DNA from: Candidatus Paceibacter sp. | GTDB taxonomy: Bacteria; Patescibacteriota; Patescibacteriia; S139-126 | Assembly: GCA_020724865.1 (NCBI GenBank) | Contig: DYGA01000004.1 | Span: 6,351 to 70,350 of the forward strand | Direction of reading: 5' to 3' | Length of the DNA stretch: 64,000 nucleotides | Shown here: in pieces, positions 1-64,000 of the stretch | Numbering within the stretch: the first letter of the stretch is position 1 | Layout: every line of letters begins with the position of its first letter | Position numbers and translations under genes: made by a program | Notes under the pieces: generated by a model | Databases searched by the model: none | What the model was told of the DNA's origin: nothing | Seen by the model: the letters and a program-made list of their open reading frames with translations, nothing else

Positions 1-11
1 ATTTCATAAAA

Positions 12-698
12 TTATAAAAAATATTTCTTAATATCGGAAAAATTTAATTTTAAAAACTTTCCCTCTGGCAAATCCCTTAATAAAAAATTGCCGATACGAA
101 CACGAATTAAATCTAATACCTGATAGCCAATCTGATCAAACATTTTACGAATTTGCCTGTTATAGCCCTGGTGAAGAACAACCCGATATGTATTAGTTTC
201 ATCCAATAATAACTTATCAAATTTCATTAATTTATTATCAACTTTTATACCTTTTAATAAAATATATTGATCATGACTGGACAACTCTTTATTTAGCTTG
301 ACTAAATACTCTTTTTCTTTTTTATTACTGGGATGAGTTATGTGTTGAGCAAAATCACCATCATTAGTTAAGATTAACAATCCTTTAGTTTCTTTATCCA
401 AGCGACCAACAGTAAAAACTGGCGGATTAGATGGAACTAAATCTACAACTCTTTTTTCTGATTGTTTTTTTTCTAAAGTGCAAACATAACCAGCTGGTTT
501 ATTTAAAATATAATACACCTTATGTAAAGGTGTTAAAATTTGACCCCGCAAGGTTACTTGATCGTTATGATTAACTTTCGTTGCTAAATCTTTGATAATT
601 TTTCCGTTAATAGCTATATCGCCTCTTTTTATAAATCCTTCTGCTTGACGACGGGAATACTTCGTAGCTGATGCAACATAACGATTTAATCTAATCAT
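12..698 (-). CDS. rRNA pseudouridine synthase, RsuA/RluB family (S4 RNA-binding domain plus pseudouridine synthase core)
   Basis: N-terminal S4-like segment (IRLNRYVASATKYSRRQAEGFIKRGDIAINGK). Catalytic-region motif GRLDKETKGLLILTNDG is typical of the RsuA/RluB/RluF family. Confidence 0.75.
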   Translation of the reverse strand: MIRLNRYVASATKYSRRQAEGFIKRGDIAINGKIIKDLATKVNHNDQVTLRGQILTPLHKVYYILNKPAGYVCTLEKKQSEKRVVDLVPSNPPVFTVGRLDKETKGLLILTNDGDFAQHITHPSNKKEKEYLVKLNKELSSHDQYILLKGIKVDNKLMKFDKLLLDETNTYRVVLHQGYNRQIRKMFDQIGYQVLDLIRVRIGNFLLRDLPEGKFLKLNFSDIKKYFL

Positions 699-1267
699 TT
701 TTTTACTCTGAATATTTTGTCTACGACAATAATTTTTGGCCCATTTAAAATATTATAAATAAACCTATCAGTCATTTGACTACGAGCTTGAAATTCACTT
801 GGCGAAAGTATAGTATAATTTATTTCTTGATCAAAATTTTTTTCTAAAATTTTAATAATATTTTTTAATTTTTCCAAAGGTATTTTTTCACCAACAACTA
901 ATATATCAGTTAAAGTATCAATCCGACGCACAAATTTACCTGTTAAAACGCAATACTTTATCTGTTTTAAATTCTTTATTTTGTCAATTATTTTATCTTC
1001 AATTAAACCTTGAGATTTGATAATTAAAGCTTCAATCTCGGAATATAATAGAAAATCTTTATTGACTTGATAATATTTTTTTTGTTCTTGATTAAATGTA
1101 ATTAAAAAACCAATACTAACTAAATTTTCTAATTCTCTCCTAACCGAATTTATTCTCTCATCAATCTCTCTGGTTAATTCACGAACAAAAAATTTACTCT
1201 CAGGATTTAGTAAAAATTTTTTTAATAATTTTACTCTGGTTCTTGAACTAAAGAGTTGTTCAAGCAT
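695..1267 (-). CDS. hypothetical protein, putative winged-helix DNA-binding regulator
   Basis: N-terminal HTH-like segment (FVRELTREIDERINSVRRELENLVSIGFL). Overlaps the upstream gene by 4 nt. No further recognisable domain. Confidence 0.35.
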   Translation of the reverse strand: MLEQLFSSRTRVKLLKKFLLNPESKFFVRELTREIDERINSVRRELENLVSIGFLITFNQEQKKYYQVNKDFLLYSEIEALIIKSQGLIEDKIIDKIKNLKQIKYCVLTGKFVRRIDTLTDILVVGEKIPLEKLKNIIKILEKNFDQEINYTILSPSEFQARSQMTDRFIYNILNGPKIIVVDKIFRVKK

Positions 1268-1384
1268 ATTTAAATAAATAAAAATTATCAGAATAATTTC
1301 AGATATTTTTATCCTATCTTACATTGCCACAAGTGTCAATATTGGTTAAAATATAATACATCTTATGATGTCTATATTAAATAT

Positions 1385-3511
1385 ATGGATTTATCAATAA
1401 ATACAATATTTATTCCCAATAATAAAGCAAATAACAACTGCAGTTTTTTTTATAAGATTCAACCTGAATTACCTGAACTGGGAGTATTGATATTTGGTAT
1501 TGATACCACTTTAAAAACTAATCAATTCGAAAAAATACTTAAACTTTTTTTTAATTTAAGTGATAATTATTTTCTTAAACAAGATATTACTGATCCTTTA
1601 GGTTGTTTTGAAAATGTTTTAAATGAATTTAATACAGATTTTGCTTTAACTTTTAAAGAACAAAATATTTGGTCAAAAAAAATAAATTTGACAATTGCTT
1701 TACTAATTGATAATAAACTTCATTTTGCTAACTACGGTAATAATCATTTATTGCTTCTAAGACAAAAAAATTATATCGATGTTATCAAGCAAGTATCGGC
1801 TAATTTATATATTCCGGGTAAAAAAATTTTTGATCAAATTTATTCTGGCCCAATAACTAACTTCCCGCGCATTGCCTTAGTCAATCAAGCAATTTTTGAC
1901 TACCTTAGTATTGATAATATTAAAAAAATATTTAATCTTTTACCTATAAAAAATATAGGCAATCAAATTGAGCAACTAACTATCAACACTTTTATAAACC
2001 AAAATTTGTCAGGGATAATTCTTATCAATCCTGCCAATCCCACACTAAAATCTGAAGATAAAAATATTATTAATTTATCCGCTGAGGAAACAATTAAAAG
2101 CTTAGAAACAAAAACAGCTGAAACTCAAAAATATCTACATCCTAAATATCTACCAGATATTACCAATATAAAAACAAAGTTAAAAAATATTTGGCTACCA
2201 AACAAAAAAAAATTGGTTTATAATAACAATCAATCATTACCTAAATTTAATAACTATTTTAAAAGATTCAAAGATTTTCCCACTGATTTAATAAACTTTA
2301 ATCGAAAAATAAAACATAAAAAAGATGATTTTTTAAACATATTGAAAAATTCACCAAGTAATTTAATTTTTGCTATTAAACTATTTAAAAATAAAATCAA
2401 ATTACTTTCTGGTTTAAGTAAATTTTTACTTGCAACAGCCTTAATTTTACTGGTAGCTTTGTTAACTAATTTGTCTCTAATGGGTATTAGTAAAAATACT
2501 AATATAAACACAGAATACTTTACAGAAAATGTAAATAAAATAAACAATTTACACAATGAAGCTCAAGCGGCAATTATTTATGGCGATAATCAAAAAGCAA
2601 GAAAAATATTGGGTGAAGCCCTAAATTTAATTTCCAGCTTGCCCAAAAATAACACGGAAAGAGAAAATATTAATAAAGAACTTTTTAATAAAAATTCAGA
2701 ATTAATGGCCGAGGCCAATAAACTTACTGTGTTATCAAATCTTACCAATTTAATTGATATTAAAAATTTTACCTCTGATAAAATAATTTCTGGCGGTTTA
2801 GCAACTTCAGAAAATAATTTATATATTCTTACTAATAATAATTTATTTAAATTAAATTTAATCAATCGTGATATTATTGCCACAAATTTACCAGCAGAAT
2901 CACCACTGTTTTTAATTAGTGATCAAAATAATTTACTTGTTTATTTTAAAAATAATTCAATTTATCTTTACGAAAATAAATCAAATATCTGGCAAGAATT
3001 AAAATTTAACTGGCCAAACGCAAATTTCCCTATAACAGGTGCTATTTATAATGACAATATTTATTTGGTAAATGATAACAACCAAATTATTCGTTATAAC
3101 CGCTCAGGAGATGGATTTATTAATTCACAAACTTGGTTAGGAACAAATCAATTACCAAAAATAAAAAGTTTAGCAATCGATGGATCAATATATACTTGGC
3201 ACGAAAATGGAGACATAAATAAATTTACCCGTGGTCAATTAGACAATTTTTCGGTTGAACCAATTGAACCAATAATTCGGAGTAGCTTTCAAATTATAAC
3301 TGCCAACGATATCCCTGCATTATATTTATTGGATAATAATAATCAACGAATTATAATCTACAATAAAGATGGCAAATTGATAAAACAATATAAATTCGAT
3401 GTGGCCAATCAAATTAAAAGCATGACTGTAACCAGAATAAAAGAAAATAATAAAAGACTGATTTATTTAATTAATGACGATAATATTTATGAACTTCTAG
3501 TTGATGAATAA
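1385..3511 (+). CDS. membrane protein: N-terminal PP2C-like domain with degenerate catalytic motifs, one TM helix, C-terminal extracytoplasmic repeat (beta-propeller-like) domain
   Basis: ALLIDNKLHFANYGNNHLLLLRQ resembles the PP2C motif (..kLyvANvGDSRavL.r), but GDSR is replaced by GNNH. Hydrophobic TM at about aa 340-365 (LLATALILLVALLTNLSLMGI). C-terminal half carries repeated Y/N/W-rich beta-like segments. Confidence 0.5.
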   Translation: MDLSINTIFIPNNKANNNCSFFYKIQPELPELGVLIFGIDTTLKTNQFEKILKLFFNLSDNYFLKQDITDPLGCFENVLNEFNTDFALTFKEQNIWSKKINLTIALLIDNKLHFANYGNNHLLLLRQKNYIDVIKQVSANLYIPGKKIFDQIYSGPITNFPRIALVNQAIFDYLSIDNIKKIFNLLPIKNIGNQIEQLTINTFINQNLSGIILINPANPTLKSEDKNIINLSAEETIKSLETKTAETQKYLHPKYLPDITNIKTKLKNIWLPNKKKLVYNNNQSLPKFNNYFKRFKDFPTDLINFNRKIKHKKDDFLNILKNSPSNLIFAIKLFKNKIKLLSGLSKFLLATALILLVALLTNLSLMGISKNTNINTEYFTENVNKINNLHNEAQAAIIYGDNQKARKILGEALNLISSLPKNNTERENINKELFNKNSELMAEANKLTVLSNLTNLIDIKNFTSDKIISGGLATSENNLYILTNNNLFKLNLINRDIIATNLPAESPLFLISDQNNLLVYFKNNSIYLYENKSNIWQELKFNWPNANFPITGAIYNDNIYLVNDNNQIIRYNRSGDGFINSQTWLGTNQLPKIKSLAIDGSIYTWHENGDINKFTRGQLDNFSVEPIEPIIRSSFQIITANDIPALYLLDNNNQRIIIYNKDGKLIKQYKFDVANQIKSMTVTRIKENNKRLIYLINDDNIYELLVDE

Positions 3512-3529
3512 GTGTTTACGCAACAAATA

Positions 3530-3575
3530 AAAATAAAAAATTACCCCGAAAAATCGGGGTAATTTTAAAATAACT
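3530..3575. terminator. bidirectional intrinsic terminator hairpin between convergent genes
   Basis: Inverted repeat taccccg-aaaaat-cggggta (3542-3561), flanked by an A-run upstream and a T-run downstream. It sits between the 3' ends of the 1385..3511(+) gene and rplL(-). Confidence 0.6.
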
Positions 3576-3585
3576 GAAAAAGTTA

Positions 3586-3999
3586 CTATTTTAAATTAAC
3601 TTTAGCGCCAGCTTCTTCTAATTTCTTTTTCATTTCTTCTGCTTCTTCTTTTTTAACACCTTCCTTCAAAACTTTAGGTGCACCGTCAACTAAATCTTTT
3701 GCTTCTTTTAATCCTAATTGTGTAACCTCTCTAACTACCTTAATAACACCGATTTTATTGTCACCAGCTGATGCTAATTCAACAACAAAGTCAGTTTTTT
3801 CCTCAGCTGCTTCACCACCTCCGGCTGCTGATACGGCAGCAGTTACGGCAACTGGAGCAGCGGCAGAAACGCCAAATTTATCTTCCAAAATTTTTACTAA
3901 TTCAGACAAATCAAGCACTGACATTTTTTCTATTTCTTCAACAATTTTTTTAAATTTTTCAGGAATTTCAACTTGTTTATCTTTTTTTTCATCTGTCAT
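3586..3999 (-). CDS. rplL: 50S ribosomal protein L7/L12
   Basis: Typical L7/L12 sequence: N-terminal dimerisation region ([27 protein letters not shown]), Ala-rich hinge, and C-terminal domain ([34 protein letters not shown]). Confidence 0.92.
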
Positions 4000-4010
4000 A
4001 TTTTTACTAC

Positions 4011-4535
4011 TTAATTTTTAGAATTTTTAATTGCGTTTAACGCATAAACTAAACTTCGTAAATTACCCGCCAATACATTAACCAATCCAGATACAGGAGC
4101 ATTGATACTGCCTACTAATTTAGCTAATAATTCTTCTTTACTTGGTAGTGTTGCTAGGTCTTTAACTCGGTTAGAATCAATGAATGAATGCTCTAACATA
4201 CCACCAAATATTTGCATAGCTTCGTTGGTTTTGCCAAATTTTACTAATACTTTTGCTGGTGCTATTTCATCTTGATAACCAAACGCTACGGTAACAGCAC
4301 CAGTAAAATTATCAACTATTGTTTCGTCAAATTTATTTTGCTTTAAAGCAATCTTTAATAAATTTTTCTTTGCCATCTTTAATTCTGCACCATCTTGACG
4401 TAAATTTTTACGAAGATCTTCGGTTTGACTAACTGTTAAATTATTATAAGAAGCAAAAATAACTGATTTAGCTTGAGCTAATTTTTCAGATAAATCTTTT
4501 ACTTCTTTTTCTTTTTGTTGTTTAGTTTTAGCCAT
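4011..4535 (-). CDS. rplJ: 50S ribosomal protein L10
   Basis: L10-like sequence immediately upstream of rplL. I place the start at the internal Met ([18 protein letters not shown] at 4535) rather than the ORF-track start at 4595, because the upstream 20 codons look like leader sequence. Confidence 0.85.
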
Positions 4536-4700
4536 ATAAAATAAAAAACTGCGTTTAAACGCAGACTTTTTTTCGGTAATCGACCTAATCCACAATAAAG
4601 GATCTTACCTCGATAGGCGCAAATTTTGCATTACATAAAGGTTAAACCTTTATAACCTATTGTCTGCGGTGTAAAAATATTATATCATAAGAAAATATCT
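4536..4700 (-). promoter_or_regulatory. putative L10 (rplJ) leader / 5' UTR
   Basis: About 160 nt of non-coding sequence upstream of rplJ with local secondary-structure potential. By analogy to bacterial L10 leaders that bind the L10(L12)4 complex. Not confirmed by any conserved motif I can see by eye. Confidence 0.25.
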
Positions 4701-4709
4701 AGTCAAGAA

Positions 4710-4742
4710 ATAAAAAAACCCCGTTAATTATAACGGGGTTGA
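4710..4742 (-). terminator. intrinsic terminator (minus strand)
   Basis: Hairpin aaccccgtta-atta-taacggggtt (4717-4740), followed on the minus strand by a U-run (complement of aaaaaaa 4712-4718). Lies downstream of the small ORFs at 4751-5133. Confidence 0.6.
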
Positions 4743-4750
4743 TTTTAAGT

Positions 4751-4921
4751 TTAAGAAAAATATGGCTTTTTTTGTGATTCTGATTTCATTACGGGCCGAT
4801 GTTCTTCTTTTTTATCAATTGGAGGAGTGATAAACTGTTTTTCTATATATTGAGCAATAAATTCGTTCTCTTTGTCATCAGTTTTATTTTCTTTATTTTT
4901 TTTACTATTGTCATTATTCAT
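4751..4921 (-). CDS. hypothetical small charged protein (56 aa), translationally coupled to the upstream ORF
   Basis: ATG at 4921..4919 overlaps the TGA stop of the 4918..5133 ORF (ATGA overlap). Translation: MNNDNSKKNKENKTDDKENEFIAQYIEKQFITPPIDKKEEHRPVMKSESQKKPYFS. Below the ORF-track length cutoff. Confidence 0.3.
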   Translation of the reverse strand: MNNDNSKKNKENKTDDKENEFIAQYIEKQFITPPIDKKEEHRPVMKSESQKKPYFS

Positions 4922-5133
4922 AAAGCACCCACCTCTAAATAAAAAGGCTTTTCGTTTTTTCTCAAAATCAAAAAAGAAGAAAATGGAAAATTCATTTCTG
5001 TAAAATTGTGTTGTTGCAAATATCTATAATATTCTTCTTTTTTTTGTTCGTTTTCTCTTTCTCGCCTATTTTTTTCCTCTTGTTTGATGTCAATTTGAAC
5101 ATCGTGAGACTGATTTGATGCTTGGTTATTCAT
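4918..5133 (-). CDS. hypothetical small protein (71 aa)
   Basis: Strong Shine-Dalgarno (AAGGGAGGT) 5 nt upstream of the ATG at 5133. Highly charged N-terminal half. No homology recognised. Confidence 0.45.
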   Translation of the reverse strand: MNNQASNQSHDVQIDIKQEEKNRRERENEQKKEEYYRYLQQHNFTEMNFPFSSFLILRKNEKPFYLEVGAL

Positions 5134-5379
5134 AAGAACCTCCCTTAGATTTGTTATTAGATAAATAATTTGTTAAAGAGCTAAAAAAACAAAAAAACTG
5201 GCTAAATAGTAGCCAGCTTTTAAAATATTTTAAAACTGCTGACTACAACGCCAGATTAATAATAATAATTACAAATAAAACTATTTGCGCGCCAGAATGC
5301 AATATTTTTTCAGATTTACCTGTAGTCATGTAAAAATGATAACAAAATTATAAAATCCTTCAATAGTATAGTTGTGGAT

Positions 5380-5412
5380 AAATTAAAACCAGCCTACGTT
5401 AAGGCTGGTTAA
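5380..5412 (-). terminator. intrinsic terminator (minus strand) downstream of the 5427..6551 gene
   Basis: Hairpin aaccagcc-tacgtt-aaggctggtt (5387-5410), followed on the minus strand by ttttaattt. Confidence 0.5.
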
Positions 5413-5426
5413 ATTTAATTTAAATT

Positions 5427-6551
5427 TTAGAGGCCACCGTGTAAAGTTATTGTCTCTACACGATTATCACTGCCTTGTATCAAACCGTTTTGACTAAAAC
5501 CAAATTGGAATACATAGTAAAATGTTCCGTTAATACCCCAGGCTTGATCATAGAGATGAACTAATGATTTATTATATTGCGGTTTACCGGGTAAAAACTT
5601 TTCTACCAATACTCTAACCCCTAAAGGAGGGTTTTGTGGTTCTCTGGTACGGAAAGCAGTCAAAGTATAACTATTTTCTTTTCCCGTATTTTTAACAACG
5701 ATACCGCGATAATGAAAGCATAAACTATTCCAAGTAGTTTCAATCATATTGACATATCTGGTGCCTTCGCCGCCAATATATTCTTCACCGGCTTCACTTA
5801 AATTAGATACATAACGAACATCTTCATCGCAACAATTAGCACCCTGCCAATAGAAGTCCATTTCTGGATAAGGAGGATTGAGATTGGGAAAATCAGCACT
5901 CCAAGTATTGTGCAAATTTTTGGTTAATTCATCTTGATTTGACACAAAGGGTGCCACCCTCATAAGCGTATTTAAATTATCATAGGTTTGTTTAATACTG
6001 GTACAAGAACCACTGCATTTTGATACTAGACTAAAAACAAAATAATCATATTCATTACCCTTTGGGGTAGTACCGTGAACAACTTGTGTCAATTGTACAT
6101 AACCAGAGGAATTAACCTCAATATACATAGGATAAGCTTGAGTTTCACCACCAATAACCATAAATGCGCGATAATCACCCCAAGTCACTTTGAATGGTGG
6201 ACAGGTATAAAAGCCATTATTTCCTGGCCAAGTACCCACTTCTTGAATATAGATAGCTGCGCCTTGCTGGTTGGTTAGAACAACAAATACTTTATCACCA
6301 TCTTTATATAATGGTATATCATCTTCACTATTGCCTTTCATCAGTCTTGTAGAACCAGTATAATCTGGAGCATAACCTAAACCAACCCCGGTGATAGTTA
6401 TATCTTTTCCATCAAAGGTAACATCCTGGCCACCACTAAGTGCTGAAACCGGATCTTTATAATCCTCCTGACAACCTTGGAAAAGGTTAAAAGAAAAAAA
6501 GGCAACTAGAATAACTACTAGAAACGGCAAGAACTTTTTGAACTTGTTCAT
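5427..6551 (-). CDS. hypothetical lipoprotein (signal peptide with lipobox LFQGC)
   Basis: N-terminal signal peptide ending in LFQG-C (lipobox). Gly/Tyr/Thr/Asn-rich mature domain with several Cys pairs. Local GC looks modestly higher (about 35-43% over sampled 60-mers) than neighbouring genes (about 28-32%). Confidence 0.6.
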   Translation of the reverse strand: MNKFKKFLPFLVVILVAFFSFNLFQGCQEDYKDPVSALSGGQDVTFDGKDITITGVGLGYAPDYTGSTRLMKGNSEDDIPLYKDGDKVFVVLTNQQGAAIYIQEVGTWPGNNGFYTCPPFKVTWGDYRAFMVIGGETQAYPMYIEVNSSGYVQLTQVVHGTTPKGNEYDYFVFSLVSKCSGSCTSIKQTYDNLNTLMRVAPFVSNQDELTKNLHNTWSADFPNLNPPYPEMDFYWQGANCCDEDVRYVSNLSEAGEEYIGGEGTRYVNMIETTWNSLCFHYRGIVVKNTGKENSYTLTAFRTREPQNPPLGVRVLVEKFLPGKPQYNKSLVHLYDQAWGINGTFYYVFQFGFSQNGLIQGSDNRVETITLHGGL

Positions 6552-6598
6552 GATCTGAACTCCTTTATTTGTGAAACATGTTAAATTAATTAGAACTA

Positions 6599-7744
6599 CT
6601 AGAACAAAAAATATTTTACATTAAGACTGATATCAAAAATATCAATCGGTGGATCAACTAAAATCTGATCGATTTTATAAAATTCAATTTCATCTCCCGA
6701 TTCATAAGAGATATTGACATTTAAATCAAATGGGAAAGCACAAAAATTTAATGTCAAAAATCCTCCTATCCATTTAGGTTGATGTTTTCTGGTATATAAT
6801 TCATCGTCATATTTACTTATACTTGTTTGATAACCAAAAGTATAAGAAAATTTAGTAGTTAAATTATCTTGATAACCAATACGAAATTTTGCCCGATTAT
6901 AATAACCAGTCGACGAACGAACACGATATAATTGTACTAAATCGTATTTTTCTTGTTCTCCAGAAATTAATAATTTCCAAATATTAATTAAAGCGCTTAA
7001 ACGGTAATATTTATAATCAATCTCAGAATTTTCGTAATCATAAGAAAGATTAATATCTAGTCCGCCAATTACTTTAAACCAACTAAAATCTAAACCAGAA
7101 TTTATAGTTAAACCAGAAAAAAATGCTCCATAATAATACTGATTTACATCAAAATCTTCTATCCATTTATAATCTAAGATTCCTATTTGCAAATCAGTAC
7201 TTAAAACAAGAAGTGAACTTAACCATTTTCTGTACCAACCAAAACCTGTTCTGACTTCGTTAAGCGGTAGAGTTGTGGCTTTAAACCAACCGTTATGAAA
7301 TTGATCATAAAAAGCATAAATACCGCTACTATCACAGTCAGCTAAACAAGGTTCACAAGGATCACGTGACTGGATCACCACTGGCGGTGGTAAAATTGGT
7401 TCAGGTTCAGCACAATCAATAAAATGCACTAAAACATCTATTAACTCATCTCCTTTGAGTCCGGTGATAGAAAAAATATACGGTTCATCTAGGCGCGAAC
7501 CATTTGGTATATATTTTGATTCATAAAAAGTTGAATCAATATAAATATCAAGTTGATCAGCGCAATCACCAATATATTTTAACCACACATCAATACAATT
7601 ATTTTCCTGATAGACAATATTAACTTTTTCAATTTTTCCTTTTTTAAAGGCAATATTGTCTATAATTTCAATCTCCTGTTGAGCTATTGTCGGATAAACC
7701 AATGACAAAAAAAGGAGCAACCAACAAAATTTAACTACTTTCAT
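6599..7744 (-). CDS. secreted beta-rich protein with OMP-like C-terminus (..NVKYFLF-COOH)
   Basis: Cleavable signal peptide (MKVVKFCWLLLFLSLVYPTIAQQ). Cys-rich N-terminal module (DPCEPCLADCDSSG). Long aromatic/Gly-rich alternating segments. Terminal strand with alternating hydrophobics ending in Phe, as in outer-membrane beta-barrels. Confidence 0.55.
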   Translation of the reverse strand: MKVVKFCWLLLFLSLVYPTIAQQEIEIIDNIAFKKGKIEKVNIVYQENNCIDVWLKYIGDCADQLDIYIDSTFYESKYIPNGSRLDEPYIFSITGLKGDELIDVLVHFIDCAEPEPILPPPVVIQSRDPCEPCLADCDSSGIYAFYDQFHNGWFKATTLPLNEVRTGFGWYRKWLSSLLVLSTDLQIGILDYKWIEDFDVNQYYYGAFFSGLTINSGLDFSWFKVIGGLDINLSYDYENSEIDYKYYRLSALINIWKLLISGEQEKYDLVQLYRVRSSTGYYNRAKFRIGYQDNLTTKFSYTFGYQTSISKYDDELYTRKHQPKWIGGFLTLNFCAFPFDLNVNISYESGDEIEFYKIDQILVDPPIDIFDISLNVKYFLF

Positions 7745-7881
7745 TTTTACCTCTTTATATTTAGTTTTAAAAAAAACATTTCCGCTTACCTTAACACAAA
7801 AAATTTTATTTTGTCAAGATCATTAAAAAACCTTGTTACCAACAAGGTTTAAAAAACAAAATAAACTAAAAATATATAAAA

Positions 7882-8880
7882 TTACCTTAAATACTGCCTA
7901 TTTTTGGTGTGTTCAACAAAAGTTTTAGCATAATAGACCTGACCATCCGGTGCCGTTAAAAAAAATAAAAAATCATTAGCTTGGGGATACAAAGCTGCTT
8001 GCAAAGCTATAAGTCCGGGATTTGCTATCGGCGTTGGCGGTAAACCAGGATATTTATAAGAATTATAAGGATTATCCAAAGCTAATTCCTCTGCGGTTAG
8101 GCTGGGATTTTTGCCACCAATAGCATAATTTAAAGTACTATCTGCTTGTAAAAGCATTCCTAATGATAAACGACGTAAAAAAATATCAGCTACTAAGCGC
8201 ATATCTTTTTCAGTTTTAACTTCTTTTTCCAACAATGAAGCTAATTTCACAATATCGGAAATACTTCTTCCCTGCTCACTAGCTGCCAAACGCATTGACT
8301 CATTAAATTTGTTATCAAAATTCTTCAACATTTTATCAATTATATCAACCACAGATGGGTTGGAAAAAAAATGATAAGTATCAGGAAATAAATAACCTTC
8401 CAAAGTTGTAGTGGAAGATAATTCAGCTAAAAAAGAATATTTATCTTGCCATAAACCGACTTTATTATATTCGTCAAATTCGGCTGTGGAATTTATCACT
8501 TTTTGTTCCAATAAATAATTGGCAATATCTACAGTGGTCCAACCTTCAATAAATTTTAATACCAGTTTATTTGCTGATTGTGGTGAGGTTAATATTTTTA
8601 CTAATTCAAAATTATTGCTGCCAGCGGGTATAGTAAAACTACCAGCAATAAATTGTTTTTCTAAACCTTTGTACCAAACATAAGTTTCAAAAACAAACTT
8701 ATTTTTTATCAAACCCTGTTGATACAAATTTTGGCTAATCTGATGAACGCCATCACCAACTTGAATTACAAAATCTTTATTTTCATATTTTTCCGCCGGC
8801 AAAAAATTATATGCAAAAAAACCTATGCCTATCAAAAAAATACCAAAAATTAAAATTACTAAATAAATAAAATACTTCAT
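7882..8880 (-). CDS. mltG: endolytic murein transglycosylase MltG (YceG family)
   Basis: N-terminal TM anchor and YceG-like domain with conserved segments (FLTAPDGQVYYAKTFVEH; LYPQ..). Length about 330 aa. Confidence 0.85.
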   Translation of the reverse strand: MKYFIYLVILIFGIFLIGIGFFAYNFLPAEKYENKDFVIQVGDGVHQISQNLYQQGLIKNKFVFETYVWYKGLEKQFIAGSFTIPAGSNNFELVKILTSPQSANKLVLKFIEGWTTVDIANYLLEQKVINSTAEFDEYNKVGLWQDKYSFLAELSSTTTLEGYLFPDTYHFFSNPSVVDIIDKMLKNFDNKFNESMRLAASEQGRSISDIVKLASLLEKEVKTEKDMRLVADIFLRRLSLGMLLQADSTLNYAIGGKNPSLTAEELALDNPYNSYKYPGLPPTPIANPGLIALQAALYPQANDFLFFLTAPDGQVYYAKTFVEHTKNRQYLR

Positions 8881-8883
8881 AAA

Positions 8884-9948
8884 CTATAAAAATTTTTTCA
8901 TATTTTTTTGCTGTAAAATTTCAACTATTTTTTTTACCTCTTGAGTGCGATTTTTATCAGCTACCAACACGGCATCTGATGTAAAAACAATCAAACTATC
9001 TTTAATACCTATAGTGGCCACCAATCTGCCCGACGGCGCATAAATTATATTGTTGTGACTGTCAATAGATATATAATCACCATTAACTTTATTTTTATTA
9101 TGATTTACAAAAAGCTCACTAACTGATTGCCAACTACCTATATCACTCCAACCAATCGCAGCCGGAATTACTAATAAATCTTTATGGGCTTTTTCTAAAA
9201 TTCCATAGTCAATAGAAATCTTGGGAAAACTTCTAAACAGCTTAAATATTTTTTCTTGATTCGGATATACTTTTTCCATCTGCATAAGAATTTTATAATG
9301 ATCAGGCAGATGTTGTTCAAAAAGCCGCCACATTGTTTGCACAGAAAAAATAAAAATTGCTGGATTCCAAAGATATTTTGGACTTTTATGATATTTTTTA
9401 GCAGTGGTTAAATCTGGCTTTTCAACAAAAGTATCAACTTGATATATCTTATCCCGACCAATTTTTTTTACTAATTTCCCCAATTTTATATATCCATAAC
9501 CAGTTTCTGGATAAGCAGTTTTTACTCCCACAAGAACTACTTTTTCCGGTTGCTGTTTAACAATGCTTTCGGCCTGTTTGATTATTCTTAAATATTCTTT
9601 ACTGTCAGCAATATAATGATCAGAATTGGCTACGACCACAATACTGTCTGGAGAACATTTTTGTTTTATATGCAATAAAGCCAAGCCAATAGCGGGAGCA
9701 GTATTGGCTGCGATAGGTTCCAGTGAATAATTTTTTATAGTGGGTATTTCAATTTGACAGATTTTTTTGTGTTCAAAAGCTGTAGCTAACCAAATATCTT
9801 TATCAGTAAAGGTTCCCTGCAATCTCTCATAAGTATGACGTAATAAAGATTTTTGTTTATATAAATACAAAAATTGCTTGGGATTATGATTACGTGAAAG
9901 TGGCCACAATCTGGTACCGCTACCACCTGCCAATATTAAAGCTTTCAT
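8884..9948 (-). CDS. mannose-1-phosphate guanylyltransferase (NDP-sugar pyrophosphorylase, no cupin domain)
   Basis: N-terminal ILAGGSGTRLWPLSR signature of ManC/GMP-type nucleotidyltransferases. Confidence 0.78.
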   Translation of the reverse strand: MKALILAGGSGTRLWPLSRNHNPKQFLYLYKQKSLLRHTYERLQGTFTDKDIWLATAFEHKKICQIEIPTIKNYSLEPIAANTAPAIGLALLHIKQKCSPDSIVVVANSDHYIADSKEYLRIIKQAESIVKQQPEKVVLVGVKTAYPETGYGYIKLGKLVKKIGRDKIYQVDTFVEKPDLTTAKKYHKSPKYLWNPAIFIFSVQTMWRLFEQHLPDHYKILMQMEKVYPNQEKIFKLFRSFPKISIDYGILEKAHKDLLVIPAAIGWSDIGSWQSVSELFVNHNKNKVNGDYISIDSHNNIIYAPSGRLVATIGIKDSLIVFTSDAVLVADKNRTQEVKKIVEILQQKNMKKFL

Positions 9949-9951
9949 AAG

Positions 9952-10587
9952 TTATTTTATTTCTGGTATCAAGGGTACAAAAATGAAACCAGGATATTCT
10001 TTATATTTAAAATTTTTCTCTGACTCTCGCTTAATATAATAAATACTTTGTTTATCATCACCAATCGGCATAACTAAACGACCTCCGATTTTTAATTGAC
10101 TTAAAATAGCTTGGGGAACCTTCGGTGCTGCTGCAGCAGCAATTATGGCATCATAAGGTTCATATAATGGATAACCATCATAACCATTACATGCCACAAC
10201 TTCAATGTTAGTAAAATTATATTTTTTGATATTTTTTTTGGCAAACTCAACTAATTCGGGGATCCGTTCAATAGTTATAATCTGACCATTCTTACCTACG
10301 ATTTGAGCAAGTAAGGCCGCTTGCCAGCCAGAACCAGTACCAATATCCAAAATTTTTTCTCCCAACCGTGGTTGCAACAACTCAATCATAAAAGCAACTG
10401 TGGCTGGTTGAGAAATTGTCTGACCATAACCTATCAGTAAAGGATAATTATAATGAGATTCATGTTCCAATCCTTTCATTACAAAATCACTTCTGTTAAT
10501 CTGCCTAAAAGCAGCGATTATTTCTGGAGTTTTTAAATAATTATCTCGCTCTAATTCATCTATTAAGTTTTGATAGTGATATGACAT
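9952..10587 (-). CDS. pcm: protein-L-isoaspartate O-methyltransferase
   Basis: ISQPATVAFMIELL.., SAM motif ILDIGTGSGWQAALLA, post-I motif GRLVMPIG. Length 211 aa. Confidence 0.85.
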   Translation of the reverse strand: MSYHYQNLIDELERDNYLKTPEIIAAFRQINRSDFVMKGLEHESHYNYPLLIGYGQTISQPATVAFMIELLQPRLGEKILDIGTGSGWQAALLAQIVGKNGQIITIERIPELVEFAKKNIKKYNFTNIEVVACNGYDGYPLYEPYDAIIAAAAAPKVPQAILSQLKIGGRLVMPIGDDKQSIYYIKRESEKNFKYKEYPGFIFVPLIPEIK

Positions 10588-10715
10588 AAATATATTTTAT
10601 CAAATTTTTCTTGTAAATAAAAATAAACTTGCTTGATTTTTTTGAAAAAATATGCTATACTATATATAGTTGATGTAAAACAACCAAAAAAACAAAAAAC
10701 AAAAACAAAAAATAT

Positions 10716-11309
10716 ATGTCAGAATATTTAGCAACCAATGCTAACTTTTGGGACAATAAAATATCTTTATCAACCAAAAAATATCTTCTAGTTTATTTAT
10801 CAGTTAATATTTTATTGGTTTTGCTCTTACAAGCATTCTTAATGGGAATGCTTTTTTTTATACCAGCCAATGCGCAAATTTTTCAAGCCAACCAAACAGA
10901 AGAATTAAAACCATTGGCTGCTCAGGAAATATTAAATATTGTAAATCAACAAAGAATGCAATATAATTTAAATGTCCTAACTGTAAATGATAAATTACAA
11001 TCTGCTGCTGAAGCTAAAGCAAATTATCTTCTCCACGAACAAATTTTTTCTCATTCTGGAAAAAACGGAGAACCATTTTCTTATTGGATAAAACAAAACA
11101 ACTACCAATACCAGCGAGTGGGAGAAAATTTAGCAATCTCTTTCACTGATAATAAAAAAATTGTTGATGCCTGGCTCGAATCTGAAACTCATCGCAAAAA
11201 TATTTTAAATCCTTATTATCACGAAACTGGCATAGCCATTAAATATGGTATATATCAAAATAAACCTACTTATATAGTAGTACAAATTTTTGGACAACCG
11301 CTTAAATAA
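10716..11309 (+). CDS. membrane-anchored CAP/SCP/PR-1-like (YkwD-like) domain protein
   Basis: TM segment followed by a CAP-domain-like region (NQQRMQYNLNVLTVNDKLQSAAEAKANYLLHEQIFSHSG ... HRKNILNPYYHETGIA). Confidence 0.6.
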   Translation: MSEYLATNANFWDNKISLSTKKYLLVYLSVNILLVLLLQAFLMGMLFFIPANAQIFQANQTEELKPLAAQEILNIVNQQRMQYNLNVLTVNDKLQSAAEAKANYLLHEQIFSHSGKNGEPFSYWIKQNNYQYQRVGENLAISFTDNKKIVDAWLESETHRKNILNPYYHETGIAIKYGIYQNKPTYIVVQIFGQPLK

Positions 11310-11313
11310 TTTT

Positions 11314-11742
11314 ATGACTTACAAAATATTAATTATACCGCTAATAGTCGTAGTTATTGTGCAAATTATTAAATCTCTTTATGATTTAAAAAAGGGACAT
11401 TTTAATTGGAATGTATTCATTACTTATGGCGGTATGCCATCGGGACATACAGCTCTGGTAGTTTCAACTGCTACTACCATAGGACTATATAGTGGTTTTG
11501 ATTCACCGGTTTTTTTACTGAGTTTAGTTTTAGCAATTTTAATTGTCCGAGATGCTTTAGGTTTTAGAATGCAATTGTCTGAACATGCGAAAATCTTAAA
11601 TAAATTGATCAAAGAACTACCTGATGAAAAAGAATTTAATTATCCATATTCTCCTGAAAGATTGGGGCATACCTACGCTCAAGTGATTGTCGGTGCGATC
11701 TTAGGTCTAGTTCTGACTTATTTATTTTATTATCTAATTTAA
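11314..11742 (+). CDS. divergent PAP2 / acid-phosphatase/vanadium-haloperoxidase-related membrane protein (DUF212-like)
   Basis: YGGMPSGHTALV and LIVRDALG..R motifs typical of the family. The start is probably the internal Met (MTYKIL, 11314) rather than the ORF-track start at 11290. Confidence 0.55.
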   Translation: MTYKILIIPLIVVVIVQIIKSLYDLKKGHFNWNVFITYGGMPSGHTALVVSTATTIGLYSGFDSPVFLLSLVLAILIVRDALGFRMQLSEHAKILNKLIKELPDEKEFNYPYSPERLGHTYAQVIVGAILGLVLTYLFYYLI

Positions 11743-11788
11743 TTTACTTCTAAAACACCCCGCCAAATTTCATGCGGGGTATATTTAT

Positions 11789-13360
11789 TTAAATCAATGA
11801 TTTGCCTGTCATTTCATCAGGAATAGGCAAACCCAATAAAGTTAAAATTGTGGGAGCAACATCAGCCAATACCCCCACTGGCGTACTCGCATACAATTCA
11901 TTTTTGTTAGCTAGCCTTCCCTGTCCAAGCCACTGGTTACCAATAATTAATAGAGGCACGGGTGAAGAAGAGTGTTCTTTGTCTATCTCTCCACTGCGTA
12001 ATTTAATCAATTCTTCAGCGTTACCATGATCTGCTGTTATCAATAAAACTCCATTGCGTACTAAAACTGCTTGAGCTATCTTACCTAAACAATCATCAAC
12101 CGCTTCAATACCTTTAATCGTAGCGGCTAAATTACCGGTATGTGCCACCATATCGGGCGAAGCATAATTGACTAATATAAACATATAATCACCTTTATTT
12201 ATTGCGGCAACAACTTTTTTAGTTACTTCGTAAGCTGACATTTCTGGCTTTTTATCGTAACTGGAAATCTTCGGAGAAGGTACCATTACATGTTCTTCAC
12301 CAGGAAAAGGTTTTTCTATACCGCCATTGAAAAAAAATGTTACGTGGGCATATTTTTCTGTTTCGGCTATATGAATTTGTTTGCCGCCATTATCTGAGAT
12401 TACCTTAGCCAAAGGTATAGAAACTATTTCTGGTGGAAAAGCAATTTTTACTGGCAAATCTTTTTCATATTCAGTCATAGTAACAAAAAATAGATTACGG
12501 CATACTTTTCCTCTAGTAAATCCTGTAAAATTATCCAACACCATTGCCTTGGTTAATTCCCGAGCGCGATCACTGCGAAAATTAAAATAAATAACTGCAT
12601 CATTATCGGAAATTAAGTTTGGATTTTTCTTTTCATCTACAATAATAGTAGGAACAAACTCCTCATCAAAAACACCACTTTCATAAGATTTATTGACTGC
12701 CTCTACCGGGTCGGTATAAACAAATTCAGCTTTACCTAAAACCATAGCATCATATACCTTAGCTATTCTATCCCAACGATTATCACGATCCATGGCGTAA
12801 AACCGACCACTAATTGATGCAATTTTACCCAAACCAACATTTTGTAAAACTTTTTGTAAAGCAACAATATAGCTCAACCCACTATTTTTTGCTGTATCAC
12901 GTCCATCTAAAAAAGCATGGATATATAAATCTTTGATTGAATTAATTTTAGCCGTTTCAATTAAAGCATAAAGATGCTCATTGAAGCTATGCACTCCACC
13001 ATCAGATACTAAACCCATAATATGTAACTTTGAATTATTTTTTTTAACATGATCAAATGCTTCTAAAAACGCTTTATTTTTTATAAAACTACCATCGGAA
13101 ATAGCTCTAGTAATACGAGGTAAATTTTGGTATAAAATTTTTCCTGAACCCAATGATAAATGTCCGACTTCTGAATTACCCATCTCGCCCCATGGCAAAC
13201 CCACAGCTTCACCAGAAGCTTGAATATTAAAAGATGGATAATTTAATAAAAAACTATCATAATTTGGTGTATTAGCTAGGGATATTGCATTGCCTATAGA
13301 AGGCGGGGCAATTCCCCAGCCATCAAGCACTACTAATACAACAGGAAGGTTAAATTTCAT
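11789..13360 (-). CDS. gpmI: 2,3-bisphosphoglycerate-independent phosphoglycerate mutase (canonical copy)
   Basis: Conserved iPGM motifs: VVLDGWG, MGNSEVGH (phospho-Ser), SDGGVHS, LDGRDT, RFYAMDRDNRWDR, RSDRA, ETEKYAHVTFFFNGG, ADHGN, EHSSSPVP, MTGKSLI. Confidence 0.92.
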   Translation of the reverse strand: MKFNLPVVLVVLDGWGIAPPSIGNAISLANTPNYDSFLLNYPSFNIQASGEAVGLPWGEMGNSEVGHLSLGSGKILYQNLPRITRAISDGSFIKNKAFLEAFDHVKKNNSKLHIMGLVSDGGVHSFNEHLYALIETAKINSIKDLYIHAFLDGRDTAKNSGLSYIVALQKVLQNVGLGKIASISGRFYAMDRDNRWDRIAKVYDAMVLGKAEFVYTDPVEAVNKSYESGVFDEEFVPTIIVDEKKNPNLISDNDAVIYFNFRSDRARELTKAMVLDNFTGFTRGKVCRNLFFVTMTEYEKDLPVKIAFPPEIVSIPLAKVISDNGGKQIHIAETEKYAHVTFFFNGGIEKPFPGEEHVMVPSPKISSYDKKPEMSAYEVTKKVVAAINKGDYMFILVNYASPDMVAHTGNLAATIKGIEAVDDCLGKIAQAVLVRNGVLLITADHGNAEELIKLRSGEIDKEHSSSPVPLLIIGNQWLGQGRLANKNELYASTPVGVLADVAPTILTLLGLPIPDEMTGKSLI

Positions 13361-13362
13361 AA

Positions 13363-14937
13363 TTACTCATTAGCTAATAAATTTCTTCCAGTCATTTCTC
13401 TGGTTTTGGGTATATTCATCACAGATAAAATGGTTGGTGCAACATCAGCCAATCTGCCGTTAGGAAATTTATGAGTTGGAAAAAGCCTGTTATTGGCTAT
13501 AATATAAAATGGCACGGGATTACTAGAATGTTCAGTATCAATTTCTCCAGTTTGAACATTGATGATTTCTTCAACATTACCATGATCAGCAGTTACAAAC
13601 AAAACGCCGTCGCGAGACAATACTTCCTTTTGCAACAAACCTAAATTTTTATCAACACACTCAATTGCCTTAATCGCCGCACCTAAATTACCGGTATGAC
13701 CCATCATATCAGGTGCAGCATAATTGATGGCATAAAAATCATACTTATTATTTTTAATATTCTCAATTACAATTTCGGTTATCTTGTCAGTTGACATTTC
13801 TGGTGTTTGATCATATGAATCAACAATCGGCGAAGGAACAAAAACTCTGTCCTCACCAGCTACGGTATGATCATGCCCGCCATTAAAAAAATAAGTGATA
13901 TGAGCATATTTTTCGCCCTCGGCAATATAAAGTTGTTTTAAATTTCTTAAAGCATAAGGCAAGGTACCACTAATATTTGCTGAGGGATAAGCAGTCAAAA
14001 CATGGTCAAGATCAGGACCAAAATCTGTCATGGCAACAAAAACTAGATTTTTTATAATTTTTTCCCTTTGAAAAGAACCTGGATTTTTGTCTTCAAACTC
14101 TTTTTGAACAAAGGGTTTAGTCAGTTGTCTGGCTCGATCAGATCTAAGATTATAAAAAATTATTGAATCATTGTCTTTTATTCGCCCGTAGTTAGGGTCA
14201 TTGTTCATACTAATTATTGTTGGGCTGATAAATTCATCTGTTTCACCACAAGCATAAGCTTCTTTGATGGCTTTTTCTGGTTTAATTGCTAATTTACCAA
14301 TGCCCATAGTTAAAGCCTCATAAGCTTTTTTAGTTTTAGCCCAATCTTTTTTGCGATCCAATAAAACCCGCCCCATTATAGTTACAATTCTTTCGCGAGG
14401 CTGTAAAATCTCTTCAAGATTTCTTAAAAAACCAAGCCCAGCATGCTTGGGCGTATCTCGACCATCAGTAAATAAATGTAAATAAATTTCATTAGTTAAA
14501 TTTTTTTGGCGAATTAACTTTAATAACGCTTCCAAATGCTTAGGATTAACATGTCCAGAATGTTTATCAGATAATAAGCCCATGAGATGTAAATTACTGT
14601 TATTTTTTTGTACATGAGCAATAGCAGAAATAAAAGCTGAATTCTTAAAAAATGTGCCGTCTTCAATACTATGATTAATAATTGAAACATCTTGCCCAAC
14701 AACTCTACCGGCGCCAATATTCATGTGACCGGCTTCACTGTTACCATCCTGATTTGGCATCAGTCCAACATCTTCTCCTGAAGCTGCCAAAAAAGTATGA
14801 TAATATTTTTCACGAAATAAATTAAAATTTGGTGTGTGAGCCATCTCTACAGGATTGTCAGGTTGATTGGCGGCTATTCCCAAACCATCAATCACTACCA
14901 AAACATAAGGTTTTCTTTGTACTTGATTATCTGGCAT
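13363..14937 (-). CDS. iPGM-family paralog (divergent 2,3-bisphosphoglycerate-independent phosphoglycerate mutase / phosphopentomutase-like)
   Basis: Same fold motifs but diverged: DGLG, DGNSEAGHMNIGAGR, SDKHSGHV (altered His motif), TDGRDT, RSDRARQ, EGEKYAHITYFFNGG, ADHGN, EHSSNPVP, MTGRNLL. By eye about 35% identical to the adjacent copy. Confidence 0.8.
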   Translation of the reverse strand: MPDNQVQRKPYVLVVIDGLGIAANQPDNPVEMAHTPNFNLFREKYYHTFLAASGEDVGLMPNQDGNSEAGHMNIGAGRVVGQDVSIINHSIEDGTFFKNSAFISAIAHVQKNNSNLHLMGLLSDKHSGHVNPKHLEALLKLIRQKNLTNEIYLHLFTDGRDTPKHAGLGFLRNLEEILQPRERIVTIMGRVLLDRKKDWAKTKKAYEALTMGIGKLAIKPEKAIKEAYACGETDEFISPTIISMNNDPNYGRIKDNDSIIFYNLRSDRARQLTKPFVQKEFEDKNPGSFQREKIIKNLVFVAMTDFGPDLDHVLTAYPSANISGTLPYALRNLKQLYIAEGEKYAHITYFFNGGHDHTVAGEDRVFVPSPIVDSYDQTPEMSTDKITEIVIENIKNNKYDFYAINYAAPDMMGHTGNLGAAIKAIECVDKNLGLLQKEVLSRDGVLFVTADHGNVEEIINVQTGEIDTEHSSNPVPFYIIANNRLFPTHKFPNGRLADVAPTILSVMNIPKTREMTGRNLLANE

Positions 14938-15007
14938 ATTTTAAAAAAATAGTAAAAAATAAGGTTATAACACCTTATTATATATTAACATATTTTGATA
15001 AAATAAA

Positions 15008-16243
15008 TTATTTGGCATGTTCAATCTTTAACAGACGATTATACTTAGCTAATCTTTCCGATCGGGCCGGGGCGCCGCTCTTAATATAATCGGCACTTAC
15101 GGCAACAGCTAAATCAGCAATGAAATCATCAGTCGTTTCACCACTGCGATGAGAAATAATAATTTTATAATTATTTTTTTGAGCGGCAATTACTGTTTGC
15201 ATAGTTTCGGTAACTGTACCGATTTGATTTAATTTAATTAAAATTGCATTAGCAACTTTTTGATCTATACCTTGCTGCAAGCGTTCCTGATTGGTGACGA
15301 ATAAATCATCACCAACTAACAAAGTCTTGGCTCCTAATTCTTTGGTCAATTTTTGCCAACCTAACCAATCATCCTCAGCTAGACCATCTTCAATGGCCAG
15401 CAATGAATATTTATCAATCCATTTTTTATATATATTTATCAATTTTTCAATGCTTGTTTTTTTATTTTCAAAATTATAATTTTTACCATCAAAAAATTCA
15501 GAAGCAGCAACATCTAAAGCCAAAAAAATATCCTTGCCCAACTTATACTTAGACATTTTTATTGCCTGAACTAATAATTGCAAAGCTACTTCAGAATTTA
15601 ACAAACGTGGGGCAAAGCCACCTTCATCACCTAGTCCTGTTGATAATTTTTTTGTTTTTAGTATTTTTTTTAAAACATGATAAATCTCCGCTCCCGCTCT
15701 CAATCTTTCGGCAAAAGTATGTTGTTTGGGAACAATCATAAATTCTTGAATTGACAATCCATTATCAGCATGTTTTCCTCCATTTAAAATATTCATCATT
15801 GGTATAGGTATTCTTATTTTATAATTATAACCATATACTTGACGTAAAAACGCAAACAATGGTTGTCGATAATGATACGCACAAGCTCGGGCATAAGCCA
15901 TTGATACACCCAAAATAGCATTGGCTCCCAACCTCTGTTTATTAACCGTACCATCAAGCGAACATAAGGTATAATCCAAATCAATTAAATCATCAATTTT
16001 TTTATTGACGATTGTTTTGGCAATTTCATTCTCAATATTTTTTATCGCCTGTCTAACACCTAAACCCTGATACCTTTTGCCTCCATCTCTTAATTCAAAT
16101 GCCTCATGGCGTCCAGTAGAAGCTCCTGACGGCACCAAAGCTGAAGCTTTAACTCCTGAACTCAATTCTATAAAAGTAGCCACCGTAGGATTGCCACGAG
16201 AATCAAGTATTTCTAAACCCTTAATTTTTTTTATTGTTAACAT
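15008..16243 (-). CDS. eno: enolase
   Basis: LEILDSRGNPTV N-terminus, SGASTGRHEA, and further conserved enolase segments. Length 411 aa. Confidence 0.93.
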   Translation of the reverse strand: MLTIKKIKGLEILDSRGNPTVATFIELSSGVKASALVPSGASTGRHEAFELRDGGKRYQGLGVRQAIKNIENEIAKTIVNKKIDDLIDLDYTLCSLDGTVNKQRLGANAILGVSMAYARACAYHYRQPLFAFLRQVYGYNYKIRIPIPMMNILNGGKHADNGLSIQEFMIVPKQHTFAERLRAGAEIYHVLKKILKTKKLSTGLGDEGGFAPRLLNSEVALQLLVQAIKMSKYKLGKDIFLALDVAASEFFDGKNYNFENKKTSIEKLINIYKKWIDKYSLLAIEDGLAEDDWLGWQKLTKELGAKTLLVGDDLFVTNQERLQQGIDQKVANAILIKLNQIGTVTETMQTVIAAQKNNYKIIISHRSGETTDDFIADLAVAVSADYIKSGAPARSERLAKYNRLLKIEHAK

Positions 16244-16256
16244 AAATATTTTTATT

Positions 16257-16760
16257 TTATTTAATAATTTTTATAATATCATCAGCATTATATAAATTTT
16301 GACCAATGCCATCTGGACCAAATGAGCCAACTACCGCGCTATTATGGCAACCAGCATTTCCATTACACGGTTTATTATCAGTAGTTAATTGATAATCAGT
16401 ATCAAAAAAATATTTATTCCCCCACGGGTCAATAGGGATATCACCCATATATGGACCAGCCCAATTTAAATATAAACCATCAGAAGACAAAATTCCTGCC
16501 GCATCTGTAGCTAAATCCCATAATTCGTTGGCACTACCAGAATTAATTTCTTCAGCTGTCTGGTGTCCTGGCCATTCGCCCGTATCAACCATCAACTGGC
16601 CCATGGCTGTATAAATAATATCAATATCATGTTGGGCTTTGGCAATTTTTGCTTTTTGTCTTGCAGATCTGACTGCTATGACAGTCAAAGTACTTAATAC
16701 TCCAATAATAGCAATTACTATTAACACCTCGACCAATGTAAAACCTTTTAATCGGGGCAT
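16257..16760 (-). CDS. type IV pilin / pseudopilin-like protein (prepilin N-terminal methylation motif)
   Basis: N-terminus MPRLKGFTLVEVLIVIAIIGVLS has the class III signal: G at -1, F at +1, E at +5. Variable C-terminal domain with Cys pair. Confidence 0.78.
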   Translation of the reverse strand: MPRLKGFTLVEVLIVIAIIGVLSTLTVIAVRSARQKAKIAKAQHDIDIIYTAMGQLMVDTGEWPGHQTAEEINSGSANELWDLATDAAGILSSDGLYLNWAGPYMGDIPIDPWGNKYFFDTDYQLTTDNKPCNGNAGCHNSAVVGSFGPDGIGQNLYNADDIIKIIK

Positions 16761-16761
16761 G

Positions 16762-17967
16762 TTATTTTTTTATCAATAAAGGTTTAATTCCGGGTAATAC
16801 TTTTCCTTCCAAAAATTCTATCATAGCTCCGCCCCCAGTGGAAACATAATCAAAACTGTCAAAAATTCCCATATCTTGAATTAACCAAACAGTTTCACCA
16901 CCGCCGACAATACTAAAACATGAACCTTTTGATCTGGCAGCAATCAGTTCAGCTAAGGCTCTACTGGCATGACTGGCTTTTCTGTCTTCAACTATACCTA
17001 AAGGTCCATTCCAAACAATCAATTTAGCTGCTTTTATTATTTTTGACCATACCCTAACTGTATTTGTACCAATATCAATTATTTTATCATTTGGTCCTAT
17101 GTCAGTAACTGGTTTTTGCCATGTTTCAACTGATTTAGTTTTAATATTGTCAACAGTTACATCAATTGGTAATAATATTTTTTTTCCATTTTTTTTTAAA
17201 ATTTTTTTTGTTGATACTATAAATTTCTTTTCAACTATTGATTTGCCAACTTTCTTACCATCGGCTAAAAGAAAATTATTGGCCAATCCGCCGCCCAACA
17301 TAACAAAATCAGAAAGTTTTGACAATTTTTCTACTAGTTGTATCTTGGTGCTAATTTTTGCCCCTCCCAAAATGGTAACAAATGGCCTTTGGCGCTTTTT
17401 CATCAATCTGGTTAACTCAGTAATTTCACTAGTCATTAAAAAACCGGCATAAGCAGGTAAATAATCAGCAATAGCCACCTGCGAAGCTGAGGCACGATGA
17501 CTGACCGCAAAAGCATCATTAATAAATATGTCTCCTAAACTAGCCAATTTTTTGGCAAATTCTTTACTATTTGTATCTTCACCTTTAAAAAAACGTAAAT
17601 TTTCCAAAACCGCAATTTGACCATTTTTCAATAAATCTACATTTTGTTTTATTTTCCTAAAATCCCTCTCGGTAATCAATTTTATATTTTGCCCCAATAA
17701 AGTTATCAGCCTTTTAACTATTGGCGCTAATGATAAATTCTTGTCAACTTTGCCCTGCGGACGACCAAGATGAGACAATAATATAATAATTGCCCCTTGA
17801 TCCTGCAAATAATTAATAGTCGGCAGTATTCTTTGTAATTTAAAATCTTCATTCTTATCAACGGTTTTATCTGGTCCGAGTTTAACATTAAGATCAACTC
17901 TTAATAAAACTTTTTGCCCTCGAAATTTTTTGTTCTTATTGATTGTTTTTAATTTTAGCATATACAA
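16762..17967 (-). CDS. pgk: phosphoglycerate kinase
   Basis: Conserved PGK segments (RVDLNV, ILLSHLGRP, FINDAFAVSHRA, GGGAMIEFLEGK). Length 401 aa. Confidence 0.93.
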   Translation of the reverse strand: MYMLKLKTINKNKKFRGQKVLLRVDLNVKLGPDKTVDKNEDFKLQRILPTINYLQDQGAIIILLSHLGRPQGKVDKNLSLAPIVKRLITLLGQNIKLITERDFRKIKQNVDLLKNGQIAVLENLRFFKGEDTNSKEFAKKLASLGDIFINDAFAVSHRASASQVAIADYLPAYAGFLMTSEITELTRLMKKRQRPFVTILGGAKISTKIQLVEKLSKLSDFVMLGGGLANNFLLADGKKVGKSIVEKKFIVSTKKILKKNGKKILLPIDVTVDNIKTKSVETWQKPVTDIGPNDKIIDIGTNTVRVWSKIIKAAKLIVWNGPLGIVEDRKASHASRALAELIAARSKGSCFSIVGGGETVWLIQDMGIFDSFDYVSTGGGAMIEFLEGKVLPGIKPLLIKK

Positions 17968-18004
17968 ATAATAACATATTTTTTTAATATTTTCTATTAT
18001 CTAT

Positions 18005-18526
18005 CTAAAATTTATATACAAAAATTGCTAAAGAATCACTGGTTGGTTTATCAATTTCTAAAAGGTTTAATTCATGAAACTTAAAAACATAGGATAATAA
18101 TAAAGCGCCTGGTTTTGCTTGTTTTTTAATCTTTGCGGTTAATCTTTTTTTAATACTGCGCGGATAACCATATACAAAAATAATATCAAATTCTTTCAAA
18201 TCAATATTAAATAAATCTTGATACTTGATTTTTAAATTTTTTAAACCAAAAAATTTTGCTCTCAACCAAGCAAATAAAAATAAGGGTAAAGCTATTTCCA
18301 CACCAACAAATTCAATATCCGGATTTTTCTTGGCTAAAAAAATAATTAATCCAGCGCTGCCACAACCTAAATCAATAAATTTTTTTGGATTATTTTTTTT
18401 TATCAACTGATTTATTCGTTGATAATCTTTAACTTTAGTAGGCACCCAAGGAGCTAAAGAAGATGAACCACGAGCAAAACCATATACTGATATTAAAATT
18501 ACAATCAATAATAATGTTTCCAACAT
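18005..18526 (-). CDS. small class I SAM-dependent methyltransferase
   Basis: Motif I FIDLGCGSAGLII and post-I acidic residue (VGVEI). N-terminal hydrophobic segment. Substrate unknown. Confidence 0.5.
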   Translation of the reverse strand: MLETLLLIVILISVYGFARGSSSLAPWVPTKVKDYQRINQLIKKNNPKKFIDLGCGSAGLIIFLAKKNPDIEFVGVEIALPLFLFAWLRAKFFGLKNLKIKYQDLFNIDLKEFDIIFVYGYPRSIKKRLTAKIKKQAKPGALLLSYVFKFHELNLLEIDKPTSDSLAIFVYKF

Positions 18527-18629
18527 ATTTATATAATATAGTTTTTATAAAAATAAAAAAAGCATACCAACAGTATTTTAAAATATTTTTTTAAAAATTT
18601 GGGATTATAATTTTTTATATCTTACAGCT

Positions 18630-18668
18630 TAAAAAAAATATACCCTCGGCTTTTGAGCTGAGGGTATA
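18630..18668 (-). terminator. intrinsic terminator (minus strand) after the acidic micro-ORF
   Basis: Hairpin taccctcggc-tttt-gagctgagggta (18641-18667), followed on the minus strand by an 8-U run (complement of aaaaaaaa 18631-18638). Confidence 0.6.
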
Positions 18669-18672
18669 TTTG

Positions 18673-18810
18673 TTACATATCTTCATCATAATCTTCTTCC
18701 ATATCATCTTCGTCTTCGTCATCCATGTCATCATCTGCATAATCATCCTCCAAACCTTCTTCAAAATTATCTTCGTTTTCATCTTCCATCATATAATCTT
18801 CATTGGGCAT
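18673..18810 (-). CDS. hypothetical highly acidic micro-protein (45 aa; 31 of 45 residues are D or E)
   Basis: ATG 18810..18808 to TAA 18675..18673. Hand translation: MPNEDYMMEDENEDNFEEGLEDDYADDDMDDEDEDDMEEDYDEDM. Own extended -10 promoter upstream and a terminator downstream. No SD. Below the ORF-track cutoff. Confidence 0.35.
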   Translation of the reverse strand: MPNEDYMMEDENEDNFEEGLEDDYADDDMDDEDEDDMEEDYDEDM

Positions 18811-18844
18811 AAATAAATATTAATTATTAAAACTAACCAAATAA

Positions 18845-18885
18845 TTGCTATTATTATAGCAAACATTTATAAATTGCCTACTTAG
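18845..18885 (-). promoter_or_regulatory. putative extended -10 promoter (TGcTATAAT) for the acidic micro-ORF / small transcript
   Basis: Minus-strand sequence ...tttgcTATAATaatagc... gives a TGnTATAAT element (plus-strand 18853-18861). It would place a TSS about 35-40 nt upstream of ATG 18810. Confidence 0.35.
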
Positions 18886-18905
18886 CAGATATCCACAATA
18901 CATAA

Positions 18906-20531
18906 CTATTCTAAAGGTAAGGTAAATTTGAAAGTAGTACCTTTATTTTCACCTTCGCTCTCTGCCCAAATATTACCGCCATGACCTTCGATTATTTTTT
19001 TAGCAATATAAAGTCCTAAGCCAACACCGCTTGTATCAACTTTATTTATATCTTTACCGCGTTTAAATTTTTGAAATAATTGATCAAGTTCTTCATAACT
19101 TATTCCCTTACCGTTGTCCTGAACTTTCACTAGAATATATTTATCCATATTTTTTGCTGATACTTTGATATGTCCGCCAATAGGTGTATATTTTATGGCA
19201 TTATCAATAAGGTTAATAATTACATCAGCCATTTTGTCTATATCAAACTTAAATAATGGGACATCACTTTCTTTAAATTCAATCTTTATATGTTTTGTAC
19301 TGGCTTCGATAGCTAGTGATTTAATTATGTCATCCAATAAACGATTAAGATCGTTTAAATTTTTATTAATTTTCAAACGCCCTGATTCAATCCGTGAGAT
19401 ATTTAAAAATATATTTATTAAGCGAATTAATCTTTCAGAATTACGCAATAGAATACCAATAATATCTGCTTGTTTTTTTGACATTTTGCCAAAATCACCA
19501 TCTTGTAACATGGAAAGATAACCTTTAATTGCTGATAAAGGGGTACGTAACTGATGAGAAGTTATTGATAAAAATTCAGTTTTGGCTTCATCTAATTGTT
19601 TTAAACGTTCATTAGCAACCTGTAATTCTGAGGTAATTTTTTCTAATTTTTCTTTTTGCTCGATTTCTTTTCTGACGCTTTTTATTAAGAAAAAGCCTAC
19701 AAATATTAAAGCGTTAAAGATTATTAAGCGTAAAATTATTACGTTTAAATTATTGGTAAAAAATATTTCAGCAAATGAACTAAAAGCTAATAAAAACACC
19801 AATAATTCCGTAGCAACAATTTTGATATTCAACAGATGATGTTTTAAAATCGCATAAGTAGTAAAAACAATAAAAGGAAAAAAGAATACGGCTCCCAAGG
19901 ATATATAAGTTGGATTATTTAAAAAAGCTGGATAAATAAAATTAAAAATTATAATAAAAGTAAAAGTAATTATAGTACCAGTTAAAATCAAACGTAAAGG
20001 TAAAGCATCTTTAGCATCAGAATTTTTTATTTTTTTAATTAACGTGTAAATAGCGCTAAAAACCAAACCAATACTTAAAGAACCAAATAAAATTATCCCC
20101 GGCCCGTTAGTTACTGATGTGGCTCCACCTGTGACTAAAACCCCGTTTATTTTTTTCAGAACAAAAGAGGTTAAAGTCAACAATGATACTAAACAAACCA
20201 CAGGTACTAAAAATCTTTTGTAATTTTTAGAAAAATTAAATTTAGCATGCGGATAAACATAAAAAAATTGAAAAATAAAAAAAGCTTGCCAAACGGCAAA
20301 AAATAAAACCAACCTTAATAACCATAAAATGATTTCTGGATCAAACAAATTATAACTTAAATAATTTATTACACCCCAAATTACAGTAACTAAAACAAAT
20401 AATGCAAAAGAAATGTTAGTTATACTACGAACATTTCTGATATAAACAATGACGCCTAATATAATTGAAGTTATTGTAACTAACCCAACAGTAAATAGAT
20501 TTAAATTAAAAGTCATTACTTCCATAATCAA
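18906..20531 (-). CDS. sensor histidine kinase (polytopic membrane N-terminus, HisKA and HATPase_c)
   Basis: At least 8 predicted TM helices. Coiled-coil. H-box ITSHQLRTPLSAIKGY. N-box IINLIDNAIKYT. G-boxes QDNGKGI and GVGLGLYIAK. 4-nt overlap with the upstream nitroreductase gene. Confidence 0.82.
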   Translation of the reverse strand: MIMEVMTFNLNLFTVGLVTITSIILGVIVYIRNVRSITNISFALFVLVTVIWGVINYLSYNLFDPEIILWLLRLVLFFAVWQAFFIFQFFYVYPHAKFNFSKNYKRFLVPVVCLVSLLTLTSFVLKKINGVLVTGGATSVTNGPGIILFGSLSIGLVFSAIYTLIKKIKNSDAKDALPLRLILTGTIITFTFIIIFNFIYPAFLNNPTYISLGAVFFFPFIVFTTYAILKHHLLNIKIVATELLVFLLAFSSFAEIFFTNNLNVIILRLIIFNALIFVGFFLIKSVRKEIEQKEKLEKITSELQVANERLKQLDEAKTEFLSITSHQLRTPLSAIKGYLSMLQDGDFGKMSKKQADIIGILLRNSERLIRLINIFLNISRIESGRLKINKNLNDLNRLLDDIIKSLAIEASTKHIKIEFKESDVPLFKFDIDKMADVIINLIDNAIKYTPIGGHIKVSAKNMDKYILVKVQDNGKGISYEELDQLFQKFKRGKDINKVDTSGVGLGLYIAKKIIEGHGGNIWAESEGENKGTTFKFTLPLE

Positions 20532-21595
20532 TTAATAAATTTTACATCTGGCTGACTTTTCAAAGCTTTGGCTCTAACCGGTGGCGCAAAACCAATTCTA
20601 AATGACATGGCAATTAAATTATTACCGACATTAAATAGATCATGCAAAACTTGATAGTTACTTAAAATTTTATCAGTTTGCGCATTATCAAATACATCAC
20701 CACTACCTGCTACAATACGCAAACGAGCAAAACACAAGGCACTGACCGGATGAAAGGCCAATCCTAAAGCAGTCGCTTTGAGCCAAACTCTTTCCATAGC
20801 CCGTCCAGCAAAAATAAAATTTTCCTGGGTATCTTCGGGAATGATAATTGCTCCGACAGCTGCTCCGCTTGAATATAATTTAGCATCTTCTTTAGCCACC
20901 ATTTTAGCTAATCCCAATTTATTTAACCAAATCGCCCTCTGCCAATTACTGGCAAGAAAAAAAACAAATTTTTGCATTAAATTGAACTCCATGGTGCCTA
21001 TATAAAATCCCTTTTTTAATTTGGCAAAAACTTTTTTTGACCAAATAATATCTTTAAACAACAGGGCGTGCAAATCTTTGTGTTGTAAAATTATTTCTTC
21101 AATTGAACTCATGGCACGACCAATTAATTTCTTTTTTTCATCATCATCAATAAAAATTAATCTGACTTTATTTTCTTGACCAATTTTTATTATTTCCTGT
21201 TTCAGTGCATTGGTTTGTTCTAAAGTCATTTTAATATTTTTATATTTACGACGGTTTGTGTGCCTTTGTGATAAATACGGGAATAAAGCATCAGTTTCTA
21301 CATGACTATCGCACAAAACTACTTTAGCAACTAGATCTTTTTGTCGTTCATCTGGAAACAATTCCAACTGAGCTTGCAATTGAAATTTGGTAGCCGCAAT
21401 ACTAATATTTTCCAATAAACCGCCGTGACCAATATATGAACCGCGCTGGTTGATATTTAAAATTGGATTGTCAGATTTAGGTAAATTAAAAACAAATATA
21501 ATATTGTCTTTTACTTCAAATCGCCAAGGCTGAGAATTGTCACCCGAAGGAGCATTAATTGCTAATGTTAAAATTTTTTCAATTGTTTCTTTCAT
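20528..21595 (-). CDS. nitroreductase-family flavoprotein with enlarged central insertion (SagB/McbC-like size class)
   Basis: N-terminal nitroreductase signature AINAPSGDNSQPWRF. C-terminal dimerisation/FMN segment SSGAAVGAIIIPEDTQENFIFAGRAMERVWLKATALGLAFHP. At 355 aa it is much longer than NfsB-type enzymes. Confidence 0.7.
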   Translation of the reverse strand: MKETIEKILTLAINAPSGDNSQPWRFEVKDNIIFVFNLPKSDNPILNINQRGSYIGHGGLLENISIAATKFQLQAQLELFPDERQKDLVAKVVLCDSHVETDALFPYLSQRHTNRRKYKNIKMTLEQTNALKQEIIKIGQENKVRLIFIDDDEKKKLIGRAMSSIEEIILQHKDLHALLFKDIIWSKKVFAKLKKGFYIGTMEFNLMQKFVFFLASNWQRAIWLNKLGLAKMVAKEDAKLYSSGAAVGAIIIPEDTQENFIFAGRAMERVWLKATALGLAFHPVSALCFARLRIVAGSGDVFDNAQTDKILSNYQVLHDLFNVGNNLIAMSFRIGFAPPVRAKALKSQPDVKFIN

Positions 21596-21598
21596 ATT

Positions 21599-22693
21599 TT
21601 AAAGACCAATAATATTTAAAAATTTTTTTAATTGTTTTTGTCTTTGTGCAATCTTTTGTTTTTGATTGTAAGTTGGATCAAAAATTGCATCTAAATTAAC
21701 TTCATATTGACCTGATTTTAAAGGTTGTTTATTGGCCAATCTCCTAACTAAATAAGCCACCGCTACTCCTGATAACATAGCCGCGTCCCCCAATTGAGGC
21801 CAAGAATAAATAGTTTTACCAACTTGTAATAAAGAAATTTGCATCCGAGGAGCAACTTTATCTTGACCGGCAATTTTGGTTGATAAACGAGGCATATCTT
21901 GCGGATGAATTTTTTTAAAATCTGACAATGTTAAATCACCAACCCTTCCATTAAAAATTTTTAAATTATGATCTAGATCATACCTTTCCACATCTACTAT
22001 TATATTATCACCGTTGTCAGTAGCCATAATAACAGGGATTTTTAATTTTTTTGCTGCCAATCTAATTCTAATTTTCATTTCTAAATTATCCATTTCTTCA
22101 ATTAAAACATCCAACTTGGGCGGAGCGGCTAAAAAATTGATTAAATTTTTCTCATTTAAACCTTCGGGATAAGTAAAAATTCTCGCATAAGGATTTATTT
22201 GATAAATTTGTTGACTGGCAAGATCGCATTTTTTTTTGCCGATATCCAAGACTGTGTACCTGACACGATTTAGATTTGAAGGCGATAAAACGTCCGGATC
22301 GGCAATTTTCATCTTTTTACCACCACCCATCACAGCAATTGATATGGCTGCGTGACTACCAACACTAAGTCCGGCTACACCAATATTATAATTATAAAAT
22401 TTTTCTTGTTCACTGGCAGTAATAATTTCTTTATTTCTACCAGTCCGAACCGTTAAAAAATCTTTTTCTGATAAAATGTGCACATATTTATCCAACCAAG
22501 GAAAAAAAACCCAATTACCTTTATCAGATTTTTTAATAAACTCTGCTAATGGTTTTTGATAATCCTTAATAAAACGATATTGAGGATTTTTCAACAAAAA
22601 CAAATCAGTAAGTTGTTCCTGATATGTATCTATCAACTTTGATTTTTTTATCTTAGTAAATGATTTTTTTATTATGGGTTTGTTTTTATCCAT
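21599..22693 (-). CDS. E1-like / ThiF-MoeB-family adenylyltransferase with about 100-aa N-terminal extension
   Basis: Rossmann GxGxxG (IGVAGLSVGSHAAISIAVMGGG). ThiF-type motif IADPDVLSPSNLNRV...DIGKKKCDLASQQIYQINPYARI. N-terminal about 100 aa precede the fold, an architecture like MccB/PaaA-type peptide-adenylating E1 homologs. No CxxC zinc knuckle seen. Confidence 0.7.
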   Translation of the reverse strand: MDKNKPIIKKSFTKIKKSKLIDTYQEQLTDLFLLKNPQYRFIKDYQKPLAEFIKKSDKGNWVFFPWLDKYVHILSEKDFLTVRTGRNKEIITASEQEKFYNYNIGVAGLSVGSHAAISIAVMGGGKKMKIADPDVLSPSNLNRVRYTVLDIGKKKCDLASQQIYQINPYARIFTYPEGLNEKNLINFLAAPPKLDVLIEEMDNLEMKIRIRLAAKKLKIPVIMATDNGDNIIVDVERYDLDHNLKIFNGRVGDLTLSDFKKIHPQDMPRLSTKIAGQDKVAPRMQISLLQVGKTIYSWPQLGDAAMLSGVAVAYLVRRLANKQPLKSGQYEVNLDAIFDPTYNQKQKIAQRQKQLKKFLNIIGL

Positions 22694-24183
22694 TTTTGTT
22701 TGGTTCCAGGTTTAAAATATTTAGCATCTTCATATTGCCAAAAGACTATTTTTGGTATCACTCTTTTAGGATATTCTTCTGCGGTTTTACGATAAGAAGA
22801 ATTTTCAATTAATAGTCGACTAACTACTAATTTTTTTATTTTATCACTTAAAATTTTTGTACCTTTAACATTTGGTTGTAATTCAATATTTAATTCTAAA
22901 TACTGATTGGCGTTCTTATCATATTTAACCAACAGAGTAAATTTGCCGGTTATACTTTTTAACAAGTCTTTATGCCATAAAGATTTTCTTATTGTTTCGG
23001 GATATATTTGAAAAGCAAAAAAACTTACTGACAAATCTTTACGTTCGAAGACATAAACAAATGGTAAATTCCATAAAGTATCCTGTAAATTATATTTACT
23101 AATAAATTTATTTAGATCTAAACCATGGTTAGTAAAAATTTTATAAACTTCAAATAAAGTGACAATGCCACCGTAATCATGTAAATCATATCTGACTAAG
23201 GGATAACCACTATGAGCCGAACAAACTAAACTTTTATTAATATCTTCAAAATAAAACATTTCTGGTAAATATTGGGTAAAAGTTGGCAATTTATCACGCT
23301 CGGAAAATAACTCATAATATAAATTTTTATTTTTTAATGCTAGACGACGAATTAAAATAGATAATGGTGTCTCGTGTGACATGGTCCCCAAATCAACCGT
23401 ACCATAATGGTTAAGTGTACTACGATAAATGTCTTTACTACCAGTAATTTTAAAAATATAATCTCTAAAATCTTCATTAAAACCTTCAGCGGAAAATATA
23501 AAACCTAAATTATATTTTTTCCAATTTAAACCCAATCTTTGGCCCTCTTCTAGCGTATCTTTTAAAAACGGCGCGTAACTTCCGATTATAATTTGATCAA
23601 ATTCACGACCAATCTTTTTTACGGCATTTATTATTTCCAGTTTATTTATGCCCGGAGTAATAATACTTAAATTATACTTCCCTCTGGCCGACAAAATTTT
23701 TAATGCTTCATAAGTAAAAAGACCTCCAATCCAAGCTCCCATAGGAAAACCTACAATATATAAAGTACTTTTTTTATCAATATTAAAATTGGTCAATAAA
23801 TAAATTTCAGCAGTTAATGCATACTGTTCATCCTGTTCTTTAGTTCTGGGAAAATAAAATGGTTCACCGGTGGAACCTGAAGTCGTAGAAATTACCCATT
23901 GTTTTGTTTTAAAAATACCATCCCAAGACAGCTCCCGGGGACTATAATTTTGCAAATAATTTTTTTTATCTATAGTAGGTACTTGTTTAAAATCGGAAAT
24001 TGTTTTTATTTTTTGAGGATCAATCTTGTTTTTTTGTAACCAATCTTTATAAGCTGGCACACGCTTGGACATTTGCTGAAATAAATCTAAAGCCATCTTT
24101 TCTCCGCGTTTAATCCAATTTGACTCAGGTACTTTCTTTAAATCCTTGATAACTTTTTTAGCTGGAATTTTAATTAAATTCAT
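22672..24183 (-). CDS. PaaK / coenzyme-F390-synthetase-like adenylate-forming enzyme (ANL superfamily)
   Basis: A3-type motif VISTTSGSTGEPFYFPRT. Overall length about 500 aa and layout like phenylacetate-CoA ligase/F390 synthetase/CapK. 22-nt overlap with the downstream ThiF-like gene. Confidence 0.65.
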   Translation of the reverse strand: MNLIKIPAKKVIKDLKKVPESNWIKRGEKMALDLFQQMSKRVPAYKDWLQKNKIDPQKIKTISDFKQVPTIDKKNYLQNYSPRELSWDGIFKTKQWVISTTSGSTGEPFYFPRTKEQDEQYALTAEIYLLTNFNIDKKSTLYIVGFPMGAWIGGLFTYEALKILSARGKYNLSIITPGINKLEIINAVKKIGREFDQIIIGSYAPFLKDTLEEGQRLGLNWKKYNLGFIFSAEGFNEDFRDYIFKITGSKDIYRSTLNHYGTVDLGTMSHETPLSILIRRLALKNKNLYYELFSERDKLPTFTQYLPEMFYFEDINKSLVCSAHSGYPLVRYDLHDYGGIVTLFEVYKIFTNHGLDLNKFISKYNLQDTLWNLPFVYVFERKDLSVSFFAFQIYPETIRKSLWHKDLLKSITGKFTLLVKYDKNANQYLELNIELQPNVKGTKILSDKIKKLVVSRLLIENSSYRKTAEEYPKRVIPKIVFWQYEDAKYFKPGTKQKWIKTNP

Positions 24184-25232
24184 AAATTAAATTCTAAAGA
24201 ATTTAACCTGTTTTTAACCGCTGCATCAACTAAACGATGAAGTGGTTTATTTAATCTGTACGCCTCTTCTAAATAATAATGCAATCTATCGCCAATTGCT
24301 AAAACTTTATTAGTTACAGATAATTCATCAGTGACACCTTCATATTCGCTGACCACACTTATTAAACCGCCAGCATTAACTAAATAATCAGGCAAATATA
24401 AAATTTCTCTGCGCCACAATAAATCACCTAACTCCGGAGAAAATAATTGATTATTAGCTGCACCAACTATCATTCGACATTGAAAATTCTTATAATTATC
24501 AAAGGTGACAACATCGCTAAGTGCGCAAGGACAATAAATATCTAAAGATTGTAAATATAATTTATTGACCGGGACAATATTAATTTGCGGAAACTCACTT
24601 TTTATTTTATTCAATAGCTGAATGTTTATATCACTAAGATAAATATCAGCTTGTTTATTTAATAAAATTTTTAGTATTTCATATCCAACTTTTCCTGCGC
24701 CATCAATACCAATTTTTTTATTGGTAAAATCTCCCAACTTTAAATATTCAATAGATTTTTTCATTGCAGTCACCACACCTAAAGCAGTATAATAACTTGG
24801 ATCAACTATCACTCCAGAAACATACGGGGTAATTTTTTTCATGTTTACTACATCTTGCTGATAAACGCCCACGTCACTACCAGTTATAAATTCACCTGAT
24901 AATTTATTTATTTCATTGGCGTATTCATTAAAAAAATTTACCCTATCCTTTTTTAAATAATCAGTAGTAAATAATACTGCTTTTGCCCCGCCATAACTTA
25001 AATCAGCCGCTATTGATTTATAAGTCATTAAACAAGATAAACGTAAAACATCTATTAAAGCGTGTTTTTGATCATTATAATCATATAAACGAGTGGCACC
25101 AAAAGAAGGAAAATTATTAAAATGACGATGAATAGCAATAAAACCTTTTAATTGCTGGCCATCGATTTGGATTATTTTAGCGTGTTTATCAAAAAATTCT
25201 TCATCAACAAAATTTTCTGTAATAATTGACAT
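24180..25232 (-). CDS. Leu/Phe/Val-type amino-acid dehydrogenase (ELFV dehydrogenase family)
   Basis: FGATRLYDYNDQKHALIDVLRLSCLMTYKSIAADLSYGGAKAV closely parallels the LeuDH/PheDH catalytic region (..GGxRMW..[30 protein letters not shown]). NAD Rossmann GIDGAGKVG. 4-nt overlap with the PaaK-like gene. Confidence 0.8.
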   Translation of the reverse strand: MSIITENFVDEEFFDKHAKIIQIDGQQLKGFIAIHRHFNNFPSFGATRLYDYNDQKHALIDVLRLSCLMTYKSIAADLSYGGAKAVLFTTDYLKKDRVNFFNEYANEINKLSGEFITGSDVGVYQQDVVNMKKITPYVSGVIVDPSYYTALGVVTAMKKSIEYLKLGDFTNKKIGIDGAGKVGYEILKILLNKQADIYLSDINIQLLNKIKSEFPQINIVPVNKLYLQSLDIYCPCALSDVVTFDNYKNFQCRMIVGAANNQLFSPELGDLLWRREILYLPDYLVNAGGLISVVSEYEGVTDELSVTNKVLAIGDRLHYYLEEAYRLNKPLHRLVDAAVKNRLNSLEFNL

Positions 25233-25325
25233 TTAATTAATCAATTTCACTATGTTTATAACTTTATTTTAGCAAAAAAACTTATAATTTTAAAGTGATT
25301 ATATATATGTTATAATAATAATTAC
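25233..25325. promoter_or_regulatory. divergent promoter region (amino-acid-dehydrogenase operon on minus, VKOR gene on plus)
   Basis: 93-nt AT-rich intergenic region with several TATAAT-like hexamers on both strands (for example atatatataat on minus). No precise -35 assignable. Confidence 0.3.
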
Positions 25326-25772
25326 ATGTTATATACCTACAAAAAATGGCAAAAAAATTTATTGGTAATGCAAATCATTTTAAGCTTTCTGGGCTTGCTT
25401 GATAGTTTATATTTGTCTTACCAAAAAATAAATAATAATGAAGTTGCCTGTTCCACTTTTGGTGGCTGTAATACTGTCATAAATAGTAACTATGCTTATC
25501 TTATAGGCATTCCTTTGGCTTATTTGGGTTTAATATACTATCTGACACTTTTACTTGTTATATTTTTTGTTTTGATAAATAAAAAAACACTTTGGTTGAA
25601 ATTATTAACAATTATTACTCTCAGTGGCTTTCTGATGTCAGGATATTTTGTATATTTGCAATTTTTTGAAATAGGATCTATTTGTATTTTTTGTATGTTT
25701 TCTGCCTTAGTTTCTACTCTATTATTTATCACTACCCAAACATTATATTGGTCAATAAAAAAAAGCGGCTAA
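25326..25772 (+). CDS. vitamin K epoxide reductase (VKOR) family membrane protein
   Basis: Four or five TM helices. Loop Cys pair (ACSTFGGC). Membrane-embedded CxxC (SICIFCMFSA) characteristic of VKOR. Alternative start at the internal Met (MQIILSF, 25368). Confidence 0.65.
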   Translation: MLYTYKKWQKNLLVMQIILSFLGLLDSLYLSYQKINNNEVACSTFGGCNTVINSNYAYLIGIPLAYLGLIYYLTLLLVIFFVLINKKTLWLKLLTIITLSGFLMSGYFVYLQFFEIGSICIFCMFSALVSTLLFITTQTLYWSIKKSG

Positions 25773-25788
25773 TAGCCGCCTTTTTTTA
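25758..25788. terminator. bidirectional intrinsic terminator shared by VKOR(+) and gap(-)
   Basis: Hairpin gcggct-AAT-agccgc (25765-25779), with aaaaaaa upstream and ttttttt downstream. The VKOR TAA stop (25770-25772) lies in the loop. The gap stop is at 25786-25788. Confidence 0.7.
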
Positions 25789-26784
25789 AAGAACAAAATT
25801 TGCCATTTCTACCAAACGGTTGGCATAACCCCATTCATTATCATACCAAGCAATTATTTTGACTAAATCATCGTCAATAACTTTGGTTAATGTTAGATCA
25901 ACTATAGAAGAAGCGGGATTACCAACTATATCGCTGGAAACTAAAGGATCACTCGATACTTCTAAGATGCCTTGGTAACGCGGACTAGCGGCGGCAGCAG
26001 ATAATACTTCATTAACTTTAGTAACCGTAGTTTTTTTCTTGACCAAAAAAGTAAAATCCGATAATGACCCACAAGGAGTTGGCACCCGAACAGCCAAGCC
26101 ATCAAAAATTCCAGCCAATTCAGGTATAGTTTGACTAACTGCCGAAGCAGCGCCAGTGGTTGTCGGAACAATATTCAAAGCCGCTGCCCTTGCTCGTCGC
26201 AAATCTTTATGCGGCCCATCAACTAAATTTTGATCAGCAGTATAAGAATGAATAGTGGTCATGGCTGCTTTTTTGATGCCAAAATTTTCTGCCATAATTT
26301 GTGCCACTGGCGCAATACAGTTAGTTGTACAAGAAGCATTTGAAATGATATTTTCTTGTGACTTTTTATCTGTATTAACACCAAGCACATAGGTAGGAGT
26401 AGAATGATCTTTGGCTGGAGCGGAAATAATTACCGCTTTAGCCCCCGCTTTCAAATGTAAACTGGCTAATTCTTGAGTGCGAAAAATTCCTGTGCATTCT
26501 AATACCACATCAATATCTAAACTTCGCCAAGATAATGCAGCAGGATCTTTTTCACTAAAAGTAATAATCTTCTTACCAGCAACATATAAATGATTATCGT
26601 CCTGCTTAACTTCTTTGTTAAATTTTCCATAAACTGAATCATATTTCAATAAATGAGCCAACGTGGCAGTGTCAGTTAAATCATTAATGGCTATTATTTC
26701 CATATCATCACGATCCAAAATGATTTTAAAAGCCGCTCGGCCAATTCGGCCAAAGCCATTGATAGCTATTTTTTTCTTGATCAT
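25786..26784 (-). CDS. gap: glyceraldehyde-3-phosphate dehydrogenase
   Basis: INGFGRIGR N-terminus, active-site ASCTTNC. Length 332 aa. Confidence 0.93.
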   Translation of the reverse strand: MIKKKIAINGFGRIGRAAFKIILDRDDMEIIAINDLTDTATLAHLLKYDSVYGKFNKEVKQDDNHLYVAGKKIITFSEKDPAALSWRSLDIDVVLECTGIFRTQELASLHLKAGAKAVIISAPAKDHSTPTYVLGVNTDKKSQENIISNASCTTNCIAPVAQIMAENFGIKKAAMTTIHSYTADQNLVDGPHKDLRRARAAALNIVPTTTGAASAVSQTIPELAGIFDGLAVRVPTPCGSLSDFTFLVKKKTTVTKVNEVLSAAAASPRYQGILEVSSDPLVSSDIVGNPASSIVDLTLTKVIDDDLVKIIAWYDNEWGYANRLVEMANFVL

Positions 26785-26803
26785 ATTTTTATATTATTAA
26801 AAT

Positions 26804-27454
26804 TTATTTTAACTGTTGATAATTTTTTTCTTCAAACGCTAAACAACATTTTAAACGGCCACAAATTCCGGACAAACGATCAATGCCACGTTGAGAAATT
26901 TTTTGATTACTAGCCATTTCTGAAGAAATATTACCTAGATTTCGTAAATGTGACTGACAACACAAACGATAACCGCAGGTGCCAATATCACCGCTAATTT
27001 TAGCCTCATCTCTTACTCCTATTTGCTGCAATCTAATGCTACCACGATATCTTTTAGTTAATTCTTTAATTAAATCCCTAAAATCAACCCTGCCTTGGGC
27101 AATAAAAGCAAAAACTAATCTTTTTTTATCAAAAGAAAAATGAGCATCAACCAATTTCATTGGTAAATTTAACTGTCGAGCATGATCATGACAAAACTCC
27201 AAAGCTTCACGACTTTCCTTATATAATTGCTCTTGTAAACTAATATCTTCACCATTGGCCAGTCTTAAAATTTCAACACCCTGGTCAAGATCTATATCTT
27301 TTTTTTCTGTAATTACATTAATCACTCTGACTATTTCATTACCCCACTCAAAATTAACAATCAATTTATCATTTTTTTTGATTGCAGTAGACAATGTTAA
27401 AGGGATTAAATAAATTTTATCCCAATTTATATATTGCCCTTCTATATAGTGCAT
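26804..27454 (-). CDS. PSP1 C-terminal domain protein (RicT/YaaT-like)
   Basis: Cys cluster GDIGTCGYRLCCQSHL ... LSGICGRLKCCLAFEE matches the RicT/YaaT PSP1 Cys motifs. Confidence 0.65.
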   Translation of the reverse strand: MHYIEGQYINWDKIYLIPLTLSTAIKKNDKLIVNFEWGNEIVRVINVITEKKDIDLDQGVEILRLANGEDISLQEQLYKESREALEFCHDHARQLNLPMKLVDAHFSFDKKRLVFAFIAQGRVDFRDLIKELTKRYRGSIRLQQIGVRDEAKISGDIGTCGYRLCCQSHLRNLGNISSEMASNQKISQRGIDRLSGICGRLKCCLAFEEKNYQQLK

Positions 27455-27457
27455 AAT

Positions 27458-28144
27458 TTATTTAATTATTGTGCCGTAATTTGTATTTTTCCAGATTTTT
27501 AATAAATTTCCCGGCTGCCATTTACAAACCCTGATTGATAAATTCAATTCTCTAGCTAAAGCCAAAGCGGCCATATCTATAACATTTAAACTAGCTACTA
27601 AAGCTTGGTTGTGTGATAAAACTTTAAATCTTTTCGCTGATTTATTTGTCTTAGGATCAGAGTCATACACTCCATTTACTTTGGTCAACTTTATAACCTG
27701 TTCAACTCCTAAGCTTGCCCCAAAAATTACTGCTGCGGTATCGGTTGTAACATAAGGCAACCCTGTGCCACCAAAAATAATAACTTTACCAGATAAAAAA
27801 TCATTTTTGGCTCGATCGGGATTAAAATGTTGACTGGCCTGAGTGATATTTAAAGTGCTATCAAGTACAGCTGGGACTTTTATATTTTCCAAAGCTGCTT
27901 GCAAAATCAAACCATTTATAAAAGCCGCGGACATCCCGGCATAATCAAGTTTTAATCTAGATAAATTTTTTATTTGCTTGCCTCTGATAATATTTCCGGC
28001 TCCAACTACCACGGCTATTTTTACTTTATGTTGATAGAGCTTTTTTATCTCTTTGGCCAATATCATAGCTTTGTCAGGTGATACGGCCTGGTTAGAGTTA
28101 GCAAAAAATTCACCAGATAATTTAAGCAAAATTTTTTTCATCAA
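27458..28144 (-). CDS. pyrH: uridylate (UMP) kinase
   Basis: ILLKLSGE N-terminus, VVGAGN, and amino-acid-kinase fold segments. Length 228 aa. Confidence 0.9.
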   Translation of the reverse strand: MMKKILLKLSGEFFANSNQAVSPDKAMILAKEIKKLYQHKVKIAVVVGAGNIIRGKQIKNLSRLKLDYAGMSAAFINGLILQAALENIKVPAVLDSTLNITQASQHFNPDRAKNDFLSGKVIIFGGTGLPYVTTDTAAVIFGASLGVEQVIKLTKVNGVYDSDPKTNKSAKRFKVLSHNQALVASLNVIDMAALALARELNLSIRVCKWQPGNLLKIWKNTNYGTIIK

Positions 28145-28154
28145 AATAATTTTA

Positions 28155-28187
28155 CCTTAAAAAATAAATCCCGCCAATGGCGGGATT
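28155..28187 (-). terminator. intrinsic terminator / attenuator between tsf and pyrH (minus strand)
   Basis: Hairpin atcccgcc-aat-ggcgggat (28168-28186), 4 nt after the tsf stop, followed on the minus strand by ttattttttaagg. Confidence 0.55.
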
Positions 28188-28189
28188 AT

Positions 28190-28777
28190 TTATATACTCA
28201 ACCTATAAAATTTACCAATCTTTATATTTTCACCTATTTTAGCAATATTCTGAGTTAATAATTTTTCAACAGTTAAATTATCATCTTTAATATAATTTTG
28301 TCTCAGTAAACAATGCTGGCTATAAAATTTATCTAATTTGCCTTCCACAATTTTTTCCAAAACTTCTGCTGGTTTACCAGCGTTTTGCATTTCTGCCCGA
28401 TAAATTTCTTTTTCTTTTACTTTTATTTCTTCGGGAACATCTTCAGGCGAAAGATATGATGGATTCATAGCCGCCACTTGCATGGCTAACTCTTTTGCTA
28501 AATTTTGAAAATCTTCATTTCTAGCAACAAAATCTGTTTCACACAATAACTCGACCATTGCCCCCACCTTACCATTGCTATGCAAATAAACTCCGATATA
28601 ACCTTCTTTTACCTGACGAGTAGATTTTTTCGAAGCAATAGTTTGTCCTCTTTTTCTCAAAACTTCTAAAGCTTTGTTAATATCACCTCCAGCTTCAATC
28701 AATGCCTGTTTAGCATCCATCATACCGGCTCCAGTTTGCTCTCTTAGTTGTTTTACATTTTCAGCAGATATAGACAT
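28190..28777 (-). CDS. tsf: elongation factor Ts
   Basis: MSISAENVKQLREQTGAGMMDAKQAL UBA-like N-terminus typical of EF-Ts. The start is taken at the internal Met (28777) rather than the ORF-track 28792. Confidence 0.9.
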   Translation of the reverse strand: MSISAENVKQLREQTGAGMMDAKQALIEAGGDINKALEVLRKRGQTIASKKSTRQVKEGYIGVYLHSNGKVGAMVELLCETDFVARNEDFQNLAKELAMQVAAMNPSYLSPEDVPEEIKVKEKEIYRAEMQNAGKPAEVLEKIVEGKLDKFYSQHCLLRQNYIKDDNLTVEKLLTQNIAKIGENIKIGKFYRLSI

Positions 28778-28816
28778 AGTTATCAATATCAATAATTAAT
28801 AAATTAAAATCTTGAA

Positions 28817-29554
28817 TTAATTTTTTTTAACTTTTTTTTCTTCAACCTTTGGTTTTTTTTCATATTCTTTTTTTCCAAAACTAACTGCTGCGGCAATAAC
28901 TTTTGTAATAATTTCCACTGACTTTACAGCGTCATCATTGGCTGGTATAGGTAAATCTACCTTACTAGGATCTACATTAGTATCACACATAGCCACAATT
29001 GGCACACCTTTTTTTCTCGCTTCTGTTACGGCTGTTTTCTCTTCACGAATATCTACGACATAAACTATACTTGGTAGTTTAACCATCTGTCTAATACCAC
29101 CAACTTTTTGTATTAAATTTTGATAATCCTTTTCCAATTCCAATTGTTCTTTTTTTGTATACTTATTCCATTCACCTTTTTCTTTTTGCTTTTCCAATTT
29201 ATCTAATTTTCTAATCAATTTAATAATTGTACTAAAATTAGTAAAAGTCCCTCCTACCCATTTATCAATCACATAAGGGCTATTGGCCGATTCAGCAGCT
29301 TGTTTGACTATATCCCTAATCTGCCGTTTAGTGCCGATAAACAATACTTCGCCACCATTGGCAGTTTCGTCAATAATAAAATTTACCGCTTTTTCTAATT
29401 GCGCGTAAGTTTTTTCCAAATCAATAATATGGACATCATTTCTTTGAGTATAAATAAAAGGCTTCATTTTTGGATGCCAACGTGACTTTTTATGGCCAAA
29501 ATGAACCCCTGATTTTAACATCTCCATTAGAGATGGAAGTTTTAATTTTTCCAT
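28817..29554 (-). CDS. rpsB: 30S ribosomal protein S2 with Lys-rich C-terminal tail
   Basis: ..MLKSGVHFGHKKSRWHPKM.. S2 signature. Start likely at MEKLKLP (29554). C-terminal KKEYEKKPKVEEKKVKKN extension. Confidence 0.9.
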   Translation of the reverse strand: MEKLKLPSLMEMLKSGVHFGHKKSRWHPKMKPFIYTQRNDVHIIDLEKTYAQLEKAVNFIIDETANGGEVLFIGTKRQIRDIVKQAAESANSPYVIDKWVGGTFTNFSTIIKLIRKLDKLEKQKEKGEWNKYTKKEQLELEKDYQNLIQKVGGIRQMVKLPSIVYVVDIREEKTAVTEARKKGVPIVAMCDTNVDPSKVDLPIPANDDAVKSVEIITKVIAAAVSFGKKEYEKKPKVEEKKVKKN

Positions 29555-29794
29555 TACTTTTTTCCTTTCTTTCCTCAAAATTTTTGAGGAGCCTCTACTT
29601 TTCTCAACTTAGTTTATATACCCAAAGACAAAATGGGCAGGAAAATAAACTAATCAAAAAGTATGAGTGATTTAATATTTAATAAAAGATCTCATTTGAG
29701 ATCATAAATATTATAACAAAAAAATAAAATCTGGCAAGTTCAATTAGCCAAAATAAAAAAATATGCTAAAATTAGAAAGATAAATTAAATATCT

Positions 29795-30196
29795 ATGAAC
29801 GGATTAGAAAAAATTATCCTAAACAGAATTAAAAAACCTTGGAAATGGTTATCAGACATTTGGGGAATTTTAGCTATGATAATATTTACTTGGGATTTTT
29901 TTCAACCTGATAAATTACGTGTAGAAACCACGGGAATAGCTATTATTTATACAGCCATTTTGGTAATTTACGTATCCAACAAAGAATACCTCCGCTGGCA
30001 AAAAAATAATTTTGTTTCCCAATATGCTGGTGAAATTTTTATTGTCTTGTGGACCGTTTTGTTATTTTTATTTGTTTTCCTGACAGCTCTGTTTCCAGAA
30101 AAATACACTGTTCCGGCTACCTTTTATACAACTTATATTACCATTTTGGGATTATTTGCTATTTCTTTAAATTCTAAAAAATTAAAGAAAAATTAA
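29795..30196 (+). CDS. hypothetical membrane protein (4 TM)
   Basis: Four hydrophobic helices. No recognisable motif. Confidence 0.4.
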   Translation: MNGLEKIILNRIKKPWKWLSDIWGILAMIIFTWDFFQPDKLRVETTGIAIIYTAILVIYVSNKEYLRWQKNNFVSQYAGEIFIVLWTVLLFLFVFLTALFPEKYTVPATFYTTYITILGLFAISLNSKKLKKN

Positions 30197-30262
30197 ACTT
30201 GCCTATTTTTAGTGAATATGTTAGTATATTTCTACTTTAAACAATTGAATTTATAAGTTATT

Positions 30263-30544
30263 ATGAAACCGAATATCCATCCAAAATATTATCCGCAAGC
30301 GACTATCAGTTGTGCCTGTGGTCAAACTTTTACCGTTGGTTCAACCGTAGAAAAAATTAATGTAGAAATTTGTTCTAATTGCCATCCATTTTATACTGGT
30401 AAATCAACTATCGTTGATACTGCGGGGAGAGTTGATAGATTCAAAAAACGACAAGCCAAAGCTGAAGAAAAAGTTAAAAAAACATTGTCACCTGCACAAA
30501 AAAAAGCTAAAGCCATATCACGACGCGGTAAAAAAGAAAAATAA
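30263..30544 (+). CDS. rpmE: 50S ribosomal protein L31 (zinc-ribbon type) with Lys-rich tail
   Basis: [14 protein letters not shown]....[11 protein letters not shown] is the canonical L31 sequence with two CxxC pairs. Confidence 0.85.
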
Positions 30545-30555
30545 CCACATAAATA

Positions 30556-30596
30556 TCAAAAATCCCTGCTTTTATAATGGCAGGGATTTTGTTATG
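30556..30596 (+). terminator. intrinsic terminator after rpmE
   Basis: Hairpin atccctgc-ttttataatg-gcagggat (30562-30587), followed by tttgtt. Confidence 0.5.
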
Positions 30597-30604
30597 CTTT
30601 TAAT

Positions 30605-31651
30605 ATGATGAAAGAAAAAATTGAACAACTTAAAAAAACTTGTCAGGAACTTGAAAAAAAACTGGCTGAATCTAGTAAAGATCCGCAAGCTTTAAAAATA
30701 AATTCTCAAGCTTACAATGAGGCCAAGGAATTATTGGGTCTTTATGAAAAACTTAACCAAACTATCAATGCTATTAATGAAGCTGAGGCAGCTTTAAATG
30801 AAACCGACCCCGAGTTAAGAACTTTAGCTGAGGAAGAACTAGCTCAACTTAATCCAAAAAAAATTGAATTGGAAGAAAAAATAAAAGAAATCGAACATCC
30901 AGCTTCACCTTATGATAAAAAAAATATCATTATGGAAATTAGAGCCGGAACAGGTGGCGAAGAAGCCGCTTTATTTGCCGGCGATTTATTTCGTATGTAT
31001 TCACGTTGGGCAGAAAAACAAGGTTGGAAAACTACACTACTATCAACCAATCGAACTGGGATTGGTGGTTTTAAAGAAATTATTTTTGAGATATCGGGCA
31101 AAAATGTTTACAGCAATTTAAAATATGAATCGGGTGTCCATAGAGTACAAAGAGTGCCAATCACAGAAAAATCAGGACGGATTCATACTTCCGCTGCTAC
31201 TGTGGCGGTGATGCCAGAAGCGGAAGAAATTGATTTAAAAATTGATCCTAAAGACTTAGAAATTGAAGCATCTACTTCTACTGGACATGGCGGACAATCA
31301 GTAAATACTACCTACTCAGCAATCCGGATTACCCATAAACCAACTGGCATTGTGGTTAAATGCCAAGATGAGCGCAGTCAACAACAAAATAAAGCCAAAG
31401 CTATGCAAGTATTACGTTCAAGATTGCTAGCTTTAGAAGAAGAAAAAAGACAACAAGCTGAATCAGCTTTACGTAAATCTCAAGTTGGCTCAGGCGATCG
31501 CAGCGAAAAAATAAGAACTTATAATTGGCCACAGAATCGTTTAACTGATCACCGCATAAATCTTACCCTACATAATCTTGACTTAATTTTGGATGGTGAT
31601 TTAGACGAAATTATTACTGCTTTAAAAAAAGCCGATAAAACTAATAATTAA
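30605..31651 (+). CDS. prfA: peptide chain release factor 1
   Basis: GGQ motif ([12 protein letters not shown]). [26 protein letters not shown] parallels the RF1 PxT region (E. coli [26 protein letters not shown]). Confidence 0.9.
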
Positions 31652-31665
31652 TATTCTGTATAGTT

Positions 31666-32820
31666 ATGCAAAACACCAGAAAAAAAATTTGGCAAATTTT
31701 CGGTCTGGTGGTTATTTGGCGTGTTATTATTCAATTGTTTATTTTCCTCACTAAACACCGTCTGAATTTAAATGTTGATTTAGCCTATGATAATTCCAAT
31801 ATAAACATCTGGGTAAACACTCTACCAAATTGGCTTAAAAGTTTTGCCAATTGGGACTCGGGTTGGTATTTATCAATCGCTAACCAAGGCTATCATTATA
31901 TTGATCAAACCACAAATGCGGTTTTTTTTCCCTTATATCCCCTACTAATTAGATATATTGGTAACATTTTTAAACTGGACTACTTATTAACTGGTTTAAT
32001 AATTTCTCTATTGGCTATTTTTATTGCCTTGATTTATCTATATAAACTTATTAAAATTGACTATTCGGAAAATATTGCCTGGTCAAGTTTAATTTTTCTA
32101 TTAATATTTCCCACTGCTCTATTTTTTTCCTTGGTTTATACCGAAGCACTATTTATCTGTTTGGTGATAATGACTTTTTACTACGCCAGACAAAACCAAT
32201 GGCCGTTAGTAGGTATTATTGGCTTTTTTGTGGTATTAACTAAACCGTGGGGCATAGCTTTATTAATACCATTACTAATTGAATATTATCAAACATTAAA
32301 CTTTTCAATTAAAAAAACTACAAAAAGCATAGGCTATTTTTTATTAATGCCCTTAGGTTTTCTTTTGCACGCTCAATTTTTAAAAATTAAATTTGGTTCT
32401 TACTTTATATTTATGAGCGGACAAAAAATGTGGCACGCTGATAACGCTTATAATTTTTTATTGACTTTTAAAAATTACTTTAATAATATTTTCATTTATA
32501 TTTCTGACAATCCGGCTTTTCAATCAGCAATAACTTTGGATTTTATATTTTTTGTTTTCGGATTAACAGCCAGTTTTTATATATTTTTTAAAATTAGGAA
32601 ATCTTATGGAGTGTATACCCTGCTTACCTGTTTAATTCCTGCTTTAACTGGAATCTTTGTATCTATGTCTCGTTATATATTAGTTGCTTTCCCTATTTAT
32701 ATTATGTTAGCCTTATGGTCAGAAAAAAATAAATTAATTCAATTTAGTATTTATCTAATTTCTCTAATGTTATTTAGTTTATTTACTATTTTGTTTATAA
32801 ATAATTATTGGGTGGCTTAA
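31666..32820 (+). CDS. polytopic integral membrane protein, possibly GT-C-like glycosyltransferase (DUF2029-like)
   Basis: At least 9 TM helices with large loops. Inserted between prfA and prmC. Assignment by topology only. Confidence 0.35.
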   Translation: MQNTRKKIWQIFGLVVIWRVIIQLFIFLTKHRLNLNVDLAYDNSNINIWVNTLPNWLKSFANWDSGWYLSIANQGYHYIDQTTNAVFFPLYPLLIRYIGNIFKLDYLLTGLIISLLAIFIALIYLYKLIKIDYSENIAWSSLIFLLIFPTALFFSLVYTEALFICLVIMTFYYARQNQWPLVGIIGFFVVLTKPWGIALLIPLLIEYYQTLNFSIKKTTKSIGYFLLMPLGFLLHAQFLKIKFGSYFIFMSGQKMWHADNAYNFLLTFKNYFNNIFIYISDNPAFQSAITLDFIFFVFGLTASFYIFFKIRKSYGVYTLLTCLIPALTGIFVSMSRYILVAFPIYIMLALWSEKNKLIQFSIYLISLMLFSLFTILFINNYWVA

Positions 32821-32827
32821 AAAATAT

Positions 32828-33667
32828 TTGCATGTTGATGAATATATGACTATAAAAGAAATTTTAAACTGGGCTAGCAACAAATTAAAATTTTTAAATT
32901 CTCCTCAGCTTGACGCTGAGGTGCTTTTAAGTTTTGTTTTAAAAAAAGACAAAATATATCTTTATACTTATCCGGAAAAGTCGCTTACTATTACACAAAT
33001 TAAAAAATATATATCACTAATAAATAAACGACGAAATTATGTACCAGTTGCTTACTTAACTCATCATAAAGAATTTTATAATCTAAATTTTTATATTAAT
33101 AAAAATGTCCTTGTCCCTCGACCAGCTACAGAAATTTTAGTTGACCAAAGTATCAGTTTAATAAACAAATATAATCTGAAAACCTTAGCCGATATTGGTA
33201 CGGGTAGTGGTTGTATAGCTATTAGTATAAAAAAAAATCTGCCCCAAATAAAAGTATACGCCAATGATATAAATAAAAAAGCTCTTTGGGTAGCTAAAAA
33301 AAATGCTCAGTTAAATAAAACAAAAATAATTTTTAAACATGGAGATTTATTAACACCATATAAACATTTGCCAATTGATATTTTTGTTGCCAATTTGCCT
33401 TATCTTAGCCATAAAATTTATCAAAAAGAAAAATCAATTAAACATGAACCCAAACAAGCCCTTTTTGCTAAAAATCAAGGACTTAAGTATATTGAAGATG
33501 TAATTTTGCAAATAGAAAATCTTGATTATAAACCTAAATTCTTATTAATTGAATTTGACCCTTGGCAAAAAAAAATTATTATCAATAAAACAAAAAAATA
33601 CAATTATAAAACTAAAATAATTAAAGATTTTGATCAACTTGATCGCACATTAACAATTGAATTATAA
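32828..33667 (+). CDS. prmC: release factor glutamine N5-methyltransferase (HemK/PrmC)
   Basis: SAM motif LADIGTGSGCIAISI. Substrate motif ANLPY (NPPY variant). Genomic pairing with prfA. Confidence 0.8.
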   Translation: MHVDEYMTIKEILNWASNKLKFLNSPQLDAEVLLSFVLKKDKIYLYTYPEKSLTITQIKKYISLINKRRNYVPVAYLTHHKEFYNLNFYINKNVLVPRPATEILVDQSISLINKYNLKTLADIGTGSGCIAISIKKNLPQIKVYANDINKKALWVAKKNAQLNKTKIIFKHGDLLTPYKHLPIDIFVANLPYLSHKIYQKEKSIKHEPKQALFAKNQGLKYIEDVILQIENLDYKPKFLLIEFDPWQKKIIINKTKKYNYKTKIIKDFDQLDRTLTIEL

Positions 33668-33699
33668 ACTTAAAAATAATTGATAAAAAGGAGACGAAA

Positions 33700-34059
33700 A
33701 TGGAATGGGAATTAACAGCAAAAATATTTGATTATTACAGGGGAAGCAATCAAGAGGATATCTTAACAGACGATGAAAATATCCAAAAAATAAAAAATGT
33801 TTGCTCGCAATGGAACCAAACTGGACCAGGTTTTGGTATTCAAATTATAACCATCGACAAAAAAATTCATCGCGGTCTGGCGTGGTGTATTTTTCCTTAT
33901 AAAAAGAAAATTAAATACTACTTGGAAGAATATCATCAAGATAAAGTTATGATTAACTATTATGAGATACCGTTTAATAATATCATCAGCATAAAATATT
34001 TAGGCAAAACAAACACAGTCAGACCAGTAATAAATCAACCGTTATTCAATCATCACTAA
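33700..34059 (+). CDS. hypothetical protein (119 aa)
   Basis: Good SD (AAAAGGAG, 8 nt upstream). No homology recognised. Confidence 0.4.
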   Translation: MEWELTAKIFDYYRGSNQEDILTDDENIQKIKNVCSQWNQTGPGFGIQIITIDKKIHRGLAWCIFPYKKKIKYYLEEYHQDKVMINYYEIPFNNIISIKYLGKTNTVRPVINQPLFNHH

Positions 34060-34073
34060 ACCGTGGAGGCGAA

Positions 34074-34469
34074 ATGAAAAAACTAAATAATTTATTAATA
34101 ATTTTGCGGCAACAGTGGTTGGCAGACAAAAAAATGGACATAAATATTTTGCTAAATGTCAATGACGAAATTAGATTACTTAACCGCAAAGAAAAAAAAC
34201 CACTAAAAGTAAATTTGAGTTTTTATAAACTCAAAAGATTACAAACAATTACCGGTCTTTGTTCATATTTAAATTTATTGATTGGAAATAGAATTAACAA
34301 TAGCTATTTGACGGCAGAAATTAAAACTTGGAAAAAAATAAACAGAAAAAGCTGTGGTAAAACTATAAAACAAAAAATATACTATTTGAAAAAAGTTAAA
34401 ATTCCAATATACAATCTTATGTCAATCCAAGCTGAAACTATTCCCAATTTATTAAAAAAGTACATATAA
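34074..34469 (+). CDS. hypothetical basic protein (131 aa)
   Basis: SD-like GGAGG upstream. Lys/Arg-rich. No homology recognised. Confidence 0.4.
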   Translation: MKKLNNLLIILRQQWLADKKMDINILLNVNDEIRLLNRKEKKPLKVNLSFYKLKRLQTITGLCSYLNLLIGNRINNSYLTAEIKTWKKINRKSCGKTIKQKIYYLKKVKIPIYNLMSIQAETIPNLLKKYI

Positions 34470-34500
34470 AACCTGTTAATTAATTTATTAACAGGTTTTT
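34466..34500. terminator. bidirectional terminator between convergent genes
   Basis: Hairpin aaacctgttaat-taattt-attaacaggttt (34468-34497), followed by ttttctctttt on the plus strand and an A-run on the other side. Confidence 0.6.
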
Positions 34501-34514
34501 CTCTTTTATAATTT

Positions 34515-35606
34515 TTATTCAAATATTATTTCCCTATTCTCAGGTACAACTAAAATCCAAGTTAATCCTGGCAATAAAACTACTTTATTTTCTTGATCAA
34601 TAAATTCAGTTGGCGAAAATTCTGTATTTTTAAACCAAGTAATATTTTTTTTATTCCCGGACTGAATTAAATATCCATCACCCTTACCAACAATCGTCAG
34701 TGATAATCTTCCGGCATTGTCTAAAACAATTTCAGGCGGAATTAATTGAATGATTATATTACTAACATCTATTGGCAAACCAGTTGCCGAATCTTTTTTA
34801 AAATTTTTACCATCATAACGTCGATAAGTATTTACATCTGGTAAATAAACAAACTGAGCATCATAAATTTCTCCATTACTAAAATCAACCATTATCTTAA
34901 CAGCACTCGAACTCGATACTAAAGATAGATTGCTAGAATAAATAAAATTATCATAAACGCCGCGAACGTTTTTGTCTAAATTAAAATCCAATAATACCTG
35001 TTTTAAATTTTGAGAATTTATATATAAATTATGTGGAGCAGATTTTTTTGGACTACGATAAAAATATCTTGGCCCATAACCAGATATTTCATTTAAATCT
35101 ATAACTGGGCTCCTAGCAATTAAGGACAAAGCATCTGGACTACCACCGGCATGGACATATAAAGCGGCAAATTCTGAAGCCCAACTGACAAAATAAGGAC
35201 GCGCTGATCTAACCGGACCTATTTCAGTTTCAACCTTATTCAAATTTATTATGGCCATTAATCGTGTTGCACCGCCTTCTACTGGAGCTTCATAAATAAA
35301 ATCAGCCGTTCCTAAGCCGCTTTGCGGCCTAGCTAAAGAATTATTATCAATCATCACAGCTACAGGATAAGTAGAAGAAACCATTTGAATAAAAGTTTGC
35401 TCATTGGCTATTTTTTCATTAGCAACAGATTCTTTATTTAAATCATAAAAATATTTAGGCTCAACAATAGCTAAACTACTAATGACATTTTCAAATAAAA
35501 TAAAACTTCCAAAAACCAACCAGACAAACAAGCACAAAACTATTATGGCAATTATTTTATCTCGATAAACAAAAAACAAATCTTTATTTTTCCTATTATT
35601 GGTCAT
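34515..35606 (-). CDS. DUF3048 domain (YerB-like) membrane-anchored/lipoprotein
   Basis: TM anchor, then PVAVMIDNNSLARPQSGLGTADFIYEAPVEGGATRLMAI typical of DUF3048. Confidence 0.7.
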   Translation of the reverse strand: MTNNRKNKDLFFVYRDKIIAIIVLCLFVWLVFGSFILFENVISSLAIVEPKYFYDLNKESVANEKIANEQTFIQMVSSTYPVAVMIDNNSLARPQSGLGTADFIYEAPVEGGATRLMAIINLNKVETEIGPVRSARPYFVSWASEFAALYVHAGGSPDALSLIARSPVIDLNEISGYGPRYFYRSPKKSAPHNLYINSQNLKQVLLDFNLDKNVRGVYDNFIYSSNLSLVSSSSAVKIMVDFSNGEIYDAQFVYLPDVNTYRRYDGKNFKKDSATGLPIDVSNIIIQLIPPEIVLDNAGRLSLTIVGKGDGYLIQSGNKKNITWFKNTEFSPTEFIDQENKVVLLPGLTWILVVPENREIIFE

Positions 35607-36099
35607 TTTTCATTATAGTAAAACCGTTGGGTAATTCTTTAGCAAAATTATATTTAGGACAACTACCTTGACCGTGATCATTTTGATAAGTTTCAAAATT
35701 AACAATTTGCAATACATAATACTCAGTCAAACAATTATTACTACCATAAGGAAATTTTTGATAACGATAAAAATAAGTATTATTATTTAAAGGATCTCTA
35801 ATTTGTCCTGTTAATATATTTTCATCATATAAAGGTTTTAAAAAATTGGAAGATCCGCCACTTGGTGAAATTGTCATATCCCAACCTTGCCAATCATCTT
35901 CCGATTCAGGATATTTGCCATGACGATCATAATAAATATCTAAAGCTTTGACTATTTGATTGATATCAGCTTTACGCTTAGTATCTCTAACTTTTGCTCT
36001 TATATCATCAAAACCAACAAAAAATATCACCAAAATACAGCTGACAATTATGATGGCAAAGCTTTTTCTTAATTTACTTGTTCCTTTGGTTTGCAACAT
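35596..36099 (-). CDS. hypothetical membrane-anchored protein (pseudopilin-like C-terminal region?)
   Basis: N-terminal TM anchor but no canonical prepilin G/F/E motif. Small secreted domain with Cys pair. Confidence 0.35.
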   Translation of the reverse strand: MLQTKGTSKLRKSFAIIIVSCILVIFFVGFDDIRAKVRDTKRKADINQIVKALDIYYDRHGKYPESEDDWQGWDMTISPSGGSSNFLKPLYDENILTGQIRDPLNNNTYFYRYQKFPYGSNNCLTEYYVLQIVNFETYQNDHGQGSCPKYNFAKELPNGFTIMKNDQ

Positions 36100-36139
36100 A
36101 TTATCTTAATATATTATAATTATAACACATTAAATAAAA

Positions 36140-36168
36140 AATAAATTCCGCTATTTGCGGAATTTATT
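36140..36168 (-). terminator. intrinsic terminator after rplY (minus strand)
   Basis: Hairpin aaattccgc-tattt-gcggaattt (36143-36165), followed on the minus strand by a T-run. Confidence 0.55.
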
Positions 36169-36184
36169 TTACATATAATTATAT

Positions 36185-36844
36185 TTATTTATTGTCCTTA
36201 CTGGATTCAGTTTCAGTTTTAACTTCAGCCCCTTCAGTTTCAGTTTTAACTTCAGCCCCTTCAGTTTCAGTCGCTACTTCTTCAGATTTTGCTTCCACTC
36301 TAGGTTGTTGGACTAAACAAATCGGCACATCATTTTCGACCAAAACTTCAATGCCCGCCGGCCAACTTACATCACCAACAGTTATAACTTTACCAAATTC
36401 ATCAAGTGGACTAATGTCAATTTCTACTTTTGCTATTAAATCTTTTGGTAAACAAGTAATCGGTACATGACTTAAACTTTTTACCAAAATGCCTCCCAAC
36501 TCTTTTACAGCTCTCGCCGTACCAATAAATTCAAGGGGCAAATCGGTTGTAAGTTTTTCGTCCATTTTCACTACATAAAAATCAACATGAATCACTTGGT
36601 CGTTAACAGGATCCAACTGAACATCTTTAATTAGTACATTAAAAGGTTTAGCATCATCAACAGATAACATAACTAAGGTGCTTTCACCAACTTGATTAAA
36701 AAGCTTTTCAAAATCTACCCGAGAGAAAATGACATGAATGTTTTTCTTATTGTGCCCATAAACTTCCCCGGGTATAAATCCTTGCTGACGTAAATCTAAA
36801 AGGTTTACATCATCTGGCCGTGTTTTTACTTTAAATTCATACAT
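36185..36844 (-). CDS. rplY: 50S ribosomal protein L25 / general stress protein Ctc, with C-terminal acidic repeat tail
   Basis: L25 N-terminal domain (RQQGFIPGEVYGHNKKNIHV..). C-terminal tail ETEGAEVKTETEGAEVKTETE is encoded by a 27-bp tandem repeat. Confidence 0.8.
   Translation of the reverse strand: MYEFKVKTRPDDVNLLDLRQQGFIPGEVYGHNKKNIHVIFSRVDFEKLFNQVGESTLVMLSVDDAKPFNVLIKDVQLDPVNDQVIHVDFYVVKMDEKLTTDLPLEFIGTARAVKELGGILVKSLSHVPITCLPKDLIAKVEIDISPLDEFGKVITVGDVSWPAGIEVLVENDVPICLVQQPRVEAKSEEVATETEGAEVKTETEGAEVKTETESSKDNK
36206..36272. repeat. 27-bp tandem direct repeat (about 2.5 copies) inside the 3' end of rplY
   Basis: ttcagtttcagttttaacttcagcccc occurs at 36206-36232 and 36233-36259, with a partial third copy at 36260-36272. 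It encodes the TETEGAEVK repeats. Confidence 0.9.
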
Positions 36845-36909
36845 ATTATAAAACTTAACAATTACGTGCTATCTATTGTAACAAAAAAAAATAAGTAGTC
36901 AACCCTGCC

Positions 36910-37998
36910 TTAGCGATCGTGCACATAGATGCTTTGCACTAAACCTAAAGCCAAAAGTACTGATAACAAAGAAGAACCACCAGCAGAAACAAGCGGTAAA
37001 GGCACACCGGCAACTGGTAATAATCCAATATTCATTCCAATATTTATCATTAATTGAACAAATATATAAACAATAACACCTAAAGCAATAAATTTACCAA
37101 AGTCCGTTCGGGCTATTATTAAAATTCTTAATAAACGATAAAAAAAGAAAAAATAAACCAATAAAAAAACTAAACTGCCCAAAAAACCAAAATTTTCTGC
37201 AATCACAGCGAAAATAAAATCCGTTTGTGCTTCAGGCAAAAATTTTAATTGGGATTGAGTGCCAAAACCTAAACCTCTGCCCCACAATCCACCTGAACCA
37301 ATAGCAACTTTGGCTTGAGTGATATTATAACCTTCTCCTAATGGATCAACATTGGAATTTAAAAATGTCATAATTCGTGTTTTTTGATAAGGCTGCAAGA
37401 AAAAATTCCAACTCAAAATCGCACCCAACGATATTAAAAATATGATCAAAATATAATGCCAACGTCTCAACGGCATAAAAAATATTGTTGCCAATAATAT
37501 AAAAAATAAAATCATCGCTGATCCCAAGTCCGGCTGTTGAATAATTAAAAACATCAAAATACCAGTTAATAAACTAACAAAAAAAATTTTAGATAGTAAA
37601 TTATTAGGATTTACTGAACTTGTGAGGAATCTGGCTAAAAAAACAATAAATAAAACTTTCACAAATTCTACTGGTTGAATACTTATTGGTCCGAAAATAA
37701 ACCAAGCTTTAATATTACGAACTTCCTCACCAAAAAATAGTACTGCGACTAATAACAACAGAGAAAGTAAATAAGATAACCAGCCATAATGCTGCCAAAT
37801 TTTATAATTTTTATTAACTAAAAACAAATAACCAAAAATGCCAATAAAAAATGCTAATAATTGTTTGGTAAAAAATGATGTTTTTCCTGGAGAATTATCC
37901 AAACTAAAAAGTATCACTAAACTAAAAATTACCAATATAAAAATGGCTGCTACTAGCAACCAATCTGAATTAATAAATTTTTGCCACCAATTTTTCAT
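36910..37998 (-). CDS. FtsW/RodA/SpoVE family peptidoglycan glycosyltransferase (SEDS)
   Basis: About 10 TM helices. Conserved SEDS segments (PQLGDF-like QPDLGSAMIL; FIFAVIAENFGF; C-terminal GVPLPLVSAGGSSL). Confidence 0.82.
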   Translation of the reverse strand: MKNWWQKFINSDWLLVAAIFILVIFSLVILFSLDNSPGKTSFFTKQLLAFFIGIFGYLFLVNKNYKIWQHYGWLSYLLSLLLLVAVLFFGEEVRNIKAWFIFGPISIQPVEFVKVLFIVFLARFLTSSVNPNNLLSKIFFVSLLTGILMFLIIQQPDLGSAMILFFILLATIFFMPLRRWHYILIIFLISLGAILSWNFFLQPYQKTRIMTFLNSNVDPLGEGYNITQAKVAIGSGGLWGRGLGFGTQSQLKFLPEAQTDFIFAVIAENFGFLGSLVFLLVYFFFFYRLLRILIIARTDFGKFIALGVIVYIFVQLMINIGMNIGLLPVAGVPLPLVSAGGSSLLSVLLALGLVQSIYVHDR

Positions 37999-38004
37999 GG
38001 CTAT

Positions 38005-38883
38005 CTAACGAATTAAATTAGGTGTTGTTTCAGGTACTAGACGGATATTTTTTATATCTAATGAATTAGCAAAAACTTTAACTTCGGTACTTAGATCTGA
38101 ATTCATAACTTTTGGCCATAAAATTTCTATTTGACGTCTTTCACCACTAGATAAATCACTGACTGTCAAAGCATTTACTCCTACAATTTTATTTCCTTGC
38201 CTTAAAATTATCTGAGTTTCTACATCCCAAAAGCTATAGGGCGAATCATTTACTAAATTAAAACTAGTAATAATATTTAACTGATTGGTATTGGTAAAAT
38301 TAGTTATCACATTGTCTGCTTTAACTGCCGGTTTAACCCAGTTATTACGACTATCTAACTGTGTTCGATCTTTGACTCTTTCCCATAATTGTCGCCTAAT
38401 AAATAATTTAGCATTACTTACGGAAATATTTTTTGCTAAATTAAAATGAATTAAATATTTTTTATCGCTAGGTAAAATGTTGGTAATATTGGCTGCGGTT
38501 GCTTGACCATCGATAATATAATAATATTCTAGTTCTTTTAACCACCAACGGCTATTTGTATTTTGCACTTCGGTAATTAAATCATAGCCAGTATTCCTAT
38601 CACCTACGGCAACAGTATCGCCCAGCAATAAAGGCTTGGGAGCGTTGGTAGTTTTAATCTGTTCATAATTTGGAACACTGATGGTTAACTCTTGTAACAT
38701 CGCCTGGTGTTGAGGGGTATTTTTTAAATAATTATAAAATTTCCACCCCGCATTTAAATAAATTACAACAATAAAAACAATAAATAAAATTATCAATCCA
38801 GCTCTGATTTTTAGTCTATGCCTAACCCACCAATAGCCTACGGCTAATTCTTTTTCTGTTAATTGTCCAAATTCGTCAGTCAT
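38005..38883 (-). CDS. hypothetical membrane-anchored protein
   Basis: Single N-terminal TM anchor. Adjacent to the SEDS gene with a 6-nt gap. No motif recognised. Confidence 0.4.
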   Translation of the reverse strand: MTDEFGQLTEKELAVGYWWVRHRLKIRAGLIILFIVFIVVIYLNAGWKFYNYLKNTPQHQAMLQELTISVPNYEQIKTTNAPKPLLLGDTVAVGDRNTGYDLITEVQNTNSRWWLKELEYYYIIDGQATAANITNILPSDKKYLIHFNLAKNISVSNAKLFIRRQLWERVKDRTQLDSRNNWVKPAVKADNVITNFTNTNQLNIITSFNLVNDSPYSFWDVETQIILRQGNKIVGVNALTVSDLSSGERRQIEILWPKVMNSDLSTEVKVFANSLDIKNIRLVPETTPNLIR

Positions 38884-38985
38884 GACTTTATTTTACCTTA
38901 ATTATAATTATTTTTAAAGCAATCATATTTAAGAGTTACAAACCAATAATAATATGATATAATTAGGTCAATATTAAATAACTTT

Positions 38986-39294
38986 ATGATAATTGAAACT
39001 ACAAAAGATTTATTTTGGCTATTATTTGGCCTTTCTATTGTATTATTTACATTATTTGTTTGTTGGGGAATGTTTTATATGATTATGACGATTAGAGATT
39101 TAAGGGAAACTATAAAAAATTTAAAAAGAAAACTAGATTTAGTCGAAGAATTTTTGACTACAGTTAAAGAAAAAATAACCGACACTTCACAATATTTAAA
39201 AACAATTATAGAAACTGTTATAAAAATTACAGGATGGTTTGAACAGCAAAAAAAATCATCCAATAATAAAAAAAATAAATCTGTTACAAAATAA
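38986..39294 (+). CDS. hypothetical small membrane protein
   Basis: One TM helix, coiled-coil-like remainder. Confidence 0.35.
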   Translation: MIIETTKDLFWLLFGLSIVLFTLFVCWGMFYMIMTIRDLRETIKNLKRKLDLVEEFLTTVKEKITDTSQYLKTIIETVIKITGWFEQQKKSSNNKKNKSVTK

Positions 39295-39466
39295 ACCCAA
39301 CAAAAATAGGTAAAATAAGAAATATTTACCTAAAATAAAAAAATTTTGTCGTTACATAAAATATGTTTTATAATTAAATACTGATCGTTATTAAAATATT
39401 AAGAACAGAGTCAAGAATTTAAATTTTTAAAACTCTGTTTTTTATTAGTAATTTTCCCCATAGTTT

Positions 39467-42400
39467 ATGAGTTTTGTTCACCTCCATGTTCATAGCCATT
39501 TTTCTTTATTAGATGGTTTGTCAAAAATCGATAAATTGGTAGAAAAAGCCGTAGATTTTCATATGCCAGCCGTAGCTCTAACTGATCACGGAGTAATGTA
39601 TGGAGCAATCGACTTTTACCAAAAATGCAAAAAAGCTGGTATTAAACCTATAATTGGTGTAGAAGCTTATTTGGCGCCTGAGGACCGCTTTAATAAATCT
39701 AGCAACCAAGAAAATAGATACTATCATGTTACCCTACTAGCTAAAGATCTGGCCGGTTACAAAAATTTAATAAAACTGGTTACTAGCGGGCATCTGGAAG
39801 GTTATTACTATAAACCAAGAATTGACTGGAAAATATTAAGTGAAAACTCTGAAGGAATTATTTGCTTATCTGGATGCTTAAAGGGCGAATTACCACAAGC
39901 AATAATAAAAAATCCAAATGATATAGATAAGGTTGTAAAAAAATATTTATCTTTATTTGGCAAAGAAAATTATTATTTTGAAGTTCAGCACCATCCAGGT
40001 ATTTCTGATCAGATAAAAGTTAATGAAGTTATTTACAAATTGGCTAATAAGTACGGGGTCAAAACAGTTGCCACAAATGACGTCCACTATTTAGAACCAG
40101 CAGACGCTGAAGCACACGATACACTTATTTGCCTCCAAACAAAAAGTAAAAAATTTGATCAAAACCGCGTTTCTTATTTACATGATGATTTTTCCTTCCG
40201 TTCCCCCCAAAAAATGAAACAAGACTTTAGAGACCATCCAGAAGTTATTACTAATACTTTAGAAATTGCAGAAAAATGTAATCTGGAAATACCAATGGGT
40301 GAATATTTGCTCCCCAAATATATTTTGCCGGAAGGGATAACCCCAGAAGAAGAATTAAAAAAATTATGCCTACAAGGTTTAAGTAAACGTTATCCGGGAA
40401 AAGAAAATGATGAAAAAATTATTTCCAGAATGAATTATGAGTTGGAAGTAATTAATAAAACTGGGTTTGCCTCTTATTTTCTTATAGTTCAAGATTTTGT
40501 CAATTGGGCAAAAAATAATGGTATTATCGTGGGTCCAGGTCGTGGATCAGCTGCTGGATCTATTGTAGCTTATCTTACCAATATAACCAATATAGATCCA
40601 CTGGAATATGATTTATTATTTGAAAGATTTTTAAATCCGGATCGTATATCTATGCCTGACATCGATTTGGACTTTGCTGATACTAGAAGAGACGAGGTCT
40701 TACGTTATGTCGAAAATAAATATGGCCAAGATCATGTGGCGCAAATAATTACTTTTGGTACTATGGCTGCCAGAGTAGCAGTCAGAGATGTGGGTAGAGT
40801 ATTAGGATTTCCTTATACTTATTGCGATAAACTGGCAAAAATGATCCCCATGTTTACTACCTTGGAAGAAGCTTTGACTAATGTCTCTGAATTAAAAGAA
40901 ATATATAATAACGAGGAAGACGCTCGGATAATAATTGACACTGCCAAAAAACTAGAAGGCATTTCTCGTCATACTTCTACACATGCTTGCGGAGTAGTTA
41001 TTACTCCTAAACCTCTAATAAATTATTTACCACTACAACACGCCACTTCGGATGACAAAACTATAGTAACTCAATATTCTTTACATGCTGTTGAAGATTT
41101 AGGCCTTTTAAAAATGGATTTTTTGGGATTAAAAAATTTAACTTTGATTGAAGCGGCAATAGAAATTATTGAAAAAATTCACGGTAAAAAAATTGACATA
41201 GAAAAAATACCAATAAATGATGAAAAAACTTTTGCCTTACTTCAGGCCGGCGATACCACTGGTGTATTTCAGTTGGAGTCAAGCGGTATGCGTCGTTATT
41301 TAAAATCTTTAAAACCCACAGAACTGGAAGATATTATTGCGATGGTTTCGTTGTATCGTCCTGGTCCGATGGAATTTATTGACGATTATATCAAAGGTAA
41401 ACATGGACAAAAAAAGATAACTTACATTGACAATCGTTTAGAACCAATTTTAGGTAAAACCTACGGCATAGCTGTTTATCAAGAACAAATTATGGAAATT
41501 GCTAGAAAACTGGCTGGCTTTTCTTATGCTGAAGCAGATGTTTTAAGAAAAGCTGTTGGTAAAAAAATTAAATCATTACTTGATACCCAAGAAAAGAAAA
41601 TGATTGATGGTCTAATCGCCAATGGATGTAATGAAAAAACTGCTAAAAAAATTTGGGAATTTATTTTACCATTTGCCCGTTATGGTTTCAATCGAGCTCA
41701 CGCTGCGTGTTACGCTATGATTGCTTATCAAACCGCTTATCTTAAAGCTAACTATCCAACCGAATTCATGGCTGCTCTACTTACTGCCAATCAAAATAAC
41801 TTAGACCGGGTCGCGGCTGAAATTGATGAATGTAAAAAAATCGGTATTGAAGTTTTACCCCCTGAAATTAATGAAAGTTTTTCTACCTTTACGGTTGTGG
41901 CCAGTACTATTGATGCCAAACATCCTAGAATTCGTTTTGGCTTAGCCACTATAAAAAATGTGGGTTTAGGTGTTGTTAAAGCCATAATAAAAGAACGTAA
42001 GGCCAACGGTAATTTTAAATCTCTCGCAGATTTTTTATTTCGGGTTCACGACAAAGATCTAAATAAAAAGTCTTTAGAATCTTTAATTAAATCAGGAACA
42101 CTTGATGTGTTAGGTGAACGTGGCCAAATGTTGGCTAACTTAGATTTACTACTCCAATATAACAAATATGCTAAAAAATCTGAAAATTCAAGACAAACAA
42201 ATATTTTTGGTCTAACAAATAAATCAGCTCCACCACTTAAATTAGAATCAACCGAAAAATCAAGCGAGGCAAAAAATTTAGCTTGGGAAAAAGAACTACT
42301 TGGTCTATATATATCCTCTCACCCTTTGAAAAGTTTTGCTGACTATTTACAACAAACCAATATCAAACCTTGCAAAAATCTATCTAATTTTTTAAATCAA

Positions 42401-42943
42401 ATGGTGTATGTAGTGGGAGTGATAGATAAAATTAAAAAGATTATTACCCGAAAGGGAGAAACTATGGTATTTGTAAATATTGAAGACTATACCGCATCGA
42501 CGGAAATAATAGTATTTCCTACAATTTATAAAAATACTCGTGAGCTATGGATAGAGGGAGAAACAATTTTAGTTAAAGGCAAAGTATCAAACAAAGATAA
42601 CGAAATAAAAATATTAGCCGAAGAAGTGAGAAAACTGGATATTAATAATTTAAAAAGAAATTTTCCGTTAGATAAAAAATCTACCAAAAATAATTCTTTC
42701 TCTCAAACTAATTTACAAATAATACAAGAGCAAGGGAAAATTTATTTACAACTCCCCCTTAAAACAAAAGCAAAACTTATTGAAGAGTTAAAAAATATTT
42801 TTCTTAGTCATCCTGGTGAAAAACAAGTGATGCTGATTGTCCGCCAAGAAAAACAAATTAGAAAAATTGCCACTAATTTCTCAATTAGTTATAATGAAAC
42901 TGTTAAACAAAAAATCGAGCTAGCATGGCAATATTATGGTTAA
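39467..42943 (+). CDS. dnaE: DNA polymerase III alpha subunit
   Basis: PHP domain N-terminus (HLHVHSHFSLLDG). Polymerase core motifs. OB-fold C-terminus. Length 1158 aa. Confidence 0.93.
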   Translation: MSFVHLHVHSHFSLLDGLSKIDKLVEKAVDFHMPAVALTDHGVMYGAIDFYQKCKKAGIKPIIGVEAYLAPEDRFNKSSNQENRYYHVTLLAKDLAGYKNLIKLVTSGHLEGYYYKPRIDWKILSENSEGIICLSGCLKGELPQAIIKNPNDIDKVVKKYLSLFGKENYYFEVQHHPGISDQIKVNEVIYKLANKYGVKTVATNDVHYLEPADAEAHDTLICLQTKSKKFDQNRVSYLHDDFSFRSPQKMKQDFRDHPEVITNTLEIAEKCNLEIPMGEYLLPKYILPEGITPEEELKKLCLQGLSKRYPGKENDEKIISRMNYELEVINKTGFASYFLIVQDFVNWAKNNGIIVGPGRGSAAGSIVAYLTNITNIDPLEYDLLFERFLNPDRISMPDIDLDFADTRRDEVLRYVENKYGQDHVAQIITFGTMAARVAVRDVGRVLGFPYTYCDKLAKMIPMFTTLEEALTNVSELKEIYNNEEDARIIIDTAKKLEGISRHTSTHACGVVITPKPLINYLPLQHATSDDKTIVTQYSLHAVEDLGLLKMDFLGLKNLTLIEAAIEIIEKIHGKKIDIEKIPINDEKTFALLQAGDTTGVFQLESSGMRRYLKSLKPTELEDIIAMVSLYRPGPMEFIDDYIKGKHGQKKITYIDNRLEPILGKTYGIAVYQEQIMEIARKLAGFSYAEADVLRKAVGKKIKSLLDTQEKKMIDGLIANGCNEKTAKKIWEFILPFARYGFNRAHAACYAMIAYQTAYLKANYPTEFMAALLTANQNNLDRVAAEIDECKKIGIEVLPPEINESFSTFTVVASTIDAKHPRIRFGLATIKNVGLGVVKAIIKERKANGNFKSLADFLFRVHDKDLNKKSLESLIKSGTLDVLGERGQMLANLDLLLQYNKYAKKSENSRQTNIFGLTNKSAPPLKLESTEKSSEAKNLAWEKELLGLYISSHPLKSFADYLQQTNIKPCKNLSNFLNQMVYVVGVIDKIKKIITRKGETMVFVNIEDYTASTEIIVFPTIYKNTRELWIEGETILVKGKVSNKDNEIKILAEEVRKLDINNLKRNFPLDKKSTKNNSFSQTNLQIIQEQGKIYLQLPLKTKAKLIEELKNIFLSHPGEKQVMLIVRQEKQIRKIATNFSISYNETVKQKIELAWQYYG

Positions 42944-44084
42944 AATAAATTCACCAAAAAATAAAGAACCTAAAGCTGCAATCTCTAAAGTTAACAGACA
43001 AATTACCGTTGGTTTTGTTTTGACTACTATCTCTCTTATCGTGATTATTGCCTATTTTTCACTATCTAGAGCAATTATTTATATTACTCCTGAAAAATTT
43101 TCTGTCGAGGCAAGCGCTGAATTGCAAATATTACCTGAAGTAACCTCAACCTTAACTAGTTCAAATATTTTGCCCGGAATTGTTACCTCTACTATTCTAA
43201 GTGCTCAAAATCAATTTTCCCCTTCAGAAAAAACAACCATTCAAGAAAAAGCTACCGGCATAGTGACTATTATAAATAATTATTCCCGAAATCAAACTTT
43301 AGTAGCAACTACTAGATTATTATCTCCAAAAAATATGCTTTACCGCACTACAGAGACGGTGATTGTTCCGGCCGGCGGTAGCGTTCAAGTGCCTATCATA
43401 GCCGACGGTTCTGGTGATGAATATGAAACCGAACCAACAAATTTTACTATTCCCGGTCTATGGGAAGGACTCCAAAATAAAATATATGCTGTAGCTGATG
43501 GAAAAATAACGAAAAAAACAACCAGCATGCGAATCATCACCCCTCAAGATCTAGAAAACGCTAAAGATGAACTCCTGATTACACTAGATAAAAAAGCTAA
43601 ACAAGAAGTGATTAACCGTGATGACTACTTGAGTATCACAAATATTACTCTAATTTCTACCAGCACTTCTAATCCAGTCGGAGCAGATGTAAATAGTTAT
43701 GAAATGAAAATAACAGCCAAAGTTGATATTGTGGCTTTTTCTAAAAATGATTTAGAAAAACTAGCTGTCAATAACCTAAAAAATTCTTTACCTGATAAAC
43801 AAACCTATCTAAATCATGACCCGGAATCTCTGACTTATGATTTATTAGATTATAGTTTAAATCCGCCATCAGCAAATATTAAAATCAACATCAAAGGGAC
43901 GGCTATAGCTGATATTCTTGATCAATTTAGCAAAAAAGATATTTTAGGTTTTTCCGAACAAGATGTTTTAGAATATTTTAAAAATAAATTTAATATCACC
44001 AATATTCAAGTTCATTTTTCTCCGAGTTGGGTAAAATCTATACCTCCTCTAGAGGATCATGTGGAAATAAAAATAGTGAAATAA
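42936..44084 (+). CDS. hypothetical membrane-anchored protein
   Basis: N-terminal TM anchor. 8-nt overlap with dnaE. Ser/Thr/Asn-rich extracytoplasmic domain. Confidence 0.45.
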   Translation: MVKINSPKNKEPKAAISKVNRQITVGFVLTTISLIVIIAYFSLSRAIIYITPEKFSVEASAELQILPEVTSTLTSSNILPGIVTSTILSAQNQFSPSEKTTIQEKATGIVTIINNYSRNQTLVATTRLLSPKNMLYRTTETVIVPAGGSVQVPIIADGSGDEYETEPTNFTIPGLWEGLQNKIYAVADGKITKKTTSMRIITPQDLENAKDELLITLDKKAKQEVINRDDYLSITNITLISTSTSNPVGADVNSYEMKITAKVDIVAFSKNDLEKLAVNNLKNSLPDKQTYLNHDPESLTYDLLDYSLNPPSANIKINIKGTAIADILDQFSKKDILGFSEQDVLEYFKNKFNITNIQVHFSPSWVKSIPPLEDHVEIKIVK

Positions 44085-44109
44085 TTTAAGAGTTGACAAT
44101 AAAATTAAT

Positions 44110-44345
44110 AAAAACTACTATACAGATACTAGGACACGTAGCCAAATCACTCCTTAACAGAGAGAAAAAGCCATAGGCTGAAAGCTTTTTCTAAGGTAAG
44201 TCTTGAGCTATACCACCTAGTTTCTGCTCAGCAGAATAAATTAATAGGTTTTCAAAAGAGTGTCTCTATTCTTAGAGAAATTCGGGTGGAACCGTCCTAA
44301 TTAATCCTAGGACCCCGAAAGCATAGTGCTTTGGGGATTTTTTAT
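44110..44345 (+). promoter_or_regulatory. T-box riboswitch leader (Thr specifier) upstream of thrS
   Basis: Conserved T-box sequence aaattcGGGTGGaACCGtcc at about 44278-44297. Candidate specifier region gagctatACCACCtag at 44206-44220 (Thr codon ACC). AGAGA-type stem-I motif at 44158-44165. Terminator hairpin ccccgaaagca-tagt-gctttgggg (44313-44335), followed by attttttattt. Confidence 0.6.
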
Positions 44346-44670
44346 TTAAAACCCTAAAGTTCATCAGAAATTATTATTTGTCCTTTATAAAAAAACTTTG
44401 CCAGCTTGAAAACGGTCAATACTAATATCCTATATAAATAATTACTTTGATCATATCGTTTCAGTATTGGCATGTAAACCAGGCATTACTCAAACTTGTA
44501 AATTTGGAAAATTTTCTATTATAATTTTACTGATAGCCAACTAAAATTAAATTCGTTGAGATATTATTATCAAATAAAGCTCTTTCTTTAAAAATATTAT
44601 TAATAAACAAAATTTTCATTTTTAGCTCCTATTATTTAAAATAAACAATTAAGAAATATAAATTAAAAAT

Positions 44671-46431
44671 ATGTCAATATCAAAAAAATCAGACCAAACG
44701 GAACTAGATGCACTAAGACACTCTGCGGCTCATTTATTAGCTGCCGCGGTTCTGGAATTGTGGCCAGATACTAAAAACACAATTGGTCCGGCAATTGCCA
44801 ACGGCTTTTACTATGATTTTGAATTTCAACATCCTATTTCGGAAAATGATTTACCACTAATTGAAAATAAAATGCGAGAACTTATAGCAACTTGGGATGA
44901 ATTCAAACGTGAGGAAGTTGACCTAAAAAAAGCCAAAGAAATTTATCATGATAATCAATACAAATTGGAATTGATAGAACAATTCTCCAGCGAAGGTAAA
45001 ACTTTAACTTTATTTCATTCAGGTAAATTTACTGACCTTTGCCGAGGCGGACACATATCAAAGCCAAATAAAGAACTAAAATATTTTAAACTTTTATCTT
45101 TAGCCGGGGCCTATTGGCGAGGTAACGAAAAAAATACTATGCTCACACGTATTTACGGAACGGCTTTTTTTTCTCAAAAAGAACTAGATGAATATTTAAA
45201 TAAACTTGAAGAAGCAAAAAAACGTGATCATAGAAAAATTGGCCAAGACCAAGAACTTTTCTTTTTTGATCCTTTAGTGGGTAAAGGTCTGCCAATTTGG
45301 TTACCAAAAGGAACAATTATTAAAAACGAAATCGAAAAATTAGCTATAAAATTTGAAAATGAATATGGTTATCAAAGAATTTCAACTCCTCATTTAGCTA
45401 AAGAAGAATTATATCTCACTTCTGGCCACCTACCATATTATCAAGATTCAATGTATCCAGCTATGGTCATGGATGACGGGACTTATTATTTAAAAGCTAT
45501 GAATTGTCCTCATCATCATATTATTTTTAAATCAAAACCTAGAAGTTATCGCGACCTACCAATAAGATTAGCAGAATATGGTACGGTTTATCGTAATGAG
45601 CTTTCGGGTACTTTGGCAGGACTGCTCCGAGTTAGATCGCTACAAATGAATGATGCTCATATTTATTGTCGTAAAGATCAAATCAAAGATGAAGTTAAAA
45701 AAGTTATTACATTAAATTTAGAACTATTTAAAATATTTGGGTTAAAAAATTTTTGGTTTAGACTTTCAAAATGGGATCCTAACCATAAAGAAAAATATGT
45801 TGATGAGCCAACCAATTGGGAAGATTGTCAAAATATTCTACGTGAAGTATTAGCCGAAAATAAATTAGATTTTATTGAAGTAGATGATGAAGCCGCTTTT
45901 TACGGACCAAAAATAGATGTTCAATTTGAATCAGTTATTGGCCGGGAAGAAACTATGTCTACTATTCAACTTGATTTTGTTGCCAAAACAAAATTTAATC
46001 TTTCTTATACAGATAATCAAGGTAAAGAAAATAATGAAATTTTTGTAATTCACCGCGCTCCTCTATCAACCCACGAAAGATTTATGGCCTTTTTAATTGA
46101 ACATTACGCTGGCACTTGGCCAGTTTGGCTCTCACCTATTCAAGTTGCGATAATTTCCGTGGGTAAAGAACATCATAACTTTTGTCAGCAATTGGCTGAA
46201 GAATTTAAAAAAACTAATATTCGCGTTGAAGTTGACGATGCTAATGAAACAGTTGGTAATAAAATTCGCAAAGCCAGCCACAATAAAATACCTTATATTT
46301 TGGTAATTGGGGACAAAGAAATGAAATCGGAAGAACTAGCAGTTCGAGTTCGGGGACAAGAAAAATTACTAAAAATCAGAAAAAAAGAGTTTATTGATCA
46401 TGTGCTAAAAGAAGTAAACGATCATCAATAA
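44671..46431 (+). CDS. thrS: threonyl-tRNA synthetase (lacks N-terminal TGS domain)
   Basis: Begins in the N2/editing region (RHSAAHLL). Class II motifs and anticodon-binding domain present. 586 aa versus about 640 for full-length enzymes. Confidence 0.9.
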   Translation: MSISKKSDQTELDALRHSAAHLLAAAVLELWPDTKNTIGPAIANGFYYDFEFQHPISENDLPLIENKMRELIATWDEFKREEVDLKKAKEIYHDNQYKLELIEQFSSEGKTLTLFHSGKFTDLCRGGHISKPNKELKYFKLLSLAGAYWRGNEKNTMLTRIYGTAFFSQKELDEYLNKLEEAKKRDHRKIGQDQELFFFDPLVGKGLPIWLPKGTIIKNEIEKLAIKFENEYGYQRISTPHLAKEELYLTSGHLPYYQDSMYPAMVMDDGTYYLKAMNCPHHHIIFKSKPRSYRDLPIRLAEYGTVYRNELSGTLAGLLRVRSLQMNDAHIYCRKDQIKDEVKKVITLNLELFKIFGLKNFWFRLSKWDPNHKEKYVDEPTNWEDCQNILREVLAENKLDFIEVDDEAAFYGPKIDVQFESVIGREETMSTIQLDFVAKTKFNLSYTDNQGKENNEIFVIHRAPLSTHERFMAFLIEHYAGTWPVWLSPIQVAIISVGKEHHNFCQQLAEEFKKTNIRVEVDDANETVGNKIRKASHNKIPYILVIGDKEMKSEELAVRVRGQEKLLKIRKKEFIDHVLKEVNDHQ

Positions 46432-46570
46432 ATTAAAATAATTTCATAAAACAAACCTCAAACTTGAGGTTTGTTTTATGATTGACAAATTTTAAAAAAA
46501 ATGATAATTTTTTTTATTAAACTTTAAAAACCTATCACAAATCTACAAAAAAAATAAAGGAGTATCAATA

Positions 46571-47038
46571 ATGAATGCTATTACCGGCTCAAATAATAAT
46601 TTAGCCAAGGTTGTCTTGGCTGAATATCGCCGAATATTTGTCTGTGATAATGTAGCAGTAAAAATTCCTCTCATGGGTAAATATATGCGTTATGATTCTG
46701 CACATAAAATTTCTGTTAATGGCAAAACCATATATATTCCAGGACACTATGTGCTAGGATTTATTTTTCCTGGCAAAATTATAATGTACAGACACTTTTA
46801 TATTTCTGAGGAATCATTGGGGAAAACCATTAATGCAAAAATTGTTCTTTACAAAAAAGTATATTTGGACAAACGTGTCCAATATATTCTAGATGTCAAA
46901 CCACAATCTTCTTCGAGTCCAAGATATGAGTTGAAAATAATTACTGAAAAACCTACGAAAAACAAGGATCTTGGTCCATTAATTTGTCTGGAAGGCAAAG
47001 CAATTGGTAAAATTGCTTGCCGAGAAATTATTCAATAA
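46571..47038 (+). CDS. hypothetical protein (155 aa)
   Basis: SD AAAGGAG 9 nt upstream. Own terminator downstream. No homology recognised. Confidence 0.4.
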   Translation: MNAITGSNNNLAKVVLAEYRRIFVCDNVAVKIPLMGKYMRYDSAHKISVNGKTIYIPGHYVLGFIFPGKIIMYRHFYISEESLGKTINAKIVLYKKVYLDKRVQYILDVKPQSSSSPRYELKIITEKPTKNKDLGPLICLEGKAIGKIACREIIQ

Positions 47039-47043
47039 AATAA

Positions 47044-47082
47044 ATAAGGACGGCTTTCTGGCTGTCCTTTATTAATATTTTT
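47044..47082 (+). terminator. intrinsic terminator
   Basis: Hairpin aaggacggc-tttct-ggctgtcctt (47046-47069, one G-U pair), followed by tattaatatttttt. Confidence 0.5.
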
Positions 47083-47188
47083 TAACTTGGAATTATATTA
47101 ATTTAAAATTATTAACATATTTTTTAATTATCAATCTTAAATTCTTGCTTCTTATTATTTTATTCTATATAATACAAAGCACAAAAAT

Positions 47189-48508
47189 ATGCCAACAAAA
47201 AAACTAAAATATTATTTATTTGTCATTGGTTGTCAAATGAATTTATCTGATGCGGAAAGACTAGAAACCATATTGCAATCAATCGGCTATACCAAAACTA
47301 CCAAAGAAGCAGAAGCTGATTTTATTGGTGTAGTTTCGTGTGCTGTTAGACAAAAAGCCATGGATAGGATCTATGGTAAGATTAGACAATGGAACTTAAT
47401 AAAAGAATCTCGTCCTCTTATTACCCTATTAACCGGTTGCGTACTTAAACACGACAAAAATAAACTAAAATATCAATTCGATATTCTGTTGGATATGAAA
47501 GATATTCAAAAATTGCCAGAACAATTACAATCAAGACAAGCAACTTTGGGAAATTTTATTCCAGCCATCTCTTATTTGCAAATCAAACCTAGTTATGAAT
47601 CAAAATTCAAAGCATATGTGCCGATTATGACGGGATGCAATAAATTCTGTACCTATTGCGCTGTCCCCTATACTAGAGGGCCTGAAGTTTCTCGACCAGC
47701 TGAAGAAATATTTACTGAAATAAAAGAATTATTAAACAAGGGCTATAAAGAAATTACGTTACTTGGACAAAATGTAAACTCCTATGGACTTGACAATAAA
47801 GACACCCGCAGTCCCAACTATAAGAAAAAAATGTTATCTTTTGCTGAATTACTTGAAAAAATAAATTCTTGGCGCGGCGATTTTTGGTTACGATTCGTTA
47901 CCTCCCATCCTTATGATATGTCGGATGATTTAATTAGTGTAATGGCTGAAAGAAAACACCTGGCTGAATATTTGCATCTACCAGTACAATCAGGTAACAA
48001 CGACATTTTAAAAAAAATGAATCGTTATTATACGGTAGAAAGTTATTTAGAAAAATTATTTGATATTAGACAAAAAATTCCTGGCATTTCTGTATCTACC
48101 GATATCATAGTTGGTTTTGCCGGTGAAACCGAAAAACAATTTTTAGATACAGCCAAACTAATGCAACAAGCAAAATATGATATGGCCTACATCGCACAAT
48201 ATTCTCCGCGTCCAGGGACTTCAGCTCATCGTTTGTATAAAGATTCAGTACCTGCCGAAGAAAAAAAACGTCGTGAAAATTATCTAAATGAAATTTTAAA
48301 AACAACCGCCAAAGAATACAACCAAAAATTTACCAACCAATTTACCACCGTACTGGTTGATGGAATAAAAAATAAAAAATTATACGGAAAAAATCGTGAA
48401 TTCAAAACCGTCCAATTTATTGGACAAAAAAAACTAATAGGCAATTTTGTCAAAGTAAAAATAAAAAACACTGGACCGTGGGGATTAATCGGCAACAAAA
48501 TAAAATAA
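47189..48508 (+). CDS. miaB: tRNA-2-methylthio-N6-dimethylallyladenosine synthase (radical SAM methylthiotransferase)
   Basis: UPF0004 N-terminal Cys triad (GCQMN..SC..C). Radical-SAM CxxxCxxC (GCNKFCTYCAVPYTRG). TRAM C-terminus. Confidence 0.88.
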   Translation: MPTKKLKYYLFVIGCQMNLSDAERLETILQSIGYTKTTKEAEADFIGVVSCAVRQKAMDRIYGKIRQWNLIKESRPLITLLTGCVLKHDKNKLKYQFDILLDMKDIQKLPEQLQSRQATLGNFIPAISYLQIKPSYESKFKAYVPIMTGCNKFCTYCAVPYTRGPEVSRPAEEIFTEIKELLNKGYKEITLLGQNVNSYGLDNKDTRSPNYKKKMLSFAELLEKINSWRGDFWLRFVTSHPYDMSDDLISVMAERKHLAEYLHLPVQSGNNDILKKMNRYYTVESYLEKLFDIRQKIPGISVSTDIIVGFAGETEKQFLDTAKLMQQAKYDMAYIAQYSPRPGTSAHRLYKDSVPAEEKKRRENYLNEILKTTAKEYNQKFTNQFTTVLVDGIKNKKLYGKNREFKTVQFIGQKKLIGNFVKVKIKNTGPWGLIGNKIK

Positions 48509-48509
48509 T

Positions 48510-49457
48510 ATGAACAAACAAAAAATTGTAGTAATATTAGGGCCCACTGCATCAGGTAAAACAGAACTGGCTTTAAAAATAGCCAAAAAATTCAATGGTT
48601 ACATAATTTCGGCTGACTCTAGACAGATCTATAAAGAAATGAATATTGGCACTGCTAAACCTCGAGGTAAAATCAAGCAACTTGAATTAAAAATAAAAGA
48701 AATAAATAATCATATTTATTTTGTACAAGATATACCTCATTTTTTAATAGATTACATTACACCAGATCAACCATTTACTTTGGCCGATTGGCTAAAAGTT
48801 ACAAAAAAAATATTAAATTCCAAAATACTAAATTCAAAATTCCGTATTCCCATAATCTGCGGGGGCACGGGGCTTTATATTTCAGCTTTAGTTAATAATT
48901 TTCAATTACCAAAAGGTAAAATCAATTTAAATTTAAGAAATAAATTAAATCAATTATCATTGACTACACTACTCGCCAAACTAAAAAAACTTGATTTAGA
49001 AACTTACAATTCAATTGATAAAAAAAATAAAAGAAAAATTATTAGAACTGTAGAATATATTTTAACAAACAACCAACTTTTTAAGCCTGAATATAAACCA
49101 GCTCAATCACCTTATCAATTTCTACAAATCGGATTGGATATTTCACGCGAACAACTTTATCAAAAAATCAACCAACGAGTAGATCAAATGTTAAAAAATG
49201 GTTTAATTGCAGAAACTAAACGGCTTACAAAAAAATATTCAACTAATCTGCCAGCGATGTCAGGGATTGGTTATCGTCAAATAAATATGTATTTAAATGG
49301 TAGTTTAGATAAAACCGCAGCCGTTGAACAAATCAAACGCGATAGCCGTCATTATGCCAAACGCCAACTCACCTGGTTTAAACGAGATAAAAAAATTAAC
49401 TGGGTAAAAAATTATGCTACGGCGGAAAAATTGGTTAAAGATTTTTTGTCAAAATAA
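48510..49457 (+). CDS. miaA: tRNA dimethylallyltransferase
   Basis: P-loop GPTASGKT, then SADSRQIYKEMNIGTAKP typical of MiaA. Adjacent to miaB with a 1-nt gap. Confidence 0.88.
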   Translation: MNKQKIVVILGPTASGKTELALKIAKKFNGYIISADSRQIYKEMNIGTAKPRGKIKQLELKIKEINNHIYFVQDIPHFLIDYITPDQPFTLADWLKVTKKILNSKILNSKFRIPIICGGTGLYISALVNNFQLPKGKINLNLRNKLNQLSLTTLLAKLKKLDLETYNSIDKKNKRKIIRTVEYILTNNQLFKPEYKPAQSPYQFLQIGLDISREQLYQKINQRVDQMLKNGLIAETKRLTKKYSTNLPAMSGIGYRQINMYLNGSLDKTAAVEQIKRDSRHYAKRQLTWFKRDKKINWVKNYATAEKLVKDFLSK

Positions 49458-49480
49458 AAGGGAGCTAAGTTGCTCCCTAT
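49456..49480. terminator. bidirectional terminator between convergent miaA(+) and the 49482 gene(-)
   Basis: Hairpin agggagc-taagtt-gctccct (49458-49477), with A-run and T-run flanks. Confidence 0.6.
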
Positions 49481-49481
49481 T

Positions 49482-50549
49482 TTAATAAAACTTTTTAATT
49501 TTTTCTTTAAAAAATTCAAAATTTTCATATTTGATATGTAAACGACTATCTCGGTGCCAATCGTTTTTTTCCTCGTAAGGTAAAAGCTCATAAAGCTTAA
49601 AATGCTTTTTAAAATTACGAGGGGTAAATAGACTGACCTGATCCCCATATTTGCCAACTAAACGAATGGCTATAACACATTCGTTATTACCTTGTTTAAA
49701 CATTTCAGCCTTTAACAAACCGAGATTGGGCTTAATTTCATTTTTATATTCCCTAATAATATCGATGTAAATCAAACCAGGAAATTTTTCTATCTTGGAA
49801 AATAAGCTTATTGTTAATTCTTTATTCTTAATATACTCTATCTCCAGAATATTTAAATAATCAGCTATGACGCTGTCATTTTGTTCATTTTCAATCCAAA
49901 GTTTTAACTTATCATAAAGAACTTGACGATTTTCCTGCCTTCTGGGCGGATTGATAAAATAACTTGGACCTAAATAAATCCCCCGCAAATAAATCTGAGC
50001 CAATTTTGAATAGTTATAACCATTAGCTTGTCCTTCAAATTTATTGGCGTCATTATCTAACTCATCATATAACTTTTTACTATAACAGCCTTTAGCATAA
50101 GCCAAATAACCATCCAAATCATCATGGAAAAATACTAATTCTATATTTTCCTTTAACCATTCACCAATTGCTACCATACTAGTAGCGGAAGGAGCGTATT
50201 TGCCGGGTAAAATATGAGTATTTTTTCCAAGTAAAGTATAAATAATTTGGTAATTCTCAAGATTTTTTTCTTGATTTTCATGATGGTCAACATAAACCAC
50301 ATCAATACCAAATAAAATCAACATTTTAATAAAATCAACAATTTCATTACTTGGACCTAAATCTACCAATGCAACCTTTTTTATATTATTAATCAAAATA
50401 AATTTAATCAGTTCAATTAATTCAATATATTTTAAAAAAGGCTGGATGGCAAACCCGACAATACCATTTAATTTAGTATGTACTAAAATGGGTTCCATAA
50501 CCATAACACCTCCGAGATAATTTATAAAATTTTTAATATACAAATACAA
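49482..50549 (-). CDS. hypothetical protein with DHH-like motifs (possible phosphoesterase)
   Basis: VYVDHHE and FHDDLDG resemble DHH-family motifs III and I, but occur in non-canonical order, so the family call is tentative. Confidence 0.35.
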   Translation of the reverse strand: MYLYIKNFINYLGGVMVMEPILVHTKLNGIVGFAIQPFLKYIELIELIKFILINNIKKVALVDLGPSNEIVDFIKMLILFGIDVVYVDHHENQEKNLENYQIIYTLLGKNTHILPGKYAPSATSMVAIGEWLKENIELVFFHDDLDGYLAYAKGCYSKKLYDELDNDANKFEGQANGYNYSKLAQIYLRGIYLGPSYFINPPRRQENRQVLYDKLKLWIENEQNDSVIADYLNILEIEYIKNKELTISLFSKIEKFPGLIYIDIIREYKNEIKPNLGLLKAEMFKQGNNECVIAIRLVGKYGDQVSLFTPRNFKKHFKLYELLPYEEKNDWHRDSRLHIKYENFEFFKEKIKKFY

Positions 50550-50605
50550 ATTATTATCTATAAAGATTGTTTACTATAAATTATATTTAATTTTTTGTCA
50601 AGCAA

Positions 50606-50634
50606 TAAAAAAGGCAGTTAATAAAACTGCCAAT
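50606..50634 (-). terminator. possible intrinsic terminator (minus strand)
   Basis: Hairpin ggcagtt-aataaa-actgcc (50613-50632), followed on the minus strand by a T-run (complement of aaaaaa). Confidence 0.4.
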
Positions 50635-51047
50635 TAAGGTATTAATAAATACCGCCCGATGCCTAAACTAATAGCTGTTGTTTTTTTATTGTCAATAACT
50701 AAAGTAAATAATAAATTATTTTGATAAGAAAAAATTAACATCTTTTGATTTTCATCTAACGAATATTCTTTGAAATTTACTTTATCAAACGATGGTAACT
50801 GCGATTTTTTGCTAATTAACCAGCTTAAAACTTTTTCTTTGGGGCAAAAATAGGCTTCAGAGTATGCCTCGCCGACTAAAAAAGAATCAGGTAAGAAGCT
50901 AGAAATATAAACAGTATCTGACTGTAAAATGCTTTGATATAATTTTTTATAAAAATTTTTTGTTTGATTAACATTTACCTCCTGAACTATTTGACTATAA
51001 AGATAATTATTAAAAAACAAAACAAAAAATAGCGCAACAACACGCAT
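50634..51047 (-). CDS. hypothetical secreted protein (signal peptide)
   Basis: N-terminal signal-like MRVVALFFVLFFNNYLYSQ. No homology recognised. Confidence 0.4.
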   Translation of the reverse strand: MRVVALFFVLFFNNYLYSQIVQEVNVNQTKNFYKKLYQSILQSDTVYISSFLPDSFLVGEAYSEAYFCPKEKVLSWLISKKSQLPSFDKVNFKEYSLDENQKMLIFSYQNNLLFTLVIDNKKTTAISLGIGRYLLIP

Positions 51048-51121
51048 ATTTCCTCCTAATATAATTGTTAAATAACTAAAAGTGTATTTTATTATTAAAA
51101 GTATAAAATGTCAATTGAAAC

Positions 51122-52615
51122 TTAGTTCAATAATTTAATAAGCATTTCTTCTACTGCTTTAGGATCAGCTTTACCTTTTGATTTTTTCATAACTGCCCCA
51201 ATTAAAAATTTGAGTACAACCACTTTACCCTGTTTATATTGTTCTACCTGACTTTTATTTTCACTTATTACTTCCTTTACAATCTGATCAATGTCACTAC
51301 CTGTTGTTTGTTGTAAATCAAGTTCATCCATAATATTTGAAGGATCGCCGCCAGTATTAAACATTTTTTCTAAAATAACTTGTGCTGAAGTAGAGTTGAC
51401 TCTTCGGTTAAAAATTAGACGTAAAAATTCAGCCATATTTTCTGGAGTTATTTTTAAGTCCGTAACTGATTTTCCTGATTTATTCATCAATTGTAAAAGA
51501 TTATTTAATAACCAACTTGATACCAATTTAGCAATTTTGTTTTTATACTCTGCCTGAATTTCAGCCGCTGTTCCTTCAATCTCATCACCTGATTCTAACC
51601 AAGCTAAAAATTCTGAATATACTTTTTCAGCATAACTATCAAAACCAGGAATATTAAGTAAAATATTTACCTCTGACAATTTAAAACCATACTCATTAAT
51701 TAATCTCTGACGTTTTTGATTGGGTAGTTCCGGAATTTGTTTTTTAATAAAATTAATTTCTTCCAAGGTGATTGCAATCGGTGGTAAATCAGGTTCAGGA
51801 AAATAACGATAATCGCTGGCTTCTTCTTTTGTCCGTTGCTCTACAGTAATGCCTTGTTGTTCATTCCACCCTCGTGTTTCTTGATTATCAGGCACCTGAT
51901 TTGTTTCCCATAATTTTGTTTGTCTTTTAATTTCATATGCCAAGGCATATTCAACCGCGCGAAAAGAATTTAAATTTTTTATTTCTGTTTTGGGATACAA
52001 TTTTTTATCGCCTAAAGGACGTAATGAAATATTAGCATCACAACGAAGTTGACCTTTTTCCATATCAGCGTCTGATATATTCAATAGACGCATTATCATT
52101 CTTAACTCTTGTAAAAAAATTTTTGCTTCTTGAGGTGATTTAAAATCTGGCTTAGTTACAATTTCAACCAAAGGTGTCCCCGCTCGATTAAAATCAATTA
52201 GAGTACAATCATCGTGATGAAAATTTTTCGCCGCATCTTCTTCCAAATGCAACCTTTCGATGCCAAAAATTTTTTCGCCATCAGGCAATAATATTTCTAA
52301 ATAACCGTTTTCAGCTAGCGGTTTATCATATTGTGAAATTTGGTAACCCTTTGGTAAATCGGGATAAAAATAACTTTTACGGTCAAATTTTGAGTACTCA
52401 TTAATCTTTAGATTTAAAGCCAAGGCCGCTTTAACTCCTAAAACAATTGCCTGCTTATTTGCCACCGGCAAAACTCCGGGATGACCAGTACAAATCGGAC
52501 AAATATTTTTATTTGGCTCAGTTAAATCAAAATCATTAGCACAAGCACAAAACATTTTTGATTTTGTTTTTAACTGGACGTGGATTTCTAAACCAATAAC
52601 TGGTTCCAATTTCAT
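51122..52615 (-). CDS. gatB: Asp-tRNA(Asn)/Glu-tRNA(Gln) amidotransferase subunit B
   Basis: N-terminus MKLEPVIGLEIHVQL and internal motifs typical of GatB. Length 497 aa. Confidence 0.9.
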   Translation of the reverse strand: MKLEPVIGLEIHVQLKTKSKMFCACANDFDLTEPNKNICPICTGHPGVLPVANKQAIVLGVKAALALNLKINEYSKFDRKSYFYPDLPKGYQISQYDKPLAENGYLEILLPDGEKIFGIERLHLEEDAAKNFHHDDCTLIDFNRAGTPLVEIVTKPDFKSPQEAKIFLQELRMIMRLLNISDADMEKGQLRCDANISLRPLGDKKLYPKTEIKNLNSFRAVEYALAYEIKRQTKLWETNQVPDNQETRGWNEQQGITVEQRTKEEASDYRYFPEPDLPPIAITLEEINFIKKQIPELPNQKRQRLINEYGFKLSEVNILLNIPGFDSYAEKVYSEFLAWLESGDEIEGTAAEIQAEYKNKIAKLVSSWLLNNLLQLMNKSGKSVTDLKITPENMAEFLRLIFNRRVNSTSAQVILEKMFNTGGDPSNIMDELDLQQTTGSDIDQIVKEVISENKSQVEQYKQGKVVVLKFLIGAVMKKSKGKADPKAVEEMLIKLLN

Positions 52616-52667
52616 AATTGTTACTATATTATTCTTTATTTAATTATATTATCATAAGCATACCAAT

Positions 52668-52695
52668 AAAAAAAGGGTTCAAATGAACCCTTATA
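52668..52695 (-). terminator. intrinsic terminator (minus strand) after the 52696..52986 gene
   Basis: Hairpin aagggttc-aaat-gaaccctt (52672-52691), followed on the minus strand by tttttttatt. Confidence 0.55.
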
Positions 52696-52986
52696 TTATA
52701 ATTGATTTATCAATTGCCAACGATGGGAAAAAAAATTTTTTAGCCAATTTTTGGCTTCATTCCAACCATGTTTTTTATGACGATAAATAAATATGCTTTT
52801 GAGTTTTACTCGATATTTTTCTTCCTTATCAAGGAAATTTTGCAACTTAATTGGAAATCTTTGCCCGAGTGGCACCACTAAGGTGCGTAGTTTAAGAACC
52901 AAAACTAACGAATCAATTTCGTGATCTAGATTAAATTCTTGTTCCATCTCAGCTGCATCAAAATAATTATTAATATTAAAGAACAT
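52696..52986 (-). CDS. hypothetical protein (96 aa)
   Basis: No recognised motif. Sits between gatB and tmk. Confidence 0.35.
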   Translation of the reverse strand: MFFNINNYFDAAEMEQEFNLDHEIDSLVLVLKLRTLVVPLGQRFPIKLQNFLDKEEKYRVKLKSIFIYRHKKHGWNEAKNWLKNFFSHRWQLINQL

Positions 52987-53004
52987 AACTCCTCCTTTTT
53001 TTTG

Positions 53005-53682
53005 TTAAATAATTTTATTAAAAATATTATAAAGTTTATCGTTAACCTCAGCCTTTGTCAATAATTTACCAGCTTCATAGCATTCCACTATATAAAAATT
53101 AGGAAATTCACGAGCAATTTCCAAAAAAACTCTTTCCGCCATTTGTAAATGCTGTAAATCACTTTCGTGTAAATCTCTTTTAACGCCCCCGACATAATCC
53201 CGGTGGCCTTTTTTATCTACCAAATTTTGAGCAACAGTTGCCGGTACATGTAAAATAATAGTGGCCTCTGGTTTAGGAATTCCTAAAATATTAAATTCAA
53301 AATTATAAAGCCAGTTGAAAAAAATTTTTCTTTCATCCTTATTTTTTATTTTAGCTCCTTGATGCCCCATATTTGCTGAGACATAACGATTGGCAATTAC
53401 TAAACTACCATCGGCTAACATTTCTTGAATATCTTTTTTGGCTGCAAATCTATCTAAGGCATAAAAAACTGAAGCTTGATAAGGTCCAATATCACTTAAA
53501 CTCCCAAATTTTCCATTTAAATAACTTTCAACAAACCAAGCAGAGGGTTGAGAATAGCGAGGAAAGTCAATCTTTGCGACTCGCCTACCTTCAGCTTGAA
53601 ATCGTTCAATCAGTAAATCTACCTGCGTTGATTTACCTGAACCATCACCACCGTCAATAACTATTAATTTTCCCGTACTCAT
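53005..53682 (-). CDS. tmk: thymidylate kinase
   Basis: P-loop IDGGDGSGKSTQ, DRY-like motif (LDRF..), lid region. Length 225 aa. Confidence 0.88.
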   Translation of the reverse strand: MSTGKLIVIDGGDGSGKSTQVDLLIERFQAEGRRVAKIDFPRYSQPSAWFVESYLNGKFGSLSDIGPYQASVFYALDRFAAKKDIQEMLADGSLVIANRYVSANMGHQGAKIKNKDERKIFFNWLYNFEFNILGIPKPEATIILHVPATVAQNLVDKKGHRDYVGGVKRDLHESDLQHLQMAERVFLEIAREFPNFYIVECYEAGKLLTKAEVNDKLYNIFNKII

Positions 53683-54161
53683 AATTTGTTTATCCTTTCA
53701 TATTCGACAAAGGCAAAACCTTCATATTGTTTGCGACTAATTTCTCGCCATTCCGTCTTAGAAATATTGGGAAAATAAGTGTCTCCGACTGGACGCAAAT
53801 CAACTTCGGTTATATACATTTTATCAGCTAAGGGAAAAACCTGTTTATAAATACTGGCACCGCCAATTACCCACACCTCCTGATTTTTTAAAGCCAACAA
53901 AGCATCCTGAAGAGAATAATATACTATAACTCCAGGTGGAACATTAAAATTTTTATCCGAAGTAACCACAATATTTTTACGGTTTGGCAATGGCTTACCT
54001 AACCGTTTGATTATCGAGGTAAAAGTATTACTGCCCATTAAAACGGTTTTACCATTGGTTAAATTTTGAAAATGTTTTAAATCTTCCGGAATGTGCCAAG
54101 GTAAATCATTACCTCGGCCAATTACATTATTTTTAGCCACAGCCGCAATAATTATAATCAT
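53679..54161 (-). CDS. folA: dihydrofolate reductase
   Basis: IAAVAKNNVIGRGNDLPWHIPEDLKHF and ..VLMGSNTF.., canonical DHFR. 4-nt overlaps with thyA and tmk. Confidence 0.88.
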   Translation of the reverse strand: MIIIIAAVAKNNVIGRGNDLPWHIPEDLKHFQNLTNGKTVLMGSNTFTSIIKRLGKPLPNRKNIVVTSDKNFNVPPGVIVYYSLQDALLALKNQEVWVIGGASIYKQVFPLADKMYITEVDLRPVGDTYFPNISKTEWREISRKQYEGFAFVEYERINKL

Positions 54162-55030
54162 ACAGCAATATCAAACTTAATTGTAGGATAACTTTCATAA
54201 CCAACAATTTCACTATCCGTATATTGCCAATCAAAAATAGAAGTAAATTTTTCAGTTTTAATTTGAGGCAATTTATACCTGTTTGGATCTCTGGTTAACT
54301 GCTCCTGTAAACCAGCAATATGATTCTTATAAATATGTGTATCAGCTAAAAATCCAGTCAAAATTCCTTCTGCCAAACCTGTTTCTTTGGCCAATAAATG
54401 CAATAAAGTAGCGTAACTGGCGATATTAAACGGCAGTCCTAGTGCTACATCTACACTACGTTGATTCCAAAATAAATTAAGACGATTATTAATGACTGTT
54501 ACTTGCCAAGCATAATGACAATAAGGCGGAATAACTTTATCAATATCCATTGGGTTCCAAGCAACCACCACCATTTGTCGGCTATCTGGCTTAGTTTTTA
54601 AAGTTTCCACTACTCGTTTTAACTGATCTACTCCTTGACCAGTATAATCGTTTTGATAACCTTGATAAATTGCCCCAAAATGACGCCATTCCCAACCATA
54701 AATTGTTCCCAAATCTCTCTCGGCTAACATTTTTTGCTTGGTTTCTTCATCGTGGGCATAAGGCACCTTGATTGGAGTGCACCATTCATCCCAAATATGA
54801 TTATTTCTATTCTGCAACCACTTTTTGTCAGTTATTCCTTTAATAAAAAATTCCAACTCTGAGGCTACTAAACGAAAAGGTATTTTTTTAGTGGTTAATA
54901 AAGGAAAACCTTTACTCATATCATGCTGAAACATAGCACCAGCAATCGCCAAAGTTCCCGTACCGGTTCGGTCGGTTTTCTCTTGACCATTGGTTAAAAC
55001 ATTTTTTACGATATCAAGATAAGCTTGCAT
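54158..55030 (-). CDS. thyA: thymidylate synthase (ThyA type)
   Basis: MQAYLDIVKNVLTNGQEKTDRTGTGT N-terminus. Active-site region PPYCHYAWQ. C-terminal ..DIAV. Confidence 0.92.
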   Translation of the reverse strand: MQAYLDIVKNVLTNGQEKTDRTGTGTLAIAGAMFQHDMSKGFPLLTTKKIPFRLVASELEFFIKGITDKKWLQNRNNHIWDEWCTPIKVPYAHDEETKQKMLAERDLGTIYGWEWRHFGAIYQGYQNDYTGQGVDQLKRVVETLKTKPDSRQMVVVAWNPMDIDKVIPPYCHYAWQVTVINNRLNLFWNQRSVDVALGLPFNIASYATLLHLLAKETGLAEGILTGFLADTHIYKNHIAGLQEQLTRDPNRYKLPQIKTEKFTSIFDWQYTDSEIVGYESYPTIKFDIAV

Positions 55031-55060
55031 AAAAATAAAAAAAATAAAAAAACAATTAAA

Positions 55061-55486
55061 TCAGCCAGTACTGCCAAAACCACCTCGACTAAATGATTTT
55101 ATATCTTCAACCACTTCTTCCCACTCAGCCCGATCAATTTTAATAAATATACCCTGACCAATACGTTCGCCTTTCTTAACTAAGACTTCTTGTTTTGTAA
55201 AATTATAAACCTGAAAAAGTATTTCGTCTTCTGGACCATGAAAATCCTGATCAATTACACCAGCGGTAACTATTAATCCTTTCTTTTTGGCCGTTGAAGA
55301 ACGATCTTTTAAATAAAGCATATATCCTTCTGGCACAGCAATAATTAAATTAGTTGGAATACGAGCAATTTCCTTAGGAGGAATAATTAAATCGTGGCGA
55401 GCATATAAATCAAAAGCTACCGCGCCGGAAGTGTGATATTGCGGTAGAGGTAATGACTTGTCAACTAATTTAATTTTTACCTTCAT
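55061..55486 (-). CDS. dut: dUTP diphosphatase (trimeric dUTPase)
   Basis: Motifs AVAFDLYA, GLIVTAGVIDQDFHG, C-terminal RGGFGSTG. Start taken at the internal Met (MKVKIKL, 55486). Confidence 0.85.
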   Translation of the reverse strand: MKVKIKLVDKSLPLPQYHTSGAVAFDLYARHDLIIPPKEIARIPTNLIIAVPEGYMLYLKDRSSTAKKKGLIVTAGVIDQDFHGPEDEILFQVYNFTKQEVLVKKGERIGQGIFIKIDRAEWEEVVEDIKSFSRGGFGSTG

Positions 55487-55490
55487 TAAA

Positions 55491-55904
55491 TTAATTAAAT
55501 AATTTTTTTTCCACACCTTCCAACAATAAAATCAGTAAAGTTAAAATTGAACCAATAATAGCCAAAAAATACATACCATAACCAACCGCCATCCCGACTG
55601 CCGCTACGGTCCAAATGGAAGCAGCTGTTGATAACCCTCTGACACTATCTGAATTATGAATTATTGTTCCTGCTCCTAAAAACCCTATGCCAGTTACAAT
55701 TCCAGCAGTAATGCGGGTAGTATCAATACTATTTAAACCAAGTTCATAAGCAATGATAGTAAAAACTGTGGAACCCAAAGCCACCAACATATGCGTCCGC
55801 AAACCAGCTGGAGTTTTAATTTTTTCTCGTTGCCAACCAACTATACCTGCTAAAAAAATAGCCAATATTAATTTAAAGATGATATTTAAATTAATATAAT
55901 CCAT
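55491..55904 (-). CDS. MgtC/SapB family membrane protein
   Basis: GIVGWQREKIKTPAGLRTHMLVALGS..GIGFLGAG typical of MgtC N-terminal domain. Confidence 0.75.
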   Translation of the reverse strand: MDYINLNIIFKLILAIFLAGIVGWQREKIKTPAGLRTHMLVALGSTVFTIIAYELGLNSIDTTRITAGIVTGIGFLGAGTIIHNSDSVRGLSTAASIWTVAAVGMAVGYGMYFLAIIGSILTLLILLLEGVEKKLFN

Positions 55905-55906
55905 AT

Positions 55907-56503
55907 TTAACTTATTAATTTTAAAAATTCATCGATCTGTTTGTACATTTTGTTAAAATCTGCATTATTGATGATAGTATAATCTGCCATGACAATCGGA
56001 CCACCTTTTTCAATATTTTCTATTTCAGCATAATCTCTAGCTTGGGCTTGTTCTGGGGTTAACATTCTAAATCTTACCGCATCATCATTAAGTTTATTAT
56101 GTACCCGTTGAGATAAACGTTCATATCTTAATTTAGGTGGAGCATAGACCGCTAAAACATATAATTTGTCTTTATAATTCTCTTTCAAAACTTTGTATTC
56201 CGACCAGGAATATAAACCATCAACTACAACAGATTTTCCTTCGTTTAACATCTCATTGATTTTGCTTAAATTTAACTTAGCATAAGCACCCATACCATGT
56301 TCTCGTCTCAAACCTTCCCTTATTTTTTTTTCGTTGGCCTCATTAATTTCTAAACCTTGAGCTTTCAATAAATCCAATGTAACCTGACCAAAACGCAAAT
56401 AAGCATACCCACGTTCAACTAAATAATCAGCCACTTGGCTTTTGCCAGCGCCGCACATGCCTACGATTGCCACAATTTTATTAGTATTTGTTTTCATTAT
56501 CAT
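55907..56503 (-). CDS. P-loop NTPase, putative (d)nucleotide/nucleoside kinase
   Basis: Walker A VGMCGAGKSQV at the N-terminus. Small (198 aa) kinase-like fold. Placed inside the thymidylate-metabolism cluster. Substrate not assignable from sequence. Confidence 0.5.
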   Translation of the reverse strand: MIMKTNTNKIVAIVGMCGAGKSQVADYLVERGYAYLRFGQVTLDLLKAQGLEINEANEKKIREGLRREHGMGAYAKLNLSKINEMLNEGKSVVVDGLYSWSEYKVLKENYKDKLYVLAVYAPPKLRYERLSQRVHNKLNDDAVRFRMLTPEQAQARDYAEIENIEKGGPIVMADYTIINNADFNKMYKQIDEFLKLIS

Positions 56504-56849
56504 CTTCCTTTTTATAAATTATTTCGATTTTCTCTTTTGTTGGCAAATAAGTCCAAGCTAAATACAAACCAACAACAAACCCAAAAATTAAAATGGAAAC
56601 AAAATATGAAAAAAATGATCTTTCCCAATGTGACATTCCTTGAGTTAAACAAATTTTAGAATAATCACATATTAAACCGACAACTAAATCGCCTAAACTA
56701 AACAAAGTAACTATTACCTCAGTGATATAAGGCAAAACCAAACCTCTACTATCTAAATAATTTTGTAATAATAACAAGGGTAAAAAAACTAAACCACTCC
56801 AGATAACCCCTTTGGCATAAAATTGCCAAAATTTTGGTGAAAATAACAT
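56481..56849 (-). CDS. hypothetical membrane protein
   Basis: Three TM helices. No motif. Confidence 0.35.
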   Translation of the reverse strand: MLFSPKFWQFYAKGVIWSGLVFLPLLLLQNYLDSRGLVLPYITEVIVTLFSLGDLVVGLICDYSKICLTQGMSHWERSFFSYFVSILIFGFVVGLYLAWTYLPTKEKIEIIYKKEDDNENKY

Positions 56850-57355
56850 TATTTTATATTATCAGGATAAAATTCTTTAAAATTATCCAAAATTTCATGT
56901 AAATTTTTCATGACCAACTGTTGAGATTCGATTCCTTTTAAGGTAAAAATTTTTTTGGCTGCCACAAAAGTATCAAGCTCCGGATATTTATCAAGTAAAT
57001 AATAGACTTTTTTTATGCCTTTTTGAGCAATTAATTTAGCACATTCATTACAACTACTTAAAGTAATATAGATGCGGCAATCTGATAAATCTGATTTAAT
57101 AGCATTTAAAATTGCATTAGCTTCAGCATGAACGACATAAGGGTATTTAGTATTCATAAATTCACCCTCTCTGGACCAAGAAAGTTTAGTTTCATCAATG
57201 CCGGCTACAAAACCATTATAACCAGTTCCGACTATATGATTATGATTATCCACAATCACTGCTCCCACTTTGGAAGATGGATCTTTACTGCGAAATGAAG
57301 TGAATATTGCCAATCCCATAAAATATTCATCCCAGGAAAGATTATCTTTTTTCAT
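56849..57355 (-). CDS. dCMP deaminase (CMP/dCMP-type zinc deaminase)
   Basis: Zinc motifs HAEANAI and SCNECAKLI (PCxxC-type). Confidence 0.8.
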   Translation of the reverse strand: MKKDNLSWDEYFMGLAIFTSFRSKDPSSKVGAVIVDNHNHIVGTGYNGFVAGIDETKLSWSREGEFMNTKYPYVVHAEANAILNAIKSDLSDCRIYITLSSCNECAKLIAQKGIKKVYYLLDKYPELDTFVAAKKIFTLKGIESQQLVMKNLHEILDNFKEFYPDNIK

Positions 57356-57414
57356 AATTTTTTATACACAATATTTTCTTAATTTTACATATTTATTTGT
57401 TTTTGAGCAAATAA

Positions 57415-57444
57415 AAACTAGCCCTTGAATTGGGCTAGATGATT
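57415..57444 (-). terminator. intrinsic terminator (minus strand) after the 57445..57864 gene
   Basis: Hairpin ctagccc-ttgaatt-gggctag (57418-57438), followed on the minus strand by tttttatttgctc. Confidence 0.55.
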
Positions 57445-57864
57445 TTATTTTAATTTGTTTATTAGTATATCAATGGCTTCAGTATAGTCAATATCCGCCG
57501 GGAAAAACAACTCAAACAACTCAATCGATGATTGCAAAAAAAACTTTTTATCAATTTTTTCAGATGAGTTAATATCAAGAGATATTATTTGTTTATTTAC
57601 ATCCGACGAAATATATTTATTTTTTGGTGATTCTGTATTTTTTAAAATACCTCTTTTTTTTATACTTTGCTCACTTTGAATCAACCATTTATTATCGCCT
57701 ACCGGCAAGATAATCAATTTAGGTGAAGTCACCCGGCCATACTTAATTAAATCATGAACTTTGGGTTTGACACAAAACGTTTCCGGATCAATCCAAACCC
57801 GATGAAAAAACTTACCTTCAAAAACATTATCCTGATTGAGGATAAAAATGACTTTTAATTGCAT
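57445..57864 (-). CDS. hypothetical protein (139 aa)
   Basis: No recognised motif. Confidence 0.4.
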   Translation of the reverse strand: MQLKVIFILNQDNVFEGKFFHRVWIDPETFCVKPKVHDLIKYGRVTSPKLIILPVGDNKWLIQSEQSIKKRGILKNTESPKNKYISSDVNKQIISLDINSSEKIDKKFFLQSSIELFELFFPADIDYTEAIDILINKLK

Positions 57865-57948
57865 TACCTGCTCCTTTTTTAAATGTACAAATAATTAATT
57901 GCAAATGGAATCCCGCTAAAATTAGGCGGGATTAATATCTGCCATCAA

Positions 57949-58629
57949 TTATACTTTAACTTTTATACCTGGACCCATGCTGGTTGCTAAGGTAACTGAT
58001 TTGATGTAAGTGCCTTTAATATCTTCCGGTTTAGCTCTTTTTATTTCTTCCATAACTGCCATAAAATTTTCCTTCAATTTATCTACGCCCATACTAACCT
58101 TGCCTAAAGATAAATGGATATTGCCATTTTTATCATTTTTAAATGAAATTTTACCTTTATTCAATTCGTTAATTGTTTTTACAACATCGGTTGTAACAGT
58201 TTCAGATTTTGGATTGGGCATTAAGCCTTTGGGACCTAAAACTTTGGCAATTTTTGCTAACTCTTTCATCATATCAGGAGTGGCAATAGCTAAATCAAAA
58301 TTTACCTTGCCGCTCTTTTTAATTTCTTCTATCAACTCCACACCACCAACAATTGTTGCTCCTAATTTTTTAGCATCAGCTGCAGCTTTACCTTCAGCAA
58401 ATACCGCAATATTTTTTTTCTTACCACTACCATGGGGCGGAACTACAGTTCCTCTAATCTGTTGTTCTCCTTTTTTTGGATCAATATTCAAATTCAAATG
58501 CAATTCAACCGCTGAATCAAATTTGGTAATAGCTGTTTTTATTACCAAATCAAAAGCTTCATCAATTGAATAACTTTTACCTTTTTCAATCAGCTGCGCA
58601 GCAGCTAAATACTTTTTTCCTGATTTCAT
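57949..58629 (-). CDS. rplA: 50S ribosomal protein L1
   Basis: KYLAAAQLIEKGKSYSIDEAF, ..HLNLNIDPKKGEQQIRGTV.., canonical L1. Confidence 0.92.
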   Translation of the reverse strand: MKSGKKYLAAAQLIEKGKSYSIDEAFDLVIKTAITKFDSAVELHLNLNIDPKKGEQQIRGTVVPPHGSGKKKNIAVFAEGKAAADAKKLGATIVGGVELIEEIKKSGKVNFDLAIATPDMMKELAKIAKVLGPKGLMPNPKSETVTTDVVKTINELNKGKISFKNDKNGNIHLSLGKVSMGVDKLKENFMAVMEEIKRAKPEDIKGTYIKSVTLATSMGPGIKVKV

Positions 58630-58680
58630 AAATTTATAAGGTGGTTATAACGGCTAATATTGCCTCCCACCAATTAATAA

Positions 58681-59106
58681 TTAATCTTTAATGACAATGC
58701 CCATTTGGCGAGCTGTGCCGCTAATAATACGTTTTGCTCCTTCTAAATCTTTGGCATTCAAATCGGGCATTTTTATTTTAGCTATTTCTTCTACCTGGGC
58801 ACTAGTTATAGTACCAACTTTATCTTTCAATGGACTACCTGAACCTTTTTGAATCCCAGCGGCTTTTTTTAAAAGCTCAGCAGCTGGCGGAGTTTTAACA
58901 ACAAAATCAAAACTACGATCTTCATAAACAGTAATAACTACGGGCAATACACTCCCCATCTTATCTTTGGTAGCTTCATTGTATTTGGTACAAAAATCTT
59001 GAATAGCTACACCGTGTTGCCCTAAAGCAGGACCAACTGGTGGCGCTGGATTAGCTTGTCCAGCTTGAATTTGTAATTTTATTATTGCTTTTACTGGTTT
59101 AGCCAT
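58681..59106 (-). CDS. rplK: 50S ribosomal protein L11
   Basis: [33 protein letters not shown], canonical L11. Start at the internal Met (59106). Confidence 0.92.
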
Positions 59107-59179
59107 ATATATTCTTCTCTTTTGAAAGACAAACAAGAAGCTTTCCTAAAAGGAATATTTGTCTTTCTTAATTAATAAA

Positions 59180-59725
59180 TTAAATTTTTTTAATTTGTAA
59201 AAAATCTAGCTCTACTGGCGTTTCCCGTCCAAAAATCGAAATCAAAACTTTAACTTTACCTCTAGCTTCATCTATTTCGGCAATTTTACCCTCATAATCC
59301 TTAAAAGGACCGTCGACAATCCTAACTGGAGTATCAATATTGACGTCAATTTTATATTTAGGCTCTTCAACACCCATCCGTTTTTGTAATTCTTGTATTT
59401 CCTTTTCGGAAATTGGTGTGGGAATATTTCCCGCTCCAATAAAACCGGTAACATTCGGCGTATTCCTTACCACATACCAAGAATCATCAGTCACTATCAT
59501 ATTAACCATTACATATCCAGGAAATATTTTTTCTCTAACGGTTTTACGTTTTCCATTTTTTATCTTAATTTTCGTTTCGGTAGGAATCATAATATCAAAA
59601 ATTTTATCTTCCATATCCATAGATTCAATCCTTTGCCGTAAATTTCTGGCAACATTTTCTTCATAACCAGAATATGTATGTAAGACGTACCAACGTTTGC
59701 CTTGATTAAGTTGTTGTTTTGCCAT
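59180..59725 (-). CDS. nusG: transcription termination/antitermination factor NusG
   Basis: NGN domain (RWYVLHTYSGYEENV) and KOW motif (GPFKDYEGKIAEID). Confidence 0.88.
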   Translation of the reverse strand: MAKQQLNQGKRWYVLHTYSGYEENVARNLRQRIESMDMEDKIFDIMIPTETKIKIKNGKRKTVREKIFPGYVMVNMIVTDDSWYVVRNTPNVTGFIGAGNIPTPISEKEIQELQKRMGVEEPKYKIDVNIDTPVRIVDGPFKDYEGKIAEIDEARGKVKVLISIFGRETPVELDFLQIKKI

Positions 59726-59736
59726 AAAGATTAAAC

Positions 59737-59925
59737 TTAAATACTAAGTATTTTTTCTAAACCTAGATTTAAAAAGAAATCAACAGCTCCCAAAAAAATT
59801 GCAGTCAATAAAGAAATAACTATTACCAATATGGAACTTTTTATGGTTTCTTTTTTAGTCGGCCAGCTGACTTTTTTTAATTCAGCTTTAGAATCTATAA
59901 AATATTGAATTAATTTATTTGCCAT
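59737..59925 (-). CDS. secE: preprotein translocase subunit SecE
   Basis: 62 aa, single C-terminal TM with KVSWPTKKETIKSSILV, in canonical position upstream of nusG. Confidence 0.75.
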   Translation of the reverse strand: MANKLIQYFIDSKAELKKVSWPTKKETIKSSILVIVISLLTAIFLGAVDFFLNLGLEKILSI

Positions 59926-60074
59926 ATATTGGCTAATATTAAATAAAAATTAAGTTTTTTAAAAGCCCTTTCCTGGGGGCTTTTATAAAACTAAAATAAT
60001 TATATCAAATTTACCAAATCTGGCAAGTTTATTAAAAACCTACTGAAGAATTTAAAGTTATTATTAATTTTGAT

Positions 60075-62105
<2,031 letters not shown>

Positions 62106-62113
62106 TTATAAAT

Positions 62114-63997
62114 TTAACTTCTTAAAACACCTTGCAATTGCTGGTTTAATTTTTTTAAAATTTTATCTACTTCTTTTTCTACCTCCTTCATTTGTAATGT
62201 TTTATTGGGATCTGAAAAAGTTAAAGTAAAAGCAATTGATTTTTTATCTAGTCCAATTTTATCACCTACATAAATATCAAATAAATTTACCTCTCTAACC
62301 AAATCACTAGCGGTAAAAATATTTTTCTCAATATCTTGCCATTTTACATCTTGGGGAAAAACTACTGCTAAATCATATATCACCGCGGGATATTTAGGTA
62401 AAGGACTATAATTGTAACCAGTGGTTATAAATTTAACTAATGCTTCAAAATCAATTTCCCAAGCACTAACAAACTGAGAGATATCAAAAAATTTTAATTT
62501 GTCATCTGCGACACAAAAAACTTTACCCACGATATTGTTATTCACCTGTAAAGTTAAAATATTCTTATTGGCCAGAACATCATCACCACCTGGCACCAAT
62601 TCCCAATTGGACAATTTTAAATGATTACATATTGCTTCCACTGCACCTTTAGCTTGAAAAAATACTTGTTCTTTTTTGCCCGTAAAAACACCAGCTAAAT
62701 AATAAGGTTGCCAAATTAATTCCCCTGTTAAATTACCCCCTCTTCTAAATTCACTTAATCTATCAGCCATAAAAACGCGGCCTAATTCAAATAAACCAAA
62801 ATCTTTTTGTTTATGTTCATTGGCCGCAACATTGGCCAATAAACCTGGCAATAATGATTTGCGCAAATGAGTAAACTCACTAGAAATACTATTTTTTATA
62901 TTGACCATTGTTGTAAAATCATAACCCAAATTAGCATATTTTTCATTGGTAAAAGAATAATTTATAACCTCATATAAGCCCAAGCCATAAGCAAGTAACT
63001 TTTTTATTTTATTTTCATTGGACTTTAAAATTGACTTTTGTGGTGAAGTCAATTTAACAACTGGTAAATCAGGTTTAAATTTATCATAACCATATATACG
63101 AGCTACTTCTTCAATGATATCTTCTGGCTTTGTGACATCAGCTAAACTTCTATATACTGGCGGTATAATTGTAAATTTTTTAGATTTAATTTTTACCACA
63201 AAACCCAAACGCTTTAAAATATTTGAAATATCTTCAGGTGTAATATTAAAACCTAAACGATTTTGAATAAAATTCAAATCTGTCTTTATTTCCACTGGTT
63301 TATTTTTGTATTTATATACGTCATTTATATCGCCAATCCGTACATTGGGCTGAATTTTTTTTAACAAAAATAATATTCTACGCATGGCAATTTCCGCTCG
63401 TTCTGGTTCTATGCCTTTCTCAAAACGCACAGCACTATCAGTTCGTAAATTATAATTCCTAGCTGCCTGACGAATAGTAATCGGATTAAAACAAGCTGAT
63501 TCAAAAACTATTTCAGTCGTATTTTGATTTATTCCGGATTCCTGCCCGCCCATAACTCCAGCCAAAGCAATCGGCTTTTTATTATCAGCTATCACTAAAG
63601 TATTTTCATCCAATCTTATTTCTGAGTTATCAAGCGTAACTATTTTTTCACCAATAACTGCTTTTCTAACAATAATTTGATGTCCAGATATTTTTTTTAA
63701 ATCAAAAGCATGCAAAGGCTGGCCAGTTTCAAACATAACATAATTAGTTAAATCAACTATATTATTGATAGATTTTTGGCCAACTGACTCTAATCTTTTT
63801 TTCAACCAAATGGGAGAAGGACCAACCTCAACACCAGTAATAACTACACCCAAATAACGACGGCAATCAGTCGGAGATTTTATTTTAACTTTAATTTTTT
63901 GTTCTGATTTTTTTTCAATTTTACCCAAATCTAATTCTTTATAAGGCCGGTTATATATAGCGGCTAATTCTCGAGCAATCCCCATATGACCCCACAA
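62114..63997 (-). CDS. pheT: phenylalanyl-tRNA synthetase beta subunit (N-terminus beyond window end)
   Basis: B3/B4, B5 and FDX anticodon-binding-like C-terminal regions. The ORF is open to the window edge, so it is 5'-truncated by the window. Confidence 0.88.
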   Translation of the reverse strand: MWGHMGIARELAAIYNRPYKELDLGKIEKKSEQKIKVKIKSPTDCRRYLGVVITGVEVGPSPIWLKKRLESVGQKSINNIVDLTNYVMFETGQPLHAFDLKKISGHQIIVRKAVIGEKIVTLDNSEIRLDENTLVIADNKKPIALAGVMGGQESGINQNTTEIVFESACFNPITIRQAARNYNLRTDSAVRFEKGIEPERAEIAMRRILFLLKKIQPNVRIGDINDVYKYKNKPVEIKTDLNFIQNRLGFNITPEDISNILKRLGFVVKIKSKKFTIIPPVYRSLADVTKPEDIIEEVARIYGYDKFKPDLPVVKLTSPQKSILKSNENKIKKLLAYGLGLYEVINYSFTNEKYANLGYDFTTMVNIKNSISSEFTHLRKSLLPGLLANVAANEHKQKDFGLFELGRVFMADRLSEFRRGGNLTGELIWQPYYLAGVFTGKKEQVFFQAKGAVEAICNHLKLSNWELVPGGDDVLANKNILTLQVNNNIVGKVFCVADDKLKFFDISQFVSAWEIDFEALVKFITTGYNYSPLPKYPAVIYDLAVVFPQDVKWQDIEKNIFTASDLVREVNLFDIYVGDKIGLDKKSIAFTLTFSDPNKTLQMKEVEKEVDKILKKLNQQLQGVLRS

Positions 63998-64000
63998 ATC

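Follow-up and report, generated by a model that had tools for sequence, protein, structure and literature searches.

The window, by which we mean the whole 64,000-nucleotide stretch of DNA analysed here, carries on its reverse strand two adjacent genes whose reading frames encode proteins of 381 aa (6599..7744) and 374 aa (5427..6551). The two genes form a bicistronic operon, with a gap of 47 nt that holds a ribosome-binding site and is free of any terminator, and with hairpins on both sides (Table 1). The hairpin 3' of the yceG/mltG stop codon marks the upstream operon boundary, while the hairpin beyond the second gene marks the downstream boundary of both the operon and the divergent cassette described below. 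Ahead of the first gene, the TTGACA hexamer is a putative promoter; it was not scored as a match by a consensus scan, and the upstream hairpin is likewise absent from the output of that scan.

Table 1. Features of the two-gene operon and its flanks, from the upstream to the downstream boundary
Feature	Position	Strand	Remarks
Terminator-like hairpin AAACCTTGTTGGTAACAAGGTTTTTT	7825..7850	-	3' of yceG/mltG stop codon; read by eye from the sequence
Barrel-gene upstream region	7745..7824	-	TTGACA hexamer 7817..7812, weak -10; RBS AAAGAGG 7756..7750
Sec signal peptide, barrel protein aa 1-21	7682..7744	-	cleavage predicted after T-I-A
N-terminal Cys-containing beta-domain, aa 22-112 (Cys50, 61, 111)	7409..7681	-	six short strands, low pLDDT
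Pro/Cys-rich linker EPEPILPPPVVIQSRDPCEPCLADCDSS, aa 113-140	7325..7408	-	from alignments
C-terminal domain, predicted 12-stranded OMP-like beta-barrel, aa 141-381	6602..7324	-	stop codon 6599..6601
Intercistronic spacer, 47 nt	6552..6598	-	RBS AAAGGAG at 6566..6560
Partner lipoprotein, 374 aa	5427..6551	-	signal and lipobox aa 1-27; Cys27 codon 6471..6473
Intrinsic-terminator-like hairpin and T-run	5387..5410	-	17 nt past lipoprotein stop codon

The product of the first gene had been described in a first-pass annotation as a secreted protein with a cleavable signal peptide, a Cys-rich N-terminal module and alternating, aromatic C-terminal segments, all of which are found in its translation. 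The protein begins with MKVVKFCWLLLFLSLVYPTIA followed by QQE, judged by eye to be a Sec-type signal; this signal peptide, with the QQ that follows it, is kept in all close homologues and is modelled by AlphaFold2 as a helix spanning residues 2-14. Cysteines occupy positions 7, 50, 61, 111, 130, 133, 137 and 335, and a VKOR homologue encoded in the window could be a source of extracytoplasmic disulfide formation. In distant relatives the N-terminal region is unrelated. The C-terminal 241 residues are 21% aromatic and display significant period-2 hydrophobic alternation (z=+2.9 versus shuffles), with no such alternation over shuffles in either the N-domain or the lipoprotein.

Structure prediction suggests that this C-terminal domain is an OMP-type barrel rather than a sandwich or propeller, in agreement with the initial proposal, although the prediction rests on one moderate-confidence model. 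The best AlphaFold2 model of the full protein has a mean pLDDT of 65.9 and a pTM of 0.55; it was built from a 7-sequence alignment and was the one confident model of five, with the other four averaging a pLDDT of 43-53. In this model the C-terminal domain comprises 12 antiparallel strands of 11-19 residues each (block pLDDT mostly 75-91, range 52-91), joined by connections of 10, 3, 9, 3, 4, 2, 10, 4, 10, 2 and 18 residues, such that short turns and long loops alternate and the N- and C-termini both lie at the short-turn side. Nine to ten of the 12 predicted strands present one hydrophobic or aromatic face. When the model was compared with known structures using Foldseek, all 50 of the PDB matches listed were outer-membrane barrels, and outer-membrane barrel types likewise made up the named BFVD matches, those ranked at the top. 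The top target-normalised TM-scores, 0.51-0.54, belonged to the 12-stranded NanC, VhGalP, intimin, COG4313 and BrkA, with FapF reaching up to 0.52; the E-values were only about 1e-4 and the query-normalised TM-scores 0.25-0.40. Sequence searches of Pfam, NCBIfam and the PDB connected the barrel protein with no OMP family, even with the cut-off relaxed to E<=10.

The extreme C-terminus illustrates both the appeal of the OMP comparison and its imperfections. The terminal ISLNVKYFLF, which the first-pass annotation read as an outer-membrane signature closed by a C-terminal Phe, is real, but in the window protein the register is not the canonical one: hydrophobic residues fall at positions 2, 4, 6, 8 and 10 from the C-terminal end rather than at 1, 3, 5, 7 and 9, placing the terminal Phe one residue off the canonical beta-signal register, and close relatives share the shift. 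Two other relatives, P0007 (V-T-F-S-F-K-Y-L-F) and P0012, carry the beta-signal in canonical register, and it is absent from P0015 and L016. Across the aligned family members, the C-terminal residue is Phe in 7/10 and Trp in 1/10. The long loops are better conserved (0.62) than the strands (0.51), the reverse of what is typical of porins.

These features leave some room for a different fold. The C-terminal domain may instead be a soluble or wall-associated beta-rich structure (a sandwich, solenoid or open sheet) that never forms a membrane barrel, with the closure seen by AlphaFold2 arising as an artefact of a shallow alignment and an alternating sequence, in which case the operon would encode an ordinary CPR surface protein plus a lipoprotein. 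The four low-confidence models and the modest pTM, the lack of OMP-family homology, the loop-biased conservation and the imperfect beta-signal register would all sit comfortably with such a fold. We nonetheless consider it unlikely in the face of a strict meander of twelve strands with turns of 2-4 residues on one side, a single hydrophobic face on most strands, the abundance of aromatic residues, and fold matches confined to outer-membrane barrels.

The second gene encodes a probable lipoprotein. Its signal runs from KFKK through a hydrophobic core to L-F-Q-G-C27, which contains the LFQGC lipobox noted previously and, checked by eye, fits the PROSITE PS51257 pattern. The [AG]-C lipobox is kept in all orthologues, in the variants FSGC, LFGC, FTAC, FSAC and LTGC. 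The mature protein is beta-rich and contains 6 further Cys. No family or PDB match was obtained for it by searching Pfam, NCBIfam and PDB with profiles, and the AlphaFold2 model, from an alignment of near-identical sequences only, has an unusable pLDDT of 36.7. The lipoprotein alignment is without any conserved stretch.

Relatives of the two proteins are rare, numbering only about a dozen among billions of proteins. When 1.84 billion representatives were searched exhaustively with a profile, only 7 matches came back; three distant members were gained in this way, but nothing that tied the proteins to a family already described. Neither the two proteins nor any of their relatives matched Pfam or NCBIfam, profiles built from the two families met nothing meaningful among PDB sequences, and a viral-contig scan found no relatives. 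The pair sits downstream of yceG/mltG in every relative, in the order yceG, barrel, lipoprotein, two small ORFs and rplJL, between neighbouring genes that range from 88% down to 40-60% identical; synteny is the same in L001, L002, L007, L010, L011, L012 and L013. With its conserved synteny and its restriction to one clade, the pair is best explained as lineage-specific and vertically inherited in a small group of probable Patescibacteria.

This distribution bears directly on the suggestion in the first-pass annotation that the pair is a horizontally acquired, foreign-derived islet of envelope genes. Some compositional evidence does point that way. The lipoprotein gene is, as had been claimed, GC-rich (0.371, or 37.1%, against a gene mean of 0.315, SD 0.034; z of about +1.6), ranking second of 64 ORFs in the window, its codon-usage deviation ranks 5/63, and the region 5427..7744 is somewhat atypical in tetranucleotide composition, with a distance that ranks 3/124 among sliding windows. 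However, amino-acid composition alone predicts a GC content of 0.358 for the lipoprotein gene, accounting for about three quarters of the excess, and the orthologous genes of a 41%-GC relative are also elevated (0.477 versus 0.40). The barrel gene, for its part, is typical in both GC (0.298) and codon-usage deviation (rank 31/63). Annotated genes flanking the pair include no integrase, no mobility genes or tRNA lie nearby, and the window as a whole has neither rRNA nor tRNA. Because no homologue of either protein exists outside the small clade among 5.8 and 1.84 billion proteins, because the syntenic position is fixed across deep divergence, and because the GC signal is mostly compositional and comes with no integrase or tRNA, a foreign origin is unsupported; the idea is largely refuted and we regard it as highly improbable.

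While the pair as a whole is inherited vertically, its parts do not share a single history, and the new result of this analysis is a two-class cassette polymorphism of the barrel domain and the lipoprotein. The two classes are about 30% identical, and both are present in both genome groups, whereas the N-domain follows the genome phylogeny. For example, comparison of the window with L001 gives identities of 73-88% for flanking genes and 87-88% for the N-domain, but 29% for the barrel and 24% for the lipoprotein. At the DNA level, identity to L001 is about 0.8 at about 7376 but has fallen to about 0.4 by about 7227, stays low exactly across about 7300..5433, and recovers from 5432 onward, which places the apparent recombination breakpoint at the linker (7325..7408) or just downstream, that is, at the linker-barrel junction. 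L016 exhibits the same replacement pattern in the other genome group, and shares its metagenome with a class-1 locus. Conversely, class-1 cassettes remain 72-93% identical in the barrel and 76-88% in the lipoprotein, even where YceG is only 58% identical. Judged from these alignments, exchange or replacement of the barrel-plus-lipoprotein cassette does occur within the clade. That the barrel and the lipoprotein are replaced together implies that they work together, in keeping with the earlier view of the two genes as one surface module. The two-class cassette singles them out as one functional unit subject to diversifying or balancing selection, a pattern typical of molecules recognised by hosts or phages.

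The identity of the organism is central to what such a barrel might mean. As the first-pass annotation had supposed, the genome probably belongs to the Patescibacteria/CPR: the syntenic homologue P0015 bears the NCBI name '[Patescibacteria group bacterium]', S2 scores higher against actinobacterial and Firmicutes ribosomes than against gammaproteobacterial ones, GyrB is 674 aa long and devoid of the proteobacterial insertion, and PSP1, DUF3048, DUF212 and a short EF-Ts are all found. CPR members imaged so far have no outer membrane, and the clade is treated as monoderm (10.64898/2026.03.03.709456; 10.1101/2021.05.31.446380; PMC8871954). Within the ~85 kb inspected there are no Bam, Lpt, Lol, TolC or OmpM genes, and the window holds one barrel candidate among its 64 ORFs of at least 100 aa. 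A 137-aa signal-peptide protein (50634..51047) was entertained as a second small barrel and set aside, there being no supporting evidence.

This background weighs on a rival explanation of the pair, namely an ordinary OMP and outer-membrane lipoprotein of a truly diderm clade, which would be either wrongly assigned to Patescibacteria or an unusual CPR lineage that has its own outer membrane and inserts barrels by a BAM-like machine. In such a cell the N-domain would be periplasmic, the barrel would lie in the outer membrane, and the dimorphism would stem from phage or predator pressure on surface loops. Signal peptide, even strand number, turn/loop alternation, aromatic C-terminus and adjacent lipoprotein are indeed all OMP-like, some family members possess a canonical beta-signal, and the GenBank records of two close relatives are titled 'uncultured Gammaproteobacteria bacterium'. 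That label, though, is contradicted by the marker proteins, with S2, the lengths of GyrB and EF-Ts, and Terrabacteria-type genes all at odds with a gammaproteobacterial origin, and the Patescibacteria name of the syntenic relative, the monoderm envelope reported wherever CPR were imaged, the lack of outer-membrane biogenesis genes in the ~85 kb inspected and the solitary barrel candidate in the window argue further against a diderm cell, which we judge improbable.

We favour, at a probability of roughly 0.55, a lineage-specific, vertically inherited envelope operon that encodes a Sec-exported protein built from an N-domain, a linker and a 12-stranded barrel, together with a lipid-anchored partner that binds the barrel. 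In this model, the first product would begin with a small N-terminal beta-domain, probably held by disulfide bonds, which a Pro-rich linker joins to an OMP-type barrel at the C-terminus, and the barrel would be positioned in a lipid layer outside the cytoplasmic membrane. From the short-turn side, the N-domain might fasten the barrel to some conserved part of the envelope of the cell itself. The lipid-anchored, beta-rich second product would cap or plug the barrel or be its cargo, docking most plausibly on the face formed by the conserved long loops, by analogy with LptE, SusD and Slam-dependent surface lipoproteins and their respective barrels. Surface exposure of the complex could in turn explain why the barrel-plus-lipoprotein unit persists in at least two allelic classes that recombine and are deeply divergent. 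Operon structure, synteny, restriction to the clade, joint replacement of the two parts, and a fold and topology predicted to be those of a barrel come directly from the analysis; membrane insertion, contact between barrel and lipoprotein, orientation and the identity of the membrane are all elements that we infer. A more specific proposition is that, within the Patescibacteria, a group regarded as uniformly single-membraned, one clade produces an OMP-type 12-stranded barrel that truly inserts into a membrane and has its own lipoprotein, and that this surface unit is a balanced, recombining dimorphism; we advance it tentatively and with more doubt than conviction.

If the barrel is a true membrane barrel, we would apportion its location roughly as ~40% to an unrecognised outer lipid layer of the cell, ~30% to the membrane of a host cell and ~30% to something else. 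The second of these locations corresponds to a host-directed device, in which a monoderm symbiont exports the barrel into the host-cell membrane as an attachment or nutrient conduit, tethered to the symbiont through the N-domain and the membrane-anchored lipoprotein, and in which the allelic classes match different hosts. Such a device would suit a lineage that, according to the literature, has no membrane of its own for an OMP-type barrel. It would also suit an N-domain that goes with the symbiont genome when the barrel and its lipoprotein change jointly, the occurrence of both classes in one sample, and conserved, charged long loops that suggest a specific interface. Yet no monomeric 12-stranded barrel is known to enter another cell's membrane from outside, a beta-signal at the C-terminus implies a barrel that reaches a BAM machine from the periplasm, and the idea is a purely inferential one; we consider it quite improbable. 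More generally, a role for the operon in host or episymbiont interaction is a possibility.

The prevailing view is that CPR/Patescibacteria either lost their outer membrane or never possessed one, and the means by which such small symbionts make contact with their hosts and feed on them are largely unexplained. An OMP-like barrel with a co-evolving lipoprotein presents a testable candidate for an unrecognised outer layer or a host-interface channel. In the former case, an outer lipid layer housing barrel proteins would have been kept, or evolved anew, in some CPR lineages, with a bearing on when the outer membrane was lost in the Chloroflexi/CPR branch; in the latter, the symbiont would be inserting a porin-like channel into its host's membrane. 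If instead the barrel prediction fails, the pair becomes a lineage-specific CPR surface protein set of low interest.

Known systems offer several partial templates for the proposed envelope operon. The 12-stranded outer-membrane barrels of diderm bacteria, such as NanC/KdgM porins, COG4313 channels, FapF and LpxR, resemble the window protein in predicted strand number, length, meander, turn/loop alternation and Sec signal peptide, with target-normalised TM-scores of about 0.5 for the best structural matches. They have no sequence similarity to it, however, and the window protein adds an N-terminal Cys-rich domain, conserves its long loops most and comes from a lineage inferred to be monoderm. 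Autotransporters of type Va and the inverse type (EspP, BrkA, Hbp and intimin) also combine a 12-stranded barrel with a linker and one additional domain, and barrels of the autotransporter and intimin kinds rank high among the fold matches. Unlike type Va proteins, the window protein does not match the PF03797/Pfam Autotransporter models, its linker is Pro-rich and not modelled as a pore-spanning helix, and its Cys-rich N-domain of about 90 aa would be atypical for a passenger; type V systems also lack a dedicated partner lipoprotein.

Partnership with a lipoprotein is represented by LptD-LptE, SusC-SusD, Slam (type 11 secretion) with its surface lipoproteins, and TbpA-TbpB; as in the window pair, adjacent barrel and lipoprotein genes evolve and are exchanged as a unit, with allelic diversity such as is expected of surface-exposed complexes. 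The barrels of those systems have 14-26 strands, Pfam domains and proven outer membranes, whereas the window pair has 12 predicted strands, no family match and a putative contact between the two proteins. OmpM of diderm Terrabacteria, comprising an SLH wall anchor, a stalk and a porin barrel, shares the order of an N-terminal cis-side domain, a linker and a C-terminal barrel, and the context is Terrabacterial, with CPR placed near Chloroflexi in a clade said to have lost OmpM (10.1101/2021.05.31.446380); the window protein has neither an SLH domain nor a coiled-coil stalk, contains fewer strands and shows no similarity to OmpM in sequence. Lastly, the IsItABarrel database (PMC10629564) holds computationally predicted transmembrane barrels from monoderm-containing phyla. 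That survey is sequence-pattern based and unvalidated, and does not include the window family, a lipoprotein partner or cassette polymorphism, but its entries and the window barrel are alike in being OMP-like, predicted, and found in lineages that are not expected to have an outer membrane.

The first-pass annotation had described an adjacent pair of genes, for a lipoprotein and an outer membrane protein (OMP)-like product, and both open reading frames are present to the nucleotide, side by side on the minus strand. We read them as a bicistronic operon, with no terminator in the intercistronic spacer, and tentatively place its promoter at the TTGACA element.

Features of the barrel-lipoprotein operon and of other loci in the window; residue numbers (aa) refer to the product of the barrel gene
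Feature	Position	Strand	Remarks
Hairpin and T-run	7850..7825	-	3' of upstream yceG
Tentative promoter of barrel gene	7817..7812	-	TTGACA, with a weak -10 element
Barrel gene	6599..7744	-	381 aa; RBS AAAGAGG
Typical Sec signal	aa 1-21		
Small beta-domain (N-domain)	aa 22-112		Cys50, 61, 111
Linker	aa 113-140		Pro/Cys-rich, EPEPILPPP...DPCEPCLADC
C-terminal domain (putative barrel)	aa 141-381		21% aromatic
Intercistronic spacer			47 nt, with RBS AAAGGAG
Lipoprotein gene	5427..6551	-	374 aa
Terminator-like hairpin	5410..5387	-	after lipoprotein stop codon
Two small overlapping ORFs	4751..4921, 4918..5133	-	56 and 71 aa, highly charged; between lipoprotein gene and rplJ leader
Hairpins bounding the small ORFs	5193..5221, 4717..4740		
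L10 leader	4534..4687	-	Rfam RF00557, 46.6 bits; upstream of rplJ
rplJ-rplL	3586..4595		no rpoBC after
Conserved 708-aa protein	1385..3511	opposite to rplL	faces rplL; no family match
Cofactor-independent phosphoglycerate mutase paralogues	11789..14937	-	tandem, 523 and 524 aa; pair kept in all related loci
Type IV pilin-like gene	16257..16760	-	N_methyl and T2SSG; between pgk and eno
Four-gene run	20528..25232	-	nitroreductase/TM1586-like, ThiF-like, 503 aa without family match, Glu/Leu dehydrogenase-like
VKOR-family protein	25326..25772	+	PF07884, E 8e-28
Second, weaker pilin-like ORF	35596..36099	-	adjoins DUF3048 protein
nusG-rplK-rplA	57949..59725		about 53 kb from rplJ-rplL
secE	about 59.7-59.9 kb		upstream of nusG-rplK-rplA, by comparison with related locus L009

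The 381-aa product carries the signal peptide and Cys-containing N-terminal module claimed for it, and its C-terminal domain is a probable OMP-type barrel. The best AlphaFold2 model, built on a seven-sequence family alignment, has an average pLDDT of 65.9 and pTM 0.55 (the remaining four models averaged 43-53); in it, this domain forms 12 antiparallel strands of 11-19 residues each, with ten-residue block means of pLDDT mostly 75-91 (range 52-91). Strand connections alternate between longer loops (10, 9, 4, 10, 10 and 18 residues) and tight turns (3, 3, 2, 4 and 2), and both ends of the modelled barrel lie on the turn side, the standard outer-membrane-protein layout. Independently of the model, period-2 hydrophobic alternation is significant in the domain (z=+2.9) and absent from the N-domain and the lipoprotein, and across the family most strands present one hydrophobic/aromatic face and one polar face. 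Foldseek against the PDB returned outer-membrane barrels exclusively among the top 50 matches, with best target-normalised TM-scores of 0.51-0.54 for 12-stranded NanC, VhGalP, the intimin beta-domain, COG4313 and BrkA, alongside FapF (up to 0.52) and EspP (0.34-0.49); in a viral structure library, the named matches atop the list were autotransporter beta-domains and OMP-type barrels, several others being unnamed. The proposal of an OMP-like barrel thus finds support in structure prediction and fold matches, but because those matches are modest (E about 1e-4) and sequence similarity to any OMP family is absent even at E<=10, we regard the barrel as probable rather than established. One option is that the model is wrong and that the domain sits in no membrane.

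The C-terminal Phe, originally taken as an OMP signature, is only partly borne out. An aromatic end is kept in most family members. The canonical register, hydrophobic at positions 1, 3, 5, 7 and 9 from the end, occurs in the related proteins P0007 and P0012; the window protein has it offset by one residue, and P0015 and the product of locus L016 have lost it. Conservation peaks in the long loops (0.62 versus 0.51 for strands), which is unusual in a porin-like protein, and these loops hold nearly all invariant charged residues—E238, D243, R276, K311, D314, E348, K357 and the D364-P-P motif—hinting that this face of the predicted barrel carries a conserved interface or site.

The lipoprotein signal is classical and ends, as claimed, in L-F-Q-G-C27, and its lipobox is kept in all orthologues. 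The mature, beta-rich protein has a high content of Gly, Thr and Pro and another six Cys; it has no match among Pfam, NCBIfam or PDB sequences, and yields an unusable AlphaFold2 model (pLDDT 36.7). At L010, the locus of P0015, the lipoprotein gene is followed by a third gene (13172..13987) whose 271-aa product, with a signal peptide, a Gly/His/aromatic-rich composition and no Pfam match, may be another beta-rich envelope protein. Beyond the operon, the two small ORFs keep their position in L001, L002 and L011, and at least the first does so in L016, while evolving fast (34-52% identity). The mechanical rplJ start at 4595 (TTG) overlaps the L10 leader, and translation probably begins at the ATG at 4535, for a product of 174 aa as in relatives. 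Elsewhere, the nitroreductase/TM1586-like and ThiF-like proteins seem reminiscent of the dehydrogenase and E1-like parts of peptide-modification clusters.

Comparison of related loci indicates that the barrel domain and lipoprotein gene form an exchangeable cassette. L001 and L002 are equally close to the window in their flanking genes (73-88% amino-acid identity). For L001, the N-domain is 87% identical to the window's, the barrel domain 29% and the lipoprotein 24%. At the nucleotide level, identity of about 0.8 gives way to about 0.4 between about 7376 and 7227, stays low down to 5433 and is back up at 5432; the divergent block thus coincides precisely with the barrel domain and the lipoprotein gene. 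The pattern recurs in a second genome group: L016 is 93% identical in N-domain and linker to L012, from the same metagenome, and about 30% identical to it in barrel and lipoprotein, which are 46% and 35% identical to those of L001. Class-1 cassettes share 72-93% identity in the barrel and 76-88% in the lipoprotein, even between groups with YceG only 58% identical, and barrel and N-domain trees conflict, the window barrel being nearer L011 (82%) than L002 (72%). Together, these patterns argue that at least two ancient allelic classes have persisted in the clade and undergone recombination there, the breakpoint falling where linker meets barrel; a fragment, P0014, hints at a third. From the co-swapping of barrel and lipoprotein, and from an N-domain that tracks the genome, we infer that the former two function together and that the N-domain partners something of the genome background.

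Raised GC had been read as a sign that the pair is foreign. The lipoprotein gene does stand out (0.371 versus a gene mean of 0.315, SD 0.034; window GC 31.1%), but the barrel gene is typical (GC 0.298; codon-usage deviation rank 31/63). The lipoprotein's amino-acid composition alone, under window-wide codon choice, predicts 0.358, and the rise recurs over the orthologues in a relative of 41% GC (0.477 versus 0.40; L010 10501..13500), making it a property of the gene family rather than of one genome. Compositional evidence for import is therefore weak, and the pair's distribution argues against import more strongly. Searches of 5.8 billion clustered proteins and of 1.84 billion representatives turned up about a dozen relatives only, all unannotated, and every relative with flanking DNA shares one gene order: PGK, pilin, enolase, two iPGM genes, DUF212, CAP, PCMT, ManC-like, YceG, barrel, lipoprotein, two small ORFs, rplJ and rplL. 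Neighbouring proteins range from the identities noted for L001 and L002 down to only 40-69% in L007 and L010. With so few relatives, so constant a context, no tRNA in the window and no mobility gene flanking the pair among the genes annotated here, cross-phylum acquisition is not supported.

A rare clade of Patescibacteria is the likely source of the window. In comparisons of ribosomal protein S2 with ribosome structures, 6dzi/5o5j, 5li0 and 3j9w (from M. smegmatis, S. aureus and B. subtilis) reach about 232 bits, and 6spe, 4ybb and 6v39 (from P. aeruginosa, E. coli and A. baumannii) 191-201 bits. GyrB (674 aa) lacks the roughly 170-aa insertion of the 804-aa E. coli protein, which is proteobacterial in distribution; EF-Ts is the short 200-aa form; PSP1, DUF3048 and DUF212 are present, as is DciA in the GyrB-side flank (L009, about 5 kb past the window end); and TGA is a stop codon. 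P0015, the most distant family member, is named 'hypothetical protein [Patescibacteria group bacterium]' at NCBI and its gene has the shared neighbourhood order, with a 527-aa lipoprotein encoded next. Two records of close relatives, GCA_964493305.1 (L004/L002) and GCA_964540695.1 (L005/L001), are titled 'uncultured Gammaproteobacteria bacterium' in GenBank and appear to be mislabelled, since S2, GyrB, EF-Ts, gene content and synteny with the Patescibacteria-labelled genome all contradict the title.

Where imaged, CPR bacteria are described as monoderm, and published work places them with Chloroflexi in a lineage whose outer membrane was lost (10.64898/2026.03.03.709456; PMC8871954; 10.1101/2021.05.31.446380). 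Bam, Lpt, Lol, TolC and OmpM genes are absent from the roughly 85 kb annotated, a fraction of the genome. The barrel could reside in the cell's own outer layer or in a host's membrane. In our preferred reading, barrel and lipoprotein would form an envelope complex, with the barrel embedded in a lipid layer that lies beyond the cytoplasmic membrane and tethered on its cis side by the N-domain, and with the lipoprotein docked on the barrel; hosts or phages may drive diversification of this exposed unit. The VKOR homologue is a candidate oxidase for disulfides of Cys-rich exported proteins and could be what oxidises the numerous cysteines.

Bulk surveys have already listed predicted, unvalidated barrels from monoderm-containing phyla (PMC10629564). 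The type of fold is a known one, and the barrel protein and lipoprotein belong to new sequence families; what sets the pair apart is its lineage context and the dimorphism of its cassette.
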